Shown: positions 1 to 64,000 of the stretch, piece after piece
Numbering within the stretch: the first letter of the stretch is position 1
How the letters are laid out: every line of letters starts with the position of its first letter
Assembly: GCA_964529415.1 (NCBI GenBank)
Contig: CAZGWD010000013.1
Location: 29,466 to 93,465, forward strand
Direction of reading: 5' to 3'
DNA length: 64,000 bases
From: an uncultured Leptospirales bacterium
GTDB taxonomy: Bacteria; Spirochaetota; UBA4802; UBA5550
The notes under the pieces: generated by a model
The model's input: only the letters and a program-made list of their open reading frames with translations
Databases searched by the model: none
Told to the model about the DNA's origin: nothing
Translations under genes and position numbers: made by a program

Positions 1-605
1 TTCGGATTATAGATATTCGTGGACATGGAGATTCTGAAGGTAAACGTGGTGATGTTCCATCCTCGAACACTCTTATTGAAGATTTATCCCAACATATAAA
101 AGATTTAAAATCAAAAAATCATGAAATGAAAATTGTAATTGGGGGACATTCGATGGGTGGAGGTATCTGCGGACGGTATCTTGAATATTCTGGTTATGAT
201 TCCGTAAAGGGCGTTGTCTATATCGCTCCTTTTTTCCATTATATGCAGCCGGGGATGAAAAATGCTGGATATGTGGATGTAAATATCTTAACCGTTCTAT
301 TCGGCAAAGACCATGCTGTATCACAAATATACCATCCAAGCAGTGATGATCCGAAATTAGTAAAAGAATATACCAACATTATGAGTAAAGCATCAATGGT
401 GTCAGATTTCACAAAATTTAGGAAAAATCATACTACTAAAACAATGTTTATTATAGGTAAAAATGATGAACTTTTTGATATAGAAAAATCAATGAAGATA
501 TTTGATGATAAAAGTATTAAATATATATTACTGGATGAAACTGGACATATAAACTATAAACCAGAATCATTTAATGGAATTCTAAAGTTTATTAATGGCA
601 TTTAA
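1..605 (+). CDS. alpha/beta hydrolase (lipase/esterase-like), 5'-partial
   Basis: The reading frame runs from the window edge through the listed ORF 126-605. It carries a GHSMGG nucleophile-elbow motif and an upstream RGHGDSEG segment typical of lysophospholipase-like hydrolases. Confidence 0.6.
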   Translation, partial: RIIDIRGHGDSEGKRGDVPSSNTLIEDLSQHIKDLKSKNHEMKIVIGGHSMGGGICGRYLEYSGYDSVKGVVYIAPFFHYMQPGMKNAGYVDVNILTVLFGKDHAVSQIYHPSSDDPKLVKEYTNIMSKASMVSDFTKFRKNHTTKTMFIIGKNDELFDIEKSMKIFDDKSIKYILLDETGHINYKPESFNGILKFINGI

Positions 606-810
606 TATAATTCTGAGTTATTCGACAGTCTCAACATGGTGTAAATGCTGTTCTCGCGAAAGGACTCGCTTGGTCTCGCCATGCAAGGAGGCGCATTGCT
701 GCAAAGCCGCAACGTTGTTTACACCAGGCAAGATAGTCTCTTGAATACAGATCAGTGTTTGATATTAGTTTTTACATCTTTTATAAATTACTTGATATAA
801 TCTTTCCTCG

Positions 811-838
811 TTGACATTTTAAGCCTCAAAAATAATAT
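811..838 (+). promoter_or_regulatory. sigma70-like promoter upstream of the ORF at 904
   Basis: TTGACA at 811-816 is followed after a 16-nt spacer by TAATAT at 833-838, about 65 nt upstream of the ATG at 904. Confidence 0.4.
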
Positions 839-903
839 TATTTCCGCCTTAGCTGAATATTTTTAATAAAAGATGAAGATTAATTTTCCGGAGAGAATAT
901 AAA

Positions 904-2079
904 ATGAAAAAAGATAATTATCGGCGTATATTTTTTATAGGTGCGGTGGTACTGGCTCTTATTCTTGCATGCGGCACTGTTTTTATATTTACCACTCAGC
1001 CTAATCGTGATGCTGATGCTGCTCCGGGAAAACTTACACAGCAGAGTATTGATTTAAATAAAACTTCAAGGTTCCTGGCAGGCCTGCTTACCCAGCAGGA
1101 ACTTGCTTTTCTGCCGGAAAGGGACCGCGTAAGATATAAAAAAATTTCAGAATCCATAGCTAAAAGCTGGAGCGGTTTTTTTACTAAAAATAAAAATGAA
1201 ATAACAGCGTGGCGGGAAAATAACATACCCGAAAAGAATATTGCCAGGGTGTTTTATCCATTCAGCGGTCCTGATGTGCTTCACCCGCTGCTTTTCTTTC
1301 CTAAAGCAGATGAAATTCTAATGTTTGGTCTTGAACCTACCGGAGGAATTCCTTCAATGGAAGCTGTTCCCCAGGCGGCTCTTGTATCTCAGGTTGAATC
1401 TCTGCTCGATGCGCTTAATTTTGTACTTAACCATTCATTTTTTGTTACAAGCGATATGTCTTCAAAGGTAAAAAGAAGTTCTCTCAACGGAGTTGCTGCA
1501 CTGATGTGCTTTTTTCTTGCTCGTGACGGTTACACTATTCTTGACGCCAGGGAAATTTTTATTACGCCTGAGGGTGTAACAGGTTATGATTTTAAAAATA
1601 AAATCGCAGGTAAAGATCATGTATCCGGCATTGAGATAATTTTCATGGGTGCTGATCAGAAACACAGAAGGGCGAGCTACTTTCAGATTAATGTTTATAA
1701 TAAATCTGCACAGCTTCCGAGATTTTTTGCAATGATTGAAACTTTTAATCCTCAGGCTGCCATTATAAAGTCAGCTTCTTATCTCATGTCAGACAAAAAT
1801 TTCAGCAGTATCAGAGAACAGGTGCTTGCAAAAAGCCCGATAATAATTCAGGACGACAGCGGGATCGACTATCATTATTTTAAAAAAACCGAATGGGATA
1901 TCACATATTTCGGAAAATATCATAAACCGATACCTTTATTCAATCACCAGTACCAGAAATCCCTGGAGAATGATGTTGCAAAATATTCCAAGGGACCGAT
2001 TAATTTTGTTTATGGATATGGTTACGGGTATCCTGATATGACATATCATCTTATTATAGCCAGAAAGAAGAAACCTTGA
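904..2079 (+). CDS. hypothetical membrane-anchored protein (N-terminal TM helix)
   Basis: 391-aa ORF with a hydrophobic N-terminal anchor (IFFIGAVVLALILACGTVFIF). I recognise no conserved family motif. Confidence 0.5.
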   Translation: MKKDNYRRIFFIGAVVLALILACGTVFIFTTQPNRDADAAPGKLTQQSIDLNKTSRFLAGLLTQQELAFLPERDRVRYKKISESIAKSWSGFFTKNKNEITAWRENNIPEKNIARVFYPFSGPDVLHPLLFFPKADEILMFGLEPTGGIPSMEAVPQAALVSQVESLLDALNFVLNHSFFVTSDMSSKVKRSSLNGVAALMCFFLARDGYTILDAREIFITPEGVTGYDFKNKIAGKDHVSGIEIIFMGADQKHRRASYFQINVYNKSAQLPRFFAMIETFNPQAAIIKSASYLMSDKNFSSIREQVLAKSPIIIQDDSGIDYHYFKKTEWDITYFGKYHKPIPLFNHQYQKSLENDVAKYSKGPINFVYGYGYGYPDMTYHLIIARKKKP

Positions 2080-2114
2080 TTAAGAATATGCAATAAACTG
2101 CATGGAGAAATAAT

Positions 2115-4094
2115 TTGGATTTACATAATCTTGATGAACTTATAGTAGAAGATAATCCGCTGCTTACTGATGAATTCGGTGAACTGAAATATAAAGTTGC
2201 GACTTATTTTTCTGATGGATTAAAGGAAACTATTTTTTCAGGCCCGACCATTCACCCTGTAATCAAAATTTATTATCTGGCGCGTATTGAATCATTGCGC
2301 GCCGAGGCAGGTCTGCCGGCACTTACGGAAACAGAAACGGAAGGGATTATAGCTCAGGCTGTAGATCTGGTTATAGAACGCAATATGGTATATATCCGGT
2401 CATCAGCAAGAAGCATGAATCAGGCCTTCCGCGCAGATGCTTATCTGCAGAGTATCGGGATTCCGCGTTCTTCTGTGCGTTTTATTGACGTATATAACGA
2501 TGATGTTCGTGGTGCCATCAAGAGGCGTGGGGAAATCTGGCGGCTTCAGGAAACTCCAAAATCTTCAGAAGAGATTATTTCCTTTATCAACTCCTCGCGC
2601 ATCCAGCTTGGAGCCAAAACTGTGTATTACTATTCGCGCACAACCGGCGTTAAGTATCTGACATGTGCAGAGTTTATGAAAATCGAAAGACTGCCGGAAG
2701 CTGATATACGCGCATGTCTTGAGGAGATTAAGGATTTATCTGCGCGCAGGATTGAAGACGGGAGCCCTGCGGTTGTTTTTTTCAAGGCGCATAATTTTGG
2801 AAATTATAATTTTAAGGCCTTTGACTTTTCAGCTGCGGATTCACATATGATGAACCATTATAATCTTTTAAAGAAAAATTTTGTTATGTCTGCAGAACAG
2901 TATTTTCGGGAGGATAATTGTAATGATCCTGTATGGCAGGCTGAAATGTTTCAATGTCTTATCGGAGCCGGCAGGGATGAAAACGGACATCGGCGTCTTG
3001 AGGAGGATATTGTTGGGCTGTCAGATGAATTCCATTCCAGGGTGACATGGCTGCCGGGATGTTCAATCAATGGTGACGAACCGATGTTTGACGCGGCATT
3101 TGACTCTGCTGAATTTGAAAAAGATGATGTCATCCGGAGGCTCCTGGACCGGAATGTCATGGGTATTATAAAGAACTTTGTTAATGCAGTGCCGGGCATT
3201 GAGTATATCAATGTAGCCCGCATTGAAAGCACTCTTTCAAAACGCGCATCGAGAAAGATTATCATGCCTGGAAGACGATGCGTGTATATTGCAGTTTTTC
3301 ATCGAACCGGGGATATCGAGGAAACAGTTAAAGTTATCCGGTTTCAGAAACGTGATGTGTATTATTTTCTCGATAACGGGCTTGGGCTCAGGGAGGCAAT
3401 AGCTGCTTCGGAAAGCAACCGTACATTTGTAAACAAACGTCATGAAGCGTGTGTGCGCCTGGGGCTTAACCTTTCCAGTGTTGAGATCAGGAGCATCAAC
3501 GAATTTTATGACGGGGCCAATTTGAAATTTCGCGGGAAGGAAATTACAAGCTGTTATTATGAACGCGATTACGAGTTCGGCTATGCAACGGACAAGATTC
3601 CTGCGGACTGGTATCATGCTGAAAAGAATTCAACAGAGTTTGCAAAGCTTCTCGGCCGGACAGCAGCTGCGAGTTTTATTACGGGCCGGCTTTATGACGG
3701 CGAAGTCATTTTTGATGACGGTGACGAAATAGTGGTTGTAGACTTCGGGGGCGCGCCGCTTGATATTGTGATAACCGAAGGTACTGCTTCCTTTAATGAA
3801 TTGGACGTTCCGCTTTCTGAATTTGCTGTTGATTATGCCCAGTCTGTGATTAAACGCTCCGGACTGGTTCCTGACTTCGAACTGTTCAGGGACAGTTTTA
3901 TCGAGGCATTCATAACAAGATTTGTGGAAATTCAGAACGCATTTAGAAATAACAGAGCGGAATATGAAAGTCTTTTCGAGGATGATAAACCAGGAGACAA
4001 CTTTTATGAGAAATGGCAGCTGGCTCTGCGCAGGCTTGACGGCGCTGATGCACAGGAGCTTGCTTTTCTGATAATTAAAGAATGCGGACGATAA
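2115..4094 (+). CDS. hypothetical protein, possibly AceK-like (isocitrate dehydrogenase kinase/phosphatase family) kinase fold
   Basis: 659-aa ORF. Several segments resemble the E. coli AceK kinase region as I remember it. TVKVIRFQ matches VFKVIKDRF, SINEFYDG matches DTQEFENF, and AAASFITGRLYDGEVIFDDGDEIVVVDF matches [36 protein letters not shown]. Confidence 0.4.
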   Translation: MDLHNLDELIVEDNPLLTDEFGELKYKVATYFSDGLKETIFSGPTIHPVIKIYYLARIESLRAEAGLPALTETETEGIIAQAVDLVIERNMVYIRSSARSMNQAFRADAYLQSIGIPRSSVRFIDVYNDDVRGAIKRRGEIWRLQETPKSSEEIISFINSSRIQLGAKTVYYYSRTTGVKYLTCAEFMKIERLPEADIRACLEEIKDLSARRIEDGSPAVVFFKAHNFGNYNFKAFDFSAADSHMMNHYNLLKKNFVMSAEQYFREDNCNDPVWQAEMFQCLIGAGRDENGHRRLEEDIVGLSDEFHSRVTWLPGCSINGDEPMFDAAFDSAEFEKDDVIRRLLDRNVMGIIKNFVNAVPGIEYINVARIESTLSKRASRKIIMPGRRCVYIAVFHRTGDIEETVKVIRFQKRDVYYFLDNGLGLREAIAASESNRTFVNKRHEACVRLGLNLSSVEIRSINEFYDGANLKFRGKEITSCYYERDYEFGYATDKIPADWYHAEKNSTEFAKLLGRTAAASFITGRLYDGEVIFDDGDEIVVVDFGGAPLDIVITEGTASFNELDVPLSEFAVDYAQSVIKRSGLVPDFELFRDSFIEAFITRFVEIQNAFRNNRAEYESLFEDDKPGDNFYEKWQLALRRLDGADAQELAFLIIKECGR

Positions 4095-4185
4095 TTTTTT
4101 TAACAAAAATTTTAAATTTTTTTTGTCTGTTCGTATTAATAATAAAGGCTCATTTCTGATTCTTGGAAAAATGATATTCAATTAT

Positions 4186-4383
4186 CCCCCCGTCCCCCGA
4201 AGGGGGCGAGTTTAAAGAAATTTAATAAATTGAATTTCTGAAAAATATTGAAATTGAAATATTGAGTATCAAAAATGAAAATGAATAAAAAATATTTCAA
4301 ATATTACAAAAATGATAAAATATGCATTATCGATGAAGTAATTATTTATCACATTTTTTCGCCCCCTTTGGGGGACGGAGGGC
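4186..4383. repeat. intergenic element bracketed by 25-nt GC-hairpin inverted repeats (copy 1)
   Basis: The left arm ccccccgtcccccgaagggggcgag (4186-4210) matches the reverse complement of the right arm at 4358-4383. Each arm contains its own ccccc-gaa/ttt-ggggg hairpin. The interior is AT-rich with aatatt/ttgaaa repeats. Confidence 0.6.
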
Positions 4384-4464
4384 TTTAGGGTGACAGGGCA
4401 CTATAACTAAAAAATATAATAACCCCTAAGAATCAGGAAAGAGTAATAATAAACAGGATAAAAA

Positions 4465-5142
4465 ATGAAGAATAAAGCAGTAATATTATTAAGCGGAGGG
4501 CTTGATTCAGCAACTGTTGCAGGTATAGCCATTAGCGAAGATTTTGAGCTATACGCTTTATCATTTAATTACGGGCAGAGACATGGCATTGAGCTTGAGT
4601 GTTCCGGAAAAGTTGCAGCTTTTTTTAAAATTAAAAATCATATTACAATTGATATACCGGCTGAGATTTTTAATTCAGCTCTTGTTAAAAATTCAGGTAT
4701 AGCTGTGCCGAAATCGGGCTTGGATCCTTTAAAAATTCCTTCTACGTATGTGCCTGCAAGAAATATTCTTTTTCTTTCATATGCGCTTGCTGCTGCAGAG
4801 AGTTTCGGCGCATCAGATATTTTTATCGGGGCAAATGCAGTTGATTACAGCGGGTACCCTGACTGCAGACCGGAATTTTTTACTTCTTTCGAGAATATGG
4901 CAAATATAGGAACTAAAGCTGCAATCGAAGGTAAGCCGTTTAAAATTCATACCCCAATTATTGATTTAAAAAAAGCAGAGATTATTAAAAAAGGGATTTC
5001 ACTCGGAATCGACTATTCAATAACACACAGCTGTTATGATCCGGATGCATCGGGTCTGGCCTGCGGTGCCTGCGACAGCTGCATTCTGAGAAGAAACGGA
5101 TTTGCTGATGCCGGAATTCCTGATCCGACAAAATATATATGA
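4465..5142 (+). CDS. queC: 7-cyano-7-deazaguanine synthase
   Basis: PP-loop motif LLSGGLDSAT at the N-terminus and a C-terminal Zn-binding cysteine cluster (CGACDSC), at a typical QueC length. Confidence 0.9.
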   Translation: MKNKAVILLSGGLDSATVAGIAISEDFELYALSFNYGQRHGIELECSGKVAAFFKIKNHITIDIPAEIFNSALVKNSGIAVPKSGLDPLKIPSTYVPARNILFLSYALAAAESFGASDIFIGANAVDYSGYPDCRPEFFTSFENMANIGTKAAIEGKPFKIHTPIIDLKKAEIIKKGISLGIDYSITHSCYDPDASGLACGACDSCILRRNGFADAGIPDPTKYI

Positions 5143-5849
5143 CTGTTTTTTACATCTTATTTGATATTATTTTCCCGTCAAAATGCGCATGCTGCTCATC
5201 TCCTGTTTCATTTAGTGATAGAAATTTATGTAAATCCTGTGCAGGAAAAATAGAATATATAAAAGATGAATGTACTGTATGCTCAGGAGTAATTGAAAAT
5301 AATATCTGCGTTATATGTTCCGGAAGAAAATTCTATCCTGCACGTCATTTTTCCCTGATTGATTATTCGCAGGAAGTTCGGGAACTGCTTCACGGAATAA
5401 AATACAATGGCCTGAAACGTGCATTAAAGATTTTGTCGGATATAGCAGTTGCCTGGCCTGGATTAAACTGCATAGAGTGCGATATAATAACATCTGTTCC
5501 GATGAATCAGAAGAAGTTATGGAAAAGAGGATTTAACCAGTGCGAATTGATAGCGAAATCTATTTCAAAGAAAATAAAAGCTCCATATGAGAATATTTTA
5601 TTGGAAAAAACAAATGCAGGGAAACAGAATGAGCTCGGCTATAGAGACAGATTTCTTAATGTTATCGGCAGATACAAAGTGCAGTCAAAGTCAAAATTTA
5701 TGGGTAAAACAGTGCTTTTAGTTGATGATATTTTTACTTCTGGAGCAACTGTTAATGAATGTGCCAGAATTCTGCTGGAAAATGGAGCGTTTCAGGTTTT
5801 TTCTCTTTCTATAGCCAGAACTAAAATAAAAAGGCTTGAAATTTTTTAA
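5139..5849 (+). CDS. comF: ComF family protein (phosphoribosyltransferase domain with N-terminal Zn-ribbon)
   Basis: N-terminal CxxC pairs plus a C-terminal PRTase motif VLLVDDIFTSGATVNE. It overlaps the queC stop by 4 nt (ATGA). Confidence 0.7.
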   Translation: MTVFYILFDIIFPSKCACCSSPVSFSDRNLCKSCAGKIEYIKDECTVCSGVIENNICVICSGRKFYPARHFSLIDYSQEVRELLHGIKYNGLKRALKILSDIAVAWPGLNCIECDIITSVPMNQKKLWKRGFNQCELIAKSISKKIKAPYENILLEKTNAGKQNELGYRDRFLNVIGRYKVQSKSKFMGKTVLLVDDIFTSGATVNECARILLENGAFQVFSLSIARTKIKRLEIF

Positions 5850-6045
5850 TATTAATTATTCATAAGTATATACCTGATTATATTTATAATAATTTAAAAG
5901 AAAAATAATATTTGCTTATTAATGGCTTTAAGTCTCTTGAAGCTGAGGGGATTTCTTTTATTTAATAGTCAGGATTAAATTTTTTTATCGCCAATACAGT
6001 TTTTTAACCGTATTTTTTAAAAAAAATTCTTTCAGGAGCCTTACA

Positions 6046-6375
6046 ATGAAAAGGATCTCAGAAGAAAATGTTGAGATAATAATACTTGACGGAAGAATCG
6101 ATCAGGATGCTTCCGAAGAGCTTGAAGGCGTGCTTCAGGACTGTCTCAACAAGAAAAAGCACAACATATGCATAGACTTGATTAATGTAAAACACATCTG
6201 CAGTTCTGCTCTTGGTGTTTTTGTGGCTGCAAAAAGAAAAATCAAGGACAGTGAGGGCGATATAAAGCTGATTATTGTTAATGATAATCTTCTTAAATTA
6301 TTCCAGACCACAATGCTTGATAAAGTTTTTGAAATATTTGAATCACAGAGAGAATGTCTTGCCACCTTTGACTGA
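6046..6375 (+). CDS. STAS-domain anti-sigma-factor antagonist
   Basis: 109-aa protein with the SpoIIAA-like signature (CIDLINVKHICSSALGVFVAA) at the typical size. Confidence 0.7.
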   Translation: MKRISEENVEIIILDGRIDQDASEELEGVLQDCLNKKKHNICIDLINVKHICSSALGVFVAAKRKIKDSEGDIKLIIVNDNLLKLFQTTMLDKVFEIFESQRECLATFD

Positions 6376-7354
6376 TAAACCAACCAGAACCATAAAAGAA
6401 ATACTCTCTCCGGTTGAGCCGTATTTAAGAGCTGTAGATGAGGATATTAAATTAAAACTCAGAACAGATGTTCCTCTTATTAATGATGGAGCAATGCATC
6501 TTTTTAAAAGCGGCGGCAAAATGGTCAGGGCCGCGCTTGTTATTTTATCAAGCGGTTTGAAAGGCCCTGTTCCGGACAAAACTGTAATGATTGCAGGCGC
6601 GACAGAGATCGTTCATGCAGCTACTCTTATTCATGATGATATTATCGACAAGGCATTTTTAAGAAGAGGGGATATCTCTGTTTCTGAAAAATGGGGCAAT
6701 AAAGTTGCAGTGCTTGTAGGTGATTTCATGTACACAACCGGCCTCGACATTGTTGTATGCGACGGTAACCCGGCTCTTTTTCCTGTAATTGTAGCAGGCA
6801 CAAGCGACATGGTTCAGGGTGAATTGTATCAGCTTCAGTATTCAAATATTGATTCAATAAACGAAGAGCATTATTTTAAAATTATCGAACTTAAAACTGC
6901 GCGCTTCATGGCTGCGTGCGTGAAACTTGGTGCGGTAAAAGCGTCCTGTGCTCAAAAAGAATGCGATGAATTATATTCATTCGGATTGAACCTGGGAATG
7001 GCATTCCAGATTATCGACGATATGCTGGATTTTACAAGTATCGGAGCTGATACAGGAAAGGATGCCTCCAACGATATTATTGACGGTAAAATAACACTTC
7101 CGTTATTGTATCTTATAAACAGATCAACAGCTGAGGATTCAAAAGCAGTGCTTGAATTCTGCTGTAATCCGAATCTTGAATCCATGCCGGATATTATTAA
7201 AAGGCTTGAGAATTCCGGAGCTTTCGAATTCTGCAGGGAAAAAGCAGCAGGGTATATAAACAATGCTCTTAAAATTCTAACGCCTTATCCTGAGAGCAAA
7301 TTTAAGAATGTATTGATTGAGCTTGCTCATTTTTTTCTTTACAGAAAAAATTGA
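6368..7354 (+). CDS. ispB: polyprenyl diphosphate synthase (IspB/HepT-like)
   Basis: Contains the FARM motif region LIHDDIIDKAFLRRG and the second DDxxD motif (FQIIDDMLDF). The listed ATG at 6275 would overlap the STAS gene by 100 nt. The conserved family N-terminus begins near LTDKPTRTIKEIL, so I propose the TTG at 6368 as start. The exact start is uncertain. Confidence 0.75.
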   Translation: MTDKPTRTIKEILSPVEPYLRAVDEDIKLKLRTDVPLINDGAMHLFKSGGKMVRAALVILSSGLKGPVPDKTVMIAGATEIVHAATLIHDDIIDKAFLRRGDISVSEKWGNKVAVLVGDFMYTTGLDIVVCDGNPALFPVIVAGTSDMVQGELYQLQYSNIDSINEEHYFKIIELKTARFMAACVKLGAVKASCAQKECDELYSFGLNLGMAFQIIDDMLDFTSIGADTGKDASNDIIDGKITLPLLYLINRSTAEDSKAVLEFCCNPNLESMPDIIKRLENSGAFEFCREKAAGYINNALKILTPYPESKFKNVLIELAHFFLYRKN

Positions 7355-7584
7355 TTATATTTAACTTAACTTGAAATTTGAGTTAGACATTTTTCAATTG
7401 CCCTTTTTTTTAATTTGTAATTGCCGGTAAAAATGTGTAAGAGAGGGAGATATAAGAGATGGATGAGATAATGGGGATAAAAGATCTTAAGTAAGAGGGA
7501 TATTATAGCTTATAAAATAAATAAAAAATCTCCGCATCTCTTACATCCCCATATCTCCTATTCTTACACATATATTGACTGAAA

Positions 7585-7821
7585 TTGATGGAGGCTTATA
7601 TGATAACAAAGGAAAAAGAAGAAGTATTGCAATATTACAATCTGGGTCTATCTGCATATAAGCAGAGAAAATGGGATGACGCCATGAAAGCTTTTGAGAT
7701 GGCCCTTAAGATTGATCCAAATGACGGCCCGTCAAAGCTTTATCTTGAAAGAGCTCAGAATTACAAGCAGTCTCCTCCAGGTGATGATTGGGACGGCGTT
7801 TTTACTATGACAACAAAATAA
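7585..7821 (+). CDS. small TPR-like protein
   Basis: 78-aa ORF with a TPR-like helix pair (LGLSAYKQRKWDDAMKAFEMALKIDPND). Confidence 0.4.
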   Translation: MMEAYMITKEKEEVLQYYNLGLSAYKQRKWDDAMKAFEMALKIDPNDGPSKLYLERAQNYKQSPPGDDWDGVFTMTTK

Positions 7822-7839
7822 GCGTTTACCGGAGTTTTT

Positions 7840-8265
7840 ATGGCAAAGAAGATTATACAGGTTAATAAAAATCCTGTTTACGATTTTGGCATGGTATCAA
7901 CAGTTTTCGGGAAAGATACAGAATTTTCAGGAGATCTTGAATTTAAGGAATCCCTGCAGATAAATGGTTTGTTCAGCGGAGAAGTTCTTTCAGGAGGATA
8001 TCTCATTGTTGGCGAGAGCGCTGTTGTTAAGGCCAATATCAAAGCTAAAACTGTTTTATTGTATGGTACAGTTCATGGAAATATAGAAGCAGTGAACAGG
8101 CTTGAAATTTATCCTAATGGAAAACTGTATGGAAATATCCGTACAGGGAAACTTAAAATTTCAGACGGTGTTGTTTTTGAGGGCAAGTGCGAGATGATAA
8201 AGCCTGAGGAAAAAAAGAGCAGGAAGGAATCTTCCCAGTCAGAAGATGCTAAAGAATCAGCCTGA
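7840..8265 (+). CDS. bactofilin (polymer-forming cytoskeletal protein, CcmA-like)
   Basis: Repetitive beta-helix pattern typical of bactofilin/DUF583 (GEVLSGGYLIVGESAVVKANIKAKTVLLYGTVHGNIEAVNRLEIY). Confidence 0.65.
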   Translation: MAKKIIQVNKNPVYDFGMVSTVFGKDTEFSGDLEFKESLQINGLFSGEVLSGGYLIVGESAVVKANIKAKTVLLYGTVHGNIEAVNRLEIYPNGKLYGNIRTGKLKISDGVVFEGKCEMIKPEEKKSRKESSQSEDAKESA

Positions 8266-9256
8266 AATAAAAGAAGCTCTATTCTATGAAAAAAACGGCA
8301 GTGACGTTAAATGCCTGCTCTGCCCGCATAACTGTAAAGTACTGCCTGGAAAATCCGGTATATGCGGCGTAAGATCAAACCATGACGGAATTCTTAAAAC
8401 AGAAATCTATGGCATGGTAACCGGATCCTCTCTTGACCCTATTGAAAAAAAACCTTTGTATCATTTTTATCCCGGGAGCAGTATATTTTCTATAGGCACA
8501 AGGGGCTGCAATATGAAATGCCCCTACTGCCAGAACTGGCACATATCTCAGAACCTGAAAGCCCGCGCATCATACTATTCGCCGCAGCAGATTGTAGAGG
8601 CTGCATTAAATTCCAATTCAATAGGAATCGCATATACATATTCAGAGCCTGTTATATGGATCGAATATGTACTGGATGCTTCAAGGCTCGCTGCAGCAAA
8701 GGGGCTGAAAAATGTCCTTGTAACAAACGGATATATCAATAAAGAACCGCTTGATGAATTGCTGAAAACAACACATGCAATGAATATAGATCTTAAAACA
8801 TTTAAAGAAGATACGTATAAAAAAATCCACAAAGCCGGTCTGGCTGATATCAAGGCATCAATTGAAACTGCTTTCAGCAAAGGCTGCCATATCGAAATTA
8901 CCACCCTTATAGTTACAGGCGTTAATGATGATATGGACGAGATGATGGCTATAGCAGATTATATTGCATCAATCGATAAAAATATTCCCTGGCATATATC
9001 ACGGTACTATCCGAATTATAAATACGATAAGCCTGAAACCAGTTTGGATTTTTTACTTGGTGTTTACAAGGCCGCATCGGGTAAACTGAATTTTGTTTAT
9101 ACAGGAAATATACCTTATAATGCATCAGGATCGGATACGGTTTGTTCTTCATGCGGAAATGTTTTGATAAGGCGAAAAGGCTACAGTATAGAAATAAAAG
9201 GGATGAAGAATAATAAGTGCGGAAAGTGCGGACACGATGCAGAAATAATAATCTAA
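8246..9256 (+). CDS. AmmeMemoRadiSam-type radical SAM enzyme
   Basis: The N-terminus EALFYEKNGSDVKCLLCPHNCKVLPGKSGICGVRSNHDG matches the family's characteristic N-terminal Cys-rich region. It is followed by the radical SAM cluster CNMKCPYCQN. The gene overlaps the bactofilin 3' end by 20 nt. Confidence 0.6.
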   Translation: MLKNQPEIKEALFYEKNGSDVKCLLCPHNCKVLPGKSGICGVRSNHDGILKTEIYGMVTGSSLDPIEKKPLYHFYPGSSIFSIGTRGCNMKCPYCQNWHISQNLKARASYYSPQQIVEAALNSNSIGIAYTYSEPVIWIEYVLDASRLAAAKGLKNVLVTNGYINKEPLDELLKTTHAMNIDLKTFKEDTYKKIHKAGLADIKASIETAFSKGCHIEITTLIVTGVNDDMDEMMAIADYIASIDKNIPWHISRYYPNYKYDKPETSLDFLLGVYKAASGKLNFVYTGNIPYNASGSDTVCSSCGNVLIRRKGYSIEIKGMKNNKCGKCGHDAEIII

Positions 9257-9293
9257 AATAAAAAAGCACTAATCTATTCGTTAAATGTTATAG

Positions 9294-10448
9294 TTATAAT
9301 TTTTTTATACAGATTATTGTGATGTCATCCTCCTGTATTGAGTAGTCGGTAAATTCATAATATGAGCTTAGAACATCAATTATAACAGAATTTGAACTGG
9401 TTTTGTCAGAGTTAAGCATGGCATTTATTAATCGTTCCTCTCCAAACATTTCAGTTTTATCACCTGACCAGGCTTCAGTTATACCATCAGAATACATCAG
9501 TAATATGTCGCCGCTTTCCATCGTGAATTTCGTATCAAGATATTCTGCATCTTTTAATACTCCGAGCATTGTACCTTTTGTTTTTACCCATGAAAATTTC
9601 CCTTGATCGGCGTGGTACAGCAAAGAGGGCGGATGACCCGCAGAGCTGTATGTTATTTCTCCGTTTCCCGCATTAATATCACAAGTTGCTGCAGTTGCGA
9701 GATAATAACTGTTTGATAGATTATTTGTCATGTCATTATTGACTCTTTGGATTATTTCAGATGGCCGCAGCAGTTCTTTCTGGAAAATCCGGAAAAGGCT
9801 TCTTATTTCATTACCTATATATGAAGTGGCAATACCATGGCCTGCGACATCACACACTATGAGGCGGGTGTTATTTTCCGAATATCTTATCCCGTCGAGG
9901 AAATCTCCGGATAGGTCTTCTGCAGGCAGCATTGAAAATGTTATATCAAAATTTTCAGTGCTTTTAAAATCAGGCAGAGATGACGCCTGTATTTCGCGGA
10001 CTTTGAAGATTTCTTTTTTATATCGATCCATCTCATGTCTTTCGTATTGTTTTAGTCTGTTGTATTCAACCGCTTTAAGAAGAGTTTTCTTAAACATCTG
10101 AGAGTCAATAGGTTTTATTATATAGTCAAAAACACCCAGCCTCAATGTATTTATTATTGCATTTGAGGTATCAACAACAGTCTGGACAAGTATCACAGGA
10201 TCTGCTGCAATTTCTTTTATGGCTGATATTAATTCATATCCGTCCATGTCCGGAAGAATCATATCTATTATAAAAATTGAATATTTATTTTTACGGATAA
10301 GCTCGATTGCGGGTTTTCCATCAGCTGCAGTATCTATCGGCAGACCAATTTCAATGCAGAGGTGTTCAATAAATTTTCTTGCTGTTGCTGAATCCTCTAT
10401 AATTAAAACAGGGTCAATTGTTTTTATATATCTATTAAGTTTATCCAT
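9294..10448 (-). CDS. response-regulator receiver domain fused to PP2C/SpoIIE-type phosphatase (RsbU-like)
   Basis: N-terminal CheY-like receiver (VLIIEDSATARKF...IIDMILPDMDGYEL) and a C-terminal PP2C region with CDVAGHGIATSY and MYSDGITEA motifs. Confidence 0.75.
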   Translation of the reverse strand: MDKLNRYIKTIDPVLIIEDSATARKFIEHLCIEIGLPIDTAADGKPAIELIRKNKYSIFIIDMILPDMDGYELISAIKEIAADPVILVQTVVDTSNAIINTLRLGVFDYIIKPIDSQMFKKTLLKAVEYNRLKQYERHEMDRYKKEIFKVREIQASSLPDFKSTENFDITFSMLPAEDLSGDFLDGIRYSENNTRLIVCDVAGHGIATSYIGNEIRSLFRIFQKELLRPSEIIQRVNNDMTNNLSNSYYLATAATCDINAGNGEITYSSAGHPPSLLYHADQGKFSWVKTKGTMLGVLKDAEYLDTKFTMESGDILLMYSDGITEAWSGDKTEMFGEERLINAMLNSDKTSSNSVIIDVLSSYYEFTDYSIQEDDITIICIKKL

Positions 10449-10793
10449 TCTGGTTATAAATTTATATAATTAAAAAAATGAAAGCATAATTTTATTAATA
10501 AAATGTTTCTAATAACATGCAGGTTTTTTTTAAATAAGTTATACTGACATTTGTTAAATTATTAAAATTTATTATAAAATTACAGTAAATAGGCATAAAG
10601 AAGAAGACATTAACATTATTAGACTAATATTCAACAAATAAACGGGTAAATCCTTAATTTCCAATAAAAAAATTTAAAATTCTTATAAATTCTTTAAAAA
10701 AACTTTATATGTTCATGCGTACATCTTTTTTTAATTGACATCTGGTAAAATTTAAAAAAAGATGTAGTTATATATTGAAAAACTGGAAATGAA

Positions 10794-11528
10794 ATGAAGA
10801 AACCCCGATCGATTATACCGAATTTATTTACAATGGCAAATATGCTTATCGGTTTTGTAGCTATAATTTTTGCAAGCAGAGGCGACTCGGTTTCACTTGC
10901 ATATGCCGGGATTATGATTTTTATCGCATCTTTTTTTGATCTTGCTGACGGCGCAATTGCCCGCGCTTTAAATGTCCAGAGTTCAATGGGAGTTCAGCTC
11001 GATTCTCTTGCTGATGCGATTTCATACGGCATAGCTCCGGGTATAATTGTATATCAGGCATTCCTTATTAAATTACCGGAAATAGGATGCGGCTTTAATT
11101 ACGGTATTTTAATTGCTTCAATTTATCCAACTTGTGCTGTTTACAGGCTTGCGCGGTTTAATTTATCAGAAAAAGCCAAGGGATTTAACGGACTGCCTTC
11201 ACCTGCTGCTGGAATATTTATTACCTCATTTGCTGCTTTATCTCCATTGAATCTTCCTGTTATAGGAGATATTGGCTATAATCTGCCAATTGAGGTATTT
11301 ATTGTAATTTATATTATAGTAAGTTTAATAATGGTAACCACAATCGATTACAGCAAAATTTTTAATGATGTAGTGAAAAAAGGTGTTGTTCCAATAATCG
11401 CAACAATAATCTTTATAGTTCTAATGCTGGTTTTCCTGAAAATGTGGGCTGTTCTTATAGTAACAGGAATTTATATTTTTGGTGGAGTCCTTATTCATCT
11501 GGTTAAGTTTTTTTTGAAAAAGAAATAG
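10794..11528 (+). CDS. pssA: CDP-alcohol phosphatidyltransferase (phosphatidylserine synthase-like)
   Basis: CDP-OH transferase motif DLADGAIARALN...GVQLDSLAD and multiple TM helices. Confidence 0.75.
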   Translation: MKKPRSIIPNLFTMANMLIGFVAIIFASRGDSVSLAYAGIMIFIASFFDLADGAIARALNVQSSMGVQLDSLADAISYGIAPGIIVYQAFLIKLPEIGCGFNYGILIASIYPTCAVYRLARFNLSEKAKGFNGLPSPAAGIFITSFAALSPLNLPVIGDIGYNLPIEVFIVIYIIVSLIMVTTIDYSKIFNDVVKKGVVPIIATIIFIVLMLVFLKMWAVLIVTGIYIFGGVLIHLVKFFLKKK

Positions 11529-11670
11529 CTTAACTCCTGTCTAAATTTCTTTTTATAATAATTCATTATTTCAGATGAATTACCTCCTTCAATTGTTTTT
11601 ATTCAAATAAACCAATCAATTTTCCATACTGCTTTATTCAGCATTTAAATTTTTTATCAGGAGAAAAAAA

Positions 11671-12150
11671 ATGGAATTTTCCCATTATTCAAAAGATGGA
11701 ACATCGGTAATGGTGGATGTTTCAGATAAAAAAATTACTTTCAGAACTGCAAAGGCATACGGTTTTGTTAAAATGAAACCGGATACGCTTGATCTTATTG
11801 AAAAAAATCTTCTTCCAAAAGGGAATCTTTTTGAAACTGCAAGAATAGCTGGGATTCTTGGTGCGAAAAAAAATTCTGAATTAATCCCCATGTGTCATCC
11901 TCTGAATATTTCCTATATTGGTGTTGATCTTAAAATGGATTATAAATTATGCGGTATCTCCATTTTTTCTGAAATCAGACTGGAGGGGAAAACCGGCGCT
12001 GAAATGGAAGCGCTTGCTGCTGTTTCCATTGCCGCTCTTACAGTTTATGACATGTGTAAGGCTGTTGATAAGGAAATGATTATTGAAAATATTAAATTAA
12101 TTGAAAAAACCGGAGGAAAATCAGACTATAAACTTGATAATCTTAATTAA
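11671..12150 (+). CDS. moaC: cyclic pyranopterin monophosphate synthase accessory protein MoaC
   Basis: Conserved MoaC segments (MVDVSDK...AYG, PKGNLFETARIAGILGAKK, IPMCHPL). Confidence 0.85.
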   Translation: MEFSHYSKDGTSVMVDVSDKKITFRTAKAYGFVKMKPDTLDLIEKNLLPKGNLFETARIAGILGAKKNSELIPMCHPLNISYIGVDLKMDYKLCGISIFSEIRLEGKTGAEMEALAAVSIAALTVYDMCKAVDKEMIIENIKLIEKTGGKSDYKLDNLN

Positions 12151-12266
12151 TGTCGATTAATTTGAATTTCTTCGAAATTCGGTGTTATTCTGTCTTATAG
12201 CGATATAATTAGCTTTAATCATTTATAAACGCCTATAATTGATGTTGTTGATTTTATAAATCTGAT

Positions 12267-12320
12267 ATATTATTATCTTGTTAGCACTCGCTTTAATGAG
12301 TGCTAACAAGATAATAATAT
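12267..12320. promoter_or_regulatory. CIRCE-type HrcA operator upstream of groES
   Basis: A perfect 23-bp inverted repeat atattattatcttgTTAGCACTC / GAGTGCTAAcaagataataatat separated by an 8-nt spacer (gctttaat). It contains the canonical CIRCE half-sites, which usually flank an N9 spacer, and lies about 90 nt upstream of the groES start. Confidence 0.8.
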
Positions 12321-12407
12321 TTCGTGATATATTTTAAAAATGAGATTTAAATCACGTAAAAACATCTATTTATGTTTAAAATAATCAAAAAATTTTAGGA
12401 GGCTAAA

Positions 12408-12695
12408 GTGGCAATTAAACCAATTGGAGATCGTCTGCTTGTTGAAGTTCTTGAAGCAGAAGTAGAAAAAGTCGGTTCGATTTATGTACCTGATACAGCT
12501 AAAGAAAAACCCAATCAGGGTAAAGTAGCAGCTGTTGGTGAAGGCAGAAGAGGAGAAAATGACAAGCTGATTCCTTTAACTGTTAAAAAAGGCGACAAAA
12601 TTCTTTATGGAAAGTATTCAGGAACAGAGATTGAATATGAAGGTAAAAAATATCTGATTATTCAGGAAAGTGAAGTTCTTGCTGTGATTGAATAA
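12408..12695 (+). CDS. groES: co-chaperonin GroES
   Basis: GTG start 5 nt after AGGAGG. Protein [14 protein letters not shown]...[17 protein letters not shown] has classic GroES length and motifs. Confidence 0.95.
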
Positions 12696-12735
12696 TCCGG
12701 CAAAAATTAAAATTATTATTATTAAATATCATTAA

Positions 12736-14394
<1,659 letters not shown>

Positions 14395-14427
14395 GATTAA
14401 AAATTTAAAAAAAGAATTATTTCAAAA

Positions 14428-14458
14428 GAGGCGCCTGAAAGGGTGCCTCTTTTTTTTG
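14428..14458 (+). terminator. rho-independent terminator after groEL
   Basis: gaggcgcc-tgaaa-gggtgcctc stem-loop followed by a T9 run. Confidence 0.75.
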
Positions 14459-14516
14459 TTCAGAAAATAGCGTCATTTTATATTTCAGCAAGTTCAGATA
14501 AAAACCGATTAGATAT

Positions 14517-15422
14517 ATGGGAAATCATTTTTTTATAGAGGGATTATTGTCTGAAGAAATTCAAATCCAAAACTCACTGCGCGATCAATTCGGTTTTGAG
14601 GAAATAATCCGGAATCAGGAGAATATTTATAAGCATGGTTCTTCTCTTGATTTAACTAATATTTCATTCATTGAACCATATTCAATGCTCTCCCTTCTGC
14701 TGATTGGACGGAATTTTCTAAGGCAAAAGGGTGAAAGGCTTAAGCTTGTAAATATTCCGTTAAATATACTTCAATATCTTGATAGAATGGATTTTAATAA
14801 AACCGGAATTTTTGAAATCAATGAAAAAATTCCGGATCAGATGCTTTTGAAAAGAAGTTCTCAAAGCAAAAGCATAATTGAAATAAAAGAAATTCCAAAT
14901 AAAGAAAGAGAAAGCGTTAAAGTGATATCAGAAGTAATAAAACTTTTCAGGAAACGGGCTTCATATATATTACGATTCTGGTTTGATGCAAATATAATAG
15001 ATTATTTTGTTACTGTGATCTCGGAATTATGCCAGAATATTTTTGAGCACAGTCTTGATTCAGGTTATATAACTCTTCAGAGTTATTCTAACGGCAGAAC
15101 GAATACAGTTCGCCTTGTTATTTCTGATTCAGGTATCGGTATAATTAAAAGTTTTGAAAAAACTGATGTTGAGTATTCAAGTTCAGCGGATCTGATCAAA
15201 AAGTCAATGACTACTCCCATATCGAGCAAGAGAAAAAACGGTTATGGTCTGTGTCAGGTTTATTCAATCATGGAAAAAATAAACGGTGATATATTTATAA
15301 GATCTGAAAATGCATCTGTAGCAATTTTATTCAGCAGAAATAAAAATACTCCACATGTGTTTGTAAAAGATGATCTGGATTATTTCAATGGAACGCAGAT
15401 TTCTCTTTCTCTAACAGCTTAA
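14517..15422 (+). CDS. STAS-like domain fused to GHKL/HATPase serine-kinase-like domain (RsbW/SpoIIAB-like)
   Basis: The N-terminal ~100 aa look like an anti-sigma antagonist (SLDLTNISFIEPYSMLSLLLIGRNFLRQKGERLKLVNIP). The C-terminal part has an N-box ELCQNIFEHSLDSG, a G-box ISDSGIGI and GYGLCQV. Confidence 0.5.
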   Translation: MGNHFFIEGLLSEEIQIQNSLRDQFGFEEIIRNQENIYKHGSSLDLTNISFIEPYSMLSLLLIGRNFLRQKGERLKLVNIPLNILQYLDRMDFNKTGIFEINEKIPDQMLLKRSSQSKSIIEIKEIPNKERESVKVISEVIKLFRKRASYILRFWFDANIIDYFVTVISELCQNIFEHSLDSGYITLQSYSNGRTNTVRLVISDSGIGIIKSFEKTDVEYSSSADLIKKSMTTPISSKRKNGYGLCQVYSIMEKINGDIFIRSENASVAILFSRNKNTPHVFVKDDLDYFNGTQISLSLTA

Positions 15423-15432
15423 AGGTAAATGG

Positions 15433-15981
15433 ATGATAATAACAATATTAAAAAAAGTAAAAGACTTAAAAATTTCTGCACCTGATCTTATTACAAGACC
15501 TTCAGGTAAAAAAGTTTTTGAAAGCGTAAAATCATCACTGGATATTATCTCGGAAAATGAGACTATTCTGATTGATTTTAAAGGTATTGGAGTTATTGAC
15601 TCTTCATTTATAGACGAATTCATTGTAAAGCTAATATTGGAATCAAAAAAAGAAGAAAAGCCGTTTTTTATTAAATTGAAAAATATATCCGATATTGCTG
15701 AAATTAATATTGACTCGGTATTTAAATCCTATTCTAATTACAACAAAGAGAGAATGGTTGTTATTACAGACGATATCAGAAAAAATAACAGTTTTTTTAT
15801 CGGTACTCTGGAAGAATTTGAAAAAAGTTTGCTGGCATTCTTAAGAGTAAATAAAAATGCCGGAGTTGATGAGCTCGCATCTAATCTCGAAAAATCAATA
15901 GATGAAACAGCATCAATTCTTGACAGGCTTTATGCAGAACGGTTAATAAAAAAAATTAAAGGATATTATTTCTTCATATAA
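15433..15981 (+). CDS. STAS-like (DUF4325-like) protein with C-terminal winged-helix-like segment
   Basis: ILIDFKGIGVIDSSFIDEFIVKL resembles STAS/DUF4325. The C-terminus (VDELASNLEKSIDETASILDRLYAERLIKK) looks like an HTH. The gene starts 11 nt after the previous one. Confidence 0.4.
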   Translation: MIITILKKVKDLKISAPDLITRPSGKKVFESVKSSLDIISENETILIDFKGIGVIDSSFIDEFIVKLILESKKEEKPFFIKLKNISDIAEINIDSVFKSYSNYNKERMVVITDDIRKNNSFFIGTLEEFEKSLLAFLRVNKNAGVDELASNLEKSIDETASILDRLYAERLIKKIKGYYFFI

Positions 15982-15989
15982 ATAATTTT

Positions 15990-16451
15990 ATGAAACCTTT
16001 AGCCGCCAAACAAAAAACCGATGACAGTCTTTTTGGTCTTTTAGCCGCCTATAAAACATATGTAACATACTTAAGAGTGCTTGTTTCTAAAGAGGAAAAA
16101 AAAATAGTGGTCCAGATTACATCCAATCCCGGAAACTGGTTGAAGAATACGGATGACAGTTATAAAAATTTCAGAGCTATGAGAAGACTTGAAATCGGTG
16201 CATCAAAACTTTCTATAAAATATCTGCTTCCTGAGCATATATTGAAAATTATCGGTCCGACTTTAGGAATTGATATTCCTTTAAATTCAATTGCAATATT
16301 TAATAATATTGAACAGAATGGAATTCTATCCCTTGAGGCGCATATTAAATATGAAAGTAAGATACTGCATGCTTTAAACAGACTGCTAAAATCAAGCCCC
16401 CAGAAAAAATATGAAATTCTGGAGAAATGTATGGCTGAATCACAGGTATAA
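15990..16451 (+). CDS. hypothetical protein
   Basis: 153-aa ORF tightly packed in the same operon (8-nt gap). No recognisable motif. Confidence 0.4.
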   Translation: MKPLAAKQKTDDSLFGLLAAYKTYVTYLRVLVSKEEKKIVVQITSNPGNWLKNTDDSYKNFRAMRRLEIGASKLSIKYLLPEHILKIIGPTLGIDIPLNSIAIFNNIEQNGILSLEAHIKYESKILHALNRLLKSSPQKKYEILEKCMAESQV

Positions 16452-16456
16452 ATGAA

Positions 16457-17473
16457 ATGGAAGAACAGATTAAAAGTATAGATATTGCCCTGAAATATAC
16501 AAACGGGGATATAACTAAAGCAAAAGAAATGGCTGCAGGTCATATCAACGATATCGTTGTTGTTAAAGGAAAATTTCTTGATATAGCATCGTCCCAGTCG
16601 GGACTTGTTCTTATTTTTTTTAATGTTGATTTTGAATACATTGCCAGCATAGAATCAATGATTGCAAATAACTCTGGAATTTTTGACAGGGCAAGAATTT
16701 TTGATGACTGGAAAGCTTTATATCTTGATCTGAAAACATTTCAGAATGGGCCTGAGTCAATTGAGCCCTCCGCATTTAATAATTCAATACTTCCTTCTGT
16801 AGCTCAGAATGATCTGTTTAAAAATGTTGAAGACGGTGATCTTGAGAGTATAAAGAAAAAATTGAATGCAGCAATATCTGCTTTTTATTCGGCTAAATCT
16901 GTACAGTTGCAGATTGAACTAAATAAAACAAATTCCATAGCACTTGATGTTGCAGGTCTGATTATTGACATACCGGGAAAAAAAGAAAAAGAGGATAATG
17001 AAAAAGAAAATCAGGCTGAAGAGACAGAATCCGAGAAAAGAATGGCTAAAATTGAACAGGATGCAATGTATGTTGTTAAAGGCAATTCTATTGTTTCTCC
17101 TGTTAGAGGTAAATTTATCAAAGATCTTCTGATTGGAGATAATATTAAAGTTGTATTACCGGATAAAGATATGGTAACACAGAAGATTCTTGATGCTGTT
17201 AATGCATACGATCAGGATAAAAAACCTTTGCCTGTTAAAGGAAGAGTGAAAGAGATAATTCCTCTTGAGAAAAACGGTTTTGTTATCTATACTCTTGTTG
17301 CAAAAGGAATACTTGCAAAACTCTTTGAAGAAGAAAACTTTAAGCTTATGATGTTCAATGAGCAAATGACAGACCAGAATCTTGAAAAAAGCGATCAGAA
17401 AATAATTTTTTTAGTATCCCTGCTTATTGGACTGATTTTACTTGCGGGAATAGTTTTAATCAAACTTCTGTAA
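16457..17473 (+). CDS. hypothetical protein with C-terminal TM anchor
   Basis: 338-aa ORF with an acidic low-complexity middle and a C-terminal hydrophobic helix (IIFLVSLLIGLILLAGIVLI). Confidence 0.45.
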   Translation: MEEQIKSIDIALKYTNGDITKAKEMAAGHINDIVVVKGKFLDIASSQSGLVLIFFNVDFEYIASIESMIANNSGIFDRARIFDDWKALYLDLKTFQNGPESIEPSAFNNSILPSVAQNDLFKNVEDGDLESIKKKLNAAISAFYSAKSVQLQIELNKTNSIALDVAGLIIDIPGKKEKEDNEKENQAEETESEKRMAKIEQDAMYVVKGNSIVSPVRGKFIKDLLIGDNIKVVLPDKDMVTQKILDAVNAYDQDKKPLPVKGRVKEIIPLEKNGFVIYTLVAKGILAKLFEEENFKLMMFNEQMTDQNLEKSDQKIIFLVSLLIGLILLAGIVLIKLL

Positions 17474-18369
17474 TGCATTACTGCAGATATTATATTTTAT
17501 TATTTATTGCTTTTATTCCGGTATTATTGCTTGCTCAAATGCCGGATTGGAGATTTTTTAAAGATAGAGAGGGCAATAAATATTTTTTTGATTCCGCCGG
17601 GAAAATTCATATTACATCACTTCCTGCATCAAATCGTAAAATTGTTTCAGCAGATGGTATTGATTATTATATAAATCTTGCAGAAGAAATTCTAAGCAGG
17701 AAAAAAATTGTAGAATCACTTCTTCTTTTCAAATCAATACTGGCCCTTCCGGACAACAATAACAGAATATACTCAGCAAGAGTCAGAGCCGCAAAAAATA
17801 TTGATAATTTGAGAAAAAAGAACGGTGACAGGTTCGAAAAATACAATATTGAAGCTTCTCTGCTTTTATATAAAACCGGAGATAGATCAATTATTCTAAA
17901 TGACTCTATGTTTTATTCTATGTCAAGCAAAGGTAAAATAAAATTAATCCGTTTTAAAATCAGGAATGAAAAGGATGAAATCTATCACGGAGCTTCTGTG
18001 GGAGTAAATTTCCAGGAAAAAGAAATCGCTGACAATAAATATGAATCTATAGTCGCTCTTGACGCGGTTAAAAAAAAGCATTCTATTTCATCTTTGGAAG
18101 AAATGATCGAAAACTGGAAAATGATTTTAGGAAAAGATACGCTTGTGCGTAATGAATTATTCAGGGATAAAGATACAGTTATTTATGAATTCAATTCTGG
18201 AATAAGTGATGAAAATTCGCAGATTTATAAAGGATTTGAAGTTCAGAAGTTTAACGGGAATTTTATATATTATTTAAGAATAGTTTCTTCAGGCATGAAA
18301 TTTGAAAAGAATAAAGATTCAATGAGGGATATGGCTCTCAGCTTTAAAACAGTTGCATTTGCAGAGTAA
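17473..18369 (+). CDS. hypothetical secreted protein (signal peptide)
   Basis: TAATG stop/start overlap with the upstream gene. The N-terminal signal peptide is YILLFIAFIPVLLLAQ. Confidence 0.45.
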   Translation: MHYCRYYILLFIAFIPVLLLAQMPDWRFFKDREGNKYFFDSAGKIHITSLPASNRKIVSADGIDYYINLAEEILSRKKIVESLLLFKSILALPDNNNRIYSARVRAAKNIDNLRKKNGDRFEKYNIEASLLLYKTGDRSIILNDSMFYSMSSKGKIKLIRFKIRNEKDEIYHGASVGVNFQEKEIADNKYESIVALDAVKKKHSISSLEEMIENWKMILGKDTLVRNELFRDKDTVIYEFNSGISDENSQIYKGFEVQKFNGNFIYYLRIVSSGMKFEKNKDSMRDMALSFKTVAFAE

Positions 18370-18371
18370 GT

Positions 18372-18827
18372 TTATCCCAGATAAACCATTGGAGTTTCGC
18401 CGCAGGTTTCCATGTTTTTGCATTTTACGCAGTCTTTCCATATTTTTTCAGGCAGAGTGTTTTTTTCAACTTCTGCGAATCCGTTTTTTTTGAAAAATTC
18501 CGGGGAATATGTAAGTGCAAATATTTTAGGTTTTGATTTTTCTGTAACAGTTCTGATTAAATATTTGACCAGTTCAGAGCCAATACCGCTGCTTTTAAAA
18601 TTTTTATCAACAGCGAGAGAGCGGATTTCTATTAATGCAGGACCGTAATCATAATAAGATACAACTCCTTTTAGTGCGGAATTATCGACTGCAATAAAAA
18701 ATTTATCTATAGACCCGGAAATTTCATCTTTTGTTCTTTCAAGGATAGTTCCATCAATGGAATATCTGATCAGGAGATCAAATATTCCATTGACATCTGC
18801 AGATGAGGCTTTATGTATTTTTATCAT
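18372..18827 (-). CDS. GNAT family N-acetyltransferase
   Basis: GNAT motif A region LAVDKNFKSSGIGSELVKYL in a 151-aa protein. Confidence 0.7.
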   Translation of the reverse strand: MIKIHKASSADVNGIFDLLIRYSIDGTILERTKDEISGSIDKFFIAVDNSALKGVVSYYDYGPALIEIRSLAVDKNFKSSGIGSELVKYLIRTVTEKSKPKIFALTYSPEFFKKNGFAEVEKNTLPEKIWKDCVKCKNMETCGETPMVYLG

Positions 18828-19459
18828 TAAATTCTCTTTACAATTCGGCTGTTTGATGCTATTGAATATTCATTATATCCGGAGAATTTATTCAGAGAAG
18901 ATTTTGCGTCAAGTTGATTTTTAAAAGGGCCAATATAGATTTTAAAGGAATCTTTTGCTGTCTTTGAAAGTATAACTGTATGGCCCTTTGAGCTGAGAAA
19001 GCCTGCAATTTTCTGAGATTCTGCTTTATCGTATTCGCTTCCAACTTTAATTATAAACGGATAGTCTTCTTTTGGAAAAACATTTTCTTTTTGTCTGGCG
19101 TTTTGTGACTCATCTGCAGCTTTTGATCCGTTTGAATCTTTATTTATCAGGCCGGTAACTTTATTGCTTAATCCTGAAACTGCCTGTATGGTTTTATCAT
19201 CAACAATTTTTCTGTCGGAGCCGCCTGCAAACTTTATGCCAATCACAAGCCCTGCGGTAAACGAAATTATGCAGAGCGCTATTATAACGAACATCATCCG
19301 GTTGGCTTTTTTTCTGTGTTTCTCATTTTCACGCGGAGCAAAATCATTTGCCCGTGAATTATATTCAGTCATCCGAGGATAGAATTCCGGATCAATTCTT
19401 TCAAATTGAGCCGGATTATTTCTTAAATTTTTACCTTCATAAAAATCAATATTCTGCAT
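18827..19459 (-). CDS. SPOR-domain protein (single TM, C-terminal peptidoglycan-binding SPOR)
   Basis: A TM helix (MMFVIIALCIISFTAGLVIGI) and a C-terminal SPOR-like segment FIIKVGSEYDKAESQKIAGFLSSKGHTVILSK...YIGPFKNQLDAKSS. Confidence 0.6.
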   Translation of the reverse strand: MQNIDFYEGKNLRNNPAQFERIDPEFYPRMTEYNSRANDFAPRENEKHRKKANRMMFVIIALCIISFTAGLVIGIKFAGGSDRKIVDDKTIQAVSGLSNKVTGLINKDSNGSKAADESQNARQKENVFPKEDYPFIIKVGSEYDKAESQKIAGFLSSKGHTVILSKTAKDSFKIYIGPFKNQLDAKSSLNKFSGYNEYSIASNSRIVKRI

Positions 19460-19809
19460 ATTATCATCCTTTATAATAAGAGCGCTTCCGGAAATTCACA
19501 GCTGCATGACTTAATTTCTGATTTTATATTTAATTATTCACTTATATTTTCGTCAGAAATCTGCAGAATGTTTAATTTTTCATGAAGTTTTATTGATCTT
19601 TTGGAGCTTCTTTTTGATATAATTTATTAACTTTCCGAGCATATTTTTTATATTGACTATTTCCAATATTTAATATTATTATACATATCTAAAATTGAAA
19701 TATGCAGCAGACTAATGCTGAGCTTGGCTGAAGTTGAATCTGAGCCCCTGCGGCTGAATAGCTGAACAATTACATTTAAAAAAATAATTTTAAAAACAAT
19801 GAGGATTAA

Positions 19810-20649
19810 ATGATAAAATTTTTAAAAATGCAGGGCACAGGAAATGATTTTATATATATTGATGCACTTAAGCAAACAATTGCCAAACCGGAATCGCTGG
19901 CTGTTAAAATGTGCGACAGACATTACGGCATCGGCGCTGATGGACTTATTCTTATTCTGAAATCAAACAAGGCTGATTTTAAGATGAGAATTTTTAACTC
20001 GGATGGAAGTGAAGCTGAAATGTGCGGTAACGGCATAAGATGCTTTGCGAAATATGTATATGATAACGGGCTGATATCAAAAAAAAATATTACAGTTGAG
20101 ACACTTGCAGGCATTCAGGCTCTTCAGCTGTTTTTAAAAAACAAGAAAGTTGATAAAGTTACAGTTGATATGGGTGAGCCAATTTTATTGAGGGAAAGAA
20201 TCCCTATGCTTGGTGATCCAGGCATGGTGATTGATGAGATCCTTCAGCTTGATGATGGAGCTAAGTTCAATATAACATCTGTATCCATGGGAAATCCTCA
20301 TGTTGTAATTTTTGTTGAAGATATAGAAAATTTTCCTGTTGAAAAATATGGAAGAATGATCGAGAATCATTCTTTATTTCCTAAAAGAACAAACGTTGAA
20401 TTTGTTAAAGTCGTTAATGATGGAGATGTGATTCAAAGGACTTGGGAACGGGGAGCTGGTGAAACTTTTTCATGCGGTACAGGCGCTTTAGCTGTTACTG
20501 TAGCGTGTATATTGAATAAAAAGACATCCAGGAAAATAAAAATACAATTAACAGGCGGCGAGCTGCTCACGCAATGGGATGAAAAAGATAATCATGTTTA
20601 TCTTACAGGCCCTGCTGTTGAGGTTTTCAGCGGAGTCTGGAAAGATTAA
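19810..20649 (+). CDS. dapF: diaminopimelate epimerase
   Basis: MIKFLKMQGTGNDFIYID, active-site NSDGSEAEMCGNG and second-half GAGETFSCGTGA motifs. Confidence 0.9.
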   Translation: MIKFLKMQGTGNDFIYIDALKQTIAKPESLAVKMCDRHYGIGADGLILILKSNKADFKMRIFNSDGSEAEMCGNGIRCFAKYVYDNGLISKKNITVETLAGIQALQLFLKNKKVDKVTVDMGEPILLRERIPMLGDPGMVIDEILQLDDGAKFNITSVSMGNPHVVIFVEDIENFPVEKYGRMIENHSLFPKRTNVEFVKVVNDGDVIQRTWERGAGETFSCGTGALAVTVACILNKKTSRKIKIQLTGGELLTQWDEKDNHVYLTGPAVEVFSGVWKD

Positions 20650-21317
20650 ATATCCTCCCACAGGCGCTTGCCGTAAACACCTGAGTTTAGTATCATAACT
20701 TTTTTTACAGATTTAATGTTTTCTCTGATAGTAGTATCTATTGCTGCCTTGAATTTATCTTCAGAACCTGCTATTATTTTCATATCCTGGTCTAAAATTT
20801 TATTTTCAATATCAATTACACAAATTGAATCACCTTCCCCGTGCATCCATATTTTTTTAATCAGAAGCTCTGAAGGGATAAGTACTGATGTGTTTTCATA
20901 TATAGAACCCCTGGCAACTGTTTTGAATAAATATTTTATGAATCTTTCGTTGTCGGAAAAAGAAGGAGCCATTCTTGTTTCTTTAATCAGATTCTGGCCT
21001 TCAAGAGACGGGAGATACACTGATATTTCTTTCTGGTCGCTCATTGCAGGTATAGATGGGAATATATTGAAAATATTTTTATCTGTAAGGTAGCTGAACA
21101 TTACGTAATCTGCAATGAACAGAAGCGATAAAGAAATTATTAAAAATCTGTTTCTATATTGCATATCAGCTTCAAGTTTTTTCTTTAAAGGCAATAGTTT
21201 TTTATTTATATCATTTATAACAGGAGATATTTTTTCAGATAATTTTTTAATATTTTTTTTGATATAATCAGTAGCTTTGTCGAATTTCTTGGCAATTTTT
21301 TTTAATATTTTTTTCAT
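20646..21317 (-). CDS. hypothetical membrane protein
   Basis: ORF listed to 21341. The internal ATG at 21317 (MKKILKK) is preceded by GGAGG and is the preferred start. There is one TM helix (FLIISLSLLFIADYVMFSYL). Confidence 0.45.
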   Translation of the reverse strand: MKKILKKIAKKFDKATDYIKKNIKKLSEKISPVINDINKKLLPLKKKLEADMQYRNRFLIISLSLLFIADYVMFSYLTDKNIFNIFPSIPAMSDQKEISVYLPSLEGQNLIKETRMAPSFSDNERFIKYLFKTVARGSIYENTSVLIPSELLIKKIWMHGEGDSICVIDIENKILDQDMKIIAGSEDKFKAAIDTTIRENIKSVKKVMILNSGVYGKRLWEDI

Positions 21318-21498
21318 GTATATTTCCTCCAAAAATAGCATAATATTTATAATATGATTTACCTTGCAAGAACTTTTATTGAATAACAGACGGTAAAATC
21401 AATGATTAATTCCTTAATGCCGAGAAAAATTATTTGCAAATAATACATGAAAAAAAATATATAGGCTATTGCATTTTAATATTATTCCGGGGGAATAT

Positions 21499-22122
21499 AT
21501 GATACATAAAAACGTTATAACAGATTTCTCGCCCAAAGAATTTACTCCAGTTTTGGATGAAACCGCTTATGTGCATCCGCTTGCAGCTGTAATAGGAAAT
21601 GTTATTCTCGGCAAAAATGTTATGGTATCGCCTTTCGCATCGATCAGAGGTGATGAGGGGCAGCCGCTTCATGTCGGAGATGATTCAAATGTTCAGGACG
21701 GTGTAATTATACATGCACTTGAAACTGAGCATGAAGGACATCCGGTTGAAAAACATACAGTAAAGGTAAATGGAATATCTTATGGTGTTTACGTGTCCAG
21801 GAATGTTTCTCTGGCGCATCAGGTTCAGATACACGGACCGGCTTTTGTAGGGCATGATTCCTTTATAGGTATGCAGACTCTGGTTTTCAAGGCCAAGGTT
21901 GGAAATAACTGTGTTATAGAACCGGGCTGTATTATTCTCGGAGTTACAATCCCAGACGGACATTATATCCCTGCAGGAAGCGTTGTGAATGAACAGTCAA
22001 AAGCAGATTCACTTGCAAAAAAAATAACAGATGATTATGCATTCAAGGACCTGAACAAGGGAGTAATACATGTTAACGTGAACCTTGCTGCAGGCTACAA
22101 AAAAGCAGATTTAAAACTGTAA
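21499..22122 (+). CDS. gamma-class carbonic anhydrase family / hexapeptide-repeat protein
   Basis: Left-handed beta-helix hexapeptide pattern (VHPLAAVIGNVILGKNVMVSPFASIRGDEG...VGDDSNVQDGVIIH) with His ligand spacing as in gamma-CA/PaaY-like proteins. I set the start to the ATG preceded by GGGGGA. Confidence 0.55.
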   Translation: MIHKNVITDFSPKEFTPVLDETAYVHPLAAVIGNVILGKNVMVSPFASIRGDEGQPLHVGDDSNVQDGVIIHALETEHEGHPVEKHTVKVNGISYGVYVSRNVSLAHQVQIHGPAFVGHDSFIGMQTLVFKAKVGNNCVIEPGCIILGVTIPDGHYIPAGSVVNEQSKADSLAKKITDDYAFKDLNKGVIHVNVNLAAGYKKADLKL

Positions 22123-22157
22123 TTTGATCTTTTGCTAATATACAGGTATTATTAAAG

Positions 22158-22195
22158 AAGCTGATTTCATTTTAATCAGCTTCATATTTTTTATT
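22158..22195 (+). terminator. rho-independent terminator
   Basis: aagctgatt-tcatttta-aatcagctt hairpin followed by a T-rich run, 36 nt after the stop at 22122. Confidence 0.65.
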
Positions 22196-22224
22196 TATGT
22201 AGTTTTTACTTAAATATTATTAGT

Positions 22225-22689
22225 ATGATGAATGATATAGATTACATGAAAGCCGCGCTTAACGAAGCGCAGATTGCATTCTCTGAAGAGGAAATTCCTG
22301 TTGGTGCTGTTATTGTTAAAAACGGGAAAATTATATCAGCCGGAAGAAACTCAAACAGGATGGAAAACTCTCCAACACGTCATGCTGAAATAAGCGCAAT
22401 TGAAAAAGCAGCAAAAGTTCTTGGAAATGAAAGACTTACAGGCTGTACTCTTTTTGTGACAAAGGAGCCATGCGCTATGTGTTCAGGAGCAATTGTTCAC
22501 TCAAGAATTGAAAGGGTTGTGATCGGATCAGCTGATATAAAGTACGGTGCATGCGGAACTGTATTGAATGTCTGCGGAAATAAAATAATGAATCATGTTC
22601 CGGAAATAGTTTTCGGCGTGCTTGAAGAGGAATGTACTGAATTGATAAAGAAATTTTTTATTAAGCTACGAGGAAGAGATAACCTTTAA
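22225..22689 (+). CDS. tadA: tRNA-specific adenosine deaminase
   Basis: CDA fold zinc motifs HAEISAIEKA and PCAMCSGAI in a 154-aa protein. Confidence 0.85.
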   Translation: MMNDIDYMKAALNEAQIAFSEEEIPVGAVIVKNGKIISAGRNSNRMENSPTRHAEISAIEKAAKVLGNERLTGCTLFVTKEPCAMCSGAIVHSRIERVVIGSADIKYGACGTVLNVCGNKIMNHVPEIVFGVLEEECTELIKKFFIKLRGRDNL

Positions 22690-23565
22690 TTTTTCAAGCA
22701 GAGCTTTGGCAGGATTTGATAAGGTTCTGTTTTTCTGATATACCGCATAGAAATCTCTGGTGATGCTGAAGTCGTCAATCTTAATGATTTTTAATTTTTT
22801 CAGTGAAACTTCTCTCTTAATGGCGAGGCTCGATATAAATGATACGCCAATGCCTGCAATTACCGATTCTTTTACTCCTTCAGAAGTTGATGATTCAAAA
22901 ACGATGTTCATTTTAGAATGGGTAATTCCCTTTGAGGAAAGGTTATTCTCGTAAGCTGTTCTTGTTCCTGAGCCATTTTCCCTTGAGATAAATTTTATTT
23001 TATGCAGATCGTTAATTTTTATTTTATCAGGAAAATCTGCAGGGCCGATTAAAACAATTTCATCACTGCTGATTTTTATATAGCTGAGAAGCTTATGTTT
23101 TAAATTTTTACCGACAATGCCTATTTCCGCTGTACCTTCTTTTACGCTCTCAACTGCCTCGCGGCTGTCGGATATTATTATTTTGTAATAGTATCCCAGA
23201 TTTATTTTTTTTACAAACGCAATTGCTTCAGGCAGAATGTATGTGGAAGGTATGGTGCTTGATGCAATGATTATTTTCCCGTCTGTTTTTTCTTTTTGAA
23301 AATCGTTCTGTATCGAATTGATTTCAGCTGAAAATTTATCGCAGAATTTTTTAAATATAAGCCCTTCCTGGGTTAATGAAAGATCTTTTCCTTTTCTATT
23401 AAATAATGTAACGCCGAAAGTATCTTCCAGGCCTGCAATATGATGGCTGATTGTTGCCTGGCCTATTTTGAGTTTCCTCGAAGCTTTTGTGAAGCTGTTT
23501 TCGTTTACTGTTTCAACGAAAGAATGGATCTGCTTGAAATCGAAATTGAAGTCTTTGTTTTTCAT
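22666..23565 (-). CDS. LysR-family transcriptional regulator
   Basis: N-terminal HTH FSFTKASRKLKIGQATISHHIAGLEDTFGVTLFNR plus a LysR substrate-binding domain. The 3' end overlaps the tadA 3' end convergently. Confidence 0.8.
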   Translation of the reverse strand: MKNKDFNFDFKQIHSFVETVNENSFTKASRKLKIGQATISHHIAGLEDTFGVTLFNRKGKDLSLTQEGLIFKKFCDKFSAEINSIQNDFQKEKTDGKIIIASSTIPSTYILPEAIAFVKKINLGYYYKIIISDSREAVESVKEGTAEIGIVGKNLKHKLLSYIKISSDEIVLIGPADFPDKIKINDLHKIKFISRENGSGTRTAYENNLSSKGITHSKMNIVFESSTSEGVKESVIAGIGVSFISSLAIKREVSLKKLKIIKIDDFSITRDFYAVYQKNRTLSNPAKALLEKLKVISSS

Positions 23566-23744
23566 ATGAAGAAGTTTAAAACCAGTGTATAAAAAATAAA
23601 GTAAAAAATATATTATTTTACATTTTGTTAAACGAATAATCCTTTACATAATATGATATTATTGCTTATAATTCCATTGGTAATTTTAAATTAACAGCCT
23701 GCAATTTTTTTATAGAAATTATTAATTTTTACAGGAGGAAAAAA

Positions 23745-24206
23745 TTGAATATAAAAAATGTCTCTATAATTTTATTATTATTTATAGCACAATTTTCGTG
23801 CGGGAAAAAAACTGCGGGTACTCCTGAAGAAGTTTTTGAAAAGCTTGCAAAAACAGATAATTATAATGAGGCAAAATTATATTTTACAAACGGCACAATT
23901 AAACTGGTGGATTCAGCTGTATCAAAAGGTATGCTTGATGAAAAGGACAGAACGGATTTTCTTCACCTGTTCAATAAAAAAACAAAGTGGGTTATAACCA
24001 ATACTTCGAATTACGGAAATGCAGCAGGGATTACTCTTCGTTTTACGAAACATCCTGTAGAAAATCTGAAAGGAACTGATATGACATATAATCTTGTAAA
24101 AGAAGACGGCTCCTGGAAGATTGATCTTGAAAAGGAGATGAAAGATTCTCTTTCGTCTTATACGCCGAATGATGCTGAGAAATATTTGAAAGATATGCTG
24201 AAATAA
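23745..24206 (+). CDS. hypothetical lipoprotein
   Basis: Signal peptide with a lipobox (LLLFIAQFSCGKK). Confidence 0.4.
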   Translation: MNIKNVSIILLLFIAQFSCGKKTAGTPEEVFEKLAKTDNYNEAKLYFTNGTIKLVDSAVSKGMLDEKDRTDFLHLFNKKTKWVITNTSNYGNAAGITLRFTKHPVENLKGTDMTYNLVKEDGSWKIDLEKEMKDSLSSYTPNDAEKYLKDMLK

Positions 24207-24234
24207 ACTTTATAAGATTTTAAAATACACAATG

Positions 24235-24642
24235 GAACGCGGATGACGCGGATGATTATGATGATCGCGGATTTTTAAAGGATTTTAAGGGGTTTAGTAA
24301 TCCCCCCGTCCCCCAAAGGGGGCGAGTAGGAGTGGAATACAGGTGTTTTTTGAAAACCAAAGAAATATAGTACCTGCTTATATTTTTGAGCTTGTAGGAA
24401 ATCTATAAATCTATATGACAGAAACAAGATTGTATTTCTGATAAGTCTTGAAATAGAAACTTTGTGTATTGAAGTTGAATATGATAATATACGGTTTATA
24501 AATGAAGTTATAATTAATGACGTGCCCCCTTCGGGGGTCAGGGGGTTTTGAATAAAAAAAAGATATAAGAGGGCATGAGAATTTAATTGATAATTTTATT
24601 TTTATCTTAATAAATCATAAACAATCCGCGTCATCCGCGTTC
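24235..24642. mobile_element. MITE-like nested inverted-repeat element (copy 2 of the GC-hairpin element inside 19-bp perfect TIRs)
   Basis: Perfect 19-bp terminal inverted repeats gaacgcggatgacgcggat (24235-24253) and atccgcgtcatccgcgttc (24624-24642). Inside them, GC-hairpin arms at 24302-24326 and 24522-24545 are homologous to those at 4186-4210 and 4358-4383. No ORF. Confidence 0.45.
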
Positions 24643-24671
24643 TATTGCTTTTTTTTTGAGAAGATAAAATT

Positions 24672-25226
24672 TCAGTAGTTCGATATGGCGAGGTTGAGAA
24701 TAATATCTTCCATCATCTCTTTGGCTTCAATGCTCTCAGGGTTCATCTGCATATAGTTCTGGCATGAAATAAGCGCCATGAATAGCGATCCTGCTTCAAT
24801 GTATAGGCTGATCAGATTTAAATGTGTCTCGTCAATGTCCGGTTCGCTTTCAAGAGATTTTGTGTAATTGTAAACTGCTTTTTCAAAATCGCCCATTTCC
24901 CAGAAAACTCCTGCTAAATTTGCAAGTGTAATCGCATCGTCCGGATTGTGGCGCAGGGCTTTTTCAAGAACAATTTTTGATTCATCAAGCTTGCCCAATT
25001 CGCAGAGACTGATTCCAAGGCCGTTTAAAATGTCGGGGTCTGTATCGTCTATGGACGCTCCGAGGCTGAAAAGCTTTAATGCTTCCTCGTAATTTCCATT
25101 TTCTACAAATTCATATCCTGTATCTATGAGAAGATTGGGATCATTTTCGAAATCGTCTATATCGAGAGATTCTTCTCTCATGAGCAGGTTTTTTAAGTTG
25201 CTGTTGAATCTCTGTTTATCTTTCAT
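24672..25226 (-). CDS. TPR-repeat protein
   Basis: Multiple TPR-like helical repeats (YEEALKLFSLGASID, GLGISLCELGKLDESKIVLEKALRHNPDD, ANLAGVFWEMGDFEKAVYNYTKSLE). Confidence 0.6.
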   Translation of the reverse strand: MKDKQRFNSNLKNLLMREESLDIDDFENDPNLLIDTGYEFVENGNYEEALKLFSLGASIDDTDPDILNGLGISLCELGKLDESKIVLEKALRHNPDDAITLANLAGVFWEMGDFEKAVYNYTKSLESEPDIDETHLNLISLYIEAGSLFMALISCQNYMQMNPESIEAKEMMEDIILNLAISNY

Positions 25227-25751
25227 AGTTTTCTTTTTGGCTTAAAATCAGCCTAAAATGTAATATATCTTCAGAGTTATATTTTGTCAAGGATATTAGA
25301 CTTATTTTAAATTTTAGGGCTCAAATGCAGCTAATCGCATTTCGGCTACACTCAATGTGCGGTTATTGGTGCTTTGGAAGAGTAGGGCTCTGACCCCGCA
25401 TGATTTTGAAGACTGGTAAAGTTTGGAAAATGGGTTTTTTAATGCAGAGTATGAAAAAGGGGTCAGAGCATCCTTGTTTAATTTATTAAAGTAGACATAT
25501 TTTGAATTATTTATATTAAATTATAATGTTTCGAGGACAGTTGTTTAAAGATAGTAAAGCAATAAAGTTTATTTTAAATGAAATAGTGGACTTCCTGAAA
25601 AAGAGTACGGATGCTCTGACCCTTATTACCCTGAAAACGATCCAATTACCCCTTTCATAATATTAATCAATAAATCATCTTATAAATCTTGACTATTTAT
25701 AAAATAAACATAAATTTGTAATTAATACACATTCACAGGAGTTTTTGATAA

Positions 25752-28700
25752 ATGGCAAATATAAATGCGGCTGAGAGCCGTTTTTTCATTGGTATAGATT
25801 TAGGTTCTGTAACAGTAAAAGTTGTACTGCTTGATTCAGGGAAGAATGTCCTTGAGAAATTCTATCTCAGGCATAAAGGACACCCCGGACAGGAATTGCT
25901 GAAAATTCTTGAGGGCCTACTCGACAAATATCCGGCTGAAAAAATTGAAGCAATCGGCATTACAGGTTCCGGAGGCAAACGCCTTGCAAAGGTTCTGGGC
26001 GGAGTTTTTATAAATGAAGTTATTTCAGAGACAATAGCTGTAAGCTCGCTATATCCGGCAGTGAAAACAATTATAAATATCGGCGGGCAGGATTCGAAGC
26101 TGATTCTGGTTGACGGCAAGGCTGAACCAGGAAAATTCATTCTGGAAAATTTTTCCATGAATACCCTGTGCGCTGCAGGAACAGGCGCGTTTCTTGAGCA
26201 GCAGGCAGCGAGGCTTGGAATTTCCATAGAAGATGAATTCGGCGACATGGCTCTCAAGTCAAAGAATCCTCCGAGAATAGCGGGACGCTGTTCTGTTTTT
26301 GCAAAAAGCGACATGATACACCTTCAGCAGAAAGGCACAGCGGATTACGATATAGTTGCAGGACTGTGTTATGCCATGGCGAGAAATTTCAAGGCAACCA
26401 TCGGCAAGAACATGAAGTTTGAAAAGGATGTTGCATTCATCGGCGGTGTTGCGCGCAACAAGGGCATGGTCAAGGCATTCGAGGATGTTCTTGAAATAGG
26501 CGAAGGCAGCCTTGTCATTCCGGAAAACAATGCGCTCATAGGTGCGATTGGAGCTGCGTATAATGTAATTGACAGAACTGATCTTGAATTTATCGGGCTT
26601 GGCGAAATCAGGAAATATCTTAAAGAGCTGGTTGATCTTGATAAGGGGCATGAGCCTCTTTTCCTGAGAGAAGACCATCTTCTTTCAAAAGAAGAGACAA
26701 TTGAGTTTCACAAACCAGGCGAAAAAGTAAATGCGTATTTAGGGGTTGATGTGGGGTCCATCAGCACCAATGTGGTTTTAATAGATGAAAAAAAGCGAGT
26801 GCTTGCAAAAGCATATCTAAGAACCGGCGGAAAACCTATAGACGCAGTAAAACGCGGACTTCAGGAAATTTCAAACGACATCGGCGATTATGTTAATATT
26901 ATCGGCGCGTGCACAACAGGTTCAGGCAGATATCTCACAGGTGATTTTATCGGAGCGGATCTTGTTAAAGATGAAATTACAGCTCACGCACGCGGCGCGA
27001 TTGAAATAGATAAAGATGTAGACACAATTTTTGAAATAGGCGGGCAGGATTCAAAATACATCAGCATTGAAAACGGAGCTATTGTCGATTTCGAGATGAA
27101 CAAGGTTTGTGCTGCAGGAACAGGTTCATTTCTTGAAGAGCAGGCTGAGAGGCTTGGAGTTTCCATTCAGGATGAATTCAGCGATCTGGCTTTATGCGCG
27201 AAGGATCCGAGCAGATGCGGTGAAAGATGCACAGTATTTATGGAATCTGATCTTGTGCATCATCAGCAGAAGGGAGCGCAGAAAGAGGACATCATTGCAG
27301 GCTTGAGTTATTCTATTGCGTACAATTTTATAAATAAGGTTGTTGAGGACAGGAGAATCGGCAATCATATTTTCTTTCAGGGGGGAGTTGCATACAACAA
27401 GGGTGTTGTTGCAGCATTTGAAAAGGTAACGGGAAAGCTTGTTACAGTTCCGCCTCACCATGAGGTAATGGGTGCTTTCGGAGCTGCATTGCTTGCTATG
27501 GATAATGACCAGGGTGTTGTGAGCAGATTCAAGGGGTTTGACTGCACAAAAACCGAATATAAAATCACAACTTTTGAATGTCACCACTGCACAAACTTCT
27601 GTACCATAAACCGGGTACTGATAGAAGGGGAAGGCGATTTTTATTACGGAAGCAGATGCGACAGGTACGATATTAAAAAAAGCGAGAAGGTCAGGCATAA
27701 TGTTCCGGATTATTTTGCCGAGAGGGATGATCTTCTTAGAAATACCTATTCTAAAACTGTTCCGGAAGGTAAAGTAAAAGCAAGAATCGGAATACCTTTA
27801 TCAATGACTATTTACGAAGACTATCCGTTCTGGAAAGCGTTTTTCACTGAAATAGGATGCGAGCCGGTTTTATCGGATCCGACAAACAGAAAGCATATCA
27901 ACAGCGGTCTTGAAACTGTAGTTGAAGAAATATGTTTCCCTATGAAAGTTCTGCATGGACATGTGATTGATCTTATCGAAAAGAAAGTGGATTTTATTTT
28001 CATGCCTCAGATGATAGAACTAAATAATACCAATCCCGATATAAAGGGAAGTTTCCTGTGTCCGTATGTTCAGGGAATGCCGGATGTAATACGCACTGCA
28101 TTTGATTTTGATAAAATAGGAATACCTATTCTCAGGCCTGTTATAAAGTTCACTCTCGGGACTTCATTTCTTGAAAATGAGCTGCATAAATCTATAGGTA
28201 AAAAAGTCGGAGTCCGCAAAGGGAAAATTAAAAAAGCCCTGAAGACTGCTTTCAGTTCTCTTGAAAAATTTACAGCATCTGTTCAGGAAGCAGGCGAGAA
28301 AGCACTGAGTGAAATTAAAAAAGATGAAATTGCAGTAGTAATAGTAAGCAGGCCGTACAACGGATGCGACAGGGGAATCAATCTTGATATACCGAGAAAA
28401 TTTTATAATCTCGGAATCAAGGCTATACCAATGGATTATCTTCCGCTTAATTCTTTCTCTGTTGCAAAAGAGCTGCCTAACATGACATGGTGGTTCGGCC
28501 AGAGAATTTTATCAGCTGCAAAAATAATCCGCACGAACCCTAATCTGTATCCGGTTTATATTACTAATTTTGCATGCGGTCCGGATTCGTTTATAATACA
28601 GTACTTCAGGTATCTTATAGGAAACAAACCTACTCTGTATCTTGAGATAGATGAGCATAGCGCTGATGCAGGAATTGTTACCAGATCTGAAGCTTTTATC

Positions 28701-29963
28701 GACAGTTTGAAACATGCTGTTAGAAAAGCGCCGCTTTATAAAAATCTGCCTGAGTCTGTTCCAACGAGCCTTAAGGGCAGAAAATTATATATCCCGTACA
28801 TGGCAGATCACGCTTATGCTTTAAAAGCTGCTTTCAAGGGTAATGGCCTTGATGCGGAAGTTCTTCCTGAAACAGATGATGAAAGCCTTGAGTGGGGAAG
28901 AAAATATACCAACAGCAAGGAATGCTACCCGTACATTGTCACAACCGGCGATATGATCCGGAAATTAAAATCACCGGATTTCGATCCTGAGAAAACAGCA
29001 TTTTTTATGCCTGCATCGAGCAGTTTCTGCAGGCTCAATCATTATGAGTCATCGCAGAGGTTGATATTGCGCGAACTCGGTTATCCTGAAATACCGGTTT
29101 TCTCTCCTGATGCAGAGGACACGCTGTTTTCAGATCTCGACAGCGTTACCGAGGATTTCACAAAAGATGCGTGGAGAGGCGTTGTTGCAATTGATACAAT
29201 TTTTAAAGCACTTCGCGAAACCAAACCGTATGAATTGAACAAGGGCGAAACAGAAAAAGTTTACAGACGCGGCCTTGAGATGATCTGCAAAACTGTTGAA
29301 GAAAAAGGCGATCTTGTCAACACAATGAAAATAGTCCGCAGGGAATTTGATACAATTAAAACTGATAAAAGTAAAAAGAAACCTCTAATCGGCATTGTAG
29401 GTGAACTGTTCCTGAGATGGCATCCTTACAGCAATGCGCGCGTTGTTGAGCTTGTTGAGGAGCTTGGCGGAGAAGCATGGCTGCCTCCATTTTCTGAATC
29501 ATTGTATTATCTTAATGCTCTTGCAATGCATCATTCAAAGATGAAAAAAAATGTTAATGAATATTTAGGAACTTTTATTCAGGATCAGTATCAGCATATA
29601 GTTGACAAAAAACTTTCTGCAACTTTTTCCAATTACATAGTGAATTATCCTGAGCCGCGAATAAAGGATCTGTTTAAAATCAGTATGCCGTATTTCAATC
29701 CTATTGCTGAGAGCGAATCCCCAATGAGTATAGGCAAGTCGGTAAATTTTATTTCGCAGGGCGCGAGCGGTATCATCAATGTTATTCCATTTACATGTAT
29801 GCCCGGAACAATATCTGCGGCAATATTCAAGCGTTTGAAAGAGGATAACAAGGATGTGGCATTTCTTACATTGAAATATGACGGCAGCGGTGATGTTAAT
29901 ATACGCACAAGAGTTGAAGCTTTCATGCATCAGGCTGCGCAGTATGCTGATATGACGAATTAA
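25752..29963 (+). CDS. CoA-substrate-specific enzyme activase-type protein (tandem BadF/BadG/BcrA/BcrD ATPase domains plus HgdB/DUF2229-like C-terminal region)
   Basis: Two acetate/sugar-kinase-fold ATPase modules, each with GIDLGS/GVDVGS and the [4Fe-4S]-helix motif MNTLCAAGTGAFLEQQA / MNKVCAAGTGSFLEEQA. They are followed by ~800 aa with a CxxC...C region. Total length 1403 aa. Confidence 0.85.
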   Translation: MANINAAESRFFIGIDLGSVTVKVVLLDSGKNVLEKFYLRHKGHPGQELLKILEGLLDKYPAEKIEAIGITGSGGKRLAKVLGGVFINEVISETIAVSSLYPAVKTIINIGGQDSKLILVDGKAEPGKFILENFSMNTLCAAGTGAFLEQQAARLGISIEDEFGDMALKSKNPPRIAGRCSVFAKSDMIHLQQKGTADYDIVAGLCYAMARNFKATIGKNMKFEKDVAFIGGVARNKGMVKAFEDVLEIGEGSLVIPENNALIGAIGAAYNVIDRTDLEFIGLGEIRKYLKELVDLDKGHEPLFLREDHLLSKEETIEFHKPGEKVNAYLGVDVGSISTNVVLIDEKKRVLAKAYLRTGGKPIDAVKRGLQEISNDIGDYVNIIGACTTGSGRYLTGDFIGADLVKDEITAHARGAIEIDKDVDTIFEIGGQDSKYISIENGAIVDFEMNKVCAAGTGSFLEEQAERLGVSIQDEFSDLALCAKDPSRCGERCTVFMESDLVHHQQKGAQKEDIIAGLSYSIAYNFINKVVEDRRIGNHIFFQGGVAYNKGVVAAFEKVTGKLVTVPPHHEVMGAFGAALLAMDNDQGVVSRFKGFDCTKTEYKITTFECHHCTNFCTINRVLIEGEGDFYYGSRCDRYDIKKSEKVRHNVPDYFAERDDLLRNTYSKTVPEGKVKARIGIPLSMTIYEDYPFWKAFFTEIGCEPVLSDPTNRKHINSGLETVVEEICFPMKVLHGHVIDLIEKKVDFIFMPQMIELNNTNPDIKGSFLCPYVQGMPDVIRTAFDFDKIGIPILRPVIKFTLGTSFLENELHKSIGKKVGVRKGKIKKALKTAFSSLEKFTASVQEAGEKALSEIKKDEIAVVIVSRPYNGCDRGINLDIPRKFYNLGIKAIPMDYLPLNSFSVAKELPNMTWWFGQRILSAAKIIRTNPNLYPVYITNFACGPDSFIIQYFRYLIGNKPTLYLEIDEHSADAGIVTRSEAFIDSLKHAVRKAPLYKNLPESVPTSLKGRKLYIPYMADHAYALKAAFKGNGLDAEVLPETDDESLEWGRKYTNSKECYPYIVTTGDMIRKLKSPDFDPEKTAFFMPASSSFCRLNHYESSQRLILRELGYPEIPVFSPDAEDTLFSDLDSVTEDFTKDAWRGVVAIDTIFKALRETKPYELNKGETEKVYRRGLEMICKTVEEKGDLVNTMKIVRREFDTIKTDKSKKKPLIGIVGELFLRWHPYSNARVVELVEELGGEAWLPPFSESLYYLNALAMHHSKMKKNVNEYLGTFIQDQYQHIVDKKLSATFSNYIVNYPEPRIKDLFKISMPYFNPIAESESPMSIGKSVNFISQGASGIINVIPFTCMPGTISAAIFKRLKEDNKDVAFLTLKYDGSGDVNIRTRVEAFMHQAAQYADMTN

Positions 29964-29980
29964 TTTAAGGACCGCATTTA

Positions 29981-30610
29981 ATGGTAAATATACAGACTCT
30001 TGTTGAGTTTTTTTCAACATATGGATATGCTGCAGTATTCGGCATTTTAATTCTCTGCGGATTCGGGCTTCCTATTCCTGAGGATATTTCTCTGGTATCA
30101 GGTGGAATAATTTCCGGACTTGGCTACACGAATGTACATGTGATGTTCGGTGTTTCAATGACAGGAGTTTTAATCGGCGATTTTACAATGTATAATCTTG
30201 GCAGAAAATTCGGCCCGAGATTTTTAAATCTAAGACTGGTTAAAAGAACACTCACACCTGAAAGATATGAAAAAATTAAATGCAATCTCGATAAAAACGG
30301 GAAGTGGGTCATATTTGCAGCGCGTTTTATGCCGGGGCTTAGGTCTCCAATTTTTGTAACTGCAGGAATAACGAAATTTGTTACGCCTGCCGAGTTTTTA
30401 TTAATTGACGGAAGCGCTGCTTTAATAAGCGTACCTGCATGGGTGTATCTCGGTTTTTTCGGGGCGCACCAGAGGCAGCTTCTGTTAAAATGGATTTCTC
30501 ACAGCCAGTTTGGAGTTGGAATTTTAATTATTTTAATTATTGCAGCTTTTTTCATTAAAAAATTTATTAGTAAAAAAATTAAAGAAAAAGAAGAATGTAA
30601 AATAGAATAA
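29981..30610 (+). CDS. DedA/SNARE-associated family membrane protein
   Basis: DedA signature YGYAAVFGILILCGFGLPIPEDISLVSGG and FVTPAEFLLIDGSAAL. Confidence 0.8.
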   Translation: MVNIQTLVEFFSTYGYAAVFGILILCGFGLPIPEDISLVSGGIISGLGYTNVHVMFGVSMTGVLIGDFTMYNLGRKFGPRFLNLRLVKRTLTPERYEKIKCNLDKNGKWVIFAARFMPGLRSPIFVTAGITKFVTPAEFLLIDGSAALISVPAWVYLGFFGAHQRQLLLKWISHSQFGVGILIILIIAAFFIKKFISKKIKEKEECKIE

Positions 30611-30619
30611 AGGTGGGTC

Positions 30620-31126
30620 ATGGCTTACAGTCTTGTATATTACGGGAATGAAACATTAAAGAAAGTCGCTGAAGAAGTAAAAAACATTGATGATGAAATT
30701 CTCAATCTGGTTGATTCAATGTTTGGAGTTATGTATAAAGCGAAGGGTATAGGCCTGGCTGCACCCCAGGTTAATGTTTCAAAAAGAATAGTAGTTATTG
30801 ATATTAAGGATTTTAACGGCAAGCCTCCTCTTGTGCTGATAAATCCTGTAATACAGGAATCATCAAATGAAATTGAGCCTTATGATGAAGGATGTCTTTC
30901 ATTGCCTGGAATAACTGCAGACGTAATAAGACCGTCCAGAGTGAAAATGCAGGCACATGATATTTCAGGTAAGAAAATTGAAATAGAAACAGGCGGACTT
31001 CTTGCCAGGGTTCTGCAGCATGAGATTGATCATTTAAACGGCATTGTTTTCATAGACCATCTGGAGGAATTTATCCGCAGGGAACTACGGCCGGAACTGA
31101 AAAAAATTAAAAAGATGAATGTATAA
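30620..31126 (+). CDS. def: peptide deformylase
   Basis: Motifs GIGLAAPQV, EGCLSLPG and HEIDHLNG. Confidence 0.92.
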   Translation: MAYSLVYYGNETLKKVAEEVKNIDDEILNLVDSMFGVMYKAKGIGLAAPQVNVSKRIVVIDIKDFNGKPPLVLINPVIQESSNEIEPYDEGCLSLPGITADVIRPSRVKMQAHDISGKKIEIETGGLLARVLQHEIDHLNGIVFIDHLEEFIRRELRPELKKIKKMNV

Positions 31127-31134
31127 ATATTTAT

Positions 31135-32067
31135 ATGAAAATCGGATTTTTCGGAACACCGAAGATAGCGTCATACTGCCTTGAAAGGCTGTATAAAAAA
31201 TATGAAATACTTTTTATCGTAACTGCTGAAGATAAACCATCCGGCAGAGACATGAAAATCCAGTTCAGCCCTGTTAAAAATTTTGCCATTGAAAAAAATA
31301 TTCCTTTTTTCCAGCCGGTTAGTCTGAAAAATGAGGATCTCTTATCAGACTTAAAAAAATACTCTGCTGATATATATGTTGTAGTGGCATACGGCAAGAT
31401 TATACCTGAAGCGATTTATAATTATCCTCCTTTTAAAACAATAAATCTTCATCCATCGCTTCTGCCGAAATACAGAGGAGCTGCACCTATACAGTGGGCG
31501 CTGATAAATGGTGAAACTCTTACAGGAGTTACAGTTCAAAGGATCAATGATAAGCTTGATTCAGGCGATATCATATTGCAGAAAAATATTGAACTGGGAA
31601 TTTCAGTTAATGCAAAAGAATTATACGATATGGTTTTGCCTATGGGTGCGGATCTTCTGCTTGAAACCATACAGAACTTCGATTCAGGTTCTGCAGTTTT
31701 ATCAAAACAGAACGAGGATGATGCGACTTATTGCAGCAAGATAAATAAGGAAACCGCACGCATAGACTGGACAAAGAGTGCATTTGAAATCCATAATCTG
31801 GTTAGGGGTCTTAATCCAAAGCCCGGAGCATGGAGCCTTTTCAGAGGTAAAAATTTTAAAATCTGGAAAACAATTCCGGCTGATAATAAAGCTGAACTTT
31901 CCCTGAAGCCCGGAGAGGCAGCCTGCTATATGAAAAAAAGATTATTAATCGGAACAGGCAGCGGGCTGATTGAAATACTTGAAATACAGCAGGAAACAAA
32001 AAAAATCATGGACAGTGTTTCATTTTTAAACGGCTGCAGGCTTGCTGATGGAGAATTTTTTAATTAA
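31135..32067 (+). CDS. fmt: methionyl-tRNA formyltransferase
   Basis: MKIGFFGTP N-terminus, the formyltransferase core INLHPSLLPKYRGAAPIQWALING, and its position directly after def. Confidence 0.92.
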   Translation: MKIGFFGTPKIASYCLERLYKKYEILFIVTAEDKPSGRDMKIQFSPVKNFAIEKNIPFFQPVSLKNEDLLSDLKKYSADIYVVVAYGKIIPEAIYNYPPFKTINLHPSLLPKYRGAAPIQWALINGETLTGVTVQRINDKLDSGDIILQKNIELGISVNAKELYDMVLPMGADLLLETIQNFDSGSAVLSKQNEDDATYCSKINKETARIDWTKSAFEIHNLVRGLNPKPGAWSLFRGKNFKIWKTIPADNKAELSLKPGEAACYMKKRLLIGTGSGLIEILEIQQETKKIMDSVSFLNGCRLADGEFFN

Positions 32068-32714
32068 TTCGCCAGTATCAGTTTTTCAAGCTTGTCCTTC
32101 GGGCAATTCAATATCAGTTCATAAGACATTTTTGCATGACGTTTCATAAGTGAAACTGTTTTCTTGCGCGAATCGAACTGCAGTTTGTTGTAAGACACTA
32201 TGATTCCTGTCATGCTGATGTAAAAATGACGTGAGAGCGTTCTTGTATTTTTTTTAAATCCCAGCGATATGAATACTTTATCAAGAATATCAAGTATGTT
32301 TTTTAAAACATTATCAATTTCCCTGTATGACTCTTTCTTTATATTTCCCTGGGACATTAATATCGTCATCATTTGAAAATATGAATTATTTTCAGAAATA
32401 TAATCAATATATGCATTTATTAATTGATCAAATGCTTTTAACGGCGTATCAATATTTTTAATCTGTATCTTTTCCATTATTGCAATCCAGTTTTTTGTAG
32501 TCCTGATAGCTGCTTCAACAATGAGTGCTTCCTGATCCGGGAAAAAACGGTAAATCGAAGAAACAGAAATGCCCGCCTCATCTGCTATTTCCCGCATGCT
32601 TGTCTTGTCATACGGCTTGGTCGCGAAAATCCTTTCAGCTGCATCAAGAATCATTTTCTGGCGCGCTTCTTTTTCACTATTTTTAAGAGTCTGCAGGGTT
32701 ACTTTTTCTTTCAT
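32064..32714 (-). CDS. TetR/AcrR-family transcriptional regulator
   Basis: N-terminal TetR HTH (ILDAAERIFATKPYDKTSMREIADEAGISVSSIYRFF). It is divergent from the acyl-CoA synthetase gene. Confidence 0.8.
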   Translation of the reverse strand: MKEKVTLQTLKNSEKEARQKMILDAAERIFATKPYDKTSMREIADEAGISVSSIYRFFPDQEALIVEAAIRTTKNWIAIMEKIQIKNIDTPLKAFDQLINAYIDYISENNSYFQMMTILMSQGNIKKESYREIDNVLKNILDILDKVFISLGFKKNTRTLSRHFYISMTGIIVSYNKLQFDSRKKTVSLMKRHAKMSYELILNCPKDKLEKLILAN

Positions 32715-32832
32715 TTCTATCCTTCAATGCAAATAATTTTACCAAATATATTAACATTTCCAATAAGCAAGTATATAAAAATATACATTTATTAAATTTC
32801 TTTTAAAAAAAAGTCAATACAAAAGAATTAAG

Positions 32833-32864
32833 TTTGACAAAAAGAACAGTGTTCTCATTTATAA
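32833..32864 (+). promoter_or_regulatory. promoter of acyl-CoA synthetase gene with embedded palindromic operator candidate
   Basis: TTGACA at 32833-32838 and TATAAT at 32859-32864. The near-palindrome gaacaGtgttc (32843-32853) sits in the spacer, consistent with a TetR operator. Confidence 0.4.
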
Positions 32865-32997
32865 TGATTGTTTACAAAAAGGTGTATTGTTCATTCAATT
32901 CAAGTTTTTTAAAGTGATCCAAAGAATAATATCTTAACGGAATTTTAATAATTTTCTGCCTTATAAAATTTACATTATTTTTTTCAGGAGGAATTAA

Positions 32998-34791
32998 ATG
33001 AATCAATTGGTAAAGCCAGACAATGTTGTGGAAATTCTTGAGAAATCTATATTGAAATTTCCTCAAAGACCATATCTGGGTACAAAAAATAAAAAATTGA
33101 AACAATATGACTGGATATCCTATTCTGATTTCGGGAAACGAGTGGATAATGTCAGAAGCGGACTGAGTGATCTGGGTATCAGGAAAGACGATGCTGTAGG
33201 GATCATCTCGAATAACAGTACTGAATGGGCAGTTTGTTTTTACGCAACAAATGGTTTAAATGCAAGATTTGTTCCAATGTATGAAGCTGAGCTGGTTCAG
33301 GTATGGAAATATATAATTAATGATGCAAAAGTAAAAGTGCTTTTTATAAGCAAAAAAGAAATATATGAAAAAATTAAAGACGTAATTAAAGCTATAACAA
33401 CATTAAAAAAAGTAATAATAATGGAAGGTGACGGAGCAGATACACTTGCGGAATTAGAAAAAAAAGGTTCTGCCATGAAAGTTAAAAGTATTTATCCTGA
33501 ATTTTCTGATATAAGTATACTGATATATACATCGGGTACCACAGGCGATCCGAAAGGAGTGCTGCTTTCCCAGGGCAATATAACAAGCAACGCTCACGCA
33601 ACTGTAGCTAATTACTCGGATTTTAATGAAGAAGATAGTGCACTTTCCATATTGCCATGGGCGCATGTTTATGGACTCGGAGAACTTTTTGTATGGTGCA
33701 TTATAGGCGCATCAATGGGGCTTGCGGAAAGTGCACTTACCATTGGAGAAGATCTGCTTTTAGTTAAACCTACTTTTATGAGCGCAGTTCCCAGAGTATT
33801 CAATAAAGTATATGACGGGTTATGGACAAAGATGAATGAAGAAGGCGGGCTGCCCAGAAAACTGTTTGTTATGGGAGTGGAAAGTGCGAAAAAGAAACGG
33901 GAACTTGCAGAACAGGGAAAAACAAGTTTTATGATAAATCTGAAGTTTAAAATAGCTGACGCTATTGTTTTCAAGAAAATCCGAGAAAAGCTCGGAGGCA
34001 GATTAAAGGGTTCCATGACAGGAAGCGCTGCCATGAACAGGGAAATTTCTCATTTTTTCTGGGATCTCGGTATACCTCTTTACGATGCATACGGATTGAC
34101 CGAGACATCACCCGGAGTAACGCAGAACTGTCCTAAAAAATATAAAATCGGCAGTATTGGCCCGGTAATGAGCAATTGCAGAATAGTTATCGATCAGTCT
34201 GTTGTTGAACCTGGAGCAAAAGACGGGGAGATAATTGTTTACGGTCATAATGTTATGCAGGGGTACTATAATAAACCGGATGCCACAAAAGCGGTTATGA
34301 CTTCTGACGGCGGATTCAGAACAGGCGACCGGGGACGTCTTGATGAAGAAGGCTTTCTGTATATAACAGGAAGGCTTAAAGAACAGTTTAAACTCGAAAA
34401 CGGCAAGTATGTATTTCCTGTAGCAATTGAAGAAGATATTAAACTGAATCATTATATTGAGAACGCCATGATATACGGGGAAGGCCGTGAGTTTAATATC
34501 TGTCTCGTAATTCCTGATTTCATAACACTGGATAAATGGGCTGAAAAAAATAATTTTTCCAAGAACCATACAGAGCTTCTAAAATCAGATGAGACAAAAA
34601 AATTTCTCGAGAATGAAATTATAAATTCATTAAAGGAAAAATATGGAAATTATGAAATTCCAAAAAAATTTATTTTTATAGATGAACCTTTTACTCTTGA
34701 AAACGGCACTATGACACAGACTATGAAATTGAAGAGGCGGGTTGTGTTTGAAAAATACAAAGATCAGATTAATGCGGCATATAGCAGATAG
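32998..34791 (+). CDS. long-chain fatty-acid--CoA ligase (AMP-binding enzyme)
   Basis: AMP-binding motif IYTSGTTGDPKGVLLS, the YGLTE motif, and a C-terminal domain in a 597-aa protein. Confidence 0.85.
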   Translation: MNQLVKPDNVVEILEKSILKFPQRPYLGTKNKKLKQYDWISYSDFGKRVDNVRSGLSDLGIRKDDAVGIISNNSTEWAVCFYATNGLNARFVPMYEAELVQVWKYIINDAKVKVLFISKKEIYEKIKDVIKAITTLKKVIIMEGDGADTLAELEKKGSAMKVKSIYPEFSDISILIYTSGTTGDPKGVLLSQGNITSNAHATVANYSDFNEEDSALSILPWAHVYGLGELFVWCIIGASMGLAESALTIGEDLLLVKPTFMSAVPRVFNKVYDGLWTKMNEEGGLPRKLFVMGVESAKKKRELAEQGKTSFMINLKFKIADAIVFKKIREKLGGRLKGSMTGSAAMNREISHFFWDLGIPLYDAYGLTETSPGVTQNCPKKYKIGSIGPVMSNCRIVIDQSVVEPGAKDGEIIVYGHNVMQGYYNKPDATKAVMTSDGGFRTGDRGRLDEEGFLYITGRLKEQFKLENGKYVFPVAIEEDIKLNHYIENAMIYGEGREFNICLVIPDFITLDKWAEKNNFSKNHTELLKSDETKKFLENEIINSLKEKYGNYEIPKKFIFIDEPFTLENGTMTQTMKLKRRVVFEKYKDQINAAYSR

Positions 34792-34859
34792 AATTTATGT
34801 AATTTTCTTTAAGGCATTTTAAATTGTTTCAAATTTTTTATAAAAAGGAGAGTATCGAT

Positions 34860-35363
34860 ATGTCAGAAGTAAAAGGGTTCAAGAAAAAAACAATTATTGC
34901 AGCAGTTGTTGTTGCTGCATGGCTGGTTGTTACATTGGTTGTTCTGGGAATATTCAATATACATCATGCATGGCCTGCATTTTTAACACTCTTGTTTTTC
35001 TTTGAAAAAGGAGGAGATGTTAAAAACCTTCCCAATATTTTTATTGGCTCTGCAGTCGGGATATTATTGGCAGCACTTGTGCCGCTGGGTGTAGGTTTTA
35101 TTTCTCCTTTCATTGGAGGTGTAACTGTTGCTACTCTTTTAATAGTTTTTATAATGGTATTTTCTATAATAGCATTGGGTGATGTTGCTCATATGTTTTT
35201 CAACAATTACGCATTCATGTATTTTACAATATGCCTGATATTCGGAAAGGAACAGATGACAGTTCAGTGGCTGATAGTTCTTGCTGCAGGCGGAGTTTTT
35301 TTTACAGGCGGAGTTCTGGTTTTTGCCAAACTGCTTGGTATGAGTACTGAAATTGAAAAATAA
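34860..35363 (+). CDS. hypothetical polytopic membrane protein
   Basis: The ORF is listed from 34824. The ATG at 34860 is preceded by AAGGAGAG and is the preferred start. The protein has 4-5 predicted TM helices. Confidence 0.4.
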   Translation: MSEVKGFKKKTIIAAVVVAAWLVVTLVVLGIFNIHHAWPAFLTLLFFFEKGGDVKNLPNIFIGSAVGILLAALVPLGVGFISPFIGGVTVATLLIVFIMVFSIIALGDVAHMFFNNYAFMYFTICLIFGKEQMTVQWLIVLAAGGVFFTGGVLVFAKLLGMSTEIEK

Positions 35364-35379
35364 TTAAGTATAGGTTTAA

Positions 35380-35412
35380 ATTGGGGGATTAAGAAACCCC
35401 CAATATATTTTC
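35380..35412 (+). terminator. rho-independent terminator
   Basis: attggggg-attaagaaa-cccccaat hairpin followed by a T-rich tail, directly after the stop at 35363. Confidence 0.7.
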
Positions 35413-35523
35413 CCCGATGTAATGCTTCGGTATCGGCCAATATAATTCATTCGATGTTTCTTCAATTATTTATTGACACCGTTTTTTTTCAATTATTCAT
35501 TATAATCTCCTGAGGGGATAATA

Positions 35524-36621
35524 ATGAATAATTCACAAACTGCTAACCGGTTGAAAAGTTTAGATGCGTTACGTGGCATTGCTGTTATCCTTATGGTGCA
35601 GCAGCATCTTGGTTACTGGCTTTGGGATATGGATAGAAAAACCGTATCCATGTATGATATGCTGCAATCACATCCTTTGTTTGTTGTATTCAACGGACTG
35701 GGAGGTATTGCTGCGCCTCTTTTTATATTTCTCGCCGGGTGCGGCACTGTTTTTTTAAAGAAAAAAAATGACAATAGTAACAGAATATTTTTTATTCGCG
35801 GAGTTGCAATCATTCTATTCGGATACATGCTTAATATTGCAGTGCCAAGCTGGTTTTCACCTGGATCATGGTATGTGCTTCATTTGATCGGATTTGCTTA
35901 TGCTCTATCACCTTTATTGCTGAAATTAAAAACGGACATTCTTGCAGTGTTGTCAGTGCTGGTTCTTGCTGTTTCAGTGATGCTGCAGTATTATTTTGAA
36001 ACACCTTTTGTTCTATCCAATGACCGCATGAGCAATTATTATTTACCCGGTGGTCTATTGAGGCTTGCCTTTTTTGAAGGCCACTTCCCTATATTTCCAT
36101 GGATGATATTTTTTCTGTCAGGAATTGCCGCTGGCAGGTGGATTACAGAAAAAAAAACAAAATATCTTTTTTATTCCGGTATCGTATGTTTTGCTTTTGC
36201 TGTTATCATTGTTACTGTTCCGAAATTTCAGGGAATTGATTATAATGTGTCTTCATTTTTTAAACGGGCTTTTTCCCTGTCATTCAATATTTATCCGGCA
36301 TTGCCGCCGCTGGTAATCGTTCTTCTGGGAATATCCTTCAGTATGACTGCGCTTTCCATTAAGATTGAGGAAGTTTTTCCTTCAATAGTTGATAACCCCC
36401 TGATTTATCTGGGACGATCGTCTCTTACTATTCTTATTGTTCACACAATTTTTTTTCGAAATTTAACCAGAACTGCCCGGCTCGCGCAGTCTTTTAACGC
36501 TGATATGACCGCTATATTGATTATAATTGTTATGTTGATATTTACTTTACTTGCGGTTATCTGGCAGAAATTCAATTATCGCTTTGGATTCGAGTGGCTC
36601 ATTAGAAAGCTTTCCAGTTGA
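35524..36621 (+). CDS. DUF1624/HGSNAT-like acyltransferase-family membrane protein
   Basis: N-terminal RLKSLDALRGIAVILMVQQH signature of the heparan-alpha-glucosaminide N-acetyltransferase-like family and about 10 TM helices. Confidence 0.65.
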   Translation: MNNSQTANRLKSLDALRGIAVILMVQQHLGYWLWDMDRKTVSMYDMLQSHPLFVVFNGLGGIAAPLFIFLAGCGTVFLKKKNDNSNRIFFIRGVAIILFGYMLNIAVPSWFSPGSWYVLHLIGFAYALSPLLLKLKTDILAVLSVLVLAVSVMLQYYFETPFVLSNDRMSNYYLPGGLLRLAFFEGHFPIFPWMIFFLSGIAAGRWITEKKTKYLFYSGIVCFAFAVIIVTVPKFQGIDYNVSSFFKRAFSLSFNIYPALPPLVIVLLGISFSMTALSIKIEEVFPSIVDNPLIYLGRSSLTILIVHTIFFRNLTRTARLAQSFNADMTAILIIIVMLIFTLLAVIWQKFNYRFGFEWLIRKLSS

Positions 36622-36810
36622 TTTTTAAACATTCGCCTTTTTTGAAATTCAATTCCAACTGTCTGGAATGCTGTGTCATTACATAAAGCTGCTTGAAATC
36701 CATTTTTTCACTTAAAATTTATGTTGTCATTGCCGAAAAATTCATTCAAAGCATCCTCAATTATTTATTGACACTATTTTTTTCAAATATTAAAATATCC
36801 GAAATAAAAT

Positions 36811-37155
36811 ATGAAAAGAGATAAACGCAGCAAAAGGGACGAAGGAGTTGTCTCCTGGCCTGGATTTTATGGTGATGATTCTTTTATAAATAGAGAAAAG
36901 AACAGGGCAAGAGAACTCAGGCAGTCTGCATGGTGGAAGAAGAAAATTTCATATGGATTATGCTACTACTGCGGCGGAAAATTTTTACCCTCGGAACTTA
37001 CCATGGATCATAAAATTCCGCTATCTAAAGGCGGAAATTCCGATAAAGAGAATATCGTTTGTGCGTGTAAAGAGTGTAATAATAAGAAGAAATATATGCT
37101 TCCTGTAGAATGGGATGAATATATGAATAAGATAAAGGGTGATGTAAATGGCTGA
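36811..37155 (+). CDS. HNH endonuclease
   Basis: CYYCGG...LTMDHKIPLSKGG...ENIVCACKECNNKK, the HNH Zn-finger/His-Asn-His core, in a 114-aa protein. Confidence 0.75.
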   Translation: MKRDKRSKRDEGVVSWPGFYGDDSFINREKNRARELRQSAWWKKKISYGLCYYCGGKFLPSELTMDHKIPLSKGGNSDKENIVCACKECNNKKKYMLPVEWDEYMNKIKGDVNG

Positions 37156-39607
37156 AAACGGAGGAGAGCTTTATAAAAAAGGCAGAGTCCTGGTAGTTCA
37201 GGGAACTGCTTCTGGCGATGTTTTCATGCTGCAGGACGGGACAATTGAAATTTTAACCGGCCCCCGGGAATATAATGGACTTGATCAGGATATAGTAATA
37301 TCAAAAAGCAGAAGAGCGGGAATTATTTCCGGAAAAACAGCACTTGTCGGATTCAGCAGAAATTTAAATGAACCATATTGCGCAACATTCAGAGCTTTAA
37401 CAGATTCAACAGTATCAAGGTATTCTTTGCGCGGCGGCGGTTTCAGAGAGCTTGCCTCATCTGATATTGGAACTGCAGTTCTTATATTGAGAAATTTATA
37501 TTCGAGACTAACCACTTCTGTTGCAGACTCTGTTAAATATGCAAAATTATACCAGAATGTCAGCAGAGTTGATGATAATATTGCGCTGATATACATGGCG
37601 CTCGGGATGCAGAAGGCATCAAGCGATCTTCATTCAACTGCAGACAGCATGCATAAACTTTATAATGCGCGCGGAGGCAGATTTCCTCAGATGTTTGATG
37701 GAAATTTTCTGGTTGCGGATAATGGAAAGTTCCTGAATAAAAAATATGAAGCACCGAAAATTACTGCTGATTCACCTGAGGGGCGCAGAAATCTCGAAAT
37801 ATTTAAAGGCATTTTGAAGCTCGATGCAGGCATACTCAAGGCAATGTTCAATTCTGATCCGACTATTGCTGCAAATATTTTCTCAGCAATGACAGATGAT
37901 TTATTGGCTGCTATTGAATCCATATCAGCAATTCTTGAATATATTGATAATGAAATGACTTCTCTGTTCGGAAGTGCAGGCAGCTGGGCCTCTTATCTTA
38001 TTGATTCGACGGGTCTTGAAGACTGGCTGTTGACCGGCAGGGTTTCGCAGGATTTTATAAGGCATGTGCTTTCAATTGTTTCAAAGATATCAGCAAACTA
38101 TGATGAACTTTCAGGTAAAAGATCAGCGGATTATTTTTCAGGAATTAAAAAACTCCAATCATATGTTCCGAGATCCAAAGAGCCTGAACGTTCTTCTGCA
38201 GGATCATCTTTTGATGAACCGGCACAGATGCGGTCTCCTGCCATACATGCTTCAGGAGACGCAGGTGCTTTAAAGCAGTCGCTTCAGCAGATTTATGAAT
38301 TTGCAGTTGTAGACAAAGAGTTTCAAACAAGGTTCAGCTCGCTTTTAAACGATTTTAAAAAGCAGGCTAATCCTCTTGCCACTGAAGATGAGCCAAGAAA
38401 GCTCAGACGTCAGATAGCCAAACTGTACTGGGATTTGTACAAGAGCGTATATCTGAGATCAAGAACTGAAAGTTCCACGCCCCGTTCTGTAAAATTCATG
38501 CTGAACTACGGGTTCCTTGACGAAACTCTTGTAGACGGCCAGATGATTGCCGAGCTTAATGAAATTACAAGAAGAAGGGAACCTGAATCAGATAATATTT
38601 TTTATGAAGAGGAATTTATTGATTTAATCTATAAGCAGATTGAAGAGCCCAGTATAACTGAAATGGGGCTGAATTACCAGGCACATTTAAGGGAAATTGA
38701 AAAAAGCACGAGTAAAAAAGACAAGCGCGTTGATAATTATGAAGATAATGTTAAACAGGTATTATATGAAATTGAACAGAGAGTTACATCAACATGCGCT
38801 GTCTGCTCAGGTTCAACTTCAACTGCTTTTCCAATACTGAATTCCATGGCAACAAAAGGCTCGCTTGTGCAGATGTACACTTCCAAAAATAAAATACATC
38901 AGGCGCTTAAAGAAATAGTGAATATTGACTACTCCGCATTCTACAGGGAAACTGTTTTAAAAATAGGTGAAGCAAGGGAAATTATACAGGAGGAAATAAT
39001 TCCATATATTATTATTCTTCCTATATCCGGATCTAAGATGCTGCTCTGGCAGGAAATGTCCGGCATTAATAAAAGAAGCAGAGGAAGAATTGTTGTTCCG
39101 GTTTTTTTCATGGGAGATTTTATGAAAAATCTTGCATATTCAATAGCATCATTCAGATGGGAGCTCAATAAAACCATTAAGGGCGGCATGTGGGCAGACC
39201 CGGTTGAGGGCGGTATATCCGGAGAATATTTTGATTATGTTAATACATATAAAAAGAACAGCAGGCTTACTCAGGAAATGAAAGAAAAAATTACTGAACG
39301 TTTCAAAAGCCTTCGAACCAACCGGGACAGATTTGCAGATGATTATCTGCAGTGGATTTTTAATGAAAAAGACGGAATAATGAAACTTAATGTTGTTGTC
39401 AGGGAAATGTTTTATAAACATGTTCCTTTCAGAAAAGAGGTCAGAGACAAACTTGAGGGTATGCCTGCTTACACTCAGATGTCATCAAGGTATAAAAATA
39501 TCAGTGCAAGAAATTATGCCGCATATGAGCGCAAATTCAAAAAATATCTGGATGCAGGCGGATATCCTGAAGAGATCCAGAATTATATGAATTTTCTGAA
39601 ATTGTAA
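37148..39607 (+). CDS. hypothetical large protein (819 aa), possible N-terminal cNMP-binding-like (CAP effector) domain
   Basis: The start overlaps the HNH stop by 8 nt. The N-terminus YKKGRVLVVQGTASGDVFMLQDGTIEIL...IISGKTALVGFSRNLNEPYCATFRALTDSTVSRY resembles the beta-roll of cyclic-nucleotide-binding domains. The rest is unrecognised. Confidence 0.5.
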   Translation: MAENGGELYKKGRVLVVQGTASGDVFMLQDGTIEILTGPREYNGLDQDIVISKSRRAGIISGKTALVGFSRNLNEPYCATFRALTDSTVSRYSLRGGGFRELASSDIGTAVLILRNLYSRLTTSVADSVKYAKLYQNVSRVDDNIALIYMALGMQKASSDLHSTADSMHKLYNARGGRFPQMFDGNFLVADNGKFLNKKYEAPKITADSPEGRRNLEIFKGILKLDAGILKAMFNSDPTIAANIFSAMTDDLLAAIESISAILEYIDNEMTSLFGSAGSWASYLIDSTGLEDWLLTGRVSQDFIRHVLSIVSKISANYDELSGKRSADYFSGIKKLQSYVPRSKEPERSSAGSSFDEPAQMRSPAIHASGDAGALKQSLQQIYEFAVVDKEFQTRFSSLLNDFKKQANPLATEDEPRKLRRQIAKLYWDLYKSVYLRSRTESSTPRSVKFMLNYGFLDETLVDGQMIAELNEITRRREPESDNIFYEEEFIDLIYKQIEEPSITEMGLNYQAHLREIEKSTSKKDKRVDNYEDNVKQVLYEIEQRVTSTCAVCSGSTSTAFPILNSMATKGSLVQMYTSKNKIHQALKEIVNIDYSAFYRETVLKIGEAREIIQEEIIPYIIILPISGSKMLLWQEMSGINKRSRGRIVVPVFFMGDFMKNLAYSIASFRWELNKTIKGGMWADPVEGGISGEYFDYVNTYKKNSRLTQEMKEKITERFKSLRTNRDRFADDYLQWIFNEKDGIMKLNVVVREMFYKHVPFRKEVRDKLEGMPAYTQMSSRYKNISARNYAAYERKFKKYLDAGGYPEEIQNYMNFLKL

Positions 39608-39616
39608 AAAAATCAC

Positions 39617-39645
39617 GTACTGGCGGAGCGTTTATCCGCCAGTAC
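39617..39645 (+). terminator. strong hairpin after the 819-aa ORF (no T-tract)
   Basis: gtactggcgga-gcgttt-atccgccagtac, an 11-bp stem, 10 nt after the stop. Confidence 0.45.
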
Positions 39646-39810
39646 ATTACTACCCGCACAACCCTTCTTCTGAATAAATGTTAATAGACTTTTTAAATAT
39701 TAATATAAAGCATGGTACATCATGCGCTGATGATTATTATGAAGAATCGAACTATTCCGGCCAACATGGTATTGATATGGTATAATTAGCCTGCTTAAAG
39801 GAGAATAATA

Positions 39811-40989
39811 ATGGATGCTTTGTTTTCAGACAGAATTTCAGATGTGCCTAAATCATTTATCCGGGAAATTCTTAAAGTGACTCTTGAAAAAGATGTCATC
39901 TCCTTTGCAGGCGGCCTTCCCAACCGTGAACTTTTTCCTGTAGAAAACCTGCGTAAAGCTACAGATAATGTTTATGCAAAAGCCGGCAGAGACGCCCTTC
40001 AATACAGCAATACTGAAGGTTATTTGGAACTCAGAAAATATATTTCAGATAAATATAAAAAACGCGGTATTGTAATTCCTGTGGAAAATATTATTATTAC
40101 TGCAGGTTCGCAGCAGGGCCTTGACCTTCTCGGAAAAGTTTTTATTAATGAAGGTGATGATATTATAATTGAGGAACCCGGGTATCTGGGTGCTATACAG
40201 GCTTTTTCAGTTTACAGAGCTTCATTTAATACTGTAAAAATTCAAAGTGACGGTCCGGACACTGATGAACTGGAAAAAATATTTTTAACCAGACAGCCCA
40301 AGCTGATCTATACAGTTCCGAATTTTCAGAATCCATCCGGATTAAGCTACTCTCCTGAAAAAAGAAAAAAAGTTTCCGAAATATTAAAAGGGAAAAAAAT
40401 ATTTCTTGTTGAAGATGATCCCTATGGTGAACTTCGTTTCTCAGGTGAGGAATCGCCCAGTTTCAAATCATTTTTACCTGACCAGACTATCCTGCTCGGA
40501 TCATTCTCAAAAACAGTTGTGCCTGGTTTCCGTCTCGGATGGATGGCAGTACCGCCGTCAATACTTGATAAAATTATTGTGGCCAAGCAGGCATCGGATC
40601 TTCATACCAACAATTTCTGCCAGAGAATTGTTTATGAATATATAACCGGATTTGATATTGAAAGCCACATCAGAAATATAGTTTCTGTGTACGGGAAGCA
40701 GCGCGATGCAATGATCCGGAGCATTGATGAATTTTTTCCTGATGGAGTAAAGCATACAGTGCCGGATGGCGGAATGTTTTTATGGGCTGAACTTCCTGAT
40801 AATATATCTTCAATGAAGCTTTTTGATATTGCAATCGGGAGGAAAGTTGCATTTGTTCCCGGAGATCCGTTTTATGTAAACAAAACAGGACCAATCAGCA
40901 CCTTGAGACTTAACTTCACATGCTCTGATGAAGAACAGATAAGAGAAGGAATAAAGCGTCTTGGTGAATCTATATCTGAATTATTATAA
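39811..40989 (+). CDS. PLP-dependent aminotransferase, class I/II
   Basis: Fold-type I aminotransferase with the PLP-lysine region SFSKTVVPGFRLGWMAVP and FLVEDDPYGEL. Confidence 0.85.
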   Translation: MDALFSDRISDVPKSFIREILKVTLEKDVISFAGGLPNRELFPVENLRKATDNVYAKAGRDALQYSNTEGYLELRKYISDKYKKRGIVIPVENIIITAGSQQGLDLLGKVFINEGDDIIIEEPGYLGAIQAFSVYRASFNTVKIQSDGPDTDELEKIFLTRQPKLIYTVPNFQNPSGLSYSPEKRKKVSEILKGKKIFLVEDDPYGELRFSGEESPSFKSFLPDQTILLGSFSKTVVPGFRLGWMAVPPSILDKIIVAKQASDLHTNNFCQRIVYEYITGFDIESHIRNIVSVYGKQRDAMIRSIDEFFPDGVKHTVPDGGMFLWAELPDNISSMKLFDIAIGRKVAFVPGDPFYVNKTGPISTLRLNFTCSDEEQIREGIKRLGESISELL

Positions 40990-41308
40990 TTTTAAAGTGA
41001 TAATTAGTGCTTTATCATTGCGTTCGAATCGATTTGAAGAGCCTTATTATGTTACATTCTGGAAAAAATCTTAGAAATATTTTTATGGTAAATAAAACTT
41101 TACAACCTGTCTTAAATGTCTATAGTATAATTTATTAATATTTCAAAATATATTATTCAAAGTTCAAATGCATCCCTTCATTTACTTCCGGCTGAAAATA
41201 TAATTTAATCTTTTGATTAATACTTGACTTTAATTAAAGCAATGAGCATAAATTAGTTCATTCTTATTTTAGCAAACAGAACTATTATCAGAGCATCGGA
41301 GGTTAAGA

Positions 41309-41680
41309 ATGAAATTCCTGATTATTGACGATTCAATGGTTATACGTTCTATACATAAAAATGTGCTGAAAGACAACAACATCAATGATGCTGATATTTT
41401 TGAAGCTGAAAACGGTAATACTGCAATTGAAATCGCCCAGAAGGAGGATATAGGACTCTTCCTTGTTGACTGGAACATGCCTGGGCTAAACGGCCTGGAA
41501 TTCGTTAAAAGAGTAAGATCATGGCCGAAATATGCAGAAACTCCAATCATAATGGTCACATCAGAGGCAGCCAAGTATAATGTCATGGAAGCCATAGATG
41601 CAGGTGCCACCAACTACATTGTCAAGCCGATTCACGGCGATTTGCTGTGGAGTAAAATATCCAGATATGTTGTATCATAA
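41309..41680 (+). CDS. cheY: CheY-like single-domain response regulator
   Basis: MKFLIIDDS...LFLVDWNMPGLNGLEF...YIVKPI with all receiver hallmarks in 123 aa. Confidence 0.85.
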   Translation: MKFLIIDDSMVIRSIHKNVLKDNNINDADIFEAENGNTAIEIAQKEDIGLFLVDWNMPGLNGLEFVKRVRSWPKYAETPIIMVTSEAAKYNVMEAIDAGATNYIVKPIHGDLLWSKISRYVVS

Positions 41681-41695
41681 CCTGAGGAGCAGACT

Positions 41696-42154
41696 ATGAA
41701 AGCTGAATATATAAACCCTTTTCTTGAAGCATCAATAAATCTTTTCAGAGAGCATTTAAAGTTTGATATTAAAAATACTACCCCGTATATCAACCAGGAT
41801 TCACAGAATCTTAATGAGGTATCTGCCATAATAGGCCTTGCCGGCGATATAGCCGGTGCTGTTGTTCTCAGCTTTACGCGTGAAACCGCGATCGCAATGG
41901 CATCCCGTTTCAGCGGCCAGACGTATCATGCTCTGAGCAAGGAGGTTATTGATGCAGTTGGTGAGCTTGTGAACATCATTGCAGGCAATGCAAAGAAAGA
42001 CCTGCTTGGATTCCGTATTGAAATATCCCTTCCCGGAGTTATCACAGGAAATACATATAAAATCAACTGGCCTCATGGAGTACCGGTTATTACAATTCCA
42101 TTTGAGTCGGATGCCGGAATTTTTTCAGTTAACGTTTCATTTAAGCAGCGATGA
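41696..42154 (+). CDS. cheX: CheX/CheC-family chemotaxis phosphatase-like protein
   Basis: INPFLEASINLFREHL N-terminus and GDIAGAVVLSF...ELVNIIAGNAK, typical of CheX. It starts 16 nt after cheY. Confidence 0.7.
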   Translation: MKAEYINPFLEASINLFREHLKFDIKNTTPYINQDSQNLNEVSAIIGLAGDIAGAVVLSFTRETAIAMASRFSGQTYHALSKEVIDAVGELVNIIAGNAKKDLLGFRIEISLPGVITGNTYKINWPHGVPVITIPFESDAGIFSVNVSFKQR

Positions 42155-44196
42155 GCACCCGAAGTCAGCTCCCGAGACTCAAGTTCATTCATGTTGCAAA
42201 GGGATTTCCCCGCGACCTTGAAAAAGATTATTATGAGGATTTTTTCCGTACATCCCTGCTGATCGTCCGTGTAGCTCTTATCCTCGGCATTGCCCTTTAT
42301 TCTCTTTTCGGCATTCTCGATATCTGGGTTGTTCCCCTGAATAAAAAAGCAGTATGGATTATCAGGTATGCGGTGGTATGTCCTATGCTGGGTGCAGCAT
42401 TGCTTCTGACCTATTTCGATATTTTTAAAAAGTACATGCAGGTCACTCTGTCTGCAGTCGGTTTTTTATCCGGATTCGGTATTGTGCTCATGATCGGATT
42501 TACTGCAGAAACGGAGCTCGGTTTTAAATTTTATTATGCAGGTCTGATGCTTGTTCTCATGTGGATATACGCACTTGTACGGCTCAGGTTTATTTATGCC
42601 ACGCTAATAAGCTGGGCAATTACTGTTTCCTATGAAATTGTAGCACTCGGTATTAATAAACTCCTCAGCACTCCTGATAATGTCACGGTCTTTATCAACA
42701 ATAACTTTTTTTTCATATCAGCCAACATAATAGGCATGTTTGCAAGCTTTACTATTGAATGGTATATGAGGAAGAATTATCTTCTGAGAATGGAAATCGA
42801 GAGATCGTATAATCTCAATAGAAAATATCTTGAAAACATCAGAGAAGGTCTTCTTCTCATAGATGACAGCTACACTATTCTTAATCAGTATTCTTCTTAT
42901 CTTCCCGTAATGTTCAGCAAAAATGAAATTGAGGGAATGAACTTTATTGATCTGGTAATGCCGGACCCGGAAAACATGAAACAGGAGAGAGCTGATCTCG
43001 AAAGATTTTTAAATTTTCTTTTTCATAATAAATCTGCAGATATTGACATGATCATGGATCTTAATCCGTTTGTAAACAGGCAGATCTATGTCAGTAACGG
43101 ATCCGTTGTAAAAGAACTTATCATCAATGCAGATTTTATCCGGATTCAGGATAGGGGCAGTGTAGAATTCGTCATGGCAATATTCCAGGACATGACTGAT
43201 ATAATGAAATTTGAAAAGCAGCTGGATGATCAGAAATCAAAACACCTGCAGGAAGTCGAAACAGTCACTGCAATACTCAGGTCCGGGCCGAAACTGTTCA
43301 GCGATTTTCTTAAAGAATCAGGAGAGATTCTTGATGATATCAGATCAAAAAGCAGCGACCTCGGCAGTTCAGAAACGCTTAATCATGTTTTCAGAGAGGC
43401 GCATTCACTAAAAGGTTCGGCAAAACATCTGGAGCTGAATCATATTTCTTCTACAGCGCATGCAATTGAAGATTTAATGGCGGAAATAAGAGACAGCTCC
43501 GGTTCCAACATAGCAGGGAAAAAATCTGAAATTGACAGGCTTATATCAGATCTCTTTAAAAACTTTGATGAACTAGGAACACTCATTGAAAAAATTTCCA
43601 TGTTCTCTAATCTCGGAAAAAGCAGAGCTGCTGAAAGTACGGAAAATCCGCTTAACGATTTTATTACATCCCTATATACGATGGTAAATAATCTTGCAAA
43701 AGAACTTGATAAAGATGTTCATCTGGTTATTGACAACAAGCTTACGGATGTTCCGTTTCTTGCTAAATTAAAAAATCCTATTATACATCTTATCCGGAAT
43801 TCTCTGGATCACGGGATTGAAGATAAATTTGAGAGACTGACATCAGGAAAAAATCAGACAGGAATAGTTTCAATATCTTTAAATGAAGATGCAGAGAAAT
43901 ATTATATTGAAATTTCTGATGACGGAGCAGGAATTGATTTTGATGCTGTGCGGAAGAAGGCTGAATTATTAGGCTTGCTGCCTTCCGGAGAAAAACCTGA
44001 AAAATCAGCACTTGTGAAGCTTTTATTCACTCCGAGTTTCAGTTCAAAAAACAAGGTAACTGAAATTTCAGGAAGGGGATACGGCCTGGATATTGTCAAG
44101 GTTGCAGTTGAAAGCCTTGGCGGGCAGATATCTGTTAAATCTGCCAGGGGTAAAGGTTCCAGGCTGATTATTTCTGTACCGAAAAATAATAGTTGA
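42151..44196 (+). CDS. membrane-bound CheA-like histidine kinase (6-TM sensor + Hpt + CheA-type HATPase; no CheW/P5 domain)
   Basis: Six N-terminal TM helices. The Hpt motif is FREAHSLKGSAKHLE. The CheA-P4-like ATPase has IHLIRNSLDHGIE, ISDDGAGID and GRGYGLDIV. The protein ends right after the ATPase. It overlaps the cheX stop (ATGA). Confidence 0.7.
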   Translation: MSTRSQLPRLKFIHVAKGFPRDLEKDYYEDFFRTSLLIVRVALILGIALYSLFGILDIWVVPLNKKAVWIIRYAVVCPMLGAALLLTYFDIFKKYMQVTLSAVGFLSGFGIVLMIGFTAETELGFKFYYAGLMLVLMWIYALVRLRFIYATLISWAITVSYEIVALGINKLLSTPDNVTVFINNNFFFISANIIGMFASFTIEWYMRKNYLLRMEIERSYNLNRKYLENIREGLLLIDDSYTILNQYSSYLPVMFSKNEIEGMNFIDLVMPDPENMKQERADLERFLNFLFHNKSADIDMIMDLNPFVNRQIYVSNGSVVKELIINADFIRIQDRGSVEFVMAIFQDMTDIMKFEKQLDDQKSKHLQEVETVTAILRSGPKLFSDFLKESGEILDDIRSKSSDLGSSETLNHVFREAHSLKGSAKHLELNHISSTAHAIEDLMAEIRDSSGSNIAGKKSEIDRLISDLFKNFDELGTLIEKISMFSNLGKSRAAESTENPLNDFITSLYTMVNNLAKELDKDVHLVIDNKLTDVPFLAKLKNPIIHLIRNSLDHGIEDKFERLTSGKNQTGIVSISLNEDAEKYYIEISDDGAGIDFDAVRKKAELLGLLPSGEKPEKSALVKLLFTPSFSSKNKVTEISGRGYGLDIVKVAVESLGGQISVKSARGKGSRLIISVPKNNS

Positions 44197-44221
44197 TAAA
44201 ACTATAAAAGGCAGTGAGTGC

Positions 44222-45664
44222 ATGACTATAAATGAAGAAAAAATTACAAGTCAGATAATGAAAAATTCGATCAGGTTTTCAGGTGAACTTGAAACGCTTT
44301 TTCATGAGGATTATTTTCTTAAATCTCTCGGCTCTGTAAGAAAGGCTCTTCTGCTTGCTTTTATTCTCTACGCATCTTTTGGTTTTCTCGATCTGATGAT
44401 TACGCCGCTTAGCAGCAGTCACACCTGGATTATCCGTTATGCAATTGTATGTCCTGTAATACTTGCTGCATATATAATGACTTATTTTGAAATATATGCC
44501 AGAATATCCCAGTATGTAATAAGCGCAGTTGCTCTAACTGCAGGATTCGGTATTCTCGGAATGATTTTTTTCGCTGTAGAAAAAGAAGGCAAACTGTATT
44601 ACTACGCAGGCCTGATCCTCGTAATAATGTGGAGCTATACGCTTGTCCGCATGAGATTCAGATATTCCACAATCACAAGCTGGACCATAGTTGCAGGTTA
44701 CGAATTGATGACTGTAGTTCTGCAGAATCTTGTTTCAACGCCGGATCTATACCCGAGTTTTATTAACAATAATTTCTTTTTTATTTCATCAAATATTATT
44801 GGAATGATGGCAGGTTATTACATTGAACTTTTCAGCAGAAAGGATTTTCTACAGCGCCTCCTGATTGCTGAAAAGCAGATAAAACTGACAGATGAAAGAA
44901 ACGAACTGAGTTCAAGAATGAATATGATGAACAAAGAACTTAATATGACCAGGATAATTCAGGAGCAGCTTATTCCGCTTGAACATCCGGGGGATTTTAT
45001 ATTTTCACTGTATAAGCCGATGGAGGCAGTTGGAGGAGATTTTTTCGATTTTATAAAATTCAGGGAACCTGACATAATTGGAATTTTCCTGAGCGATGTT
45101 TCAGGACATGGCGTACCTTCTGCTCTCATTACATCTATGGTGAAGGTTACTCTTCTTGAATCCAACAGATACAAGGATGATCCTGCAAAAATTCTGGCGC
45201 ATCTTAATGATCTTCTGGTGGGAATAAGCGGAGGGCATTTTATAACAGCATTTTACGGAGTTTTCGATATGAAGGAAAAAACTCTGGTTTATTCAAATGC
45301 AGGCCATTATCCGCCAATGCTGATTAGCGGAGGTGAGATATTGAATCTTGATAAGGCGTCAACTCTTCCCCTGGCAGTTTTATCCAATGATGAATTAACA
45401 AGCGGCAGTCAGATGTTTGAAAATGCCAGAGTAAAACTTCCGGATCAAGGGAAACTCTTTCTGTTTACAGACGGGCTTGTTGAGGCGAAAAATATTTTTA
45501 ATCCCCAGAATGATTTTTCGAGCATTCTTGACGGGATTTTACTTAAAAATATAGATCTTCCGGCAAAAGAGTTCATCAACGAGCTGTATAAAGAGCTAAT
45601 TTTATATAGAGGCTCTGAAAATTTTAATGATGATATCTGCATGATTGCTCTTGATCTGAACTGA
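44222..45664 (+). CDS. SiaA-like membrane PP2C (SpoIIE-type) phosphatase with the shared 6-TM sensor domain
   Basis: The N-terminal TM domain is paralogous to 42151 (IIRYAIVCP, YYAGLILVIMWSYTLVRMRF, FINNNFFFISSNIIGM). The C-terminal PP2C has LSDVSGHGVPSALIT and LFTDGLVEA. Confidence 0.7.
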   Translation: MTINEEKITSQIMKNSIRFSGELETLFHEDYFLKSLGSVRKALLLAFILYASFGFLDLMITPLSSSHTWIIRYAIVCPVILAAYIMTYFEIYARISQYVISAVALTAGFGILGMIFFAVEKEGKLYYYAGLILVIMWSYTLVRMRFRYSTITSWTIVAGYELMTVVLQNLVSTPDLYPSFINNNFFFISSNIIGMMAGYYIELFSRKDFLQRLLIAEKQIKLTDERNELSSRMNMMNKELNMTRIIQEQLIPLEHPGDFIFSLYKPMEAVGGDFFDFIKFREPDIIGIFLSDVSGHGVPSALITSMVKVTLLESNRYKDDPAKILAHLNDLLVGISGGHFITAFYGVFDMKEKTLVYSNAGHYPPMLISGGEILNLDKASTLPLAVLSNDELTSGSQMFENARVKLPDQGKLFLFTDGLVEAKNIFNPQNDFSSILDGILLKNIDLPAKEFINELYKELILYRGSENFNDDICMIALDLN

Positions 45665-45790
45665 CATCTGCCCCCGGGAAACAGGATTAAAATTCAATTT
45701 TTAACCAATTTACCCATGCAAAAATGAAATATGATTGAAATTTAATCCCCGATTAATTATATTATACAAGTTGCATCAGATATTTATTCG

Positions 45791-46288
45791 ATGGAGTCAT
45801 TCATGTCTGTAAAATTACAGAAACATATTACCTCGCATTGGGATGAAATTGAACAGGCCAGGGAAGACACACGGATTTTCATGAAATCGAATGACTATAC
45901 AGAAGATATTACTGATGCAATTATTATGGTAATCAGCGAACTTCTTGAAAATGCCGTCAAGTATGGTGTATTTACCTCATCTAATGAAGGCATAGATTAT
46001 TCAATTGAAGTGCACAAAGAAGCTATAATAGTAGAAGTGATTAACCCCTATGATACAGTTGCCCTGAATAATTTCAAGAGAATGGATAAAATAATACAAT
46101 GGATCCGCGGTTATCAGAATCCATTTCAGGCCTATATTGAAAAGCTGAAAGAAATTTCAGGAAGATCGCTTGAAGACAGGGAGAGCGGACTTGGGCTGGT
46201 GCGGATAGCATATCAGGGCCGGTCAATTGTTGATTTTTATCTAAGAAATGACAACAGGATATCCGTATCTGCAGTTTATCAGATATGA
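45791..46288 (+). CDS. SiaB/RsbW-like GHKL serine-protein kinase
   Basis: N-box ISELLENAVKYG and G-box ESGLGLVRIA. The ~165-aa size is typical of anti-sigma-type kinases. Confidence 0.55.
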   Translation: MESFMSVKLQKHITSHWDEIEQAREDTRIFMKSNDYTEDITDAIIMVISELLENAVKYGVFTSSNEGIDYSIEVHKEAIIVEVINPYDTVALNNFKRMDKIIQWIRGYQNPFQAYIEKLKEISGRSLEDRESGLGLVRIAYQGRSIVDFYLRNDNRISVSAVYQI

Positions 46289-46309
46289 TTTTAGTTAAAG
46301 GATTATAAT

Positions 46310-46669
46310 ATGAAAACCCATGCCAGCGATCTGCTGAAAATTGAAATTGACGAAAGCAAAGACAGCATTTTGATAAAATGGCTTGGAAAAAGTACGGCAC
46401 GCGATCCCGGGGATTTTATTATTCCAATACTCACTGATGAACTTAAAAAAGCCGGAGGTGATATCCACGTAATACTTGATTTCTGTGATCTTGAATACAT
46501 GAATTCATCTACAATGACTCCTATATCAAAAATTCTCGAGAATGCCAGATCCGGAAAATCCCGTGTATCAATTCATTACAGTAAATCGGTAAACTGGCAG
46601 GAGCTGAATTTTTCAGCTTTGAAAATATTTGAAACCAAAGACAAACGCATTGAGATATCCGGTAGATAA
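46310..46669 (+). CDS. SiaC-like (DUF1987-like) partner-switch target protein
   Basis: 119-aa protein. ILDFCDLEYMNSSTMTPISKILE resembles the SiaC phospho-site region as I recall it (…LDLRLLYLNTSSIKAMMDILD…). Gene order matches siaA-siaB-siaC. Confidence 0.5.
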   Translation: MKTHASDLLKIEIDESKDSILIKWLGKSTARDPGDFIIPILTDELKKAGGDIHVILDFCDLEYMNSSTMTPISKILENARSGKSRVSIHYSKSVNWQELNFSALKIFETKDKRIEISGR

Positions 46670-46671
46670 AA

Positions 46672-48060
46672 ATGACAGCAAAAGAAATATATGATGGCGT
46701 TTTACTCACTGATAACGGAAATATACAGGTTAAAATAAAATATATATCCAGAGTGACCGTTTCTGTGGATTTTCCTGATGACAAAAAGTTTCTGCACGGT
46801 GATGAATTCAATGGACTCATACTTTCATTAGGAATCGATTTTCATGAATTCGGTAGATGCAGGTACATTGTATCAGAGGGAAAAGGAAAATCATCCGGCA
46901 GGCTTGTTTTTCTAAATGATATTTATGATTTCAACTGCCTTTTTTTTGAAAAAAAAATTGTTTCACTCGACAGTTTTCATAATAATCTGGCGCTTATTTT
47001 TTCACAGAGGGATAATCTCAATGAGTCATTTGTAAAATATGTTGCTGACCTTACCTTTGATCTGAAAGTTTACCGTCATTTTTTTAACGATATCGATGCA
47101 AAATATTTTAATGAGGATGAAAATACAAAATCCATTCTTTTCAATGTGGTTCTTGAAAAGGAAGGCAGGAAATTCCTTGATTTTCTTGATGAAAAACTTA
47201 AGGATCTGGAACGTGTAATTGCAGATTTCACCAGAGAGGATCACAGGCTTCACGGATTTTATCTGAGGAAGCAACTGTGGGATGTTATCGAGTGTTCTGA
47301 ATTCATGCTGCACTGCAATCTAAGACCAAGAGGATACGCCGGCGACTCGGAATTGATGAGGATGATATATGAAAATGATTACAGGGGCGATTCAACATTC
47401 TCTAAAATTTTTTATAAGTATTCGCTGGATCATCCCGGAGCAGTAGCTGTCAGAAACAGAAAAATACTGATACCTGAATATCTCAAATCAGTGGCAGGCA
47501 GCAGCAATTTTAAAGGCGGGATCTGTAAATTCATGTCAGTTGCTTGCGGCCCTGCGTATGAGCTGACAGATATTTTTATCAATTCAGATGATATAAAAAA
47601 ATATAATTGCACGCTGCTTGATCAGGACTCTGAAGCGCTTAAAGAAGCTGAAGATAATATCAGAAATATTGAAAAGAAACTCGGAAGTACAATACAAGTC
47701 AAGTATCTTGAGGATTCTGTCCGTACCATGCTTAGAACTCCGGACCTGTCAGCGCAATGGGGGCGTTTTAATTTTATATATTCCATGGGGCTTTTTGACT
47801 ATCTTGCTCCTACTGTTGCAAAAGCTGTAATAGAAAAAATTTATGATCTTCTCGAGCCGGGCGGGCAGCTTCTCATCGGAAATTATCATCTCCTGAATAA
47901 AAGCAAGTGGTTCATGGAATACTGGCATGACTGGGTGCTTTATTACCGCTCGGAGGATGAATTCAAAGCGATTTTGAAAGATACCAATGCAGTTGATATC
48001 GCTATACGCATAGACGACTCGGGCAGCCAGATGTTTTTAAGTGCGAAAAAACCGGAATGA
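46672..48060 (+). CDS. protein with C-terminal class I SAM-dependent methyltransferase-like domain (N-terminal ~270 aa unknown)
   Basis: Motif I FMSVACGPAYELTDIF, the acidic motif II LLDQD, IYSMGLFDYL, and the LLEPGGQLLIGNY motif. It starts 2 nt after the SiaC-like gene. Confidence 0.5.
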   Translation: MTAKEIYDGVLLTDNGNIQVKIKYISRVTVSVDFPDDKKFLHGDEFNGLILSLGIDFHEFGRCRYIVSEGKGKSSGRLVFLNDIYDFNCLFFEKKIVSLDSFHNNLALIFSQRDNLNESFVKYVADLTFDLKVYRHFFNDIDAKYFNEDENTKSILFNVVLEKEGRKFLDFLDEKLKDLERVIADFTREDHRLHGFYLRKQLWDVIECSEFMLHCNLRPRGYAGDSELMRMIYENDYRGDSTFSKIFYKYSLDHPGAVAVRNRKILIPEYLKSVAGSSNFKGGICKFMSVACGPAYELTDIFINSDDIKKYNCTLLDQDSEALKEAEDNIRNIEKKLGSTIQVKYLEDSVRTMLRTPDLSAQWGRFNFIYSMGLFDYLAPTVAKAVIEKIYDLLEPGGQLLIGNYHLLNKSKWFMEYWHDWVLYYRSEDEFKAILKDTNAVDIAIRIDDSGSQMFLSAKKPE

Positions 48061-48097
48061 ATTACCTGACAGGACATTTAAAACGGCAGGCGGAATA

Positions 48098-49450
48098 ATG
48101 GCTGATAGCAGCAATATCGATCCGGAAAAAAAATTTTATAACAGCAATGATTTTAATGAATACCTTATAGGGATTATTCATGACTGGTCAAAAACTCTGA
48201 CTACTCTTGCCTATACGCTTGTTCCTCTTTTTTTTATACTCGATTATTTTACTATGCCCCGGGAGCTGCTTCCCCGCTTCGCGTTCTACCGGGTTATTGC
48301 AACCATTATTGCGCTGATCCAGTATATTGTAGTTAAAAATACAAAACCCAGTAAAATTTCATACGTTCACGGTTATCTTGTTTCATTGATTCTCGGCGGT
48401 GTAATTGCACTAATGACTGTTGATCTCGGAGGATTCAGTTCCGGCTATTATGCTGGACTAAATCTTGTTATAATAGGTGTGAATATTCTTCTTCCATGGG
48501 AGACTTACCATTCCGCCATCAACGGACTCATGACTATACTGATGTATGTTGTTCTTAATGTGGTTTTTGGCGGGAATTTTAATGCAAATGATTTAACCAG
48601 CAATCTTTTTTTTATGAACGCGACTGTTATAATCTCTGTAAGCATTAATCTTGTACGCAGCAAGCTCATAAAAAGAGAGTTCGCTCTGCGCTCGGAAGTT
48701 CAGAATGCAAGGGACGCCCTGTGGGGAGAAATGGAAGTAGCGAAAAAAATTCAGACATCGCTGCTTCCTAAAAATAAACGAATCGGCAGTTATGAAATGG
48801 CGGCACTTATGGAACCCGCAGCAGAAATTGGTGGCGATTACTACGATGCTGTTGAAACAAATGCAGGTGAAAACTGGGTTATGATAGGAGATGTTTCAGG
48901 TCATGGAGTTGAGTCAGGGCTTATTATGATGATGACACAAACGAGTATATTTTCAATTATCAATGACACCCCGGGACAACGTCCAATGAATGTAATTAAT
49001 AATGTTAATTCTGTTATCCGGAAAAATATTTCCAGACTTGGTTCAAACATGTATATGACCCTCTTTGCTATTAGACTTGAAAATGATTCTGTGATGCTGG
49101 CAGGAAAACATCAGGATATAATAATTTACAGGGCAAAGTCCGGAACAGTTGATGTAATACAGGTTCAGGGTACCTGGATCGGTCTTGCGGATGATATTGC
49201 TCCTTTTCTGAGTGATATAAAAATTGAAATTTTCGAAAACGATATCATGCTTCTTTTTACTGATGGAGTTACAGAAGCCATGAACGATAGTGGAGAAATG
49301 TTTAATCAGGACCGTCTCATTGCTTTATTTAAAATATATTCATCTTTATCTCCTGAAAATATTGTCAGGAATATTGCTGAAGACATAGGTAAATTCCAGA
49401 AAAAACAGTATGATGACATAACACTTATAGCACTGAAAAAAAACTATTAA
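48098..49450 (+). CDS. membrane PP2C (SpoIIE-type) phosphatase, divergent paralog
   Basis: The ORF is listed from 48041, overlapping the previous gene by 20 nt. The ATG at 48098 (MADSSNID) is preferred. There are six TM helices (YYAGLNLVII) and a PP2C with IGDVSGHGVESGLIM and LFTDGVTEA. Confidence 0.65.
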   Translation: MADSSNIDPEKKFYNSNDFNEYLIGIIHDWSKTLTTLAYTLVPLFFILDYFTMPRELLPRFAFYRVIATIIALIQYIVVKNTKPSKISYVHGYLVSLILGGVIALMTVDLGGFSSGYYAGLNLVIIGVNILLPWETYHSAINGLMTILMYVVLNVVFGGNFNANDLTSNLFFMNATVIISVSINLVRSKLIKREFALRSEVQNARDALWGEMEVAKKIQTSLLPKNKRIGSYEMAALMEPAAEIGGDYYDAVETNAGENWVMIGDVSGHGVESGLIMMMTQTSIFSIINDTPGQRPMNVINNVNSVIRKNISRLGSNMYMTLFAIRLENDSVMLAGKHQDIIIYRAKSGTVDVIQVQGTWIGLADDIAPFLSDIKIEIFENDIMLLFTDGVTEAMNDSGEMFNQDRLIALFKIYSSLSPENIVRNIAEDIGKFQKKQYDDITLIALKKNY

Positions 49451-49595
49451 ACCATATTAAAAAATTTTCTTAACAAGCATACAGCATTTTGAAAACAAAG
49501 TTTATTTTATTGTCTGTAAAACAAGTAAGATTCTTGACATATTTTCATGATATGGATAATATAAATAAAATTAAACGGTTATTACAGGAGTTCCA

Positions 49596-49988
49596 GTGAG
49601 TATTGAAGTTGAAATTATAAAAGTTACAGCTGTTTCGATTGATATAATAGATTATAATATACTGATCTTCAAAATCAATCCGGAAAAAAGAATTAATTCG
49701 GATAACTCCAATGAACTTTGGATAATTCTAAATACTCTTATTGACGCCGGAGTTAAGAAGATTCTTGTTGATTTAAAGTTAGTGGAATATATTGACAGTT
49801 CCGGTATCGGCATTTTTATTAATGCGACAAAAAAAGTACGGAAGAAACAGGGGGATCTGGTTCTTGCCAATACATCCAAGGAAATAAAGGAAATTTTTAA
49901 AGTAATCAACCTCCAGAATTTCATTAAAATATATAATACAGATACGGAAGCATCTAATTATTTCAGGCTCTCTTTCCCTTCTGAATAA
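49596..49988 (+). CDS. STAS-domain anti-sigma-factor antagonist (SpoIIAA/RsbV-like)
   Basis: ILVDLKLVEYIDSSGIGIFINATKKVRKKQGDLVLANTSKEIKEIFKVINL is a canonical STAS with the conserved phosphorylatable Ser in DSSG. Confidence 0.75.
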   Translation: MSIEVEIIKVTAVSIDIIDYNILIFKINPEKRINSDNSNELWIILNTLIDAGVKKILVDLKLVEYIDSSGIGIFINATKKVRKKQGDLVLANTSKEIKEIFKVINLQNFIKIYNTDTEASNYFRLSFPSE

Positions 49989-49991
49989 GCC

Positions 49992-51821
49992 TCATTGTTG
50001 AAATTTATTTTTTTCTTTTAAATCATTTATTGTACAGTATTCCCTGATTATTCTGATAAATATACTGCCGTAGCGTTCATATTTATTTAAGCCCACACCG
50101 TATATATTCATCATTGAAGATTTTTGCTGAGGGAAATATACTGTCATTTCAATAAGGGTTCTATCGGAGAAAATAATATATGGCGGAATATTTTCCTCAT
50201 CAGCAAGTTCCTTTCTTTTTTTTCTCAGTATGTTAAACAATTCTGTATCGTGATCCTGTTCTATCCTTTTCTGTGATTTATCTGTTTTTTTAATATCATC
50301 CATTACAGGAGCCTGAATTTTTTCTGTTCCTTTCATAATGCTGAATCCGCGCTGAGTGATTTTTAATATTCCGAAGTTGTCCGCGTCCTGTATTAGCGCG
50401 CCTTCTCTTATGAACTGCCTTGCGAGGTGCAGCCAGTATTTTTTTGAATAATCTTTTGCTATGCCCCACGTTGGAAGTTTGTGATGCCCGAAGTCAATAA
50501 TCTTCTTGGATTCCGAACCTCTCAGTATGTCTATTACATGGTTCATTCCGAATCTTTCATCAGTTCTCCTGACACATGATAGAAACATCTGCGCCTTGAC
50601 TGAAACATCTTCCATAGGAACGGCACTGCCGGTGCAGTTGTCGCACGCTCCGCAGTTTTTTACACTGTAATCCTCGCCGAAATATTTTATAAGAGGAATG
50701 CGCCTGCAGGAGGTTGATTCAGCATAATCGATAAGACTTGCAAGATGATGGTTCGCTATTTTCTTTTCGTTGTCATTTTCTTTCTGATCAATGAAATATT
50801 TAATTTTGCGAATGTCGGAGTAGCTGTAGAGTAAAAGGCAGTTTGCCGGAAGCCCGTCGCGTCCGGCTCTTCCTGTTTCCTGATAATAAGATTCTATGCT
50901 CTTCGGCAGATCATGATGAATAACGAATCTTACATTCGTTTTATGTATTCCCATGCCGAATGCAATTGTTGCAACGACAATCTGCACTTCATCCCTGATG
51001 AATAATTCCTGGTTGCGTTTTCTCTGTTCGTCTGAGAGTCCAGCGTGATATGGCCTGACTGAATAACCGTGTTCCAGAAGCTTTTCAGAAAGAGTATCCA
51101 CCTGGTTTCTCGAAAAACAATAGATAATGCCGGACTGGGATGGAAATTTGTTTAAAAATTCAAGTGTCTGCTGCATGGAATTCTGTTTGGGAATAACCTG
51201 AAAAAAAAGATTCTCCCTGTTGAAGCTTGCAATATAACTGTTCGAATCTTTCATTTCAAGATTTTTCAGTATGTCGTTTCTTACGCGCTCTGTCGCAGTT
51301 GCAGTAAGAGCAACGCAGACTGCTGAAGGGATTTTTTTTCTGAATTTCACAATCTGCCTGTATTCCGGACGGAAGTCGTGACCCCATTCAGAAATGCAGT
51401 GAGCCTCATCTATTGCAATGCAGTCAACCTGCAATGAAAAAAGCATCCCGGATATGTCCGGTTTAACCAGTGTTTCAGGCGCAACATATAAAAGCTTAAT
51501 TCTGCTATTTCGGACAAGGTTTTTGTTTTCATGATATTCCTCAAGATCAAGAGAACTGTTAAGCATTACTGCCGGAATATTGAGAATCCTCAGCTGGTCT
51601 ATCTGGTCTTTCATGAGAGATATAAGCGGTGAAACTACAATTGTCAGCCCTTTGAACAGCATTGCCGGAATCTGGTAGCAGACAGATTTTCCGCCCCCTG
51701 TTGGCATTAAAACCAGTGTATCTTTTTTATCAAGAACAGATTTAATTATTTCTTCCTGGAGAGATTTGAATTCATCATATCCGAAAGTTTCTTTTAATAT
51801 TTTATTAGCCTGGTTTATCAT
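49992..51821 (-). CDS. recQ: ATP-dependent DNA helicase RecQ
   Basis: FGYDEFKSLQEEII, Walker A LMPTGGGKS, DEAH (AIDEAHCISEWGHDFRPEY), and Zn-binding, winged-helix and HRDC regions. Confidence 0.95.
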   Translation of the reverse strand: MINQANKILKETFGYDEFKSLQEEIIKSVLDKKDTLVLMPTGGGKSVCYQIPAMLFKGLTIVVSPLISLMKDQIDQLRILNIPAVMLNSSLDLEEYHENKNLVRNSRIKLLYVAPETLVKPDISGMLFSLQVDCIAIDEAHCISEWGHDFRPEYRQIVKFRKKIPSAVCVALTATATERVRNDILKNLEMKDSNSYIASFNRENLFFQVIPKQNSMQQTLEFLNKFPSQSGIIYCFSRNQVDTLSEKLLEHGYSVRPYHAGLSDEQRKRNQELFIRDEVQIVVATIAFGMGIHKTNVRFVIHHDLPKSIESYYQETGRAGRDGLPANCLLLYSYSDIRKIKYFIDQKENDNEKKIANHHLASLIDYAESTSCRRIPLIKYFGEDYSVKNCGACDNCTGSAVPMEDVSVKAQMFLSCVRRTDERFGMNHVIDILRGSESKKIIDFGHHKLPTWGIAKDYSKKYWLHLARQFIREGALIQDADNFGILKITQRGFSIMKGTEKIQAPVMDDIKKTDKSQKRIEQDHDTELFNILRKKRKELADEENIPPYIIFSDRTLIEMTVYFPQQKSSMMNIYGVGLNKYERYGSIFIRIIREYCTINDLKEKNKFQQ

Positions 51822-52107
51822 ATTATCTATTTAGATTTTTTTAATTCACTTTATTATTAATACGAATATAAATCAATTTTTGTAAATTATTCTTATAAAA
51901 AAAATAATGAATGAATAATGCAAACCAAATTTTATTAGCCTGGTTTGATCAGTTCATTGTTATTTCGGCTGTAGCCTCTGCATGCATTTGTGATAAACTT
52001 CACAAAATTTCAGAATCTCACAGATATTGTATAATTATTATAGTCTTTTTTAATTATATATTAAAATTAAACTTGATTATTTTAAAAGAAGAAGTAATTA
52101 TAATAAA

Positions 52108-53550
52108 ATGAAAACAGAATATTTAATATCCAAATCCGGATCCAAATTTTCTATGAAATTTTCCAGGGAACTTGAATCTGATTTTGAGAACTTTTATTTT
52201 GAAAAATCAATCCTGACAACAAGAATAGCACTTATACTTGGAGCAGTTTTATATTCGCTTTTTGCGTTTCTTGATATCTTGATTGCTCCAATTGAAATTC
52301 ATAAAATCTGGATTATTCGTTTTCTGATAGTGGTTCCGCTGCTTGTTCTTTTATTCGCAGCAAGTTTTTTTAATGCTTTCAGGAAATATATGCAGTCATT
52401 GACAGCTTTGGTTTCAATGGCTGCAGGACTCGGGATTCTGGCAATAATATCAATAGCTTCTGAAGCGGAAGGCAAGTTCTATTATTATGCAGGTTTGATT
52501 CTTGTTATAATGTGGACCTACACCCTGGTCCGCCTCCGCTTTATTTATGCAACAGCAGTATGCTGGATTCTTGTTATTATTTATGAATTGATCAATTTAT
52601 TTTATTTTCAGGTGTTTGAAACAGGCGATACGCGCAAGATTTTTTTTAACAATAACTTTTTTTTTATTTCATCAAATATTATAGGCATGTTTGCAGGATA
52701 TTTACTGGAACTATATACAAGAAATGATTTCCTGTATAAAATTAAACTTTCTGAAAAGCAGAAAGAACTGCAGAAAGACCGCGATGAGTTGAAAGCCAAC
52801 AATGAGCGTTTCCAGAGCGATCTGGAAATGGCAAGATCGCTTCAGGAATATCTTCTGCCAATGAAAAGCCCTTATCCTTTCATAAATTTTCTTTATAAAC
52901 CCATGGAAGAGGTAGGCGGGGATTTATACGATTTTATTGCATTTAATGACGGTGAAAGAATCGGGTTATTCATCAGCGATGTTTCCGGCCATGGGGTGCC
53001 TTCTGCATTTATCACTGCAATGATTATTACCGCAATTCACGACCTGGACGAAATAAAACATAATCCTGCTGAATTTCTTCTCAGGCTCAATGATGCTCTT
53101 CATAATCTGATAGAGGAACATTATGCCACTGCTTTTTACGGAATATATAACCTGAAAGAAAAGAATCTTGTATATTCAAATGCCGGACATCCACCGCCTA
53201 TACTTTTTTCAAATGGAGTAATTAAATTGATCGAAGGCGGAAAGAGCAAACCACTTGGAATTTTTGATTCGGATACGCTGAAAAAAATGAATTCTCATTA
53301 TAACAACGCTGAAATAAAATTTCAGTCAGGTGACAGAATACTCATTTATACAGACGGTATTATTGATGCAAAAAATGTAGTCACCCGGGAAAGGTATTCC
53401 AGTATATTAGCAGATAGAATTATTGATTTTTCAGGTCTTTCTTCTAATGAGTTTCTTCAGATCTTATTCAATGATATTATTTCATTCAGCGGAAATAATA
53501 AACTTGATGATGATATATGCATGATGTGTCTTGATGTAGAGAAAGAATAA
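52108..53550 (+). CDS. SiaA-like membrane PP2C phosphatase with the shared 6-TM sensor domain (third paralog)
   Basis: The N-terminal TM domain matches 42151 and 44222 (YYYAGLILVIMWTYTLVRLRFIYAT, FFNNNFFFISSNIIGMFAGY). The PP2C has ISDVSGHGVPSAFIT and IYTDGIIDA. Confidence 0.7.
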   Translation: MKTEYLISKSGSKFSMKFSRELESDFENFYFEKSILTTRIALILGAVLYSLFAFLDILIAPIEIHKIWIIRFLIVVPLLVLLFAASFFNAFRKYMQSLTALVSMAAGLGILAIISIASEAEGKFYYYAGLILVIMWTYTLVRLRFIYATAVCWILVIIYELINLFYFQVFETGDTRKIFFNNNFFFISSNIIGMFAGYLLELYTRNDFLYKIKLSEKQKELQKDRDELKANNERFQSDLEMARSLQEYLLPMKSPYPFINFLYKPMEEVGGDLYDFIAFNDGERIGLFISDVSGHGVPSAFITAMIITAIHDLDEIKHNPAEFLLRLNDALHNLIEEHYATAFYGIYNLKEKNLVYSNAGHPPPILFSNGVIKLIEGGKSKPLGIFDSDTLKKMNSHYNNAEIKFQSGDRILIYTDGIIDAKNVVTRERYSSILADRIIDFSGLSSNEFLQILFNDIISFSGNNKLDDDICMMCLDVEKE

Positions 53551-53974
53551 CTGAAATTAATGCAATAGATTTAGAAAAAAATAATAGTATTGACGTTTTG
53601 ATTTAATATAAATTAATTCAGCAATGCTTTGCCATTTAAGCAATATCAGTTTTAAAAATTAATTATAAATTCGGCAATACCAACTATTGGGGATTATCCT
53701 GGCCTTGTTATGATTATAACTGGATGATAAAAACATCCATTCCAATGTTAAAGTAAAGTTTTGTATTAGAAAGCAAGCCTGTGGTATTAATTGTAACTTT
53801 TCCAAACGGCAGTGTAAGACATTATTTGATTCTTGATAAATAAATTTTACCCAATCTCCGGACTCATTGCCCTTATTAAGGGAAAGGAGTTTAAGTATAT
53901 CTTTTTAATTTGAAATCATATAATTGCACCGATGAAATTTACAAAATTACAGATAAAATAATGAGGTTAAATGT

Positions 53975-55795
53975 ATGACACCAGTAATGTATTTAAGTCT
54001 GATCGTTTTTATAGTTTTTATAGCCGCATTTATCATTTGGTCAATCCTGGGTATTGTTATAATTCCTGAAGACAAGGTCGGTCTTGTAACAAAAAAATTT
54101 GCAATGGGTTCACTTCCTGACGGGAAAATTATTGCAGTAAACAAAGAAGCAGGTTATCAGGCTGATACTCTTTCACCTGGAATTCATTTATGGAAATTCT
54201 GGTTTCAATATGAGATTACAAAGGTAAGATTCACTATAGTGCCTCCGGGATGCATCGGTTTGCTGATTGCCCGTGACGGAGTTGAGATTCCGGTTGGCCG
54301 CATCTTGGGAAGAAAAATTCCGTGCGACAATTTTCAAAGTGCCAGAGATTTTTTAATAAACGGCGGGCAGAAGGGAAGGCAGACTGCATATATAACTGCA
54401 GGTTCTTATCGGATTAATACTAATCTATTTGAAATTAACATAGAACCTATGGTTAAAATCCAGGATAACATGGTTGGAATAATTACAGCTTTTGACGGTG
54501 AGCCTCTTACAAGCGGCCAGATCGCAGGAGAAATGGTTGAAGGTCACAATAATTTTCAGGATGCAGATGCATTTCTGATAAATGCAGGTAAGCGAGGACT
54601 TCAGCAGCAGGTGGTTCTTGCGGGAAATTATAATATCAATCCATGGTTTGTAGGAGTTGAAGAAAAACCCATGACTGATATTTCTATAGGTCATGTTGGT
54701 GTTGTTGTGTCGTTTGCCGGCAAGGAAGGAAGCGACTTGACAGGTGACGCATTTAAACATGGAAACATAGTTGCAAAAGGAAGCAAGGGTGTGTGGGTTA
54801 CTCCTTATGATCCGGGCAAGTATCCTTTGAATACATACATAATGAAAATAGAATCAGTGCCAACTACAAATATTGTACTTAACTGGGCAACCGGCAGAAA
54901 CGAGTCGCACAAGCTTGATGAAAAGCTGTCAACTATATCTGTAATTTCGCGCGATGGTTTCAAGTTCTCTGTTGATGTTTCGCAGATAATACATATTCCA
55001 TCAAAGGAAGCTCCTCAGGTAATTGCACGCTTCGGCAGCATGCAGAATCTTGTGTCGCAGGTGCTTGAACCCATGATAGCAAACTACTTCAGAAACTCAG
55101 CTCAGACACGCGAGGTGATTGATTTTCTCGCAGAACGGGAAATGATCCAGGCTGAATCAAAAAAATATATATCAGGCATATTGAAGGAGTATAATGTAAT
55201 CGGCGTTGATACTTTAATTGGAGATATTGTGCCGCCGCCGGATCTCATGAAAACTCTTACAGATAAAAAAATAGCTGAAAAGCAGAAAGATGCGTACAAA
55301 ACCCAGATGGAAGCCCAGACTGTCAGGCAGGAGCTTGAGAAGCAGACTGCAATTGCAAATATGCAGTCAAGGGTTGTTGAAGCAGAACGGGGTGTTGAAA
55401 TTGCAGAGAAAAATGCCAATTCGCAGGTCAAGAAAGCTGAGGGGGAGTCTAAAGCCATTGAGCTTATAGCCGGAGCGAATGCAAGACAGATCGAACTTCT
55501 TGGCGATGCAGAGGCAAAAAAAATATCAGCAATCGGCGAATCGAATGCGGAAGCATATAAATTAGCTGTAAGCGCTATGGGAGCAAACGGATTTACCTAT
55601 ATGAAAATAATGGAATCTATCGGCAGCAACAAGGTTAAAATTGTTCCAGAAATTCTGATCAGCGGGTCATCGACTGACGGCGGATCTGATAATATCGGCG
55701 CTCTGGTTGGCCTTGAAGTATTAAAGAAAGTTAAAGAGAATTTTACTGATACAAAAAGCATGGGAAACGGATCGAAGCCGGATAATGAAAAATAA
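53975..55795 (+). CDS. flotillin-family (SPFH/band-7, YqiK-like) membrane protein
   Basis: N-terminal TM anchor, an SPFH-like body, and a long Ala/Glu-rich coiled-coil C-terminal half (EAQTVRQELEKQTAIANMQSRVVEAERGVEIAEKNANSQVKKAEGESKAIELIAGANARQIELLGDAEAKK). Confidence 0.7.
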   Translation: MTPVMYLSLIVFIVFIAAFIIWSILGIVIIPEDKVGLVTKKFAMGSLPDGKIIAVNKEAGYQADTLSPGIHLWKFWFQYEITKVRFTIVPPGCIGLLIARDGVEIPVGRILGRKIPCDNFQSARDFLINGGQKGRQTAYITAGSYRINTNLFEINIEPMVKIQDNMVGIITAFDGEPLTSGQIAGEMVEGHNNFQDADAFLINAGKRGLQQQVVLAGNYNINPWFVGVEEKPMTDISIGHVGVVVSFAGKEGSDLTGDAFKHGNIVAKGSKGVWVTPYDPGKYPLNTYIMKIESVPTTNIVLNWATGRNESHKLDEKLSTISVISRDGFKFSVDVSQIIHIPSKEAPQVIARFGSMQNLVSQVLEPMIANYFRNSAQTREVIDFLAEREMIQAESKKYISGILKEYNVIGVDTLIGDIVPPPDLMKTLTDKKIAEKQKDAYKTQMEAQTVRQELEKQTAIANMQSRVVEAERGVEIAEKNANSQVKKAEGESKAIELIAGANARQIELLGDAEAKKISAIGESNAEAYKLAVSAMGANGFTYMKIMESIGSNKVKIVPEILISGSSTDGGSDNIGALVGLEVLKKVKENFTDTKSMGNGSKPDNEK

Positions 55796-55946
55796 ACTTT
55801 ATCCTTTGTGCAAATGTGAATTAAATGACGGCTTTACTGATTTAACCAGAATTTTTCAGAAAAGAAAAATATTAATTGGCTATTCATGCTTGACAATGTA
55901 TATTTATATACTTATGTTGATTGAATAATTTTTTTGGGAGTATAAT

Positions 55947-56189
55947 ATGAAACATCTGCAGCAAACAGTGAAAGCTATTATTACCGAAGGGGATGATTTC
56001 GGATATGTGGGGAGTTGCTTCGGTCTTCCTGTTGTATCTCAGGGAAATACTCTGGATGAAATCGTTAATAATTTAAAACAAGCGATTGAGCTTCATTTTG
56101 AGGGGGAAAATCTTTCAGAAATGGGATTTATTGATAATCCTTCTATTGTTATAACCTACGAGTTAGAACCTGTGTATGCCAAAGCTTAA
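55947..56189 (+). CDS. hicB: HicB-family antitoxin
   Basis: 80-aa UPF0150/HicB-like N-terminal domain (YVGSCFGLPVVSQGNTLDEIVNNLKQAIELHFE). It overlaps the next gene by 14 nt. Confidence 0.65.
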   Translation: MKHLQQTVKAIITEGDDFGYVGSCFGLPVVSQGNTLDEIVNNLKQAIELHFEGENLSEMGFIDNPSIVITYELEPVYAKA

Positions 56190-56418
56190 ACGATTATCCG
56201 GATCAGAGATTGTAAAAGTCTTTGGGAATTTTGGATTTAATATAGTATCTCAAAAAGGCAGTCATATAAAATTGAAAAGATTCATCGAAGGTAAATCCCA
56301 GACACTTACCATTCCAAATCATCGGGAGCTGGACATGGGAACACTTCGTGCAATAGTTCATCAGGCATCAGTTTATATTGATCCAAATTTATTAAAGAAA
56401 GAATTTTATACTGAATAA
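56176..56418 (+). CDS. hicA: HicA-family mRNA interferase toxin
   Basis: LSGSEIVKVFGNFGFNIVSQKGSHIKLKR, the YcfA/HicA dsRBD-like fold with a conserved His. Confidence 0.7.
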   Translation: MPKLKRLSGSEIVKVFGNFGFNIVSQKGSHIKLKRFIEGKSQTLTIPNHRELDMGTLRAIVHQASVYIDPNLLKKEFYTE

Positions 56419-56556
56419 GAACTGATCCCGTTTAGTATCTCTTCTTGCTTGATAAAAGTAGAATTTTTAAAAGTTGATATTTTTTTAGAAAAAAAATTAA
56501 GCCCGATCCGGCTTCCTGAAAACCGGCGGAATATATGTTGTTTAAAATGTAAGTGA

Positions 56557-56590
56557 AAGGGCTGTTATTCTTAATACAGCCCTTTTCTCT
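56557..56590 (+). terminator. rho-independent terminator between hicBA and dnaE
   Basis: aagggctgt-tattcttaat-acagccctt hairpin followed by tttctct. Confidence 0.55.
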
Positions 56591-56707
56591 CCAAAATTAA
56601 TTCAATTTTCCACAAATTAATGCTTGAATTTATGTCCCATTAAAAAAGAATGATTTCAGTCAAACAGCGCATCTCAGCGCAAAATTTAAAAAAACTTTCC
56701 GGTAAAT

Positions 56708-59700
56708 ATGCAATTTGTTCATCTGCACAACCATTCAGACTATTCAATTCTCGACGGTGCAATTACAGTCGATAGACTGATAGACCGCGCGATCGAACTT
56801 GGAATGCCTGCAGTTGCGCTTACTGATCACGGAAACATGTTCGGAGCTATAGACTTTTACCTGAAGGCAAAGAAAAAGGGAATAGTTCCGATTGTCGGCC
56901 AGGAATTTTATATGGCTCCAGGTTCGAGATTTAAAAAAGAATCTGTAAAGGGAACCGGAGAGGAGAATGCACACCATCTTATTCTCCTTGCAAAAAATGA
57001 AACAGGCTATAAAAATCTAATTAAACTTTCTTCAATCGGATTTACCGAAGGATTTTACTATAAGCCGCGAATAGATCTGGAAGTTCTTGAAAAGCATTCG
57101 GAAGGGTTGATATGCAGCACTGCGTGCATTGCCGGTCAGGTGCCGAGAGCTATCATTAAGGGAAATTATAATGAAGCAAAGGAAATAGCAGGAAGGTTCA
57201 GTGAAATTTTCGGGAAGGATAATTTTTATCTCGAGCTGCAGTATCATGGCATTAAAGAACAGGAAATTGCGAACAGGGAACTGATTAAATTATCATCTGA
57301 ACTGAATCTTCCACTGATCGCAACAAACGATGCGCACTATCTGAAAAAAGAAGACGCATATTCGCATGAAGTTCTTCTGTGCATACAGACCGGAAAGACC
57401 ATGAAGGACGAATCGCGGATGAAGTTCGGCGGTTCCGAATTTTATTTCAAGACGCCTGAAGAGATGGCAGCGCTTTTTGCTGATTATCCTGATGCGCTGT
57501 ACAACACCTATTCAATATCCCAGATGATTGATCTTGAGCTGAGTCTCGGCAATCCAATACTTCCAAATTTTATAGTCCCGGAAGGTTTTAATCTCGATTC
57601 ATATCTTGAGCATCTTGTTACAGAGGGAGCGCTGAAAAGATTCGGCGGAGTGATTTCCGGAGAAGTCAGAAAGAGAATAGATTATGAACTTTCTGTAATA
57701 AAGAAAATGCATTTTTCCGGCTACTTCCTTATAGTATGGGATTTTATAAAATACGCAAAAAGTGTTGGAATACCTGTTGGCCCGGGCCGAGGATCTGCAG
57801 CAGGTTCAATCGTTTCATATTCTCTTGGAATTACAGCTCTTAACCCTTTGAAATATAATCTTCTTTTTGAAAGATTTTTGAATCCGGAAAGAAATGAAAT
57901 GCCGGATATGGATATTGACTTTTGCGCTGAGAGGCGCGAGGAGATCATCAGATATATTAAGGATAAATACGGCGATGATAAGGTCAGCCAGATAATAACT
58001 TTCAACAAAATGAAATCGAAACTTGTTATAAAAGATGTAGCGCGTACTCTCGATATACCTTTTGAACGGGCAAATGAAATCAGCAATATGATTGAGGAAA
58101 AAACTCTCGACGAAGTGTTGAAAAAATCCAAGGAATTCAAGGACTCGTATAATAAAGGGATTATTCCGCGGGAGCTTGTTGATATTTCACTGAAGCTCGA
58201 AGGACTTGTAAGATCAGCAGGAAAGCATGCAGCAGGAATTGTAATATCAAAAGGCCCGCTTACTGATTATGTTCCTCTATATAAAGATCCTAAAGACGGA
58301 GGAATATCCTCACAATATGAAAAGGATACACTGGAAAAAACAGGTCTTGTCAAGATGGACCTTCTCGGACTCAAGAACCTTACCATAATTGATAAATGCT
58401 TAAAGAAAATAAAAATAAGCACAGGTGAAGATCTTAATCTGGAAGAGATACCTCTTGATGATAAAAAAACATTCAAGCTGCTTCAGAGCGCAGAAACCAA
58501 AGGCATATTCCAGCTTGAAAGCTCGGGAATGCAGAATCTTCTGAGAAGGCTCGGCCCTTCCGAATTTGAGGAAATTATTGCAATAGTTGCACTCTACAGG
58601 CCGGGTCCGCTCAATTCAGGTATGGCGGATGACTATATAAAGCATAAGAGGGATATGTCGTCTATAAAATATCCTCACAAGGTTCTTGAAACAGTTCTGA
58701 AAGATACTCTTGGCGTTATTGTTTACCAGGAGCAGGTAATGCTTATATCGCAGCTCGTTGCAGGCTTCACTATGCCCGAAGCTGACAAGCTCAGAAAAGC
58801 AATGGGAAAAAAATTAATACATATCATAAACGATCTTGAAAATAAATTTATTGAAGGCGCATTGAAAAAAGGGTTTGAAAAAGATTTTGCTGAAAATATT
58901 TACTCAAACATAAAAAAATTCGGTGAGTATGGGTTTAACAAGTCGCATTCTGCTGCATACGCGCTTGTAACATACCAGACCGCATACCTTAAGGCTCATT
59001 TTCCGATTCAGTTTATGACTGCGCTTCTGTCGGCACAGCCGGACAATCAGAGCGATGTAATACAATACGTTAATGACTGCAGAGCCAAGGGGATAAAAAT
59101 TTTATCTCCGTCAATAAATACAAGCGGCTATGATTTTACAATTGAGGAAAAATCAATCAGATTCGGTCTTGGTGCGATTAAGGGTCTTGGCGGAAAGGTG
59201 ATAGAATCAATAATCAATGCAAGAGAATCCGGCGGGGAATTTAAAAACCTGAGAGATTTTCTTGAAAGGGTTGGTCTTGCTTCGCTTAACAAAGGGGTTT
59301 TTGAGGCGCTGATAAAGTCCGGGTCAATGGACTGCCTCCATCCTGTAAGAGCGGAACTTTTCCTATCAATTGATTATCTGATAGATACTGCAAAAAGAAT
59401 CCAGGAAGACAAGCTTTCCGGCCAGGGAAACCTTTTTGAAATTTTTCAGGCTGCGAAAGAAGGATCAAGCGAGATAATTCTTCCTGTATCTGCCAAATGG
59501 GCTGATAATGAAAAACTTACTCATGAAAAGGAAGTTCTGGGGCTTTATATTTCCGGCCATCCTCTGGCAAAATACGAAGCTGATCTGAGGGCATTTTCGT
59601 CTATGCCTTTATCGGATATTACACCTGAACATCAGGGCAGGGAGCTTTCACTTGCAGGCATTATAACAAATCTGCAGATTAAAAAATCCCAGAAATCCGG

Positions 59701-60157
59701 TAAAAGATATGCAACAGGAACTCTCGAAGATCTGAACGGTACAATAGATATTATGATATTTTCGTCAGTCCTCGACAGGTTCGAGTCGCAGATCACAGCA
59801 TCTTCACCTGTTATGGCAGGGGGTGTTCTTGAAACTGAAAATTCCGGATCATCCGGCAAAAAATTTATTGTTAAGTCTGTTAAGCAGTTAAAGGAAATCA
59901 GAAGACAGGCTGTGTCAGGTATTCATATCAACCTTGATCCTGTAGGTGTGGATGAGAATCTTTTAAACTCATTAAAAAATATTCTGGTCCGCCATAAAGG
60001 CGAATGTCCGATATTTTTTCACGTAAAAGAAAAGGACGGCGAGAAAGTTATAAAAGTTCATTCTGCATTTAATATAGCGCCTACTGAAAAATTTGTAAAT
60101 GATATATCAAAGATTGTCGGGAACGAGTCTGTAAAATATTCTTTCAGCCATCACTGA
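56708..60157 (+). CDS. dnaE: DNA polymerase III alpha subunit
   Basis: PHP domain start MQFVHLHNHSDYSILDGA, the polymerase core (GPGRGSAAGS, FIDFDLDFC), and an OB fold. 1149 aa. Confidence 0.97.
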   Translation: MQFVHLHNHSDYSILDGAITVDRLIDRAIELGMPAVALTDHGNMFGAIDFYLKAKKKGIVPIVGQEFYMAPGSRFKKESVKGTGEENAHHLILLAKNETGYKNLIKLSSIGFTEGFYYKPRIDLEVLEKHSEGLICSTACIAGQVPRAIIKGNYNEAKEIAGRFSEIFGKDNFYLELQYHGIKEQEIANRELIKLSSELNLPLIATNDAHYLKKEDAYSHEVLLCIQTGKTMKDESRMKFGGSEFYFKTPEEMAALFADYPDALYNTYSISQMIDLELSLGNPILPNFIVPEGFNLDSYLEHLVTEGALKRFGGVISGEVRKRIDYELSVIKKMHFSGYFLIVWDFIKYAKSVGIPVGPGRGSAAGSIVSYSLGITALNPLKYNLLFERFLNPERNEMPDMDIDFCAERREEIIRYIKDKYGDDKVSQIITFNKMKSKLVIKDVARTLDIPFERANEISNMIEEKTLDEVLKKSKEFKDSYNKGIIPRELVDISLKLEGLVRSAGKHAAGIVISKGPLTDYVPLYKDPKDGGISSQYEKDTLEKTGLVKMDLLGLKNLTIIDKCLKKIKISTGEDLNLEEIPLDDKKTFKLLQSAETKGIFQLESSGMQNLLRRLGPSEFEEIIAIVALYRPGPLNSGMADDYIKHKRDMSSIKYPHKVLETVLKDTLGVIVYQEQVMLISQLVAGFTMPEADKLRKAMGKKLIHIINDLENKFIEGALKKGFEKDFAENIYSNIKKFGEYGFNKSHSAAYALVTYQTAYLKAHFPIQFMTALLSAQPDNQSDVIQYVNDCRAKGIKILSPSINTSGYDFTIEEKSIRFGLGAIKGLGGKVIESIINARESGGEFKNLRDFLERVGLASLNKGVFEALIKSGSMDCLHPVRAELFLSIDYLIDTAKRIQEDKLSGQGNLFEIFQAAKEGSSEIILPVSAKWADNEKLTHEKEVLGLYISGHPLAKYEADLRAFSSMPLSDITPEHQGRELSLAGIITNLQIKKSQKSGKRYATGTLEDLNGTIDIMIFSSVLDRFESQITASSPVMAGGVLETENSGSSGKKFIVKSVKQLKEIRRQAVSGIHINLDPVGVDENLLNSLKNILVRHKGECPIFFHVKEKDGEKVIKVHSAFNIAPTEKFVNDISKIVGNESVKYSFSHH

Positions 60158-60334
60158 TTTTCAGGCGAATGTTTTTTTGTAAGTTCAAGCTGTGTTTTAT
60201 TTGTCCAGCGGCCGATTACAAAAATTCATTCATTCCGAGATTATTGAATCAAGCTATTCATCATTTATTAATTCACCATCCGGATAAATATTATTTACTC
60301 CAATCCTATAAATAAGGATAGATTTCTCGTGATC

Positions 60335-60991
60335 TTATGCATCATGCTTTGACGCATCAGATTCCGGTGCAGGGGGCTTGATCAGGTTTTCCCTTTCCTT
60401 GATTGCCTGTATATATCCTGTTAATTTCATGCTGATTTCATCATTGCGGATTTCTGTATTAAGGCCCTTTATGGAAAAAAGTCTGCTGAATTTTTTAATA
60501 TCGCTTTTAAGATCTGTAATAAGGTTGTTGATAAATTCATCTTTAGTTGCAAGAAGCCCGAGTATGATCTGAGGATTCGCTTCAATTTTTGTAATTTCCT
60601 GCTTCTGGGAGTTTGTGCCAAGAAGAATGATATTTGCTTTTAGATTCTCAAATCCGTTCCCTTTAGAAAGTATAATATATGAAATCAGAAGTGTTCTTAA
60701 AATTTTCATATGGTCAGGATCAGCTTCCGCTTCGAGGCCCGTGTCTATTTTATAATCTATAATTGCAAGAAAAGGAAATCCATTTTGTTTAATAAATCTG
60801 AGGAGTTCCGATCTTATAAAGTTTGTGCTTTTTGTGCTGTGAATTGCTTTTCTCATCAGAGAAAGAGAATGGAGGTTCAGGAATTCTTCATCAATTTCAA
60901 GAGCAAACGGGCTGATTGCAGCTTTTATTGGCATCGCAATTCTTGAATTATCACTGATTAAAATTATTTTCCGGGATGAATTTACAGGCAT
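60335..60991 (-). CDS. hypothetical protein
   Basis: 218-aa ORF with no recognisable motif. It is convergent with dnaE. Confidence 0.4.
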   Translation of the reverse strand: MPVNSSRKIILISDNSRIAMPIKAAISPFALEIDEEFLNLHSLSLMRKAIHSTKSTNFIRSELLRFIKQNGFPFLAIIDYKIDTGLEAEADPDHMKILRTLLISYIILSKGNGFENLKANIILLGTNSQKQEITKIEANPQIILGLLATKDEFINNLITDLKSDIKKFSRLFSIKGLNTEIRNDEISMKLTGYIQAIKERENLIKPPAPESDASKHDA

Positions 60992-61097
60992 TGATTTTCA
61001 CTCTTATAGTGTAGAATGTAAACATATTTTAATTGATTCTAAATTTTTTCAAGAATATTATTTGACCGGAATCAGGTTATAGATTTTTTTTACAGTT

Positions 61098-61937
61098 ATG
61101 GAAAATATCAAATGCATAATTTGCGGAAGAGACGGAAGATATGTTTTCAGCAAACTGTCCGGAAGAGGTGAAATTTATAAGCTGGTTGAATGCTGTAACT
61201 GTTCCCTTGAGTTCATCTCTCCCAGACCTGACACAGACGAAATTCAATCCTATTATGAATCGGATTATTTTTTAAGAAGAACAGAGAGGGGCTATAATAA
61301 TTATTTTTCAGATGATGTCAGAAGTGAAATAGAACGGGTTTTCAAGATGAATTTAGCGGATCTTGGATTTTTTGAATTTGAAGAAAAGCTGAATAAAGGA
61401 AAAAGATGCCTTGATATCGGATGCGCTGCAGGATATTTCGTGAATTTCATGAAAAGCAGAGCATGGGATTCTTCAGGAATTGATGTTTCAGCAGAATGCG
61501 TGGATTTTGGAAAAGCTCTCGGGTTGAATATGACCCGCGGTGATTATCTTGAAGAAAAGTATGATGGAAAATTTGATCTTATAACGCTCTGGGCTTCAAT
61601 TGAGCATCTTCATTATCCGGAAAAATTTATTAAAAAGATTTCAGAGGAGCTTGATGACAACGGCAGGCTTTATATATCAACTTGCAGATCCGGATTTGGT
61701 TTTAAAACAATCTCCGGAAAGAAATGGAGATACTATAATTTTCCTGAGCATCTTTTCTACTTTTCTATTTCCGCTTTAAGAAAATTACTTGAGAAAAACG
61801 GCTTTAAAATTTTAGAATATAAAACCTACGGAAGCGGTTTCGGAAAACCCGGTTCCATAATCAGAAAGATTGCGGATTATGCAGCGAAAAATTTTTATCT
61901 TGGCGACATGATGATCATATCAGCAAGAAAGGTGTGA
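61098..61937 (+). CDS. class I SAM-dependent methyltransferase with N-terminal Zn-ribbon
   Basis: CIICGRDG...CCNCSLEF Zn-ribbon, then motif I CLDIGCAAGYFV and the motif II region GKFDLITLWASIEHL. Confidence 0.75.
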   Translation: MENIKCIICGRDGRYVFSKLSGRGEIYKLVECCNCSLEFISPRPDTDEIQSYYESDYFLRRTERGYNNYFSDDVRSEIERVFKMNLADLGFFEFEEKLNKGKRCLDIGCAAGYFVNFMKSRAWDSSGIDVSAECVDFGKALGLNMTRGDYLEEKYDGKFDLITLWASIEHLHYPEKFIKKISEELDDNGRLYISTCRSGFGFKTISGKKWRYYNFPEHLFYFSISALRKLLEKNGFKILEYKTYGSGFGKPGSIIRKIADYAAKNFYLGDMMIISARKV

Positions 61938-61940
61938 AAT

Positions 61941-62810
61941 ATGATAATAGCAAAAACTATTAAAGAAGCAAGAGCAGAAATACAGAAAGCGAAAAAAAGC
62001 GGAGCAGTTACAGGATTCGTGCCAACCATGGGATATCTGCATCAGGGACATGAAAGTCTTGTGCATATTTCCAGGGAAAAAGCATCCTATAATATTATGA
62101 GCATTTTTGTTAACAGAATTCAGTTCAATGATCCGAAAGATTTCACGGCATACCCTCGTGAATTTGAAAGGGACGCTGCAATCGCAGAAGCTGCAGGTGC
62201 AGATCTTCTGTTCATTCCGGACGAAAGCGAAATGTACACTGACAGACTCACGTATATCGATATGGACATCCTGACTGAAAATCTCTGCGGAGCAAAAAGG
62301 CCAGGGCATTTCAGGGGAGTGTATACTGTTGTAGCAAAACTGTTTAATATCATACAGCCGGATATTGCAGTTTTCGGGCAGAAGGATATACAGCAGGTGG
62401 TAACTCTTGAGAAAATGGTTTATGATCTGAATTTTCCTGTTGAAATAATTATTGCACCGACCATGCGTGAAAAAGACGGGCTTGCAATGAGCTCGCGCAA
62501 TAAATATCTTACGGGCGAAGAGAGAGAAAGAGCAGGCGTGATATACAAGGGCCTCAAGGCTGCAGAGAGCGCTCTTGCTGCAGGTGAAAGAAAAAGTTCT
62601 GAAATTGAAAAAGCTGTTGTGAATGAAATTAAAAAAGGCAATCCCGCTTCAATCGATTATGTGAGCATTGTAAATTATTCACGTCTTGCGCCCACAGAGA
62701 AGATTGATTCAAAATGCGTTCTTGCTGCAGCGGCATTTTTCGGCAAAGCAAGGCTTATTGATAATATGATAATTAATTATACAAATGGTGATGTGAAATG
62801 CGTTTATTGA
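61941..62810 (+). CDS. panC: pantoate--beta-alanine ligase
   Basis: GFVPTMGYLHQGHESLV HIGH-like motif and GQKDIQQ, in a 289-aa protein. Confidence 0.9.
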   Translation: MIIAKTIKEARAEIQKAKKSGAVTGFVPTMGYLHQGHESLVHISREKASYNIMSIFVNRIQFNDPKDFTAYPREFERDAAIAEAAGADLLFIPDESEMYTDRLTYIDMDILTENLCGAKRPGHFRGVYTVVAKLFNIIQPDIAVFGQKDIQQVVTLEKMVYDLNFPVEIIIAPTMREKDGLAMSSRNKYLTGEERERAGVIYKGLKAAESALAAGERKSSEIEKAVVNEIKKGNPASIDYVSIVNYSRLAPTEKIDSKCVLAAAAFFGKARLIDNMIINYTNGDVKCVY

Positions 62811-63247
62811 AATTTATTCTCCTGATGTCTGTTTTTACGGCATGCACTCCTCAGGCTCCTATTACTCCTTCGGATGCTTTTTATGAGTTGAGAAAATCAT
62901 TTAAAAATAATGATTATGATAAAACTATTTCTCTTTTATCAGATGGGAGCATTTCTAAAATTAAAAAAACTTCAGCAATTTTTTCTTCCATGGACGATAC
63001 TTCGCTTAATTCAGCAGCTTCGGCATATGGAATAAATCCTGATAGATTAAAAAAACTTTCAGTTAAGGATTATCTTGCGGTTTATTCCAAGATGGAAAAA
63101 CAGAATGTTCTTCTTGCTGCTTTTGAATGCAGTATTATAGGCATTAATAAATACGGGAGTGAAGCTGTAATCTCTCTTGATAACGGAATGAAACTCAGGT
63201 TTATCAGAACCGGACCTTACTGGAAATTTGATATGACGGAGTTCTAA
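62798..63247 (+). CDS. hypothetical lipoprotein
   Basis: Signal peptide with a lipobox (LLMSVFTACTPQ). It overlaps the panC 3' end by 13 nt. Confidence 0.45.
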   Translation: MRLLKFILLMSVFTACTPQAPITPSDAFYELRKSFKNNDYDKTISLLSDGSISKIKKTSAIFSSMDDTSLNSAASAYGINPDRLKKLSVKDYLAVYSKMEKQNVLLAAFECSIIGINKYGSEAVISLDNGMKLRFIRTGPYWKFDMTEF

Positions 63248-63861
63248 AGAAAATATTTCCTTAGTTCTTCATACACTTCTTCAATTTTAATTTTCTTCCC
63301 GGTAACTTTTTCTAAAGTAGTCATAGCACATCCGCTTATACCGCATGGAATTATATATTGGAAAGTATCAAGGCTGTTGCAGACATTTAAAGCTATTCCG
63401 TGCATGCTTATTCCGCCTGTAAGATCAAATCCTATTGAGCAGATCTTTTCTTCATCTACCCATACACCTGGATTTTTTTTATCGTAACAGGATTTTATAC
63501 AATAGTCTTTTTCAAGGAAAAATATTATCTTATCAATAATACTATTTACAAATTTACCTGCATTTTTTGATTCTACAGGCAGAACAAAATATACAACAAG
63601 CTGTCCAGGTTCATGTGCAGTGATGTCTCCGCCGCGGGTTGAATTTTTAATTTCTATTCCATGCGAGTTAAGATATTTTGCAGATTTCAGGAGGCTGGAA
63701 GTAGATCCCTGTCTGCCGATTGTAATAACAGGAGGAAAGTGTTCGAGAAAAAAAATGCATCCTGTGCTTCTGCTGTTTAATATCTGCAGCCTTTGTTCAG
63801 TTTGCAGTTTAACTGAGTCTTCATAGCTGATTCTGCCTAAGAATTTTATATCAGGCTGCAT
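63244..63861 (-). CDS. lipB: lipoyl(octanoyl) transferase
   Basis: LipB core RGGDITAHEPGQLVVYFVL and the catalytic Cys region IPCGISGCAMTTL. Confidence 0.85.
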   Translation of the reverse strand: MQPDIKFLGRISYEDSVKLQTEQRLQILNSRSTGCIFFLEHFPPVITIGRQGSTSSLLKSAKYLNSHGIEIKNSTRGGDITAHEPGQLVVYFVLPVESKNAGKFVNSIIDKIIFFLEKDYCIKSCYDKKNPGVWVDEEKICSIGFDLTGGISMHGIALNVCNSLDTFQYIIPCGISGCAMTTLEKVTGKKIKIEEVYEELRKYFL

Positions 63862-64000
63862 TAAATTTTAAAGAATGAAACAGCTTTTCGTAACACATCA
63901 GCAAGAGTTGAAACATTTGTTGCTCCTACTGAAAGCTCTTCAGAGCCGGATGCATTAGCCTGCGTCAATTCGTTTATACTGCTGATTGACCGTACTATTT
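63861..64000 (-). CDS. methyl-accepting chemotaxis protein, C-terminal fragment (5' end outside window)
   Basis: The minus-strand open frame to the window edge translates to ...SINELTQANASGSEELSVGATNVSTLADVLRKAVSFFKI*. This is typical of MCP signalling-domain C-termini. Its stop codon shares 1 nt with the lipB start codon. It is not in the ORF track because no start codon lies in the window. Confidence 0.45.
   Translation of the reverse strand, partial: IVRSISSINELTQANASGSEELSVGATNVSTLADVLRKAVSFFKI

Follow-up and report, generated by a model that had tools for sequence, protein, structure and literature searches.

The window, by which we mean the whole 64 kb stretch of DNA analysed, contains a pair of genes (36811-39607, plus strand) that looks like ordinary chromosomal housekeeping rather than anti-phage defence. 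We give about an even chance to the explanation that it is a vertically inherited two-gene unit of the core chromosome, consisting of an HNH nickase and a large partner, and no mobile defence module. A defence reading, put forward in the initial annotation, is unsupported. In the Leptospirales-related clade, the large protein would work together with the HNH nickase, a partnership that we infer because the adjacency of the two genes survived many rearrangements.

The first gene (36811..37155, plus strand) is stand-alone and encodes a protein of 114 aa, predicted to be a zinc-ribbon HNH (H-N-N) endonuclease of the Gmet_0936/PDB 4H9D type. The second is a large ORF of 819 aa (37148-39607, plus strand). 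As already described in the initial annotation, the stop of the HNH gene overlaps the start of the large ORF. This overlap, as the sequence shows, spans 8 nt, ATGGCTGA, within which the large ORF starts with ATG (37148-37150) and the HNH gene stops with TGA (37153-37155). It forms the end of a coupling region (37136..37155, plus strand), also read from the sequence, which begins with an SD-like AGGGTGA (37136-37142) located 5 nt 5' of the large-ORF start. The proposed translational coupling agrees with this overlap in the window, but is not conserved among relatives, in which the genes overlap at 4 of 56 loci.

Upstream of the pair, a repeat search retrieved two copies of a 50-nt direct repeat on the plus strand, which are 82% identical to each other. 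Copy 1 (35444..35493) lies 5' of the acyltransferase_3 gene (35524-36621) and copy 2 (36739..36788) lies 5' of the HNH gene, in agreement with the promoter-like motif previously noted as common to both. The 18-nt core of the repeat, TCAATTATTTATTGACAC, is found at just two sites in the whole window, one per repeat copy, and one copy is also present 5' of the HNH gene in the relative L015 (96% identical). Copy 2 is overlapped by a putative sigma-70-like promoter, TTGACA-17 nt-TAAAAT (36768..36796, plus strand), which ends 15 nt before the HNH start codon, matches the consensus at 11 of 12 positions, and is the top consensus match across 35300-39900. Both genes would be transcribed from this promoter in the window and would be translationally coupled via the overlap. 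The probable end of the transcription unit is a 13-bp GC-rich hairpin (39615..39647, strand not assigned), located by a terminator scan and in the sequence 8 nt past the stop codon of the large gene. Its T-run is on the minus strand only, and its role as a plus-strand terminator is presumed.

The assignment of the HNH protein is supported by matches to Pfam HNH (PF01844; 53.3 bits, cut-off 21.4, 3e-14), to HNH_5 (PF14279; 49.4 bits, cut-off 27.5, 4e-13), and to PDB 4h9d_A (E 1.6e-35; 49/88 residues identical, 56% over 88 aa), which is Gmet_0936 (Gme HNHE) of Geobacter metallireducens. Residues C51/C54/C86/C89, D66-H67, N81, and N90 align with Cys38/41/73/76, D53-H54, and N77 of Gmet_0936. Judged by this alignment, both the [CxxC]2 zinc ribbon and the catalytic Asp-His...Asn...Asn (HNN) residues are shared between the two proteins. 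The Gmet_0936-type family comprises single-domain proteins of 92-133 aa with >50% identity to Gmet_0936 (PMC3765158), and the window protein, with 114 aa (112 aa in Gmet_0936) and 56% identity, belongs to it. In both cases the gene is stand-alone, with no methyltransferase adjoining. Unlike Gmet_0936, the window HNH originates from a Leptospirales-related spirochaete, its nicking activity is a prediction, and its gene is overlapped by, and conserved beside, an 819-aa gene.

Gmet_0936 is a dimer that binds DNA weakly, and its nicking activity is Mn-dependent, weak, and non-specific, with a preference for acid- or heat-damaged DNA (PMC3765158). In Geobacter, RNase HI and replication-restart genes are found close by, and the describers proposed a role in DNA repair or recombination together with a partner protein (PMC3765158). 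The product of the first gene of the pair would likewise be a small dimeric zinc-ribbon HNH (H-N-N) DNA nickase. More than 770 relatives with 55-75% identity were found in Leptospirales, Nitrospirota, Thermodesulfatator, and others. As far as sequence comparison goes, this HNH family is highly conserved across several phyla and often stands alone; in Leptospiraceae and Thermodesulfatator it is present without the large partner gene. The name "McrA", carried by some of the relatives, stems from automatic annotation. An R-M/McrA-type HNH restriction enzyme was considered and rejected, as the protein (114 aa) consists of one domain and no MTase is among the neighbours.

That the two genes stay together in other genomes, a point on which the initial annotation had made its reading depend, was borne out by the relatives. 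All 56 evaluable loci with at least 41% identity in the large protein have the HNH gene immediately upstream of the large one, in the same orientation, and so do the loci L001-L005 and L009. The HNH gene is absent beside the large gene in all 17 evaluable loci with at most 33% identity, where the neighbours are unrelated housekeeping genes. In gene-order conservation, an adjacency that outlasts its surroundings at such divergence usually indicates functionally linked genes. The distance between the two genes varies widely across the 56 loci, being below 0 in 4, 0-30 nt in 15, 31-120 nt in 13, and >120 nt in 24, with spacers reaching ~360 nt. Many relatives probably transcribe the large gene separately, because a TTGTAa-N17-TATAAT element is conserved in front of it in the aligned long-spacer loci (n=12). 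No riboswitch was detected by Rfam in the spacers of 12 long-spacer loci.

It is possible, although we consider it rather unlikely, that this adjacency reflects neutral or regulatory synteny, in which unrelated housekeeping genes were joined once in the ancestor of the clade and have since been kept together by a common operon or promoter region. The long spacers and the promoter-like element before the large gene would fit such a history, as would the occurrence of each gene alone in other lineages and the lack of any HNH fusion to the large protein among 150 representatives. Moreover, the large proteins of the pair-bearing loci fall within a single identity band, a grouping by identity and not by tree, and if these loci are one clade, the adjacency could derive from a single ancestral event. 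Such a history is at odds with a junction that remained unbroken across 56 species-level loci despite divergence of the large protein to 41-51% identity, while the flanking junctions of the same loci changed to 16 unrelated neighbour families upstream and 19 downstream.

The large protein begins with a sensor-like domain. Residues 7-151 (37166..37600, plus strand) form a beta-roll of the CRP/FNR-type cNMP-binding fold, followed by a long C-helix, and carry a degenerate phosphate-binding cassette. They align with CRP, FNR, NtcA, and Vfr over ~145-155 residues, and the succession of beta-roll and C-helix is that of a CRP-FNR effector domain. Of the CAP-type cNMP-binding N-terminus suggested in the initial annotation, the fold stands and the binding pocket does not. 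The Pfam PF00027 score of the protein is 23.3 bits, under the gathering threshold of 27.5, with a match precomputed for some of its homologues, and the pocket Glu and Arg are absent. The position of CRP E72 is hydrophobic (I/L/V/A) in the family, and at that of CRP R82, 88 of the 143 sequences have Tyr, as does the window protein (Tyr77), and 11 have His, with Arg outside the six commonest residues. The cassette Gly-Glu...Arg-Ser/Thr, which contacts the cyclic nucleotide, is degenerate in the 143-sequence alignment. Cyclic-nucleotide binding by the large protein is doubtful because these canonical phosphate-binding residues are missing. With the cassette Glu and Arg replaced, it is therefore most likely that the sensor binds another small ligand, as FNR, CooA, NtcA, PrfA, and CprK do, or none. 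The missing Glu and Arg set the protein apart from the CRP/FNR effector domains (CAP, FNR, NtcA, Vfr, CooA, PrfA) and from the eukaryotic PKA/PKG CNB domains, and make it a further case of a CRP-fold sensor without cyclic-nucleotide contacts. A Walker A motif at "SGKT" was rejected, since the motif is not conserved and sits within the beta-roll.

The longest sequence-profile match of the family is Bd2879 (Bdellovibrio, PDB 9SFA), a CRP-like regulator with which it aligns at positions 9-228 (E 8e-10), through the first HTH region. The Arg-Ser phosphate cradle is replaced in both, by T65/S66 in Bd2879 and by Tyr-x here. Together with the alignments to CRP, FNR, NtcA, and Vfr, this could point to a CRP/FNR-family transcription factor controlling the HNH gene and other genes, yet we regard such a role as extremely unlikely. 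Bd2879 is a double-wHTH transcription factor of 42 kDa. In the window protein no HTH is detectable; at four times the size of CRP, it has ~670 further residues where the CRP/FNR superfamily has its wHTH output. The region after its C-helix is all-helical and wingless in the AF2 model and has no Pfam HTH, and the best-conserved part of the protein is an unrelated 450-aa C-terminal module.

According to AF2, residues 159-340 (37622..38167, plus strand) form a poorly conserved, all-helical middle domain without a Pfam match, for which a search of PDB sequences with its own profile returned no HTH, just helical-bundle noise. It is followed by a disordered linker of variable length (residues 342-369; 38171..38254, plus strand; pLDDT <50 in both AF2 runs), which in some relatives is longer and of low complexity. 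The strongly conserved C-terminal module (residues 370-819; 38255..39604, plus strand) is helical, with a five-strand sheet at 599-654, and then helical again. Its invariant or near-invariant residues, among which are acidic, basic, and aromatic ones, are E541, D594, R600, E601, P619, G628, W634, Q635, and R647, as well as R670-W671-E672, D696-Y697, K703, D732-Y733, W736, E740, N748, and R752. No relative of this module was found in PDB sequences with its own profile. Fic/VopS matches (E 0.005-0.07) obtained with separate middle and C-terminal profiles were weak and dismissed as helical noise. These two profiles detected no DNA-binding domain, and neither a TIR nor a TM domain was found by Pfam and AF2.

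Pieces of five diverse members of the family gave no match in a Pfam scan, and ~85% of the 819-aa length is without a Pfam, NCBIfam, or PDB relative. A word-indexed homologue search had recovered 12 proteins, and searching it with the 143-sequence profile added nothing new. By exhaustive profile search, the family extends to 797 clusters (50% identity) at E<=1e-3, 419 of them at E<=1e-30, and its loci in 384 GTDB species include those of the pathogen Leptospira interrogans and of gut Clostridia. Its members, the window protein among them, are cytoplasmic and ~800 aa long, and the family is unnamed. A first AF2 model built on 12 sequences (pLDDT 58.8, C-terminus <50) was set aside for the 143-sequence run, which gave a confident model. 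This makes the family a tractable "dark" family, one mostly without known relatives.

The product of the second gene would combine a CRP/FNR-like effector domain (beta-roll and dimerising C-helix), a variable helical bundle, a disordered linker, and a conserved ~450-aa module, with the degenerate sensor binding a small ligand other than cNMP, or none. Such a protein could serve as a scaffold or regulator that responds to a ligand and recruits or licenses the weakly DNA-binding nickase. Provided that the two products do cooperate, the large protein, whose gene is a strictly conserved neighbour in one spirochaete lineage, is a concrete candidate for the recruiting partner predicted by the describers of Gmet_0936. 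Speaking against a partnership are the occurrence of each gene alone elsewhere, the rarity of the overlap, the lack of fusions, and the lack of a DNA-binding domain in the large protein. A more speculative proposal, which we consider improbable, is that the ~800-aa family forms a novel class of enzymes or scaffolds gated by a ligand. Its degenerate CNB-like domain would respond to a non-cNMP metabolite or to a damage or stress signal, and the C-terminal module would dock and activate the HNH nickase in the Leptospirales clade. If true, this would yield the long-sought partner of the Gmet_0936-type nickases and their physiological role, namely controlled nicking of DNA in repair, recombination, or abortive defence.

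The combination of a nuclease and a protein with a ligand-binding domain was what had suggested defence-system logic, i.e. an anti-phage pair similar to Pycsar or CBASS, in which detection of a cyclic nucleotide or other infection signal by the CAP-like domain of the large protein would lead it to activate the HNH. We consider this very unlikely. In PADLOC, the HNH protein gave weak matches to the PtuB, PDC-M01B, and REase models, limited to the HNH motif, and the large protein matched no family. Neither the window neighbourhood nor those of the relatives contain a cyclase, and no other signal-generating gene, CD-NTase, ATPase, or methyltransferase was found near the pair in the window. Pycsar effectors, for example PycTIR (PDB 8JSK/8JSJ), fuse an N-terminal cNMP-binding domain to a toxic effector and are paired with a cyclase. 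The window pair, in contrast, has no cyclase, TIR, TM effector, or PADLOC match, has lost the phosphate-binding residues, and has a core-genome context. It also differs from CBASS Cap5-type effectors (SAVED-HNH with a CD-NTase), with no Pfam or PADLOC match to either SAVED or CD-NTase. Closer in outline is Septu (PtuA ATPase and PtuB HNH), likewise two genes for a large and an HNH protein, and the window HNH weakly matches PtuB models (E ~1e-4, HNH motif only). Gene order and sizes are different in Septu, the large protein has no PtuA/AAA match or conserved P-loop, and the window HNH is of the Gmet_0936 family. Its 56% identity to this widely conserved nickase speaks against the defence reading, and the ~55-75% identity kept across phyla is unlike that of fast-evolving defence nucleases.

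The genomic context paints a similar picture. The window neighbours are genes for an AMP-binding enzyme, DUF1097, acyltransferase_3, and an aminotransferase, together with CheY/CheX/kinase/SpoIIE genes. In relatives, the pair is surrounded by core genes (def-fmt, dnaE/dnaA, and a DEAD helicase, for example), without island features. The composition is native, with a GC of 0.38-0.39 and a GC3 of 0.34-0.37, against window means of 0.376 and 0.332, and shows no anomaly. Our literature search found no such defence system, nor anything on the pair or its Leptospira homologue. The heuristic by which a nuclease with a ligand-binding partner signifies defence is misleading at this locus.

The family was not found on plasmids or real phages. 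In PHROGs, the HNH protein matches generic families only; a single match of the large protein to an uncharacterised phrog (E 8e-4) was disregarded. The one "Bacteriophage sp." contig examined proved to be a fragment of a Clostridia chromosome (SpoVA, rRNA/tRNA methylase, GH3), and a phage association was rejected. A plasmid association was likewise rejected, as the matches lie on 350-394 kb replicons of L. interrogans that are listed as plasmids and, judging by their size, are probably chromosome II.

The HNH gene (36811-37155, plus strand, 114 aa) and the large gene (37148-39607, plus strand, 819 aa) both start with ATG in the ORF table. They are joined at ...AAAGGGTGATGTAAATGGCTGAAAAC..., where within one octamer, ATGGCTGA, the large ORF starts (37148) and the HNH ORF ends (TGA, 37153-37155), with an SD-like AGGGTGA 5 nt 5' of it. 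A 50-nt direct repeat (35444-35493 and 36739-36788, copies 82% identical) stands ahead of both acyltransferase_3 and HNH, neighbouring genes that are unrelated to each other, and its 18-nt core is found at just these two sites in the whole 64 kb. This repeat may have arisen by promoter duplication or may serve both genes as an operator. Copy 2 holds the region's best sigma-70-like promoter match, TTGACA-17-TAAAAT (36768-36796), while copy 1 has no well-spaced -10 box (TTGACA to TATAAT, 22 nt). Directly 3' of the large-gene stop codon lies a GC-rich, perfect 13-bp hairpin (39615-39647). Promoter-like site, 8-nt start/stop overlap and trailing hairpin bound a compact two-gene unit. The initial annotation, which had read the stop/start overlap and a promoter-like motif common to the acyltransferase and HNH genes, is thus confirmed in all details of the locus. 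Owing to an A-run upstream of the hairpin, the terminator scan assigns it to the minus strand; no minus-strand gene converges on it. Further downstream is a signalling cluster of overlapping or near-abutting ORFs (41309-45664), encoding a CheY-like receiver (41309-41680), a CheX phosphatase (41696-42154), a Hpt+HATPase_c kinase (42151-44196) and a SpoIIE/PP2C phosphatase (44222-45664).

Judged by its sequence, the first product is a Gmet_0936-type nickase. It scores far over the Pfam thresholds for HNH and HNH_5, its closest solved structure is 4H9D (Gmet_0936 of Geobacter metallireducens; E 1.6e-35, 49/88 residues identical), and neither its four zinc-binding cysteines nor its catalytic D-H...N...N set shows any loss. 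It is a new member of a known family, whose structure is solved and whose function is unassigned. Gmet_0936 is a dimer that binds DNA weakly, and its nicking is weak, Mn2+-dependent and non-sequence-specific, with a preference for acid- or heat-damaged DNA; no methyltransferase adjoins its gene, more than 50 close homologues were counted, and its authors proposed a role in DNA repair or recombination with an unidentified recruiting partner (PMC3765158). We retrieved more than 770 HNH relatives at ~55-75% identity from Leptospirales, Nitrospirota, Thermodesulfatator, Dissulfurispiraceae and others, a cross-phylum conservation that appears typical of a housekeeping enzyme and not of an arms-race nuclease. 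In one relative's locus (L025, 3677-4969), the stop-to-stop frame with the HNH domain spans 431 codons; either the frame may simply stay open far upstream, or the HNH may have extra N-terminal residues.

Both genes stay together in other genomes, as the initial annotation had asked. When the HNH-family HMM was run over the best 80 of 384 loci of the large family, an HNH gene lay immediately upstream, on the same strand, in 56/56 evaluable loci whose large protein was at least 41% identical to that of the window (six incomplete loci were left out of the count). At 33% identity or less, none of 17 evaluable loci had one within about 0.7-5 kb. The pattern also holds in independently fetched contigs. 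Within one clade the HNH-large adjacency is strictly kept, and across the entire large family there is no constant partner: distant members lie beside unrelated housekeeping genes, by eye tadA-like, YggS-like and KsgA-like genes and a response regulator, and HNH fusions were absent among 150 representatives.

In 53-54 loci, the neighbours of the pair fell into 16 unrelated sequence clusters upstream and 19 downstream, for example a DEAD-box helicase, def-fmt, dnaE upstream with dnaA downstream, a GNAT gene or a PAS-GerE regulator. Since the flanks vary and the pair is constant, the HNH-large junction has survived longer than the junctions on either side of it while identity fell to 41-51%. Genes whose adjacency outlives its flanks are usually linked in function. 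We infer with moderate confidence that in the pair-bearing clade both products work together. The large protein, probably a dimer, would act as a ligand-responsive scaffold or regulator of the nickase, a poor DNA binder by itself, and the role would be in chromosome maintenance rather than immunity. Evidence for an unusual mechanism was not found. An orphan nickase family has a candidate partner in the large protein.

Pure synteny, in which the products do no joint work, is less likely given this long-lived junction; the HNH gene does occur without the large partner, next to PEPCK in one Leptospiraceae genome and next to polysaccharide-export genes in Thermodesulfatator. Translational coupling, predicted for the window, is not conserved in relatives: the genes overlap in 4 loci, while 15 have a gap of 0-30 nt, 13 one of 31-120 nt and 24 one of more than 120 nt (up to about 360). 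A promoter-like element, TTTTTTATTGTAAAA...CCGATTATATAAT, is conserved in the 170-360-nt spacers (L042, L043, L044, L047, L051-L053, L065, L086 and other loci, at about locus positions 4620-4990), and 12 aligned long-spacer loci share TTGTAa-N17-TATAAT plus a CCGGGAG SD before the large gene. In many relatives the large gene thus probably has a transcript of its own. The leaders after the SD are variable, some with GC-rich hairpin-like stretches, and no Rfam family was found in the long spacers.

The second product carries a CRP-fold sensor and belongs to a large unnamed family. The cNMP-binding N-terminus, tentatively proposed before, stands as a fold but not in its ligand contacts. Alone, the protein matches PF00027 below threshold (23.3 vs 27.5 bits, residues 9-103), while the profile from 143 aligned family members gives robust matches to cNMP-binding domains at positions 11-154 (PKG 1.2e-19, CAP about 1e-12). 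With this alignment, the AF2 model rose from pLDDT 58.8 to 93.3. In this model a beta-roll (7-93) is followed by a C-helix of 45 residues (107-151); a helical middle domain (159-340) and then a disordered linker (342-369) lead to the large C-terminal module (370-819), whose helices surround a sheet of five strands (599-654). When E. coli CRP was aligned to the family profile, Glu72 faced a hydrophobic column and Arg82, the phosphate-binding arginine, a Tyr column (Tyr in 88/143, then His, Ser, Phe, Cys, Leu, with Arg outside the six commonest; Tyr77 in the window's protein). The CRP fold is thus kept and the canonical cyclic-nucleotide contacts are lost. Bd2879 likewise lacks the Arg-Ser cradle. 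As the cassette test was negative, we do not class the protein as a functional cyclic-nucleotide-binding protein; its sensor domain is a CRP/CNB-fold variant. CRP-fold sensors for other ligands include FNR, CooA, NtcA, PrfA and CprK. That the protein is a CRP-like transcription factor, despite sharing this fold, is highly improbable: the middle-region profile met only helical-bundle noise in the PDB, and no HTH.

For the remaining ~700 residues, Pfam on pieces of five diverse members gave no match, BFVD gave none of significance, and the C-terminal profile had none among PDB sequences at E≤10. The C-terminal 450 residues fit no described family, yet this module is the most conserved part of the protein. 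Invariant or near-invariant are E541, D594, R600, E601, P619, G628, W634, Q635, R647, R670-W671-E672, D696-Y697, K703, D732-Y733, W736, E740, N748 and R752, with no conserved His or Cys in the alignment. Residues of this kind suggest that the output is enzymatic or binds nucleic acid or a ligand.

A defence pair, the logic first seen in a nuclease beside a ligand-binding partner, is improbable. The large protein matched no PADLOC model (and nothing in NCBIfam), and the HNH matched the REase, PtuB and PDC-M01B models of PADLOC at motif level only. Around the pair in the window there is neither a cyclase or CD-NTase nor an ATPase or methyltransferase gene. Its composition is native, with GC (0.377 and 0.391) and GC3 (0.365 and 0.344) inside the window's gene distributions (0.376±0.030 and 0.332±0.047). 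Defining features of each of Pycsar, CBASS, Septu and R-M were looked for and absent, so the pair was assigned to none of these, and our literature search found no paper on an HNH plus cNMP-domain system. The one 'phage' match examined (L096, MT835844.1, 'UNVERIFIED: Bacteriophage sp.') was rejected as a Clostridia chromosome fragment because it carries genes for SpoVAA/AC/AD, the rRNA/tRNA methyltransferases SpoU and TrmO, and a GH3 glycosidase; it also encodes a RelA/SpoT-domain protein and an IS605 OrfB/TnpB-like gene. Plasmid-collection matches were L. interrogans replicons of 350-394 kb, by size probably chromosome II.

A word-indexed search with the 819-aa protein returned 12 relatives (11-12 for this family), being blind to nearly all members below about 45% identity, vs 797 clusters (50% identity) at E≤1e-3 in an exhaustive HMM profile search, 419 of them at E≤1e-30 and mostly of 750-850 aa. 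A sizeable 'dark' protein family now has a good AF2 model. The 384 loci represent one genome per GTDB species, and the best 80 include Leptospirales MAGs, Leptospiraceae, Leptonemataceae, Turneriella, Spirochaetaceae, Lachnospiraceae and other Clostridia. In the pathogen Leptospira interrogans, the homologue (WP_000465640.1, 707 aa, 'hypothetical protein'; NZ_CP020413.2, 107244-109367, on a 350-kb replicon) has no adjacent HNH gene and lies beside cobalamin-biosynthesis genes.

Follow-up and report, generated by a model that had tools for sequence, protein, structure and literature searches.

The window analyzed here, a 64-kb (64,000-nucleotide) stretch of DNA from an uncultured Leptospirales bacterium, carries a translationally coupled triad of genes at 41309–44196, which encode a CheY-like receiver, a CheX phosphatase, and a 681-aa kinase in the order cheY–cheX–kinase. 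The kinase is a CheA-derived histidine kinase that lacks P2, P3, and P5. The triad and the promoter candidate upstream of it are as follows.

41099..41126, + strand: sigma-70-like promoter candidate, TTTACA-16-TATAGT (consensus scan, 10/12 matches; a pattern only, without functional evidence)
41309..41680, + strand: cheY-like gene for a single-domain receiver, 123 aa (Pfam Response_reg, 6.6e-26)
41696..42154, + strand: cheX, CheY-P phosphatase by family assignment, 152 aa (Pfam CheX, 1.2e-25)
42151..44196, + strand: MASE8–PAS-like–Hpt–P4 histidine kinase, 681 aa (Pfam, AF2, phmmer, Foldseek, hhalign)

All three ORFs were found where a first-pass annotation, made from the sequence alone, had placed them (41309–44196). 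Its four kinase motifs (FREAHSLKGSAKHLE, IHLIRNSLDHGIE, ISDDGAGID, and GRGYGLDIV) were all present in the translation, and the ATGA by which the kinase start overlaps the cheX stop was confirmed at 42151–42154. On the other hand, the 16-nt gap that it gave between cheY and cheX was incorrect; the gap is 15 nt (41681–41695). Beside this gap and the ATGA overlap, ribosome-binding sites were seen in the operon, including GGAGG 7 nt upstream of cheY. The promoter candidate lies in the AT-rich, 319-nt gap upstream of cheY.

The best NCBIfam match of the 41309–41680 product was CheY, and its top 50 PDB matches were all CheY, led by CheY1 of H. pylori (9e-25). The score against the enteric CheY equivalog NF007901 was 89.6 bits and did not reach the cut-off of 189; the protein is CheY-like, yet no equivalog of enteric CheY. 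D7, D8, D54, T84, Y103, and K106 correspond to D12, D13, D57, T87, Y106, and K109 of E. coli CheY, and the phospho-acceptor Asp54 is encoded by codon 41468–41470. Among the triad CheYs, D12, D13, D57, and K109 (E. coli numbering) were invariant, position 87 was Thr or Ser, and position 106 was Tyr. The FliM-face positions A90, I95, V108, K119, and K122 were conserved or conservatively replaced. These contact positions give only indirect support for phosphorylation-dependent binding to FliM/FliN, which is inferred without binding data. The 41696–42154 product matched Pfam CheX (PF13690) with 89.8 bits against a cut-off of 27, and CheX structures of Desulfovibrio, Borrelia, and Thermotoga in the PDB matched it at 7.5e-18 to 1.8e-11. 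Its Glu-x2-Asn active-site motif (E90-x2-N93) and the following Pro (P113) were invariant across eight triad CheX proteins. The motif is thus shown, while catalysis is inferred.

The kinase consists of the following parts.

42151..42816, + strand: probable MASE8 integral-membrane sensor domain, residues 1–222 (precomputed Pfam PF20968 on relatives; AF2)
42817..43194, + strand: PAS-like alpha/beta domain, residues 223–348 (AF2 topology; weak Pfam PAS_9; Foldseek; family conservation)
43195..43284, + strand: long connecting helix from the PAS-like domain to Hpt, residues 349–378 (AF2)
43288..43608, + strand: CheA P1-type Hpt four-helix bundle, residues 380–486 (Pfam Hpt, 4.5e-13, match 382–455)
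43609..43647, + strand: disordered 13-residue linker, residues 487–499 (AF2 pLDDT <50 at 488–497)
43648..44196, + strand: CheA P4-type ATP-binding kinase domain, residues 500–681, with the stop codon next (phmmer, Foldseek, hhalign)

In the AF2 model, whose pTM of 0.42 makes the inter-domain geometry unreliable, the N-terminus forms six helices spanning residues 21–229 (21–59, 65–86, 91–117, 123–141, 147–167, and 175–229), joined by very short loops, and TM6 continues into the cytoplasm, its helix ending near residue 229. The claim of the first-pass annotation that the kinase begins with six transmembrane helices therefore holds as an AF2 prediction. PF20968 (MASE8) was assigned in the precomputed Pfam annotation of a 92%-identical protein (P0001) and of every orthologue, whereas local hmmscan of the window kinase returned nothing, even at E ≤ 10. 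The precomputed PF20968 also occurs on relatives with SpoIIE, HisKA, GGDEF, HD-GYP, or cyclase outputs. A PAS-like domain, missed by the first-pass annotation, separates the membrane domain from Hpt. AF2 builds it from two strands, then four helices, then three strands; the Pfam PAS_9 match was weak (E=0.018), and Foldseek aligned the kinase model over about 480 columns to structures of PAS/LOV-histidine kinases. The domain is conserved family-wide, and S248, N305, P306, and T349 were invariant in 39 family representatives.

The presumed phosphorylation site of Hpt, His418, is encoded by codon 43402–43404. H418, K421, H437, and E440 align to H48, K51, H67, and E70 of Salmonella CheA, and all four were invariant in 23 orthologues. 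The P4 domain gave a HATPase_c match at residues 543–679 (E=2.5e-16), a phmmer match to P4 of T. maritima CheA at 1.7e-36, and Foldseek targets with TM-scores of 0.8–0.89 and rmsd of 1.8–3.4 Å. The N, G1, F, and G2 boxes are all present and were invariant in the 23 orthologues, and N550, H554, G555, E557, D590, G592, G641, G643, and G645 were invariant in the 39 family representatives. Profile-profile alignment by hhalign with canonical CheA (E=5e-50) starts at residue 500 and ends at the canonical P4/P5 junction, and the reading frame closes with TGA TAA, four residues past the end of the P4 fold. The domain content and the intact catalytic residues in all three triad proteins are thus shown.

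The absence of P2, P3, and P5 is likewise shown. No Pfam match to CheW (PF01584) was found in the kinase, and any-frame tblastn of the 64 kb and profile-profile comparison found no P5/CheW. H-kinase_dim (PF02895), which marks P3, did not match the kinase even at E ≤ 10. Both domains are also absent from the AF2 model, in which only the 13-residue linker lies between Hpt and P4, at the place where canonical CheA carries P2 and P3, and in which the protein ends at P4. tblastn found no remnant of P3 in the window or in related loci, and for P5, every frame of the 64-kb window was likewise without a remnant, as were 31 related loci. Pfam gave no HisKA-family match in the kinase; the His sits in the Hpt bundle. 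The first-pass annotation had stated that P5 was missing, which holds, and had overlooked the absence of P2 and P3. The domain search that it had proposed returned Hpt and HATPase_c and neither CheW nor H-kinase_dim. It had also named two findings that would refute its reading, namely, a CheW-like domain at the C-terminus and a frameshift truncating a longer cheA. The former was not found by Pfam, any-frame tblastn, or profile-profile comparison, and the latter was not found among orthologues, which keep their length and end at P4.

Among all large ORFs of 24.6–64 kb, Pfam detected no CheW, MCPsignal, CheB, or CheR. When five canonical CheAs and one MCP were compared with the whole 64 kb by tblastn, only Hpt and P4 of this kinase were matched. 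The earlier claim that cheW, cheB, cheR, and MCP genes are lacking nearby holds within this scope (Pfam for 24.6–64 kb and CheA/MCP tblastn for 64 kb; for CheB and CheR, only outside 1–24 kb).

About 31 orthologues with 48–92% identity, all of 678–691 aa, were found, and the window kinase belongs to a larger family whose sensor modules are interchangeable. The core of this family is PAS-like–Hpt–P4 (about 39 clusters at 50% identity), its N-termini are MASE8-like, two-TM+HAMP, or cytoplasmic, and its ORFs end 0–12 aa past P4. Internal stops were present in 2 of 31 metagenome homologues (L100 and L110) and are likely sequencing errors. cheX adjoins the kinase gene in 28 of 31 metagenome loci and cheY in 25 of 31, the remainder being cut by contig ends or uninformative. 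The triad was also found between unrelated flanks in ten loci (L001, L002, L004, L005, L006, L008, L010, L088, L089, and L091), so that its conservation is shown; one exception is L058, a family member with neither CheY nor CheX next to it. Motility genes were absent from the vicinity of most loci. The few such neighbors were MotA/MotB directly downstream in L002, FliG nearby in L088, and MCP genes in only 2 of more than 35 loci (divergent and adjoining in L004; about 6 kb away in L006). No published description of this kinase family was found in the literature searched.

The genes downstream of the kinase are as follows.

44222..45664, + strand: MASE8-SpoIIE (PP2C) phosphatase, 480 aa (Pfam SpoIIE, 8.1e-37)
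45791..49988, + strand: partner-switch-like cassette of five genes (Pfam and NCBIfam matches), made up of the next five lines
45791..46288, + strand: slr1658-like GHKL protein (Pfam/NCBIfam)
46310..46669, + strand: slr1659-like small protein (Pfam/NCBIfam)
46672..48060, + strand: methyltransferase-like protein (Pfam/NCBIfam)
48041..49450, + strand: second membrane SpoIIE phosphatase (Pfam/NCBIfam)
49596..49988, + strand: STAS anti-sigma antagonist (Pfam/NCBIfam)

The first-pass annotation had missed that 44222–45664 encodes a paralogous membrane domain fused to PP2C. MASE8 of the kinase is 51% identical to the N-terminus of this protein (E=4e-62) and 45% identical to that of another PP2C gene at 52108. 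The 44222 gene begins 25 nt past the kinase stop with no terminator-like site between, and it likely shares the transcript of the kinase. A kinase gene followed by MASE8-SpoIIE also occurs in L001 and L094. MASE8-type triads usually adjoin MASE8-PP2C phosphatases and the cassette, as in the window (44222–49988): the cassette recurs beside such triads in L005, L006, and L095–L098 and lies directly upstream of the kinase in L010. It is missing in L002 and L004. HAMP-type loci keep CheY and CheX, and no PP2C or cassette matches were found nearby; therefore, the cassette is not needed for triad function.

The cassette alone, not the triad, was compared with SiaABC(D) of P. aeruginosa and RsbK/RsbM/RsbY/RsbV/RsbW of B. 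cereus. Judged by gene content, it parallels both: a PP2C phosphatase of the membrane is clustered with a small protein like GHKL kinases and with a STAS-like substrate, and the presence of a methyltransferase-like gene would, by analogy, match the B. cereus system. It differs from them in having neither a diguanylate cyclase nor a sigma factor gene. The MASE8-SpoIIE proteins matched NCBIfam SiaA only below threshold (E=2e-11 and 9e-14; 43–51 bits against a cut-off of 700).

Canonical CheA has the core domains P1-P3-P4-P5, and in a survey of 13,673 CheAs, P3 and P5 were present in 100% and sensor domains were lacking (Berry, Andrianova & Zhulin 2023, PMC10782961). Its input reaches it from MCPs by way of CheW, and cheW, MCP, cheB, and cheR are its usual gene neighbors. 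The window kinase shares with CheA of E. coli and T. maritima a P1-type Hpt with the His/Lys/His/Glu network, a P4 of the same fold with about 37% identity, and, by inference, a stand-alone CheY as the phosphorylation target. In contrast, it has neither P2, the P3 dimerization hairpin, nor the P5/CheW-like domain, bears its own MASE8 sensor and PAS-like domain, and has no genomic link to cheW, MCP, cheB, or cheR. CheA3 and CheA4 of R. (Cereibacter) sphaeroides carry out CheA function while missing some canonical domains (PMC10782961), but both keep P5, sit in the cytoplasmic chemoreceptor array, and jointly restore the full domain set, whereas the window kinase has P1 and P4 in one chain, no P5, and its own sensor.

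As in spirochete cheX operons, CheX rather than CheZ or CheC would be the CheY-P phosphatase, and cheX sits next to cheY in one transcript with the gene of a CheA-type kinase. The operon of Borrelia burgdorferi is cheA2-cheW3-cheX-cheY3, and the triad CheX is homologous to Borrelia CheX (3hzh_B, 4.9e-16; CheX-CheY3 complex, PDB 3HZH). The triad differs from this operon in lacking cheW, in its order (cheY-cheX-kinase), and in its membrane-integral kinase without P3 and P5. Class I (HisKA/DHp) membrane kinases, including YF1 and LOV-HK chimeras, share the order of sensor, PAS, helical linker, His bundle, and ATPase with the window kinase, as well as interchangeable N-terminal sensor modules (MASE8, or a periplasmic domain+HAMP). 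Unlike them, the window kinase carries its His on a monomeric four-helix CheA P1-type Hpt bundle instead of a dimeric DHp, its ATPase is CheA-type (phmmer 1.7e-36 to CheA P4 versus about 1e-4 to class I), and its partner is CheY with the CheX phosphatase instead of a transcription factor.

We lean, with moderate confidence, toward a CheA-type pathway independent of arrays and methylation, in which a sensor drives formation of CheY~P and CheX resets it. Its own six-helix MASE8 domain would let the kinase detect, without an intermediary, a cue associated with the membrane. The short MASE8 loops leave no room for a ligand pocket in the periplasm, so this cue probably lies within the membrane or is supplied by a membrane partner, although its nature is inferred. 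The signal would pass through the TM6 extension, the PAS-like domain, and the connecting helix and set whether the P4 ATPase phosphorylates His418 of the attached Hpt bundle. The phosphoryl group would then move to Asp54 of the co-transcribed CheY-like protein, and the co-transcribed CheX would quickly dephosphorylate CheY~P, giving a fast-resetting signal. Both the direction of phosphotransfer and the action of CheX on this CheY are inferred, there are no biochemical data for any family member, and the pathway rests on sequence and models. Since the kinase has no P5 and no CheW, MCP, CheB, or CheR was found in the window within the scope given above, neither array coupling nor methylation-based adaptation is expected. 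Since P3 is missing, trans-autophosphorylation within a CheA-type dimer cannot be assumed, and the oligomeric state is a matter of inference. The core of the first-pass reading, a membrane CheA without P5, uncoupled from CheW and MCP, that signals to the adjacent CheY with CheX as the phosphatase, is supported with phosphotransfer still inferred; it was extended and not corrected, by the absence of P2 and P3, the naming of the sensor as MASE8, the larger family, and the linkage to MASE8-PP2C phosphatases.

The motor-binding face specific to CheYs is preserved in this CheY, which makes the flagellar switch of this spirochete its most likely target, and the triad would be a direct input from membrane state to motility, parallel to canonical chemotaxis. 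The flagellar motor is likely but unproven as the output, an inference that rests only on conserved surface residues and few motility neighbors. The adjacent MASE8-PP2C and partner-switch-like cassette would probably read the same cue and give a slower output by Ser/Thr phosphorylation.

It is possible that the same kinase–CheY–CheX pathway has a non-motility output, acting on the partner-switch machinery or another non-flagellar target, as the stronger linkage of MASE8-type triads to PP2C/partner-switch genes could indicate. Candidate targets are the MASE8-PP2C, slr1658-like GHKL, slr1659-like/STAS, and methyltransferase-like proteins, and the processes controlled would be gene expression, biofilm, or envelope physiology, as in chemosensory systems of the "alternative cellular function" type. 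In favor of this, MASE8-SpoIIE and/or the slr1658-slr1659-methyltransferase cassette lie beside the triads in the window/L001, L005, L006, and all six MASE8-type metagenome loci (L093–L098); the kinase takes the position of the MASE8-SpoIIE gene in the L010 cassette; a SpoIIE gene lies downstream of the cytoplasmic-type kinase in L091; and in L005 and L006 the triad has PilZ genes as neighbors. Against it, HAMP-type members keep CheY and CheX without the cassette nearby, L002 and L004 lack the cassette, and Y106 and the residues that contact FliM are kept in the CheY, whose closest matches are motor CheYs. Fast reset of the CheX type is typical of motility control (CheC/CheX/FliY phosphatases), which also counts against this alternative.

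An auxiliary array kinase, recruited without P5, for example by a membrane or PAS-like domain touching MCPs/CheW encoded elsewhere, is very improbable. The MCP genes near the triads of L004 and L006 are in its favor, and these spirochetes therefore have canonical chemoreceptors. However, the kinase is missing P5 and P3, by which CheA is incorporated into arrays, no cheW or MCP was found in the 64-kb window, MCP neighbors are confined to those two loci, and the family bears interchangeable bona fide sensors (MASE8, or a periplasmic domain+HAMP) like ordinary sensor kinases. We regard with equal doubt a phosphorelay node, whose Hpt would take phosphoryl groups from or pass them to the receivers of other kinases while the P4-like domain would be inactive or have a regulatory role. 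In its favor, Hpt domains serve as generic modules in relays, ATP turnover by P4 has no direct evidence, and CheA3 of R. sphaeroides is a precedent for CheA paralogues that may carry dead kinase domains (PMC10782961). Nevertheless, the P4 boxes and key residues are invariant in the 23 orthologues and 39 representatives, respectively, Hpt carries the catalytic Glu/Lys/His network that is specific to CheA and serves its phosphorylation by P4, and no receiver domain is fused to the kinase. A truncated cheA produced by a frameshift, assembly error, or recent decay is refuted by the conservation data and can be practically ruled out. A double stop directly follows P4, no coding remnant of P3/P5 lies in any frame of the window, the orthologues down to 48% identity share length and end, the family ORFs end close to P4, and canonical CheA has nothing that corresponds to the MASE8 and PAS-like domains at the N-terminus. 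Nothing supporting truncation was found; the internal stops of L100 and L110 are likely sequencing errors.

The array-independent pathway proposed above also admits a bolder reading, which we put forward tentatively and hold to be rather less probable than its alternatives combined. In this reading, the family is an unrecognized class of CheA-derived "receptor-kinases," in which the P1–P4 pair has been freed from P3, P5, CheW, and MCP arrays and wired to interchangeable sensors (MASE8, a periplasmic domain+HAMP, or cytoplasmic PAS-like only), each with a dedicated CheY and CheX, and the paralogous MASE8-PP2C of the MASE8 subgroup reads the same cue. If so, spirochetes would gain a tactic or motility input independent of methylation and arrays, and the kinase may act as a CheA that is monomeric and phosphorylates itself in cis. 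Within the MASE8 subgroup, the response to one stimulus would then be twofold, a fast one by His-Asp and a slow one by Ser/Thr through the MASE8-PP2C partner switch.

Three genes lie on the same strand, and the ORF listing and the DNA sequence confirmed the coordinates that the first-pass annotation had given them:

41309-41680, + strand, cheY-like receiver gene, 123 aa (ORF listing; Pfam Response_reg, 6.6e-26)
41696-42154, + strand, cheX, 152 aa (ORF listing; Pfam CheX, 1.2e-25)
42151-44196, + strand, kinase gene, 681 aa (Pfam Hpt at residues 382-455, 4.5e-13; HATPase_c at residues 543-679, 2.5e-16)

The ATGA in which the cheX stop and the kinase start overlap was also confirmed in the DNA sequence, but the gap between the cheY-like gene and cheX is 15 nt and not 16 nt as claimed. 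The first-pass statement that cheW, cheB, cheR, and MCP genes are not nearby held for the region between 24.6 and 64 kb, where none of them was found, and tblastn detected no CheW-like or MCP signaling sequence anywhere in the 64-kb window. GGAGG precedes the cheY-like gene, and the AT-rich spacer of 319 nt upstream of this gene contains a promoter-like site at 41099-41126 in the promoter scan. In DNA this rich in AT, scans for promoters and terminators carry little information (49 promoter-like sites vs 32.5 expected). The best NCBIfam models for the three genes were CheY, CheX, and CheA, all with scores under the equivalog cut-offs, and the GC content of the region (about 0.37-0.39) was unremarkable for the window. 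The observed gene trio (hereafter, the triad) is real and far beyond chance.

An AlphaFold2 (AF2) model of the kinase was built on 23 orthologues (mean pLDDT 77; pTM 0.42, inter-domain geometry unreliable) and showed the following parts:

Residues 21-229, six long helices joined by short loops (4-7 residues), the sixth extending into the cytoplasm
Residues 232-347, alpha/beta domain arranged as in PAS (two strands, then four helices, then three strands)
Residues 349-378, connecting helix
Residues 380-486, four-helix bundle with His418 on the second helix
Residues 487-499, disordered linker of 13 residues
Residues 500-677, alpha/beta ATPase domain, with the C-terminus at 681

The membrane part corresponds to the sensor domain MASE8 (Pfam PF20968) in the precomputed annotation of P0001, a 92%-identical relative, and of every orthologue. 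A local Pfam hmmscan of the N-terminal 219 residues gave no match at E<=10 and did not reproduce the MASE8 hit; therefore, this assignment rests on the precomputed annotations. The middle domain showed only a weak Pfam match to PAS_9 (E=0.018), and about 480 columns of the model aligned with PAS/LOV-histidine-kinase structures in Foldseek. The ATPase domain is unmistakably a CheA P4. It matched Thermotoga maritima P4 at 1.7e-36 in phmmer, as against only about 1e-4 for class I kinases; its N (HLIRNSLDHGIE), G1 (DDGAGID), F (LFTPSFSSK), and G2 (SGRGYGLDIVK) boxes aligned with those of T. maritima P4, and Foldseek gave target TM-scores of 0.8-0.89 at 1.8-3.4 Å. The Hpt domain is of the CheA-P1 type, its natural PDB matches being CheA P1 without exception. 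H418, K421, H437, and E440 of the kinase, which align with H48, K51, H67, and E70 of Salmonella CheA, were invariant in the 23 orthologues. This His/Lys/His/Glu network of CheA P1 is required for phosphorylation by P4.

The first-pass annotation had described the kinase as lacking the CheW-like domain (P5). This held, and P2 and P3, whose absence had gone unnoticed there, are also missing. No Pfam match to CheW or H-kinase_dim was found in the kinase, even when the C-terminal half was scanned at E<=10. Since a survey of CheAs warns that P3 is frequently invisible to HMMER (PMC10782961), P3 was tested in three further ways. In the AF2 model, the last helix of Hpt and the first of P4 are separated by the 13 disordered residues alone. 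In tblastn of five canonical CheAs with P3 and P5 against all frames of the 64 kb, nothing was matched beyond the Hpt (43291-43596) and P4 (43501-44181) segments of the kinase. In hhalign, the orthologue alignment matched a 20-member canonical CheA alignment only at residues 500-681, on canonical P4 (E=5e-50), from the first P4 helix to the conserved 'PLTLA' with which the P4-P5 linker begins. The AF2 and hhalign results ruled out a P3 that is present but too divergent to be recognized.

A truncated or frameshifted canonical cheA could also explain a kinase that ends at P4. However, the ORF terminates in a double stop, TGA TAA, and a whole-database search retrieved about 31 full-length relatives of 48-92% identity, the named ones from uncultured Spirochaetes, all of 678-691 aa with MASE8-Hpt-HATPase_c. 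They aligned collinearly over the whole length, from the first residue to the stop. The exact kinase sequence is present in the public collection, on an NCBI contig of 93 kb, and the genome GCA_964392365.1, which carries a 92%-identical kinase, shares the gene order over 20 kb. The double stop, the conserved length, the absence of a P3/P5 remnant, and the C-termini of the wider family ruled out this explanation. Thus, neither of the findings that the first-pass annotation had named as refuting its reading, a C-terminal CheW-like domain or a frameshifted canonical cheA, was met when looked for.

Residues 369-681 were compared by full HMMER with 1.84 billion representatives. About 50 cluster representatives matched Hpt-linker-P4 as one stretch reaching the C-terminus; canonical CheAs in the same scan matched in two to four separate stretches with P4 internal. 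In an alignment of 39 representatives, the PAS-like domain was also conserved, with S248, N305, P306, and T349 invariant along with the kinase boxes, and the N-termini were of four types.

N-terminal types among the 39 aligned representatives
11 representatives, polytopic, MASE8-like
18 representatives, two TM helices on either side of 160-400 periplasmic residues, with HAMP next (19 HAMP matches in all)
8 representatives, about 73 cytoplasmic residues only
2 representatives, one TM helix

A word-indexed profile search retrieved the MASE8 subgroup (full-length members, at least 612 bits) and then canonical CheAs (at most 288 bits), and did not retrieve the HAMP-type members. A scan of genome contigs with the full-length alignment was swamped by canonical CheAs because the search pattern was the universal G2 box; it yielded no close orthologues, and only four distant loci, L008, L009, L010, and L058, were useful. 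L008-L010 belong to Breznakiellaceae and Treponemataceae. L058 (5503-7494), from the MAG 'Proteobacteria bacterium SG_bin7', encodes a 663-aa cytoplasmic member that carries an additional PAS at its N-terminus, and is the sole clear member with neither cheY nor cheX adjoining the kinase. Therefore, the family is not confined to Spirochaetota, and not every member belongs to a triad. The relatives are named 'HPt domain-containing protein' or 'CheA' in public annotations.

The receiver-CheX-kinase arrangement was intact in orthologue loci with unrelated flanks, namely an ABC transporter and MotAB (L002), an MCP and a phosphorelay cluster (L004), a NUDIX/ArsP region (L005), and a radical-SAM region (L006). 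The same order, with genes overlapping or nearly so, was kept in the HAMP-type loci L088 and L089/L090 and the cytoplasmic-type L091/L092. In L008, cheY-cheX is convergent to the kinase, and in L010 the order is kinase-cheX-receiver. The genome OW818666.1 likewise carries the triad. For a systematic count, metagenome contigs were retrieved with a family-specific PAS-like+Hpt profile, and 31 full-core loci were searched with the window proteins. cheX adjoins the kinase in 28 of the 31 loci and cheY in 25; in the three loci of the 28 with cheX alone (L098, L101, and L113), cheX is at the contig end, on the side where cheY would fall. The remaining three are uninformative: L093 and L099 begin inside the kinase gene, and L107 is 3'-cut, with no cheX or cheY within the available 2.6 kb upstream. 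cheX and cheY were upstream on the same strand in 21 loci and convergent downstream in seven. No P3/P5 match was found in any of the 31 loci, whose complete kinase ORFs stop 0-12 residues past P4. These loci are not independent events, as they include near-duplicates (e.g., L104/L105 and L115/L116). The triad is a conserved unit. In two metagenome homologues (L100:1260-3473 and L110:2299-3894), the ORF stops before P4 and P4-coding sequence lies beyond; these interruptions are likely sequencing or assembly errors, although pseudogenes are possible.

The CheYs of the triads form a tight group. In E. coli numbering, they share D12, D13, D57, and K109 without exception, have T/S at T87, and keep Y106; the phospho-acceptor position of the window CheY is D54. 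At the FliM-contact positions of E. coli CheY (A90, I95, V108, K119, and K122), they carry A, V, V/I, K, and R/K, respectively. The best PDB matches of the window CheY were the motor-binding CheYs of Helicobacter pylori, E. coli, Salmonella, and Vibrio. E90-x2-N93 and P113, the active-site motif of CheC/CheX/FliY, were invariant across the triad CheX proteins. Judging from these conserved residues, both partners are likely functional.

Downstream of the triad, the following genes were found:

44222-45664, MASE8-SpoIIE/PP2C phosphatase gene, its MASE8 51% identical to that of the kinase
45791-49988, cassette of slr1658-like GHKL, slr1659-like small protein, 462-aa methyltransferase-like protein, second membrane SpoIIE phosphatase, and STAS proteins
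52108-53550, third MASE8-SpoIIE gene, its MASE8 part 45% identical to that of the kinase

The first of these starts 25 nt past the kinase stop, and no site resembling a terminator separates the two genes. Three membrane-anchored SpoIIE/PP2C phosphatases are encoded within 10 kb (44222-45664, 48041-49450, and 52108-53550), the 48041 protein showing only a distant resemblance (23% over 232 aa). This is a local expansion in which a single type of sensor domain is attached to enzymes of opposite classes, a His kinase on the one hand and Ser/Thr phosphatases on the other. The cassette or a MASE8-SpoIIE gene adjoins the MASE8-type triad in L001 (the locus of the 92%-identical relative), L005, and L006 and in six of six MASE8-type metagenome loci, a count in which L006/L097 and a few other pairs are the same contigs. 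HAMP-type triads have no cassette or PP2C neighbors, and neither do L002 and L004. In L010, the kinase occupies the last position of the cassette, held elsewhere by the SpoIIE gene.

Copies of the cassette recur at L005:1357-5503, L006:2817-6471, L010:3746-7944, and L095-L098, the STAS gene being additional in the window; the slr1659-like protein is perhaps STAS-like, and the methyltransferase-like proteins are of about 460-500 aa. The cassette resembles a SiaABC-type partner switch but carries a methyltransferase-like gene; its function and the methyltransferase substrate remain unexplained. Assignment of the 46672-48060 product as a CheR was rejected, as the match was sub-threshold (17.7 bits vs 27, E=0.0026) and generic class-I methyltransferase matches were equal. 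This ORF overlaps the SpoIIE ORF 48041-49450 (GTG start) by 20 nt, which is suggestive of translational coupling. Where the SpoIIE gene really starts is uncertain, since its annotation in L001 lacks 19 of these codons and gives a 450-aa protein without the overlap.

Near the triad, MotA/MotB are directly downstream in L002 (10336-11967), FliG is about 4.3 kb upstream in L088 (1-817), a divergent MCP is present in L004 (5225-6793), and PilZ-domain genes occur in L005 (559-891) and L006 (10055-10408). These neighbors, related to motility or c-di-GMP, were each seen only once or twice and are suggestive without statistical support.

In the best-supported model, a direct pathway, MASE8 would sense a membrane-borne cue, and the signal would be relayed along the extended TM6, then via the PAS-like domain and the helix that follows it, to gate phosphorylation of His418 by P4. 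The phosphoryl group would pass to CheY Asp54, and CheY~P would be quickly reset by CheX, without an array and without methylation-based adaptation. Domain content, intact catalytic residues, and co-inheritance of the triad are shown here; phosphotransfer, stimulus, oligomeric state, and target are inferred. Because P3 is absent, the proposal has to assume either cis phosphorylation or dimers formed through the membrane and PAS regions, the model geometry being no guide. The main rival concerns the target: the triad may have a non-motility output, and the PP2C/partner-switch linkage of the MASE8 subgroup is consistent with this. We favor the flagellar switch as the inferred target, though it is unproven: the surface is specific to CheY, the reset is of the CheX type, the hosts are spirochetes, and MotAB, FliG, or an MCP is occasionally encoded nearby.

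CheA is the textbook kinase without sensing of its own, controlled only in receptor-CheW-CheA arrays via P3 and P5. The latest census defines CheA by a core of P1, P3, P4, and P5, found in each of 13,673 CheAs identified in the MiST database, with a CheW domain in 100% and no sensor domain (PMC10782961). By this definition the kinase is not a CheA, though its catalytic parts are. The system is a kind of hybrid that shares catalytic chemistry and the CheY/CheX partners with CheA and input logic with ordinary sensor kinases. The kinase has neither P3 nor P5, both of which define CheA, and breaks the 'no sensor domain' rule; it was therefore not filed as a CheA, nor as class I because it is without HisKA. 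In the open-access literature searched, including CheA-diversity and CheW-domain surveys and a paper on the organization of two-component systems, no CheA-like kinase with a fused sensor and without P5 was described, although other prior description is not excluded. Proteins without a CheW-like domain would presumably go uncounted as CheA in a MiST-based census, and censuses defining chemosensory pathways by the CheW domain would miss such pathways. The family keeps CheA-specific P1 and P4 chemistry and has swapped array control for a fused sensor. If active, it would offer a minimal system, accessible as soluble fragments, for sensor control of the P1-P4 step without arrays or dimerization, would show that CheY/CheX motility-type signaling can receive input in the absence of MCPs and adaptation enzymes, and would give a first functional handle on the uncharacterized MASE8 via a pair of different outputs whose genes are neighbors.

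Elsewhere in the window, a small HNH endonuclease gene (114 aa, 36811-37155) shares 8 nt with the beginning of a gene for an 819-aa protein (37148-39607), whose only family match was a sub-threshold N-terminal cNMP-binding domain (E=6.5e-5, 23.3 bits vs 27.5); this odd pair is conserved in L001. The ORF at 25752-29963 encodes a 1403-aa fusion of BcrAD/BadFG-type ATPase domains and DUF2229 (CoA-enzyme activase type), which is ordinary for anaerobes and hints at an anaerobic lifestyle. GC skew was positive in 31 of 32 2-kb bins across 1-64000, with a monotonic rise in cumulative skew and genes mostly on the + strand, and the window is probably leading-strand DNA of a single replichore.

What the first reader, a model, noticed from the sequence alone, without database searches (positions are those of the whole stretch)
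42151..53550. One distinctive 6-TM sensor domain fused to opposing outputs: a CheA-like kinase and multiple PP2C phosphatases
The N-terminal ~210 aa of the ORFs at 42151, 44222 and 52108 are clear paralogs. They share blocks IIRYA(V/I)VCP, YYAGL(M/I)LV(L/I)MW.Y(A/T)LVR(L/M)RF and F(I/F)NNNFFFIS(A/S)NIIGM. The ORF at 48098 is more divergent. The C-terminal domains are either Hpt+CheA-type ATPase or PP2C phosphatase. So one membrane input module appears to drive both a His-Asp phosphorelay (CheY/CheX adjacent) and Ser/Thr partner-switching phosphatases. I cannot assign the TM domain to a named family.
Basis: seen in the sequence. Interest (0 to 1): 0.7.

Follow-up and report, generated by a model that had tools for sequence, protein, structure and literature searches.

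The report
MASE8 membrane sensors with a PhcB-like synthase
Four neighbouring genes share a known six-helix membrane sensor domain (MASE8, also found in the Ralstonia quorum-sensing receptor PhcS and related to the membrane domain of animal adenylyl cyclases), fused to a CheA-like kinase or to PP2C phosphatases, and among them lies a homologue of the enzyme that makes PhcS's fatty-acid methyl-ester signal, which suggests what these sensors detect.

Summary
ORFs at 42151, 44222 and 52108 share a ~200-aa six-helix N-terminal domain (44-50% identity, tblastn E 1e-41 to 1e-62). The ORF at 48098 is a divergent member (hhalign 95.7%, E 1e-8).

The domain is already named: Pfam PF20968, MASE8. Orthologues 90-96% identical in a syntenic MAG contig carry it. 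MASE8 is a large, promiscuous sensor family (at least 1,390 50%-identity clusters at E<=1e-30), mostly fused to HisKA kinases, also to GGDEF, HD-GYP, cyclases and PP2C. Varied outputs are therefore what the family is defined by.

New here:
- MASE8 is the sensor domain of PhcS, the Ralstonia receptor for 3-hydroxy fatty-acid methyl esters. It matches ImcA (8WCN) and mammalian adenylyl-cyclase membrane domains in sequence and fold.
- The 462-aa ORF at 46672 is a PhcB-family methyltransferase, the Phc signal synthase family.
- RsbW-like, STAS-like, PhcB-like and divergent MASE8-PP2C genes, usually followed by a canonical MASE8 protein, form a cassette conserved in dozens of metagenome contigs.
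- The MASE8-PAS-Hpt-CheA-P4 kinase, always found with CheY and CheX, is a rare fusion.

Best reading: a Phc-like lipophilic methyl-ester signalling system with partner-switch and CheY outputs. The two output types act in parallel, not in opposition.

The parts
41309..41680 (+). CheY-like single-domain response regulator, the presumed phosphoacceptor of kinase A
   Evidence: Pfam Response_reg E 6.6e-26. The DD, DWNMP, T and K motifs are visible in the translation. It is conserved directly upstream of CheX and the A-type kinase in L001, L002, L040 and L122.
41696..42154 (+). CheX-type CheY-P phosphatase
   Evidence: Pfam CheX E 1.2e-25. It is 80-98% identical and syntenic in L001, L002, L040 and L122. 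Its stop overlaps the start of A.
42151..44196 (+). Protein A: MASE8 6TM sensor (aa 1-~217), PAS-like region (~220-370), Hpt (382-455) and CheA-type P4 ATPase (~507-679). No P2, P3 or P5/CheW domain was detected.
   Evidence: Pfam Hpt and HATPase_c. P4 matches T. maritima CheA P4 at E 3e-36, with N, G1, F and G2 boxes aligned; chains that contain P3 align only from P4 onward. PAS_9 is weak, E 0.017. The 92%-identical orthologue is annotated MASE8+Hpt+HATPase_c.
42205..42801 (+). MASE8 domain of A, the stretch that was modelled and used as query
   Evidence: AF2 pLDDT 96.4 with six helices. Foldseek top hits are ImcA 8WCN (TMq 0.82) and AC9/AC8 membrane domains. The family profile hits 8WCN at E 3.7e-9, AC8 at 2.4e-6 and AC5 at 1e-5.
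44222..45664 (+). Protein B: MASE8 + PP2C (SpoIIE-type) phosphatase
   Evidence: SpoIIE E 8e-37. The four metal-binding Asp motifs (GGDFFD, DVSGHG, TDG, DD) are visible in the translation. The orthologue is annotated MASE8+SpoIIE.
45791..46288 (+). slr1658-superfamily protein, a GHKL fold like RsbW/SpoIIAB (partner-switch 'kinase' position)
   Evidence: NCBIfam slr1658_superfam E 3.8e-13. Weak HATPase_c_2/_5 hits. The family profile hits anti-sigma F factor at E 0.04 and RsbW at 0.14. It is present in 65 of 80 metagenome loci that encode the methyltransferase.
46310..46669 (+). slr1659-superfamily STAS-like protein (anti-sigma-antagonist position)
   Evidence: NCBIfam slr1659_superfam E 2.7e-7. 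The family profile hits the TM1442 antagonist at E 1.4e-6 and SpoIIAA at 0.009. An N-S-S-T motif is invariant or nearly so in the 21-sequence alignment; placing it at the STAS phospho-serine position is my reading by eye. It is present in 58 of 80 loci.
46672..48060 (+). PhcB-family SAM-dependent methyltransferase (462 aa): N-terminal beta-barrel, helical bundle and Rossmann methyltransferase domain. Candidate signal synthase.
   Evidence: 28% identity over 266 aa, E 2e-29, collinear with Ralstonia insidiosa PhcB (465 aa) of a phcBSRQ operon. E 8e-35 to the Paraburkholderia PhcB-like protein. JGI names many homologues with 44-58% identity 'EF 3-hydroxypalmitic acid methyl ester biosynthesis protein'. 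AF2 pLDDT 91; nearest folds are small-molecule and lipid methyltransferases.
48098..49450 (+). Protein C: divergent MASE8 + PP2C, the invariant phosphatase of the conserved cassette. The longest ORF starts at GTG 48041; ATG 48098 matches the gene call in the orthologous locus.
   Evidence: SpoIIE E 2e-33. hhalign against the family gives prob 95.7%, E 1e-8. The orthologue is annotated MASE8+SpoIIE. It occurs in 56 of 80 methyltransferase loci, directly downstream of the methyltransferase gene.
49596..49988 (+). Canonical STAS anti-sigma-factor antagonist, a likely PP2C substrate
   Evidence: Pfam STAS E 2e-16. A DSSG motif is visible in the translation. It is syntenic in L122.
52108..53550 (+). 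Protein D: MASE8 + PP2C phosphatase, separated from the rest by recQ on the minus strand
   Evidence: SpoIIE E 5e-43. Its N-terminal domain is 45-48% identical to those of A and B. The orthologue is annotated MASE8+SpoIIE.

Best explanation
The region is a signalling island of an uncultured Spirochaetota bacterium. It is built around MASE8 (Pfam PF20968), a six-helix, probably dimeric, membrane-embedded sensor domain.

Shown:
- Four paralogous MASE8 receptors are encoded within 11.4 kb.
- One carries PAS-like, Hpt and CheA-type P4 domains and follows CheY and CheX.
- Three carry PP2C phosphatase domains with intact metal-binding motifs and lie beside STAS-type and RsbW-like proteins.
- MASE8 is also the sensor domain of PhcS, the Ralstonia receptor for 3-hydroxy fatty-acid methyl esters.
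- MASE8 is homologous in sequence and fold to the 6TM domains of the diguanylate cyclase ImcA and of mammalian adenylyl cyclases.
- The ORF at 46672 belongs to the family of PhcB, the methyltransferase that makes the Phc signal.
- The gene order RsbW-like, STAS-like, PhcB-like, divergent MASE8-PP2C, canonical MASE8 protein recurs widely.

Inferred:
- The PhcB-like enzyme methylates a fatty-acid-like precursor to give a lipophilic methyl ester.
- This signal partitions into the membrane and is bound by the MASE8 domains.
- Ligand-dependent rearrangement of the MASE8 dimer passes down the long TM6 helix and its conserved E..Y.R.DF exit motif to the cytoplasmic outputs.
- Branch 1: kinase A autophosphorylates its Hpt histidine and transfers the phosphate to CheY, and CheX resets CheY.
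- Branch 2: the PP2C domains dephosphorylate STAS-type proteins and so switch their RsbW-like partner.
- Because the cassette holds no sigma factor, the switch may act on the methyltransferase itself, giving post-translational autoinduction.
For: Domain identity:
- Homologues and 90-96%-identical orthologues carry PF20968:MASE8.
- AF2 gives a six-helix model, pLDDT 96.4.

Link to PhcS:
- Every PhcS-named kinase retrieved carries PF20968+HisKA+HATPase_c, apart from two listed without the HisKA hit.
- The Ralstonia insidiosa phcBSRQ locus shows PhcS as MASE8-HisKA-HATPase.
- The window family profile against a PhcS profile gives hhalign prob 97.6%, E 2.8e-12 over 203 columns.

Link to ImcA and adenylyl cyclases:
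- hmmsearch: 8WCN E 3.7e-9, AC8 2.4e-6, AC5 1e-5.
- Foldseek: 8WCN TMq 0.82, AC9/AC8 0.52-0.77; all other hits are at most 0.37.

PhcB link:
- E 2e-29 and 8e-35 to PhcB proteins of phcBS operons, same length and collinear.
- JGI names of homologues.
- Small-molecule methyltransferase fold.

Methyltransferase-MASE8 linkage across phyla:
- 9 of 38 MASE8 genome loci have the methyltransferase within 8 kb, in Spirochaetota, Smithella, Bacteroidales and Deltaproteobacteria.
- A cyanobacterial plasmid has it next to a MASE8 kinase.
- Of 80 metagenome loci found with the methyltransferase, 56 have the C-type MASE8-PP2C and 36 a canonical MASE8 gene.
- In 23 of 36 evaluable loci the canonical MASE8 gene starts about 60 nt after the C-type gene. 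Its output varies (HisKA, HD-GYP, GGDEF-EAL, cyclase), so the conserved partner is the MASE8 domain itself.

Literature:
- PhcB makes 3-OH MAME/PAME and PhcS senses it (PMC7694676).
- AC-type 6TM domains respond to fatty acids and lipids (PMC11606603, PMC12505454).
- ImcA needs its 6TM domain for activity (PMC10904736).

Outputs:
- CheA P4 at E 3e-36; CheY, CheX, SpoIIE and STAS hits.
- STAS-like and RsbW-like profile hits.
Against: - No ligand is known for any MASE8 protein other than PhcS. Direct binding to PhcS's membrane domain is, to my knowledge, genetic inference rather than a structural result.
- The window's MASE8 proteins are only distantly related to PhcS. The NNNFFF block is absent from PhcS.
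- The methyltransferase is only 28-29% identical to PhcB, and its N-terminal ~190 aa show no detectable similarity. Its substrate could be different.
- Most MASE8 loci (29 of 38) have no such methyltransferase nearby.
- Orthologous CheY-CheX-A operons in L001 and L002 are not near the cassette.
- The RsbW-like protein lacks an obvious G1 ATP-binding box, so the kinase that would oppose the PP2Cs is not identified.
- No PhcR, PhcQ or PhcA homologues were found in the locus.
- The target of CheY-P is unknown.
Confidence: 0.6

Rival explanations
1. The MASE8 domains report a general property of the membrane, such as free fatty acids, lipid composition, fluidity or envelope stress, and not a dedicated self-made signal. 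The neighbouring methyltransferase has another role, for example methylating a lipid or a protein of the cassette, as CheR does in adaptation.
For: AC-type 6TM domains respond to common fatty acids and glycerophospholipids (PMC11606603, PMC12505454). Most MASE8 loci lack the methyltransferase. The family is very large and varied. Weak CheR SAM-domain and CFA-synthase similarities exist.
Against: The closest characterised relative of the methyltransferase by a wide margin is PhcB (E 2e-29 against 0.015-0.07 for CFA synthase and CheR). Its fold neighbours are small-molecule methyltransferases. Tight operonic linkage between the methyltransferase and MASE8 recurs in six phyla and includes the experimentally established PhcB/PhcS pair.
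Confidence: 0.25
2. The MASE8 domain is only a membrane anchor, dimerisation scaffold or docking surface for partner membrane proteins. The real inputs are cytoplasmic (the PAS-like region of A, protein partners).
For: For ImcA, the membrane region is needed for binding the partner IsmP and for activity, and no intramembrane ligand was shown (PMC10904736). Kinase A has an additional PAS-like region.
Against: Polar and aromatic residues are strongly conserved inside the helices across phyla (D in LD, R in IR, YYAG, NNN), which a passive anchor would not need. B, C and D have no other sensory domain. PhcS, a MASE8-HisKA kinase with no other sensor, detects a lipophilic signal (PMC7694676).
Confidence: 0.1
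3. One reading: a previously unnamed sensor family that drives antagonistic kinase and phosphatase outputs on one pathway.
For: The shared N-terminal domain and the two classes of output are real.
Against: The domain is Pfam MASE8. A CheA-type His kinase and PP2C Ser/Thr phosphatases do not share substrates (established biochemistry of the two families).
Confidence: 0.03

Closest known systems
MASE8 (Pfam PF20968), a membrane-associated sensor domain of bacterial signalling proteins
   Same: Six-helix N-terminal integral-membrane domain followed by cytoplasmic output domains. Orthologues of all four window proteins carry the Pfam hit. The family motifs are conserved.
   Different: The fusion to PAS-like, Hpt and CheA-P4 domains is rare: 1 cluster among the top 143 representatives, and 2 of 37 genome loci. 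Four copies lie within about 11 kb. Protein C belongs to a divergent subfamily that always occurs with PP2C in the cassette.
Phc quorum-sensing system of Ralstonia and Cupriavidus (phcBSRQ: PhcB methyltransferase, PhcS sensor kinase)
   Same: A PhcB-family methyltransferase is encoded next to MASE8 receptors. PhcS's sensor domain is MASE8.
   Different: The outputs are PP2C/partner-switch and CheA-like/CheY, not HisKA to PhcR/PhcQ to PhcA. RsbW-like and STAS-like genes are inserted. There are several receptors. The host phylum is different. The signal chemistry is unknown.
ImcA (PA1851) of P. aeruginosa, PDB 8WCN, and the membrane domains of class III adenylyl cyclases (AC5, AC8, AC9)
   Same: Same 6TM fold (TMq 0.82 to ImcA; 0.52-0.77 to AC9/AC8). 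Significant profile matches include the juxtamembrane E..R..F helix. A dimeric arrangement is expected by analogy.
   Different: The catalytic outputs differ (GGDEF, cyclase). Sequence identity is only 12-18%.
CheA/CheY/CheX chemotaxis phosphorelay (for example in Borrelia and Thermotoga)
   Same: A CheA-type P1 (Hpt, AHSLKGSA motif) and P4 domain, a CheY with DWNMP, and a CheX phosphatase.
   Different: No P2, P3 or P5 domain, and no CheW, MCP, CheR or CheB in the operon. The kinase carries its own membrane sensor.
RsbU/RsbV/RsbW and SpoIIE/SpoIIAA/SpoIIAB partner switching; SiaABCD of P. aeruginosa
   Same: A membrane-anchored PP2C, a STAS-type protein and a GHKL anti-sigma-like protein are encoded together. 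As in Sia, an enzyme gene and not a sigma factor sits in the cassette.
   Different: The GHKL protein is of the slr1658 type and has no obvious G1 box. The associated enzyme is a methyltransferase. The phosphatase's input domain is MASE8.

Membership tests
MASE8 (PF20968) | Significant match to the Pfam model | tested here: met
   The local Pfam copy lacks the model, so there is no hit. Precomputed hits exist on orthologues of A, B, C and D that are 93-96% identical in the domain, and on most homologues with 35-71% identity.
MASE8 (PF20968) | N-terminal integral-membrane domain of six helices | tested here: met
   The AF2 model has six helices, pLDDT 96.4. The domain is N-terminal in all four proteins.
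MASE8 (PF20968) | Association with diverse signalling output domains | tested here: met
   HisKA/HATPase, REC, SpoIIE, GGDEF, EAL, HD-GYP, Guanylate_cyc and Hpt outputs were found.
Phc-type quorum sensing | PhcB-family SAM methyltransferase (signal synthase) | tested here: met
   E 2e-29 to Ralstonia insidiosa PhcB and 8e-35 to the Paraburkholderia PhcB-like protein, same length and collinear. Catalytic activity and product are not testable here.
Phc-type quorum sensing | PhcS-type receptor (MASE8 + HisKA + HATPase_c) | tested here: not met
   The sensor domain is shared. None of the four window proteins has HisKA; their outputs are Hpt/P4 or PP2C.
Phc-type quorum sensing | PhcR/PhcQ response regulators and the PhcA LysR regulator | tested here: not met
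   No REC-HisKA-HATPase (PhcR-like) or 340-aa REC protein lies in 41-54 kb; only a 123-aa CheY. The rest of the genome is not available.
Phc-type quorum sensing | Signal is a 3-hydroxy fatty-acid methyl ester | not testable with these tools
   This needs chemistry.
CheA histidine kinase | P1 Hpt domain with the phospho-His motif | tested here: met
   Pfam Hpt E 4.5e-13. AHSLKGSA is visible in the sequence.
CheA histidine kinase | P4 catalytic domain of CheA type | tested here: met
   E 3e-36 to T. maritima CheA P4, with N, G1, F and G2 boxes aligned.
CheA histidine kinase | P3 dimerisation domain and P5 CheW-like domain | tested here: not met
   No H-kinase_dim or CheW hit. PDB chains containing P3 or P5 align only over P4. 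The protein ends right after P4.
Partner-switching module (RsbU/V/W type) | PP2C phosphatase with metal-binding aspartates | tested here: met
   SpoIIE E 1e-33 to 1e-43. The GGD..D, DVSGHG, TDG and DD motifs are seen in B, C and D.
Partner-switching module (RsbU/V/W type) | STAS antagonist with a phosphorylatable Ser | tested here: met
   The STAS protein at 49596 hits at E 2e-16 and has DSSG. The slr1659-like profile hits TM1442 at E 1.4e-6, and the NSST motif is invariant or nearly so. Phosphorylation itself was not tested.
Partner-switching module (RsbU/V/W type) | GHKL serine kinase / anti-sigma factor | tested here: inconclusive
   The slr1658-like profile matches SpoIIAB and RsbW only at E 0.04-0.14. 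An N box and a G2-like box are present, but no clear DxGxG G1 box.
Partner-switching module (RsbU/V/W type) | Target sigma factor | tested here: not met
   None is encoded between 41 and 54 kb or in the conserved cassette.

The most novel reading that the evidence does not exclude
A widespread, undescribed relative of Phc quorum sensing exists in Spirochaetota and other sediment bacteria. In it a PhcB-like enzyme makes a lipophilic methyl ester that is read by several MASE8 receptors. A divergent MASE8-PP2C and a canonical MASE8 protein, encoded side by side, form a heterodimeric 12-helix receptor comparable to TM1/TM2 of animal adenylyl cyclases. An RsbW-like/STAS-like switch feeds back on the synthase after translation. 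This would give a natural ligand class, and a tractable bacterial model, for the adenylyl-cyclase-type membrane domain.
Probability: 0.3. Interest if true: 0.8.

Novelty: new variant of a known kind. Interest (0 to 1): 0.55.

Why it matters
The context gives it more weight.

1. It ties three separately studied objects to one homologous 6TM domain: PhcS (a receptor for fatty-acid methyl esters), ImcA, and the membrane halves of animal adenylyl cyclases. What the cyclase membrane domains sense is still an open question (PMC12414865). I found no paper in the held library that links PhcS with MASE8 or with the cyclases.

2. It points to a conserved five-gene cassette that couples a candidate signal synthase to MASE8 receptors through a partner switch. 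That is a testable candidate for a new family of lipid-like cell-cell or autocrine signalling outside the Betaproteobacteria.

3. It shows a minimal CheA (P1+P4) wired directly to a membrane sensor and to CheY and CheX, with no chemoreceptor array.

Tried and rejected
- Local Pfam and NCBIfam scans of the N-terminal domains gave nothing, or only a sub-threshold AC_N hit. This turned out to be a gap in the library and not evidence of novelty.
- Literature searches for PF20968 and MASE6-8 found only one passing mention. The paper that defines MASE8 could not be read.
- Exact look-up of protein A in the assembly index found nothing. The source genome is not among the GTDB representatives; the best match is 69% identical.
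- The idea that the methyltransferase is a CheR-like protein methyltransferase was considered and set aside. CheR and CFA-synthase similarities are marginal (E 0.003-0.07), against E 2e-29 to PhcB.
- No family was found for the methyltransferase's N-terminal beta-barrel and helical region.
- Single-sequence PDB searches with the slr1658-like and slr1659-like proteins found nothing. Only the family profiles gave STAS and weak SpoIIAB/RsbW hits.
- The literature on slr1658 and slr1659 was uninformative.
- Promoter and terminator scans are uninformative in this AT-rich DNA.
- The EAL protein next to the Rhizobium methyltransferase matches MASE8 only weakly (prob 20%) and is not counted.
- The AFDB fold library was unavailable.

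Full report
**1. The observation**

The region holds a run of plus-strand genes:
- CheY, 41309-41680
- CheX, 41696-42154
- A, 42151-44196 (681 aa)
- B, 44222-45664 (480 aa)
- a 165-aa ORF, 45791-46288
- a 119-aa ORF, 46310-46669
- a 462-aa ORF, 46672-48060
- C, from ATG 48098 to 49450 (the longest ORF starts at GTG 48041)
- a STAS protein, 49596-49988
- recQ on the minus strand
- D, 52108-53550 (480 aa)

Pfam finds Hpt and HATPase_c in A, and SpoIIE/PP2C in B, C and D. The first ~215 residues of A, B and D are 44-50% identical, with tblastn E 1e-41 to 1e-62 inside the window. C is only marginal in pairwise comparison (E 0.01-0.1). It aligns to a 42-sequence family profile with hhalign probability 95.7%, E 1e-8 over 170 columns.

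**2. What the domain is**

Local Pfam and NCBIfam scans gave no family for the membrane domain. A profile search of 5.8 billion proteins found 96 relatives, most with a precomputed hit to PF20968. The local Pfam copy does not report PF20968 even for those proteins, so the blank was a library gap.

A contig from a close relative settles it: GCA_964392365.1, locus L122, syntenic, proteins 90-98% identical. It lists PF20968:MASE8 for the orthologues of A (with Hpt and HATPase_c) and of B, C and D (with SpoIIE). MASE1-8 are 'membrane-associated sensor' domains named by Galperin and colleagues (mentioned in bioRxiv 10.1101/2021.11.05.467447). I could not read the defining paper.

An AlphaFold2 model of A's domain, built on 61 sequences, has six helices, pLDDT 96.4 and pTM 0.90.

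The family is large. A profile search found 17,438 50%-identity clusters at E<=1e-3, 3,689 at E<=1e-10 and 1,390 at E<=1e-30.

Outputs found:
- 37 genome loci: HATPase_c 20, HisKA 17, REC 15, SpoIIE 8, GGDEF 5, cyclase 2, HD-GYP 2, Hpt 2.
- 76 representative clusters: HisKA 59, REC 37, PAS about 31, GGDEF 4, SpoIIE 2, HD-GYP 2.

Fusion of one sensor to many outputs is therefore the normal behaviour of this family.

By the record titles, hosts include Spirochaetota, Bacteroidales, Smithella/Desulfobacterota, cyanobacteria and Acidobacteria. The window's own genome is not among the GTDB representatives; the best hits are Spirochaetota MAGs at 69%.

**3. Relatives with known structure or function**

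The family profile hits three sets of solved structures:
- the P. aeruginosa diguanylate cyclase ImcA (8WCN), E 3.7e-9, residues 46-260
- bovine AC8, E 2.4e-6, both membrane halves
- AC5, E 1e-5

The matches run through TM6 into the juxtamembrane helix, where the motif E..R..F is shared. Foldseek with the model returns ImcA first (TMq 0.82, rmsd 2.9 A), then AC9 and AC8 membrane domains (TMq 0.52-0.77). Every other hit is at or below 0.37.

ImcA's 6TM domain forms a homodimer and is required for activity and for binding its partner IsmP (PMC10904736). Mammalian and mycobacterial cyclase 6TM domains have been reported to act as receptors for fatty acids and lipids (PMC11606603, PMC12505454).

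**4. The overlooked gene and the link to PhcS**

The 462-aa ORF at 46672 looked like a weak class I methyltransferase. A homologue of its C-terminal ~270 residues lies next to MASE8 genes in 9 of the 38 genome loci, in several phyla and often in the same operon.

A search with the whole protein found 1,327 relatives. JGI names many of them 'extracellular factor (EF) 3-hydroxypalmitic acid methyl ester biosynthesis protein', which is PhcB. PhcB is the Ralstonia methyltransferase that makes the quorum signal 3-OH PAME/MAME, and the kinase PhcS senses that signal (PMC7694676).

A Paraburkholderia plasmid (L120) carries methyltransferase (468 aa), kinase (445 aa), RR and RR genes in that order. 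Relatives of that kinase are named PhcS by NCBI and JGI. They include Cupriavidus 'repressor of PhcA' and a Ralstonia insidiosa protein. All carry PF20968, nearly all with both HisKA and HATPase_c.

The R. insidiosa chromosome (L123) shows the classical phcBSRQ layout, with PhcS annotated MASE8-HisKA-HATPase_c. The window methyltransferase aligns collinearly with that PhcB: 28% identity over 266 aa, E 2e-29, 462 against 465 aa. It aligns with the Paraburkholderia protein at E 8e-35. The window MASE8 profile aligns with a PhcS profile at hhalign 97.6%, E 2.8e-12 over 203 columns.

The AF2 model of the methyltransferase (pLDDT 91) has an N-terminal beta-barrel, a helical bundle and a Rossmann domain. 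Its nearest folds are small-molecule and lipid methyltransferases.

**5. A conserved cassette**

A metagenome scan with the methyltransferase returned 80 loci. Their content:
- 65 encode the slr1658-like protein
- 58 encode the slr1659-like protein
- 56 encode a C-type MASE8-PP2C
- 36 encode a canonical MASE8 protein

The order is fixed and on one strand: slr1658-like, slr1659-like, methyltransferase, C-type PP2C, canonical MASE8 gene. In 23 of 36 loci with enough sequence, the canonical gene starts about 60 nt after the C-type gene.

The output of the canonical gene varies: PAS-HisKA-HATPase with or without REC, HD-GYP, GGDEF-EAL or cyclase. What is conserved next to the cassette is therefore the MASE8 domain and not a particular output. 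In the window the canonical neighbours are B (upstream), A and D.

The slr1659-like family is STAS-like: its profile hits the TM1442 antagonist at E 1.4e-6 and SpoIIAA at 0.009. The slr1658-like family resembles SpoIIAB and RsbW only weakly (E 0.04-0.14) and lacks an obvious G1 box.

**6. The kinase branch**

A's catalytic domain is a CheA P4 (E 3e-36 to T. maritima CheA). Chains that include P3 or P5 align only over P4, and the protein ends after P4. Its Hpt domain has the AHSLKGSA motif. There is no P2, P3 or P5.

This architecture is rare. It occurs in one cluster (P0197) among the top 143 representatives and in two of the 37 genome loci (L001, L002). In the window, L001, L002, L040 and L122 it always follows CheY and CheX. 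In L040 that operon is divergently adjacent to the cassette. In L001 and L002 the cassette's methyltransferase lies elsewhere on the chromosome.

**7. Mechanism**

Shown:
- the domain identities
- the homologies to PhcS, ImcA and the adenylyl cyclases
- the PhcB-family membership of the methyltransferase
- the conserved gene order

Inferred:
- The methyltransferase makes a lipophilic methyl ester, and the MASE8 domains bind it in the membrane.
- The signal passes down TM6 to the outputs.
- A phosphorylates CheY, and CheX resets it.
- B, C and D dephosphorylate STAS-type proteins.
- With no sigma factor in the cassette, the switch may act on the methyltransferase, as SiaC acts on SiaD. This step is speculative.
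- The invariant polar residues (D of LD, R of IR, YY of YYAG, NNN) lie near the periplasmic ends of helices 1, 2, 4 and 6. I infer this from the model's helix boundaries and an N-in topology. They may form the binding site.

The kinase and the phosphatases act on different substrates, so they are parallel branches.

**8. Verdict**

The finding as written describes a member of a known domain family behaving as that family does. The value lies in two places:
- the PhcS/ImcA/adenylyl-cyclase connection
- the conserved cassette that combines a PhcB-like gene, MASE8 receptors and a partner switch

I did not find either described in the held literature.

Scores:
- Novelty: new variant of a known kind.
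- Interest: 0.55.
- Confidence in the domain assignment: about 0.97.
- Confidence in the self-made methyl-ester signal: about 0.5.

Noticed in passing
window 45791-49450; loci L039-L118, L003: A five-gene cassette recurs in dozens of metagenome contigs with fixed order and strand: slr1658-like GHKL, slr1659-like STAS, PhcB-like methyltransferase, divergent MASE8-PP2C, canonical MASE8 protein. It holds no sigma factor.
   Followed up: partly
window 45791-46288: The slr1658-like (RsbW/SpoIIAB-like) protein has an N box (ELLENAVKYG) and a G2-like GLGL, but no recognisable DxGxG G1 box. It may bind partners without acting as a kinase. If so, the kinase that opposes the three PP2Cs is unidentified.
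   Followed up: partly
window 46672-47240: The N-terminal ~190 aa of the methyltransferase (a beta-barrel of ~80 aa plus a long helical bundle in the AF2 model) match no Pfam family. They show no BLAST similarity to the equally long N-terminus of PhcB. This may be a regulatory or substrate-binding region.
   Followed up: partly
tool library (versus 10, 93): The local Pfam-A copy returns no PF20968 (MASE8) hit, even for proteins whose precomputed annotation lists it. A blank Pfam result for a membrane domain here is not evidence of novelty.
   Followed up: yes
L033 949-5538: A Bacteroidales contig encodes MASE8-HK, REC-HisKA_2-HATPase (the PhcR architecture), REC-LytTR and a short PhcB-like methyltransferase in one direction. 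It looks like a Phc-like operon outside the Proteobacteria.
   Followed up: partly
L007 2719-4119: A MASE8 protein of 466 aa lies on a contig binned as 'Candidatus Methanoperedens' (archaeal). This is either horizontal transfer or mis-binning.
   Followed up: no
L121 (Rhizobium etli p42e) and about 125 Rhizobium plasmids: A short PhcB-like methyltransferase is divergently adjacent to an EAL protein. That protein's N-terminal membrane region matches the MASE8 profile only weakly (hhalign 20%).
   Followed up: partly
L119 (Pseudanabaena sp. PCC 7367 plasmid pPSE7367.01) 5884-8503: A short PhcB-like methyltransferase lies convergent with a MASE8 histidine kinase (hhalign 99%, annotated 'HAMP domain-containing') and a response regulator. 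They sit beside a Tn3 transposase on a conjugative plasmid, so the pair may be mobile.
   Followed up: partly
window 37148-39607: An 819-aa ORF upstream of the aminotransferase has no Pfam hit on record in the orthologous locus L122.
   Followed up: no
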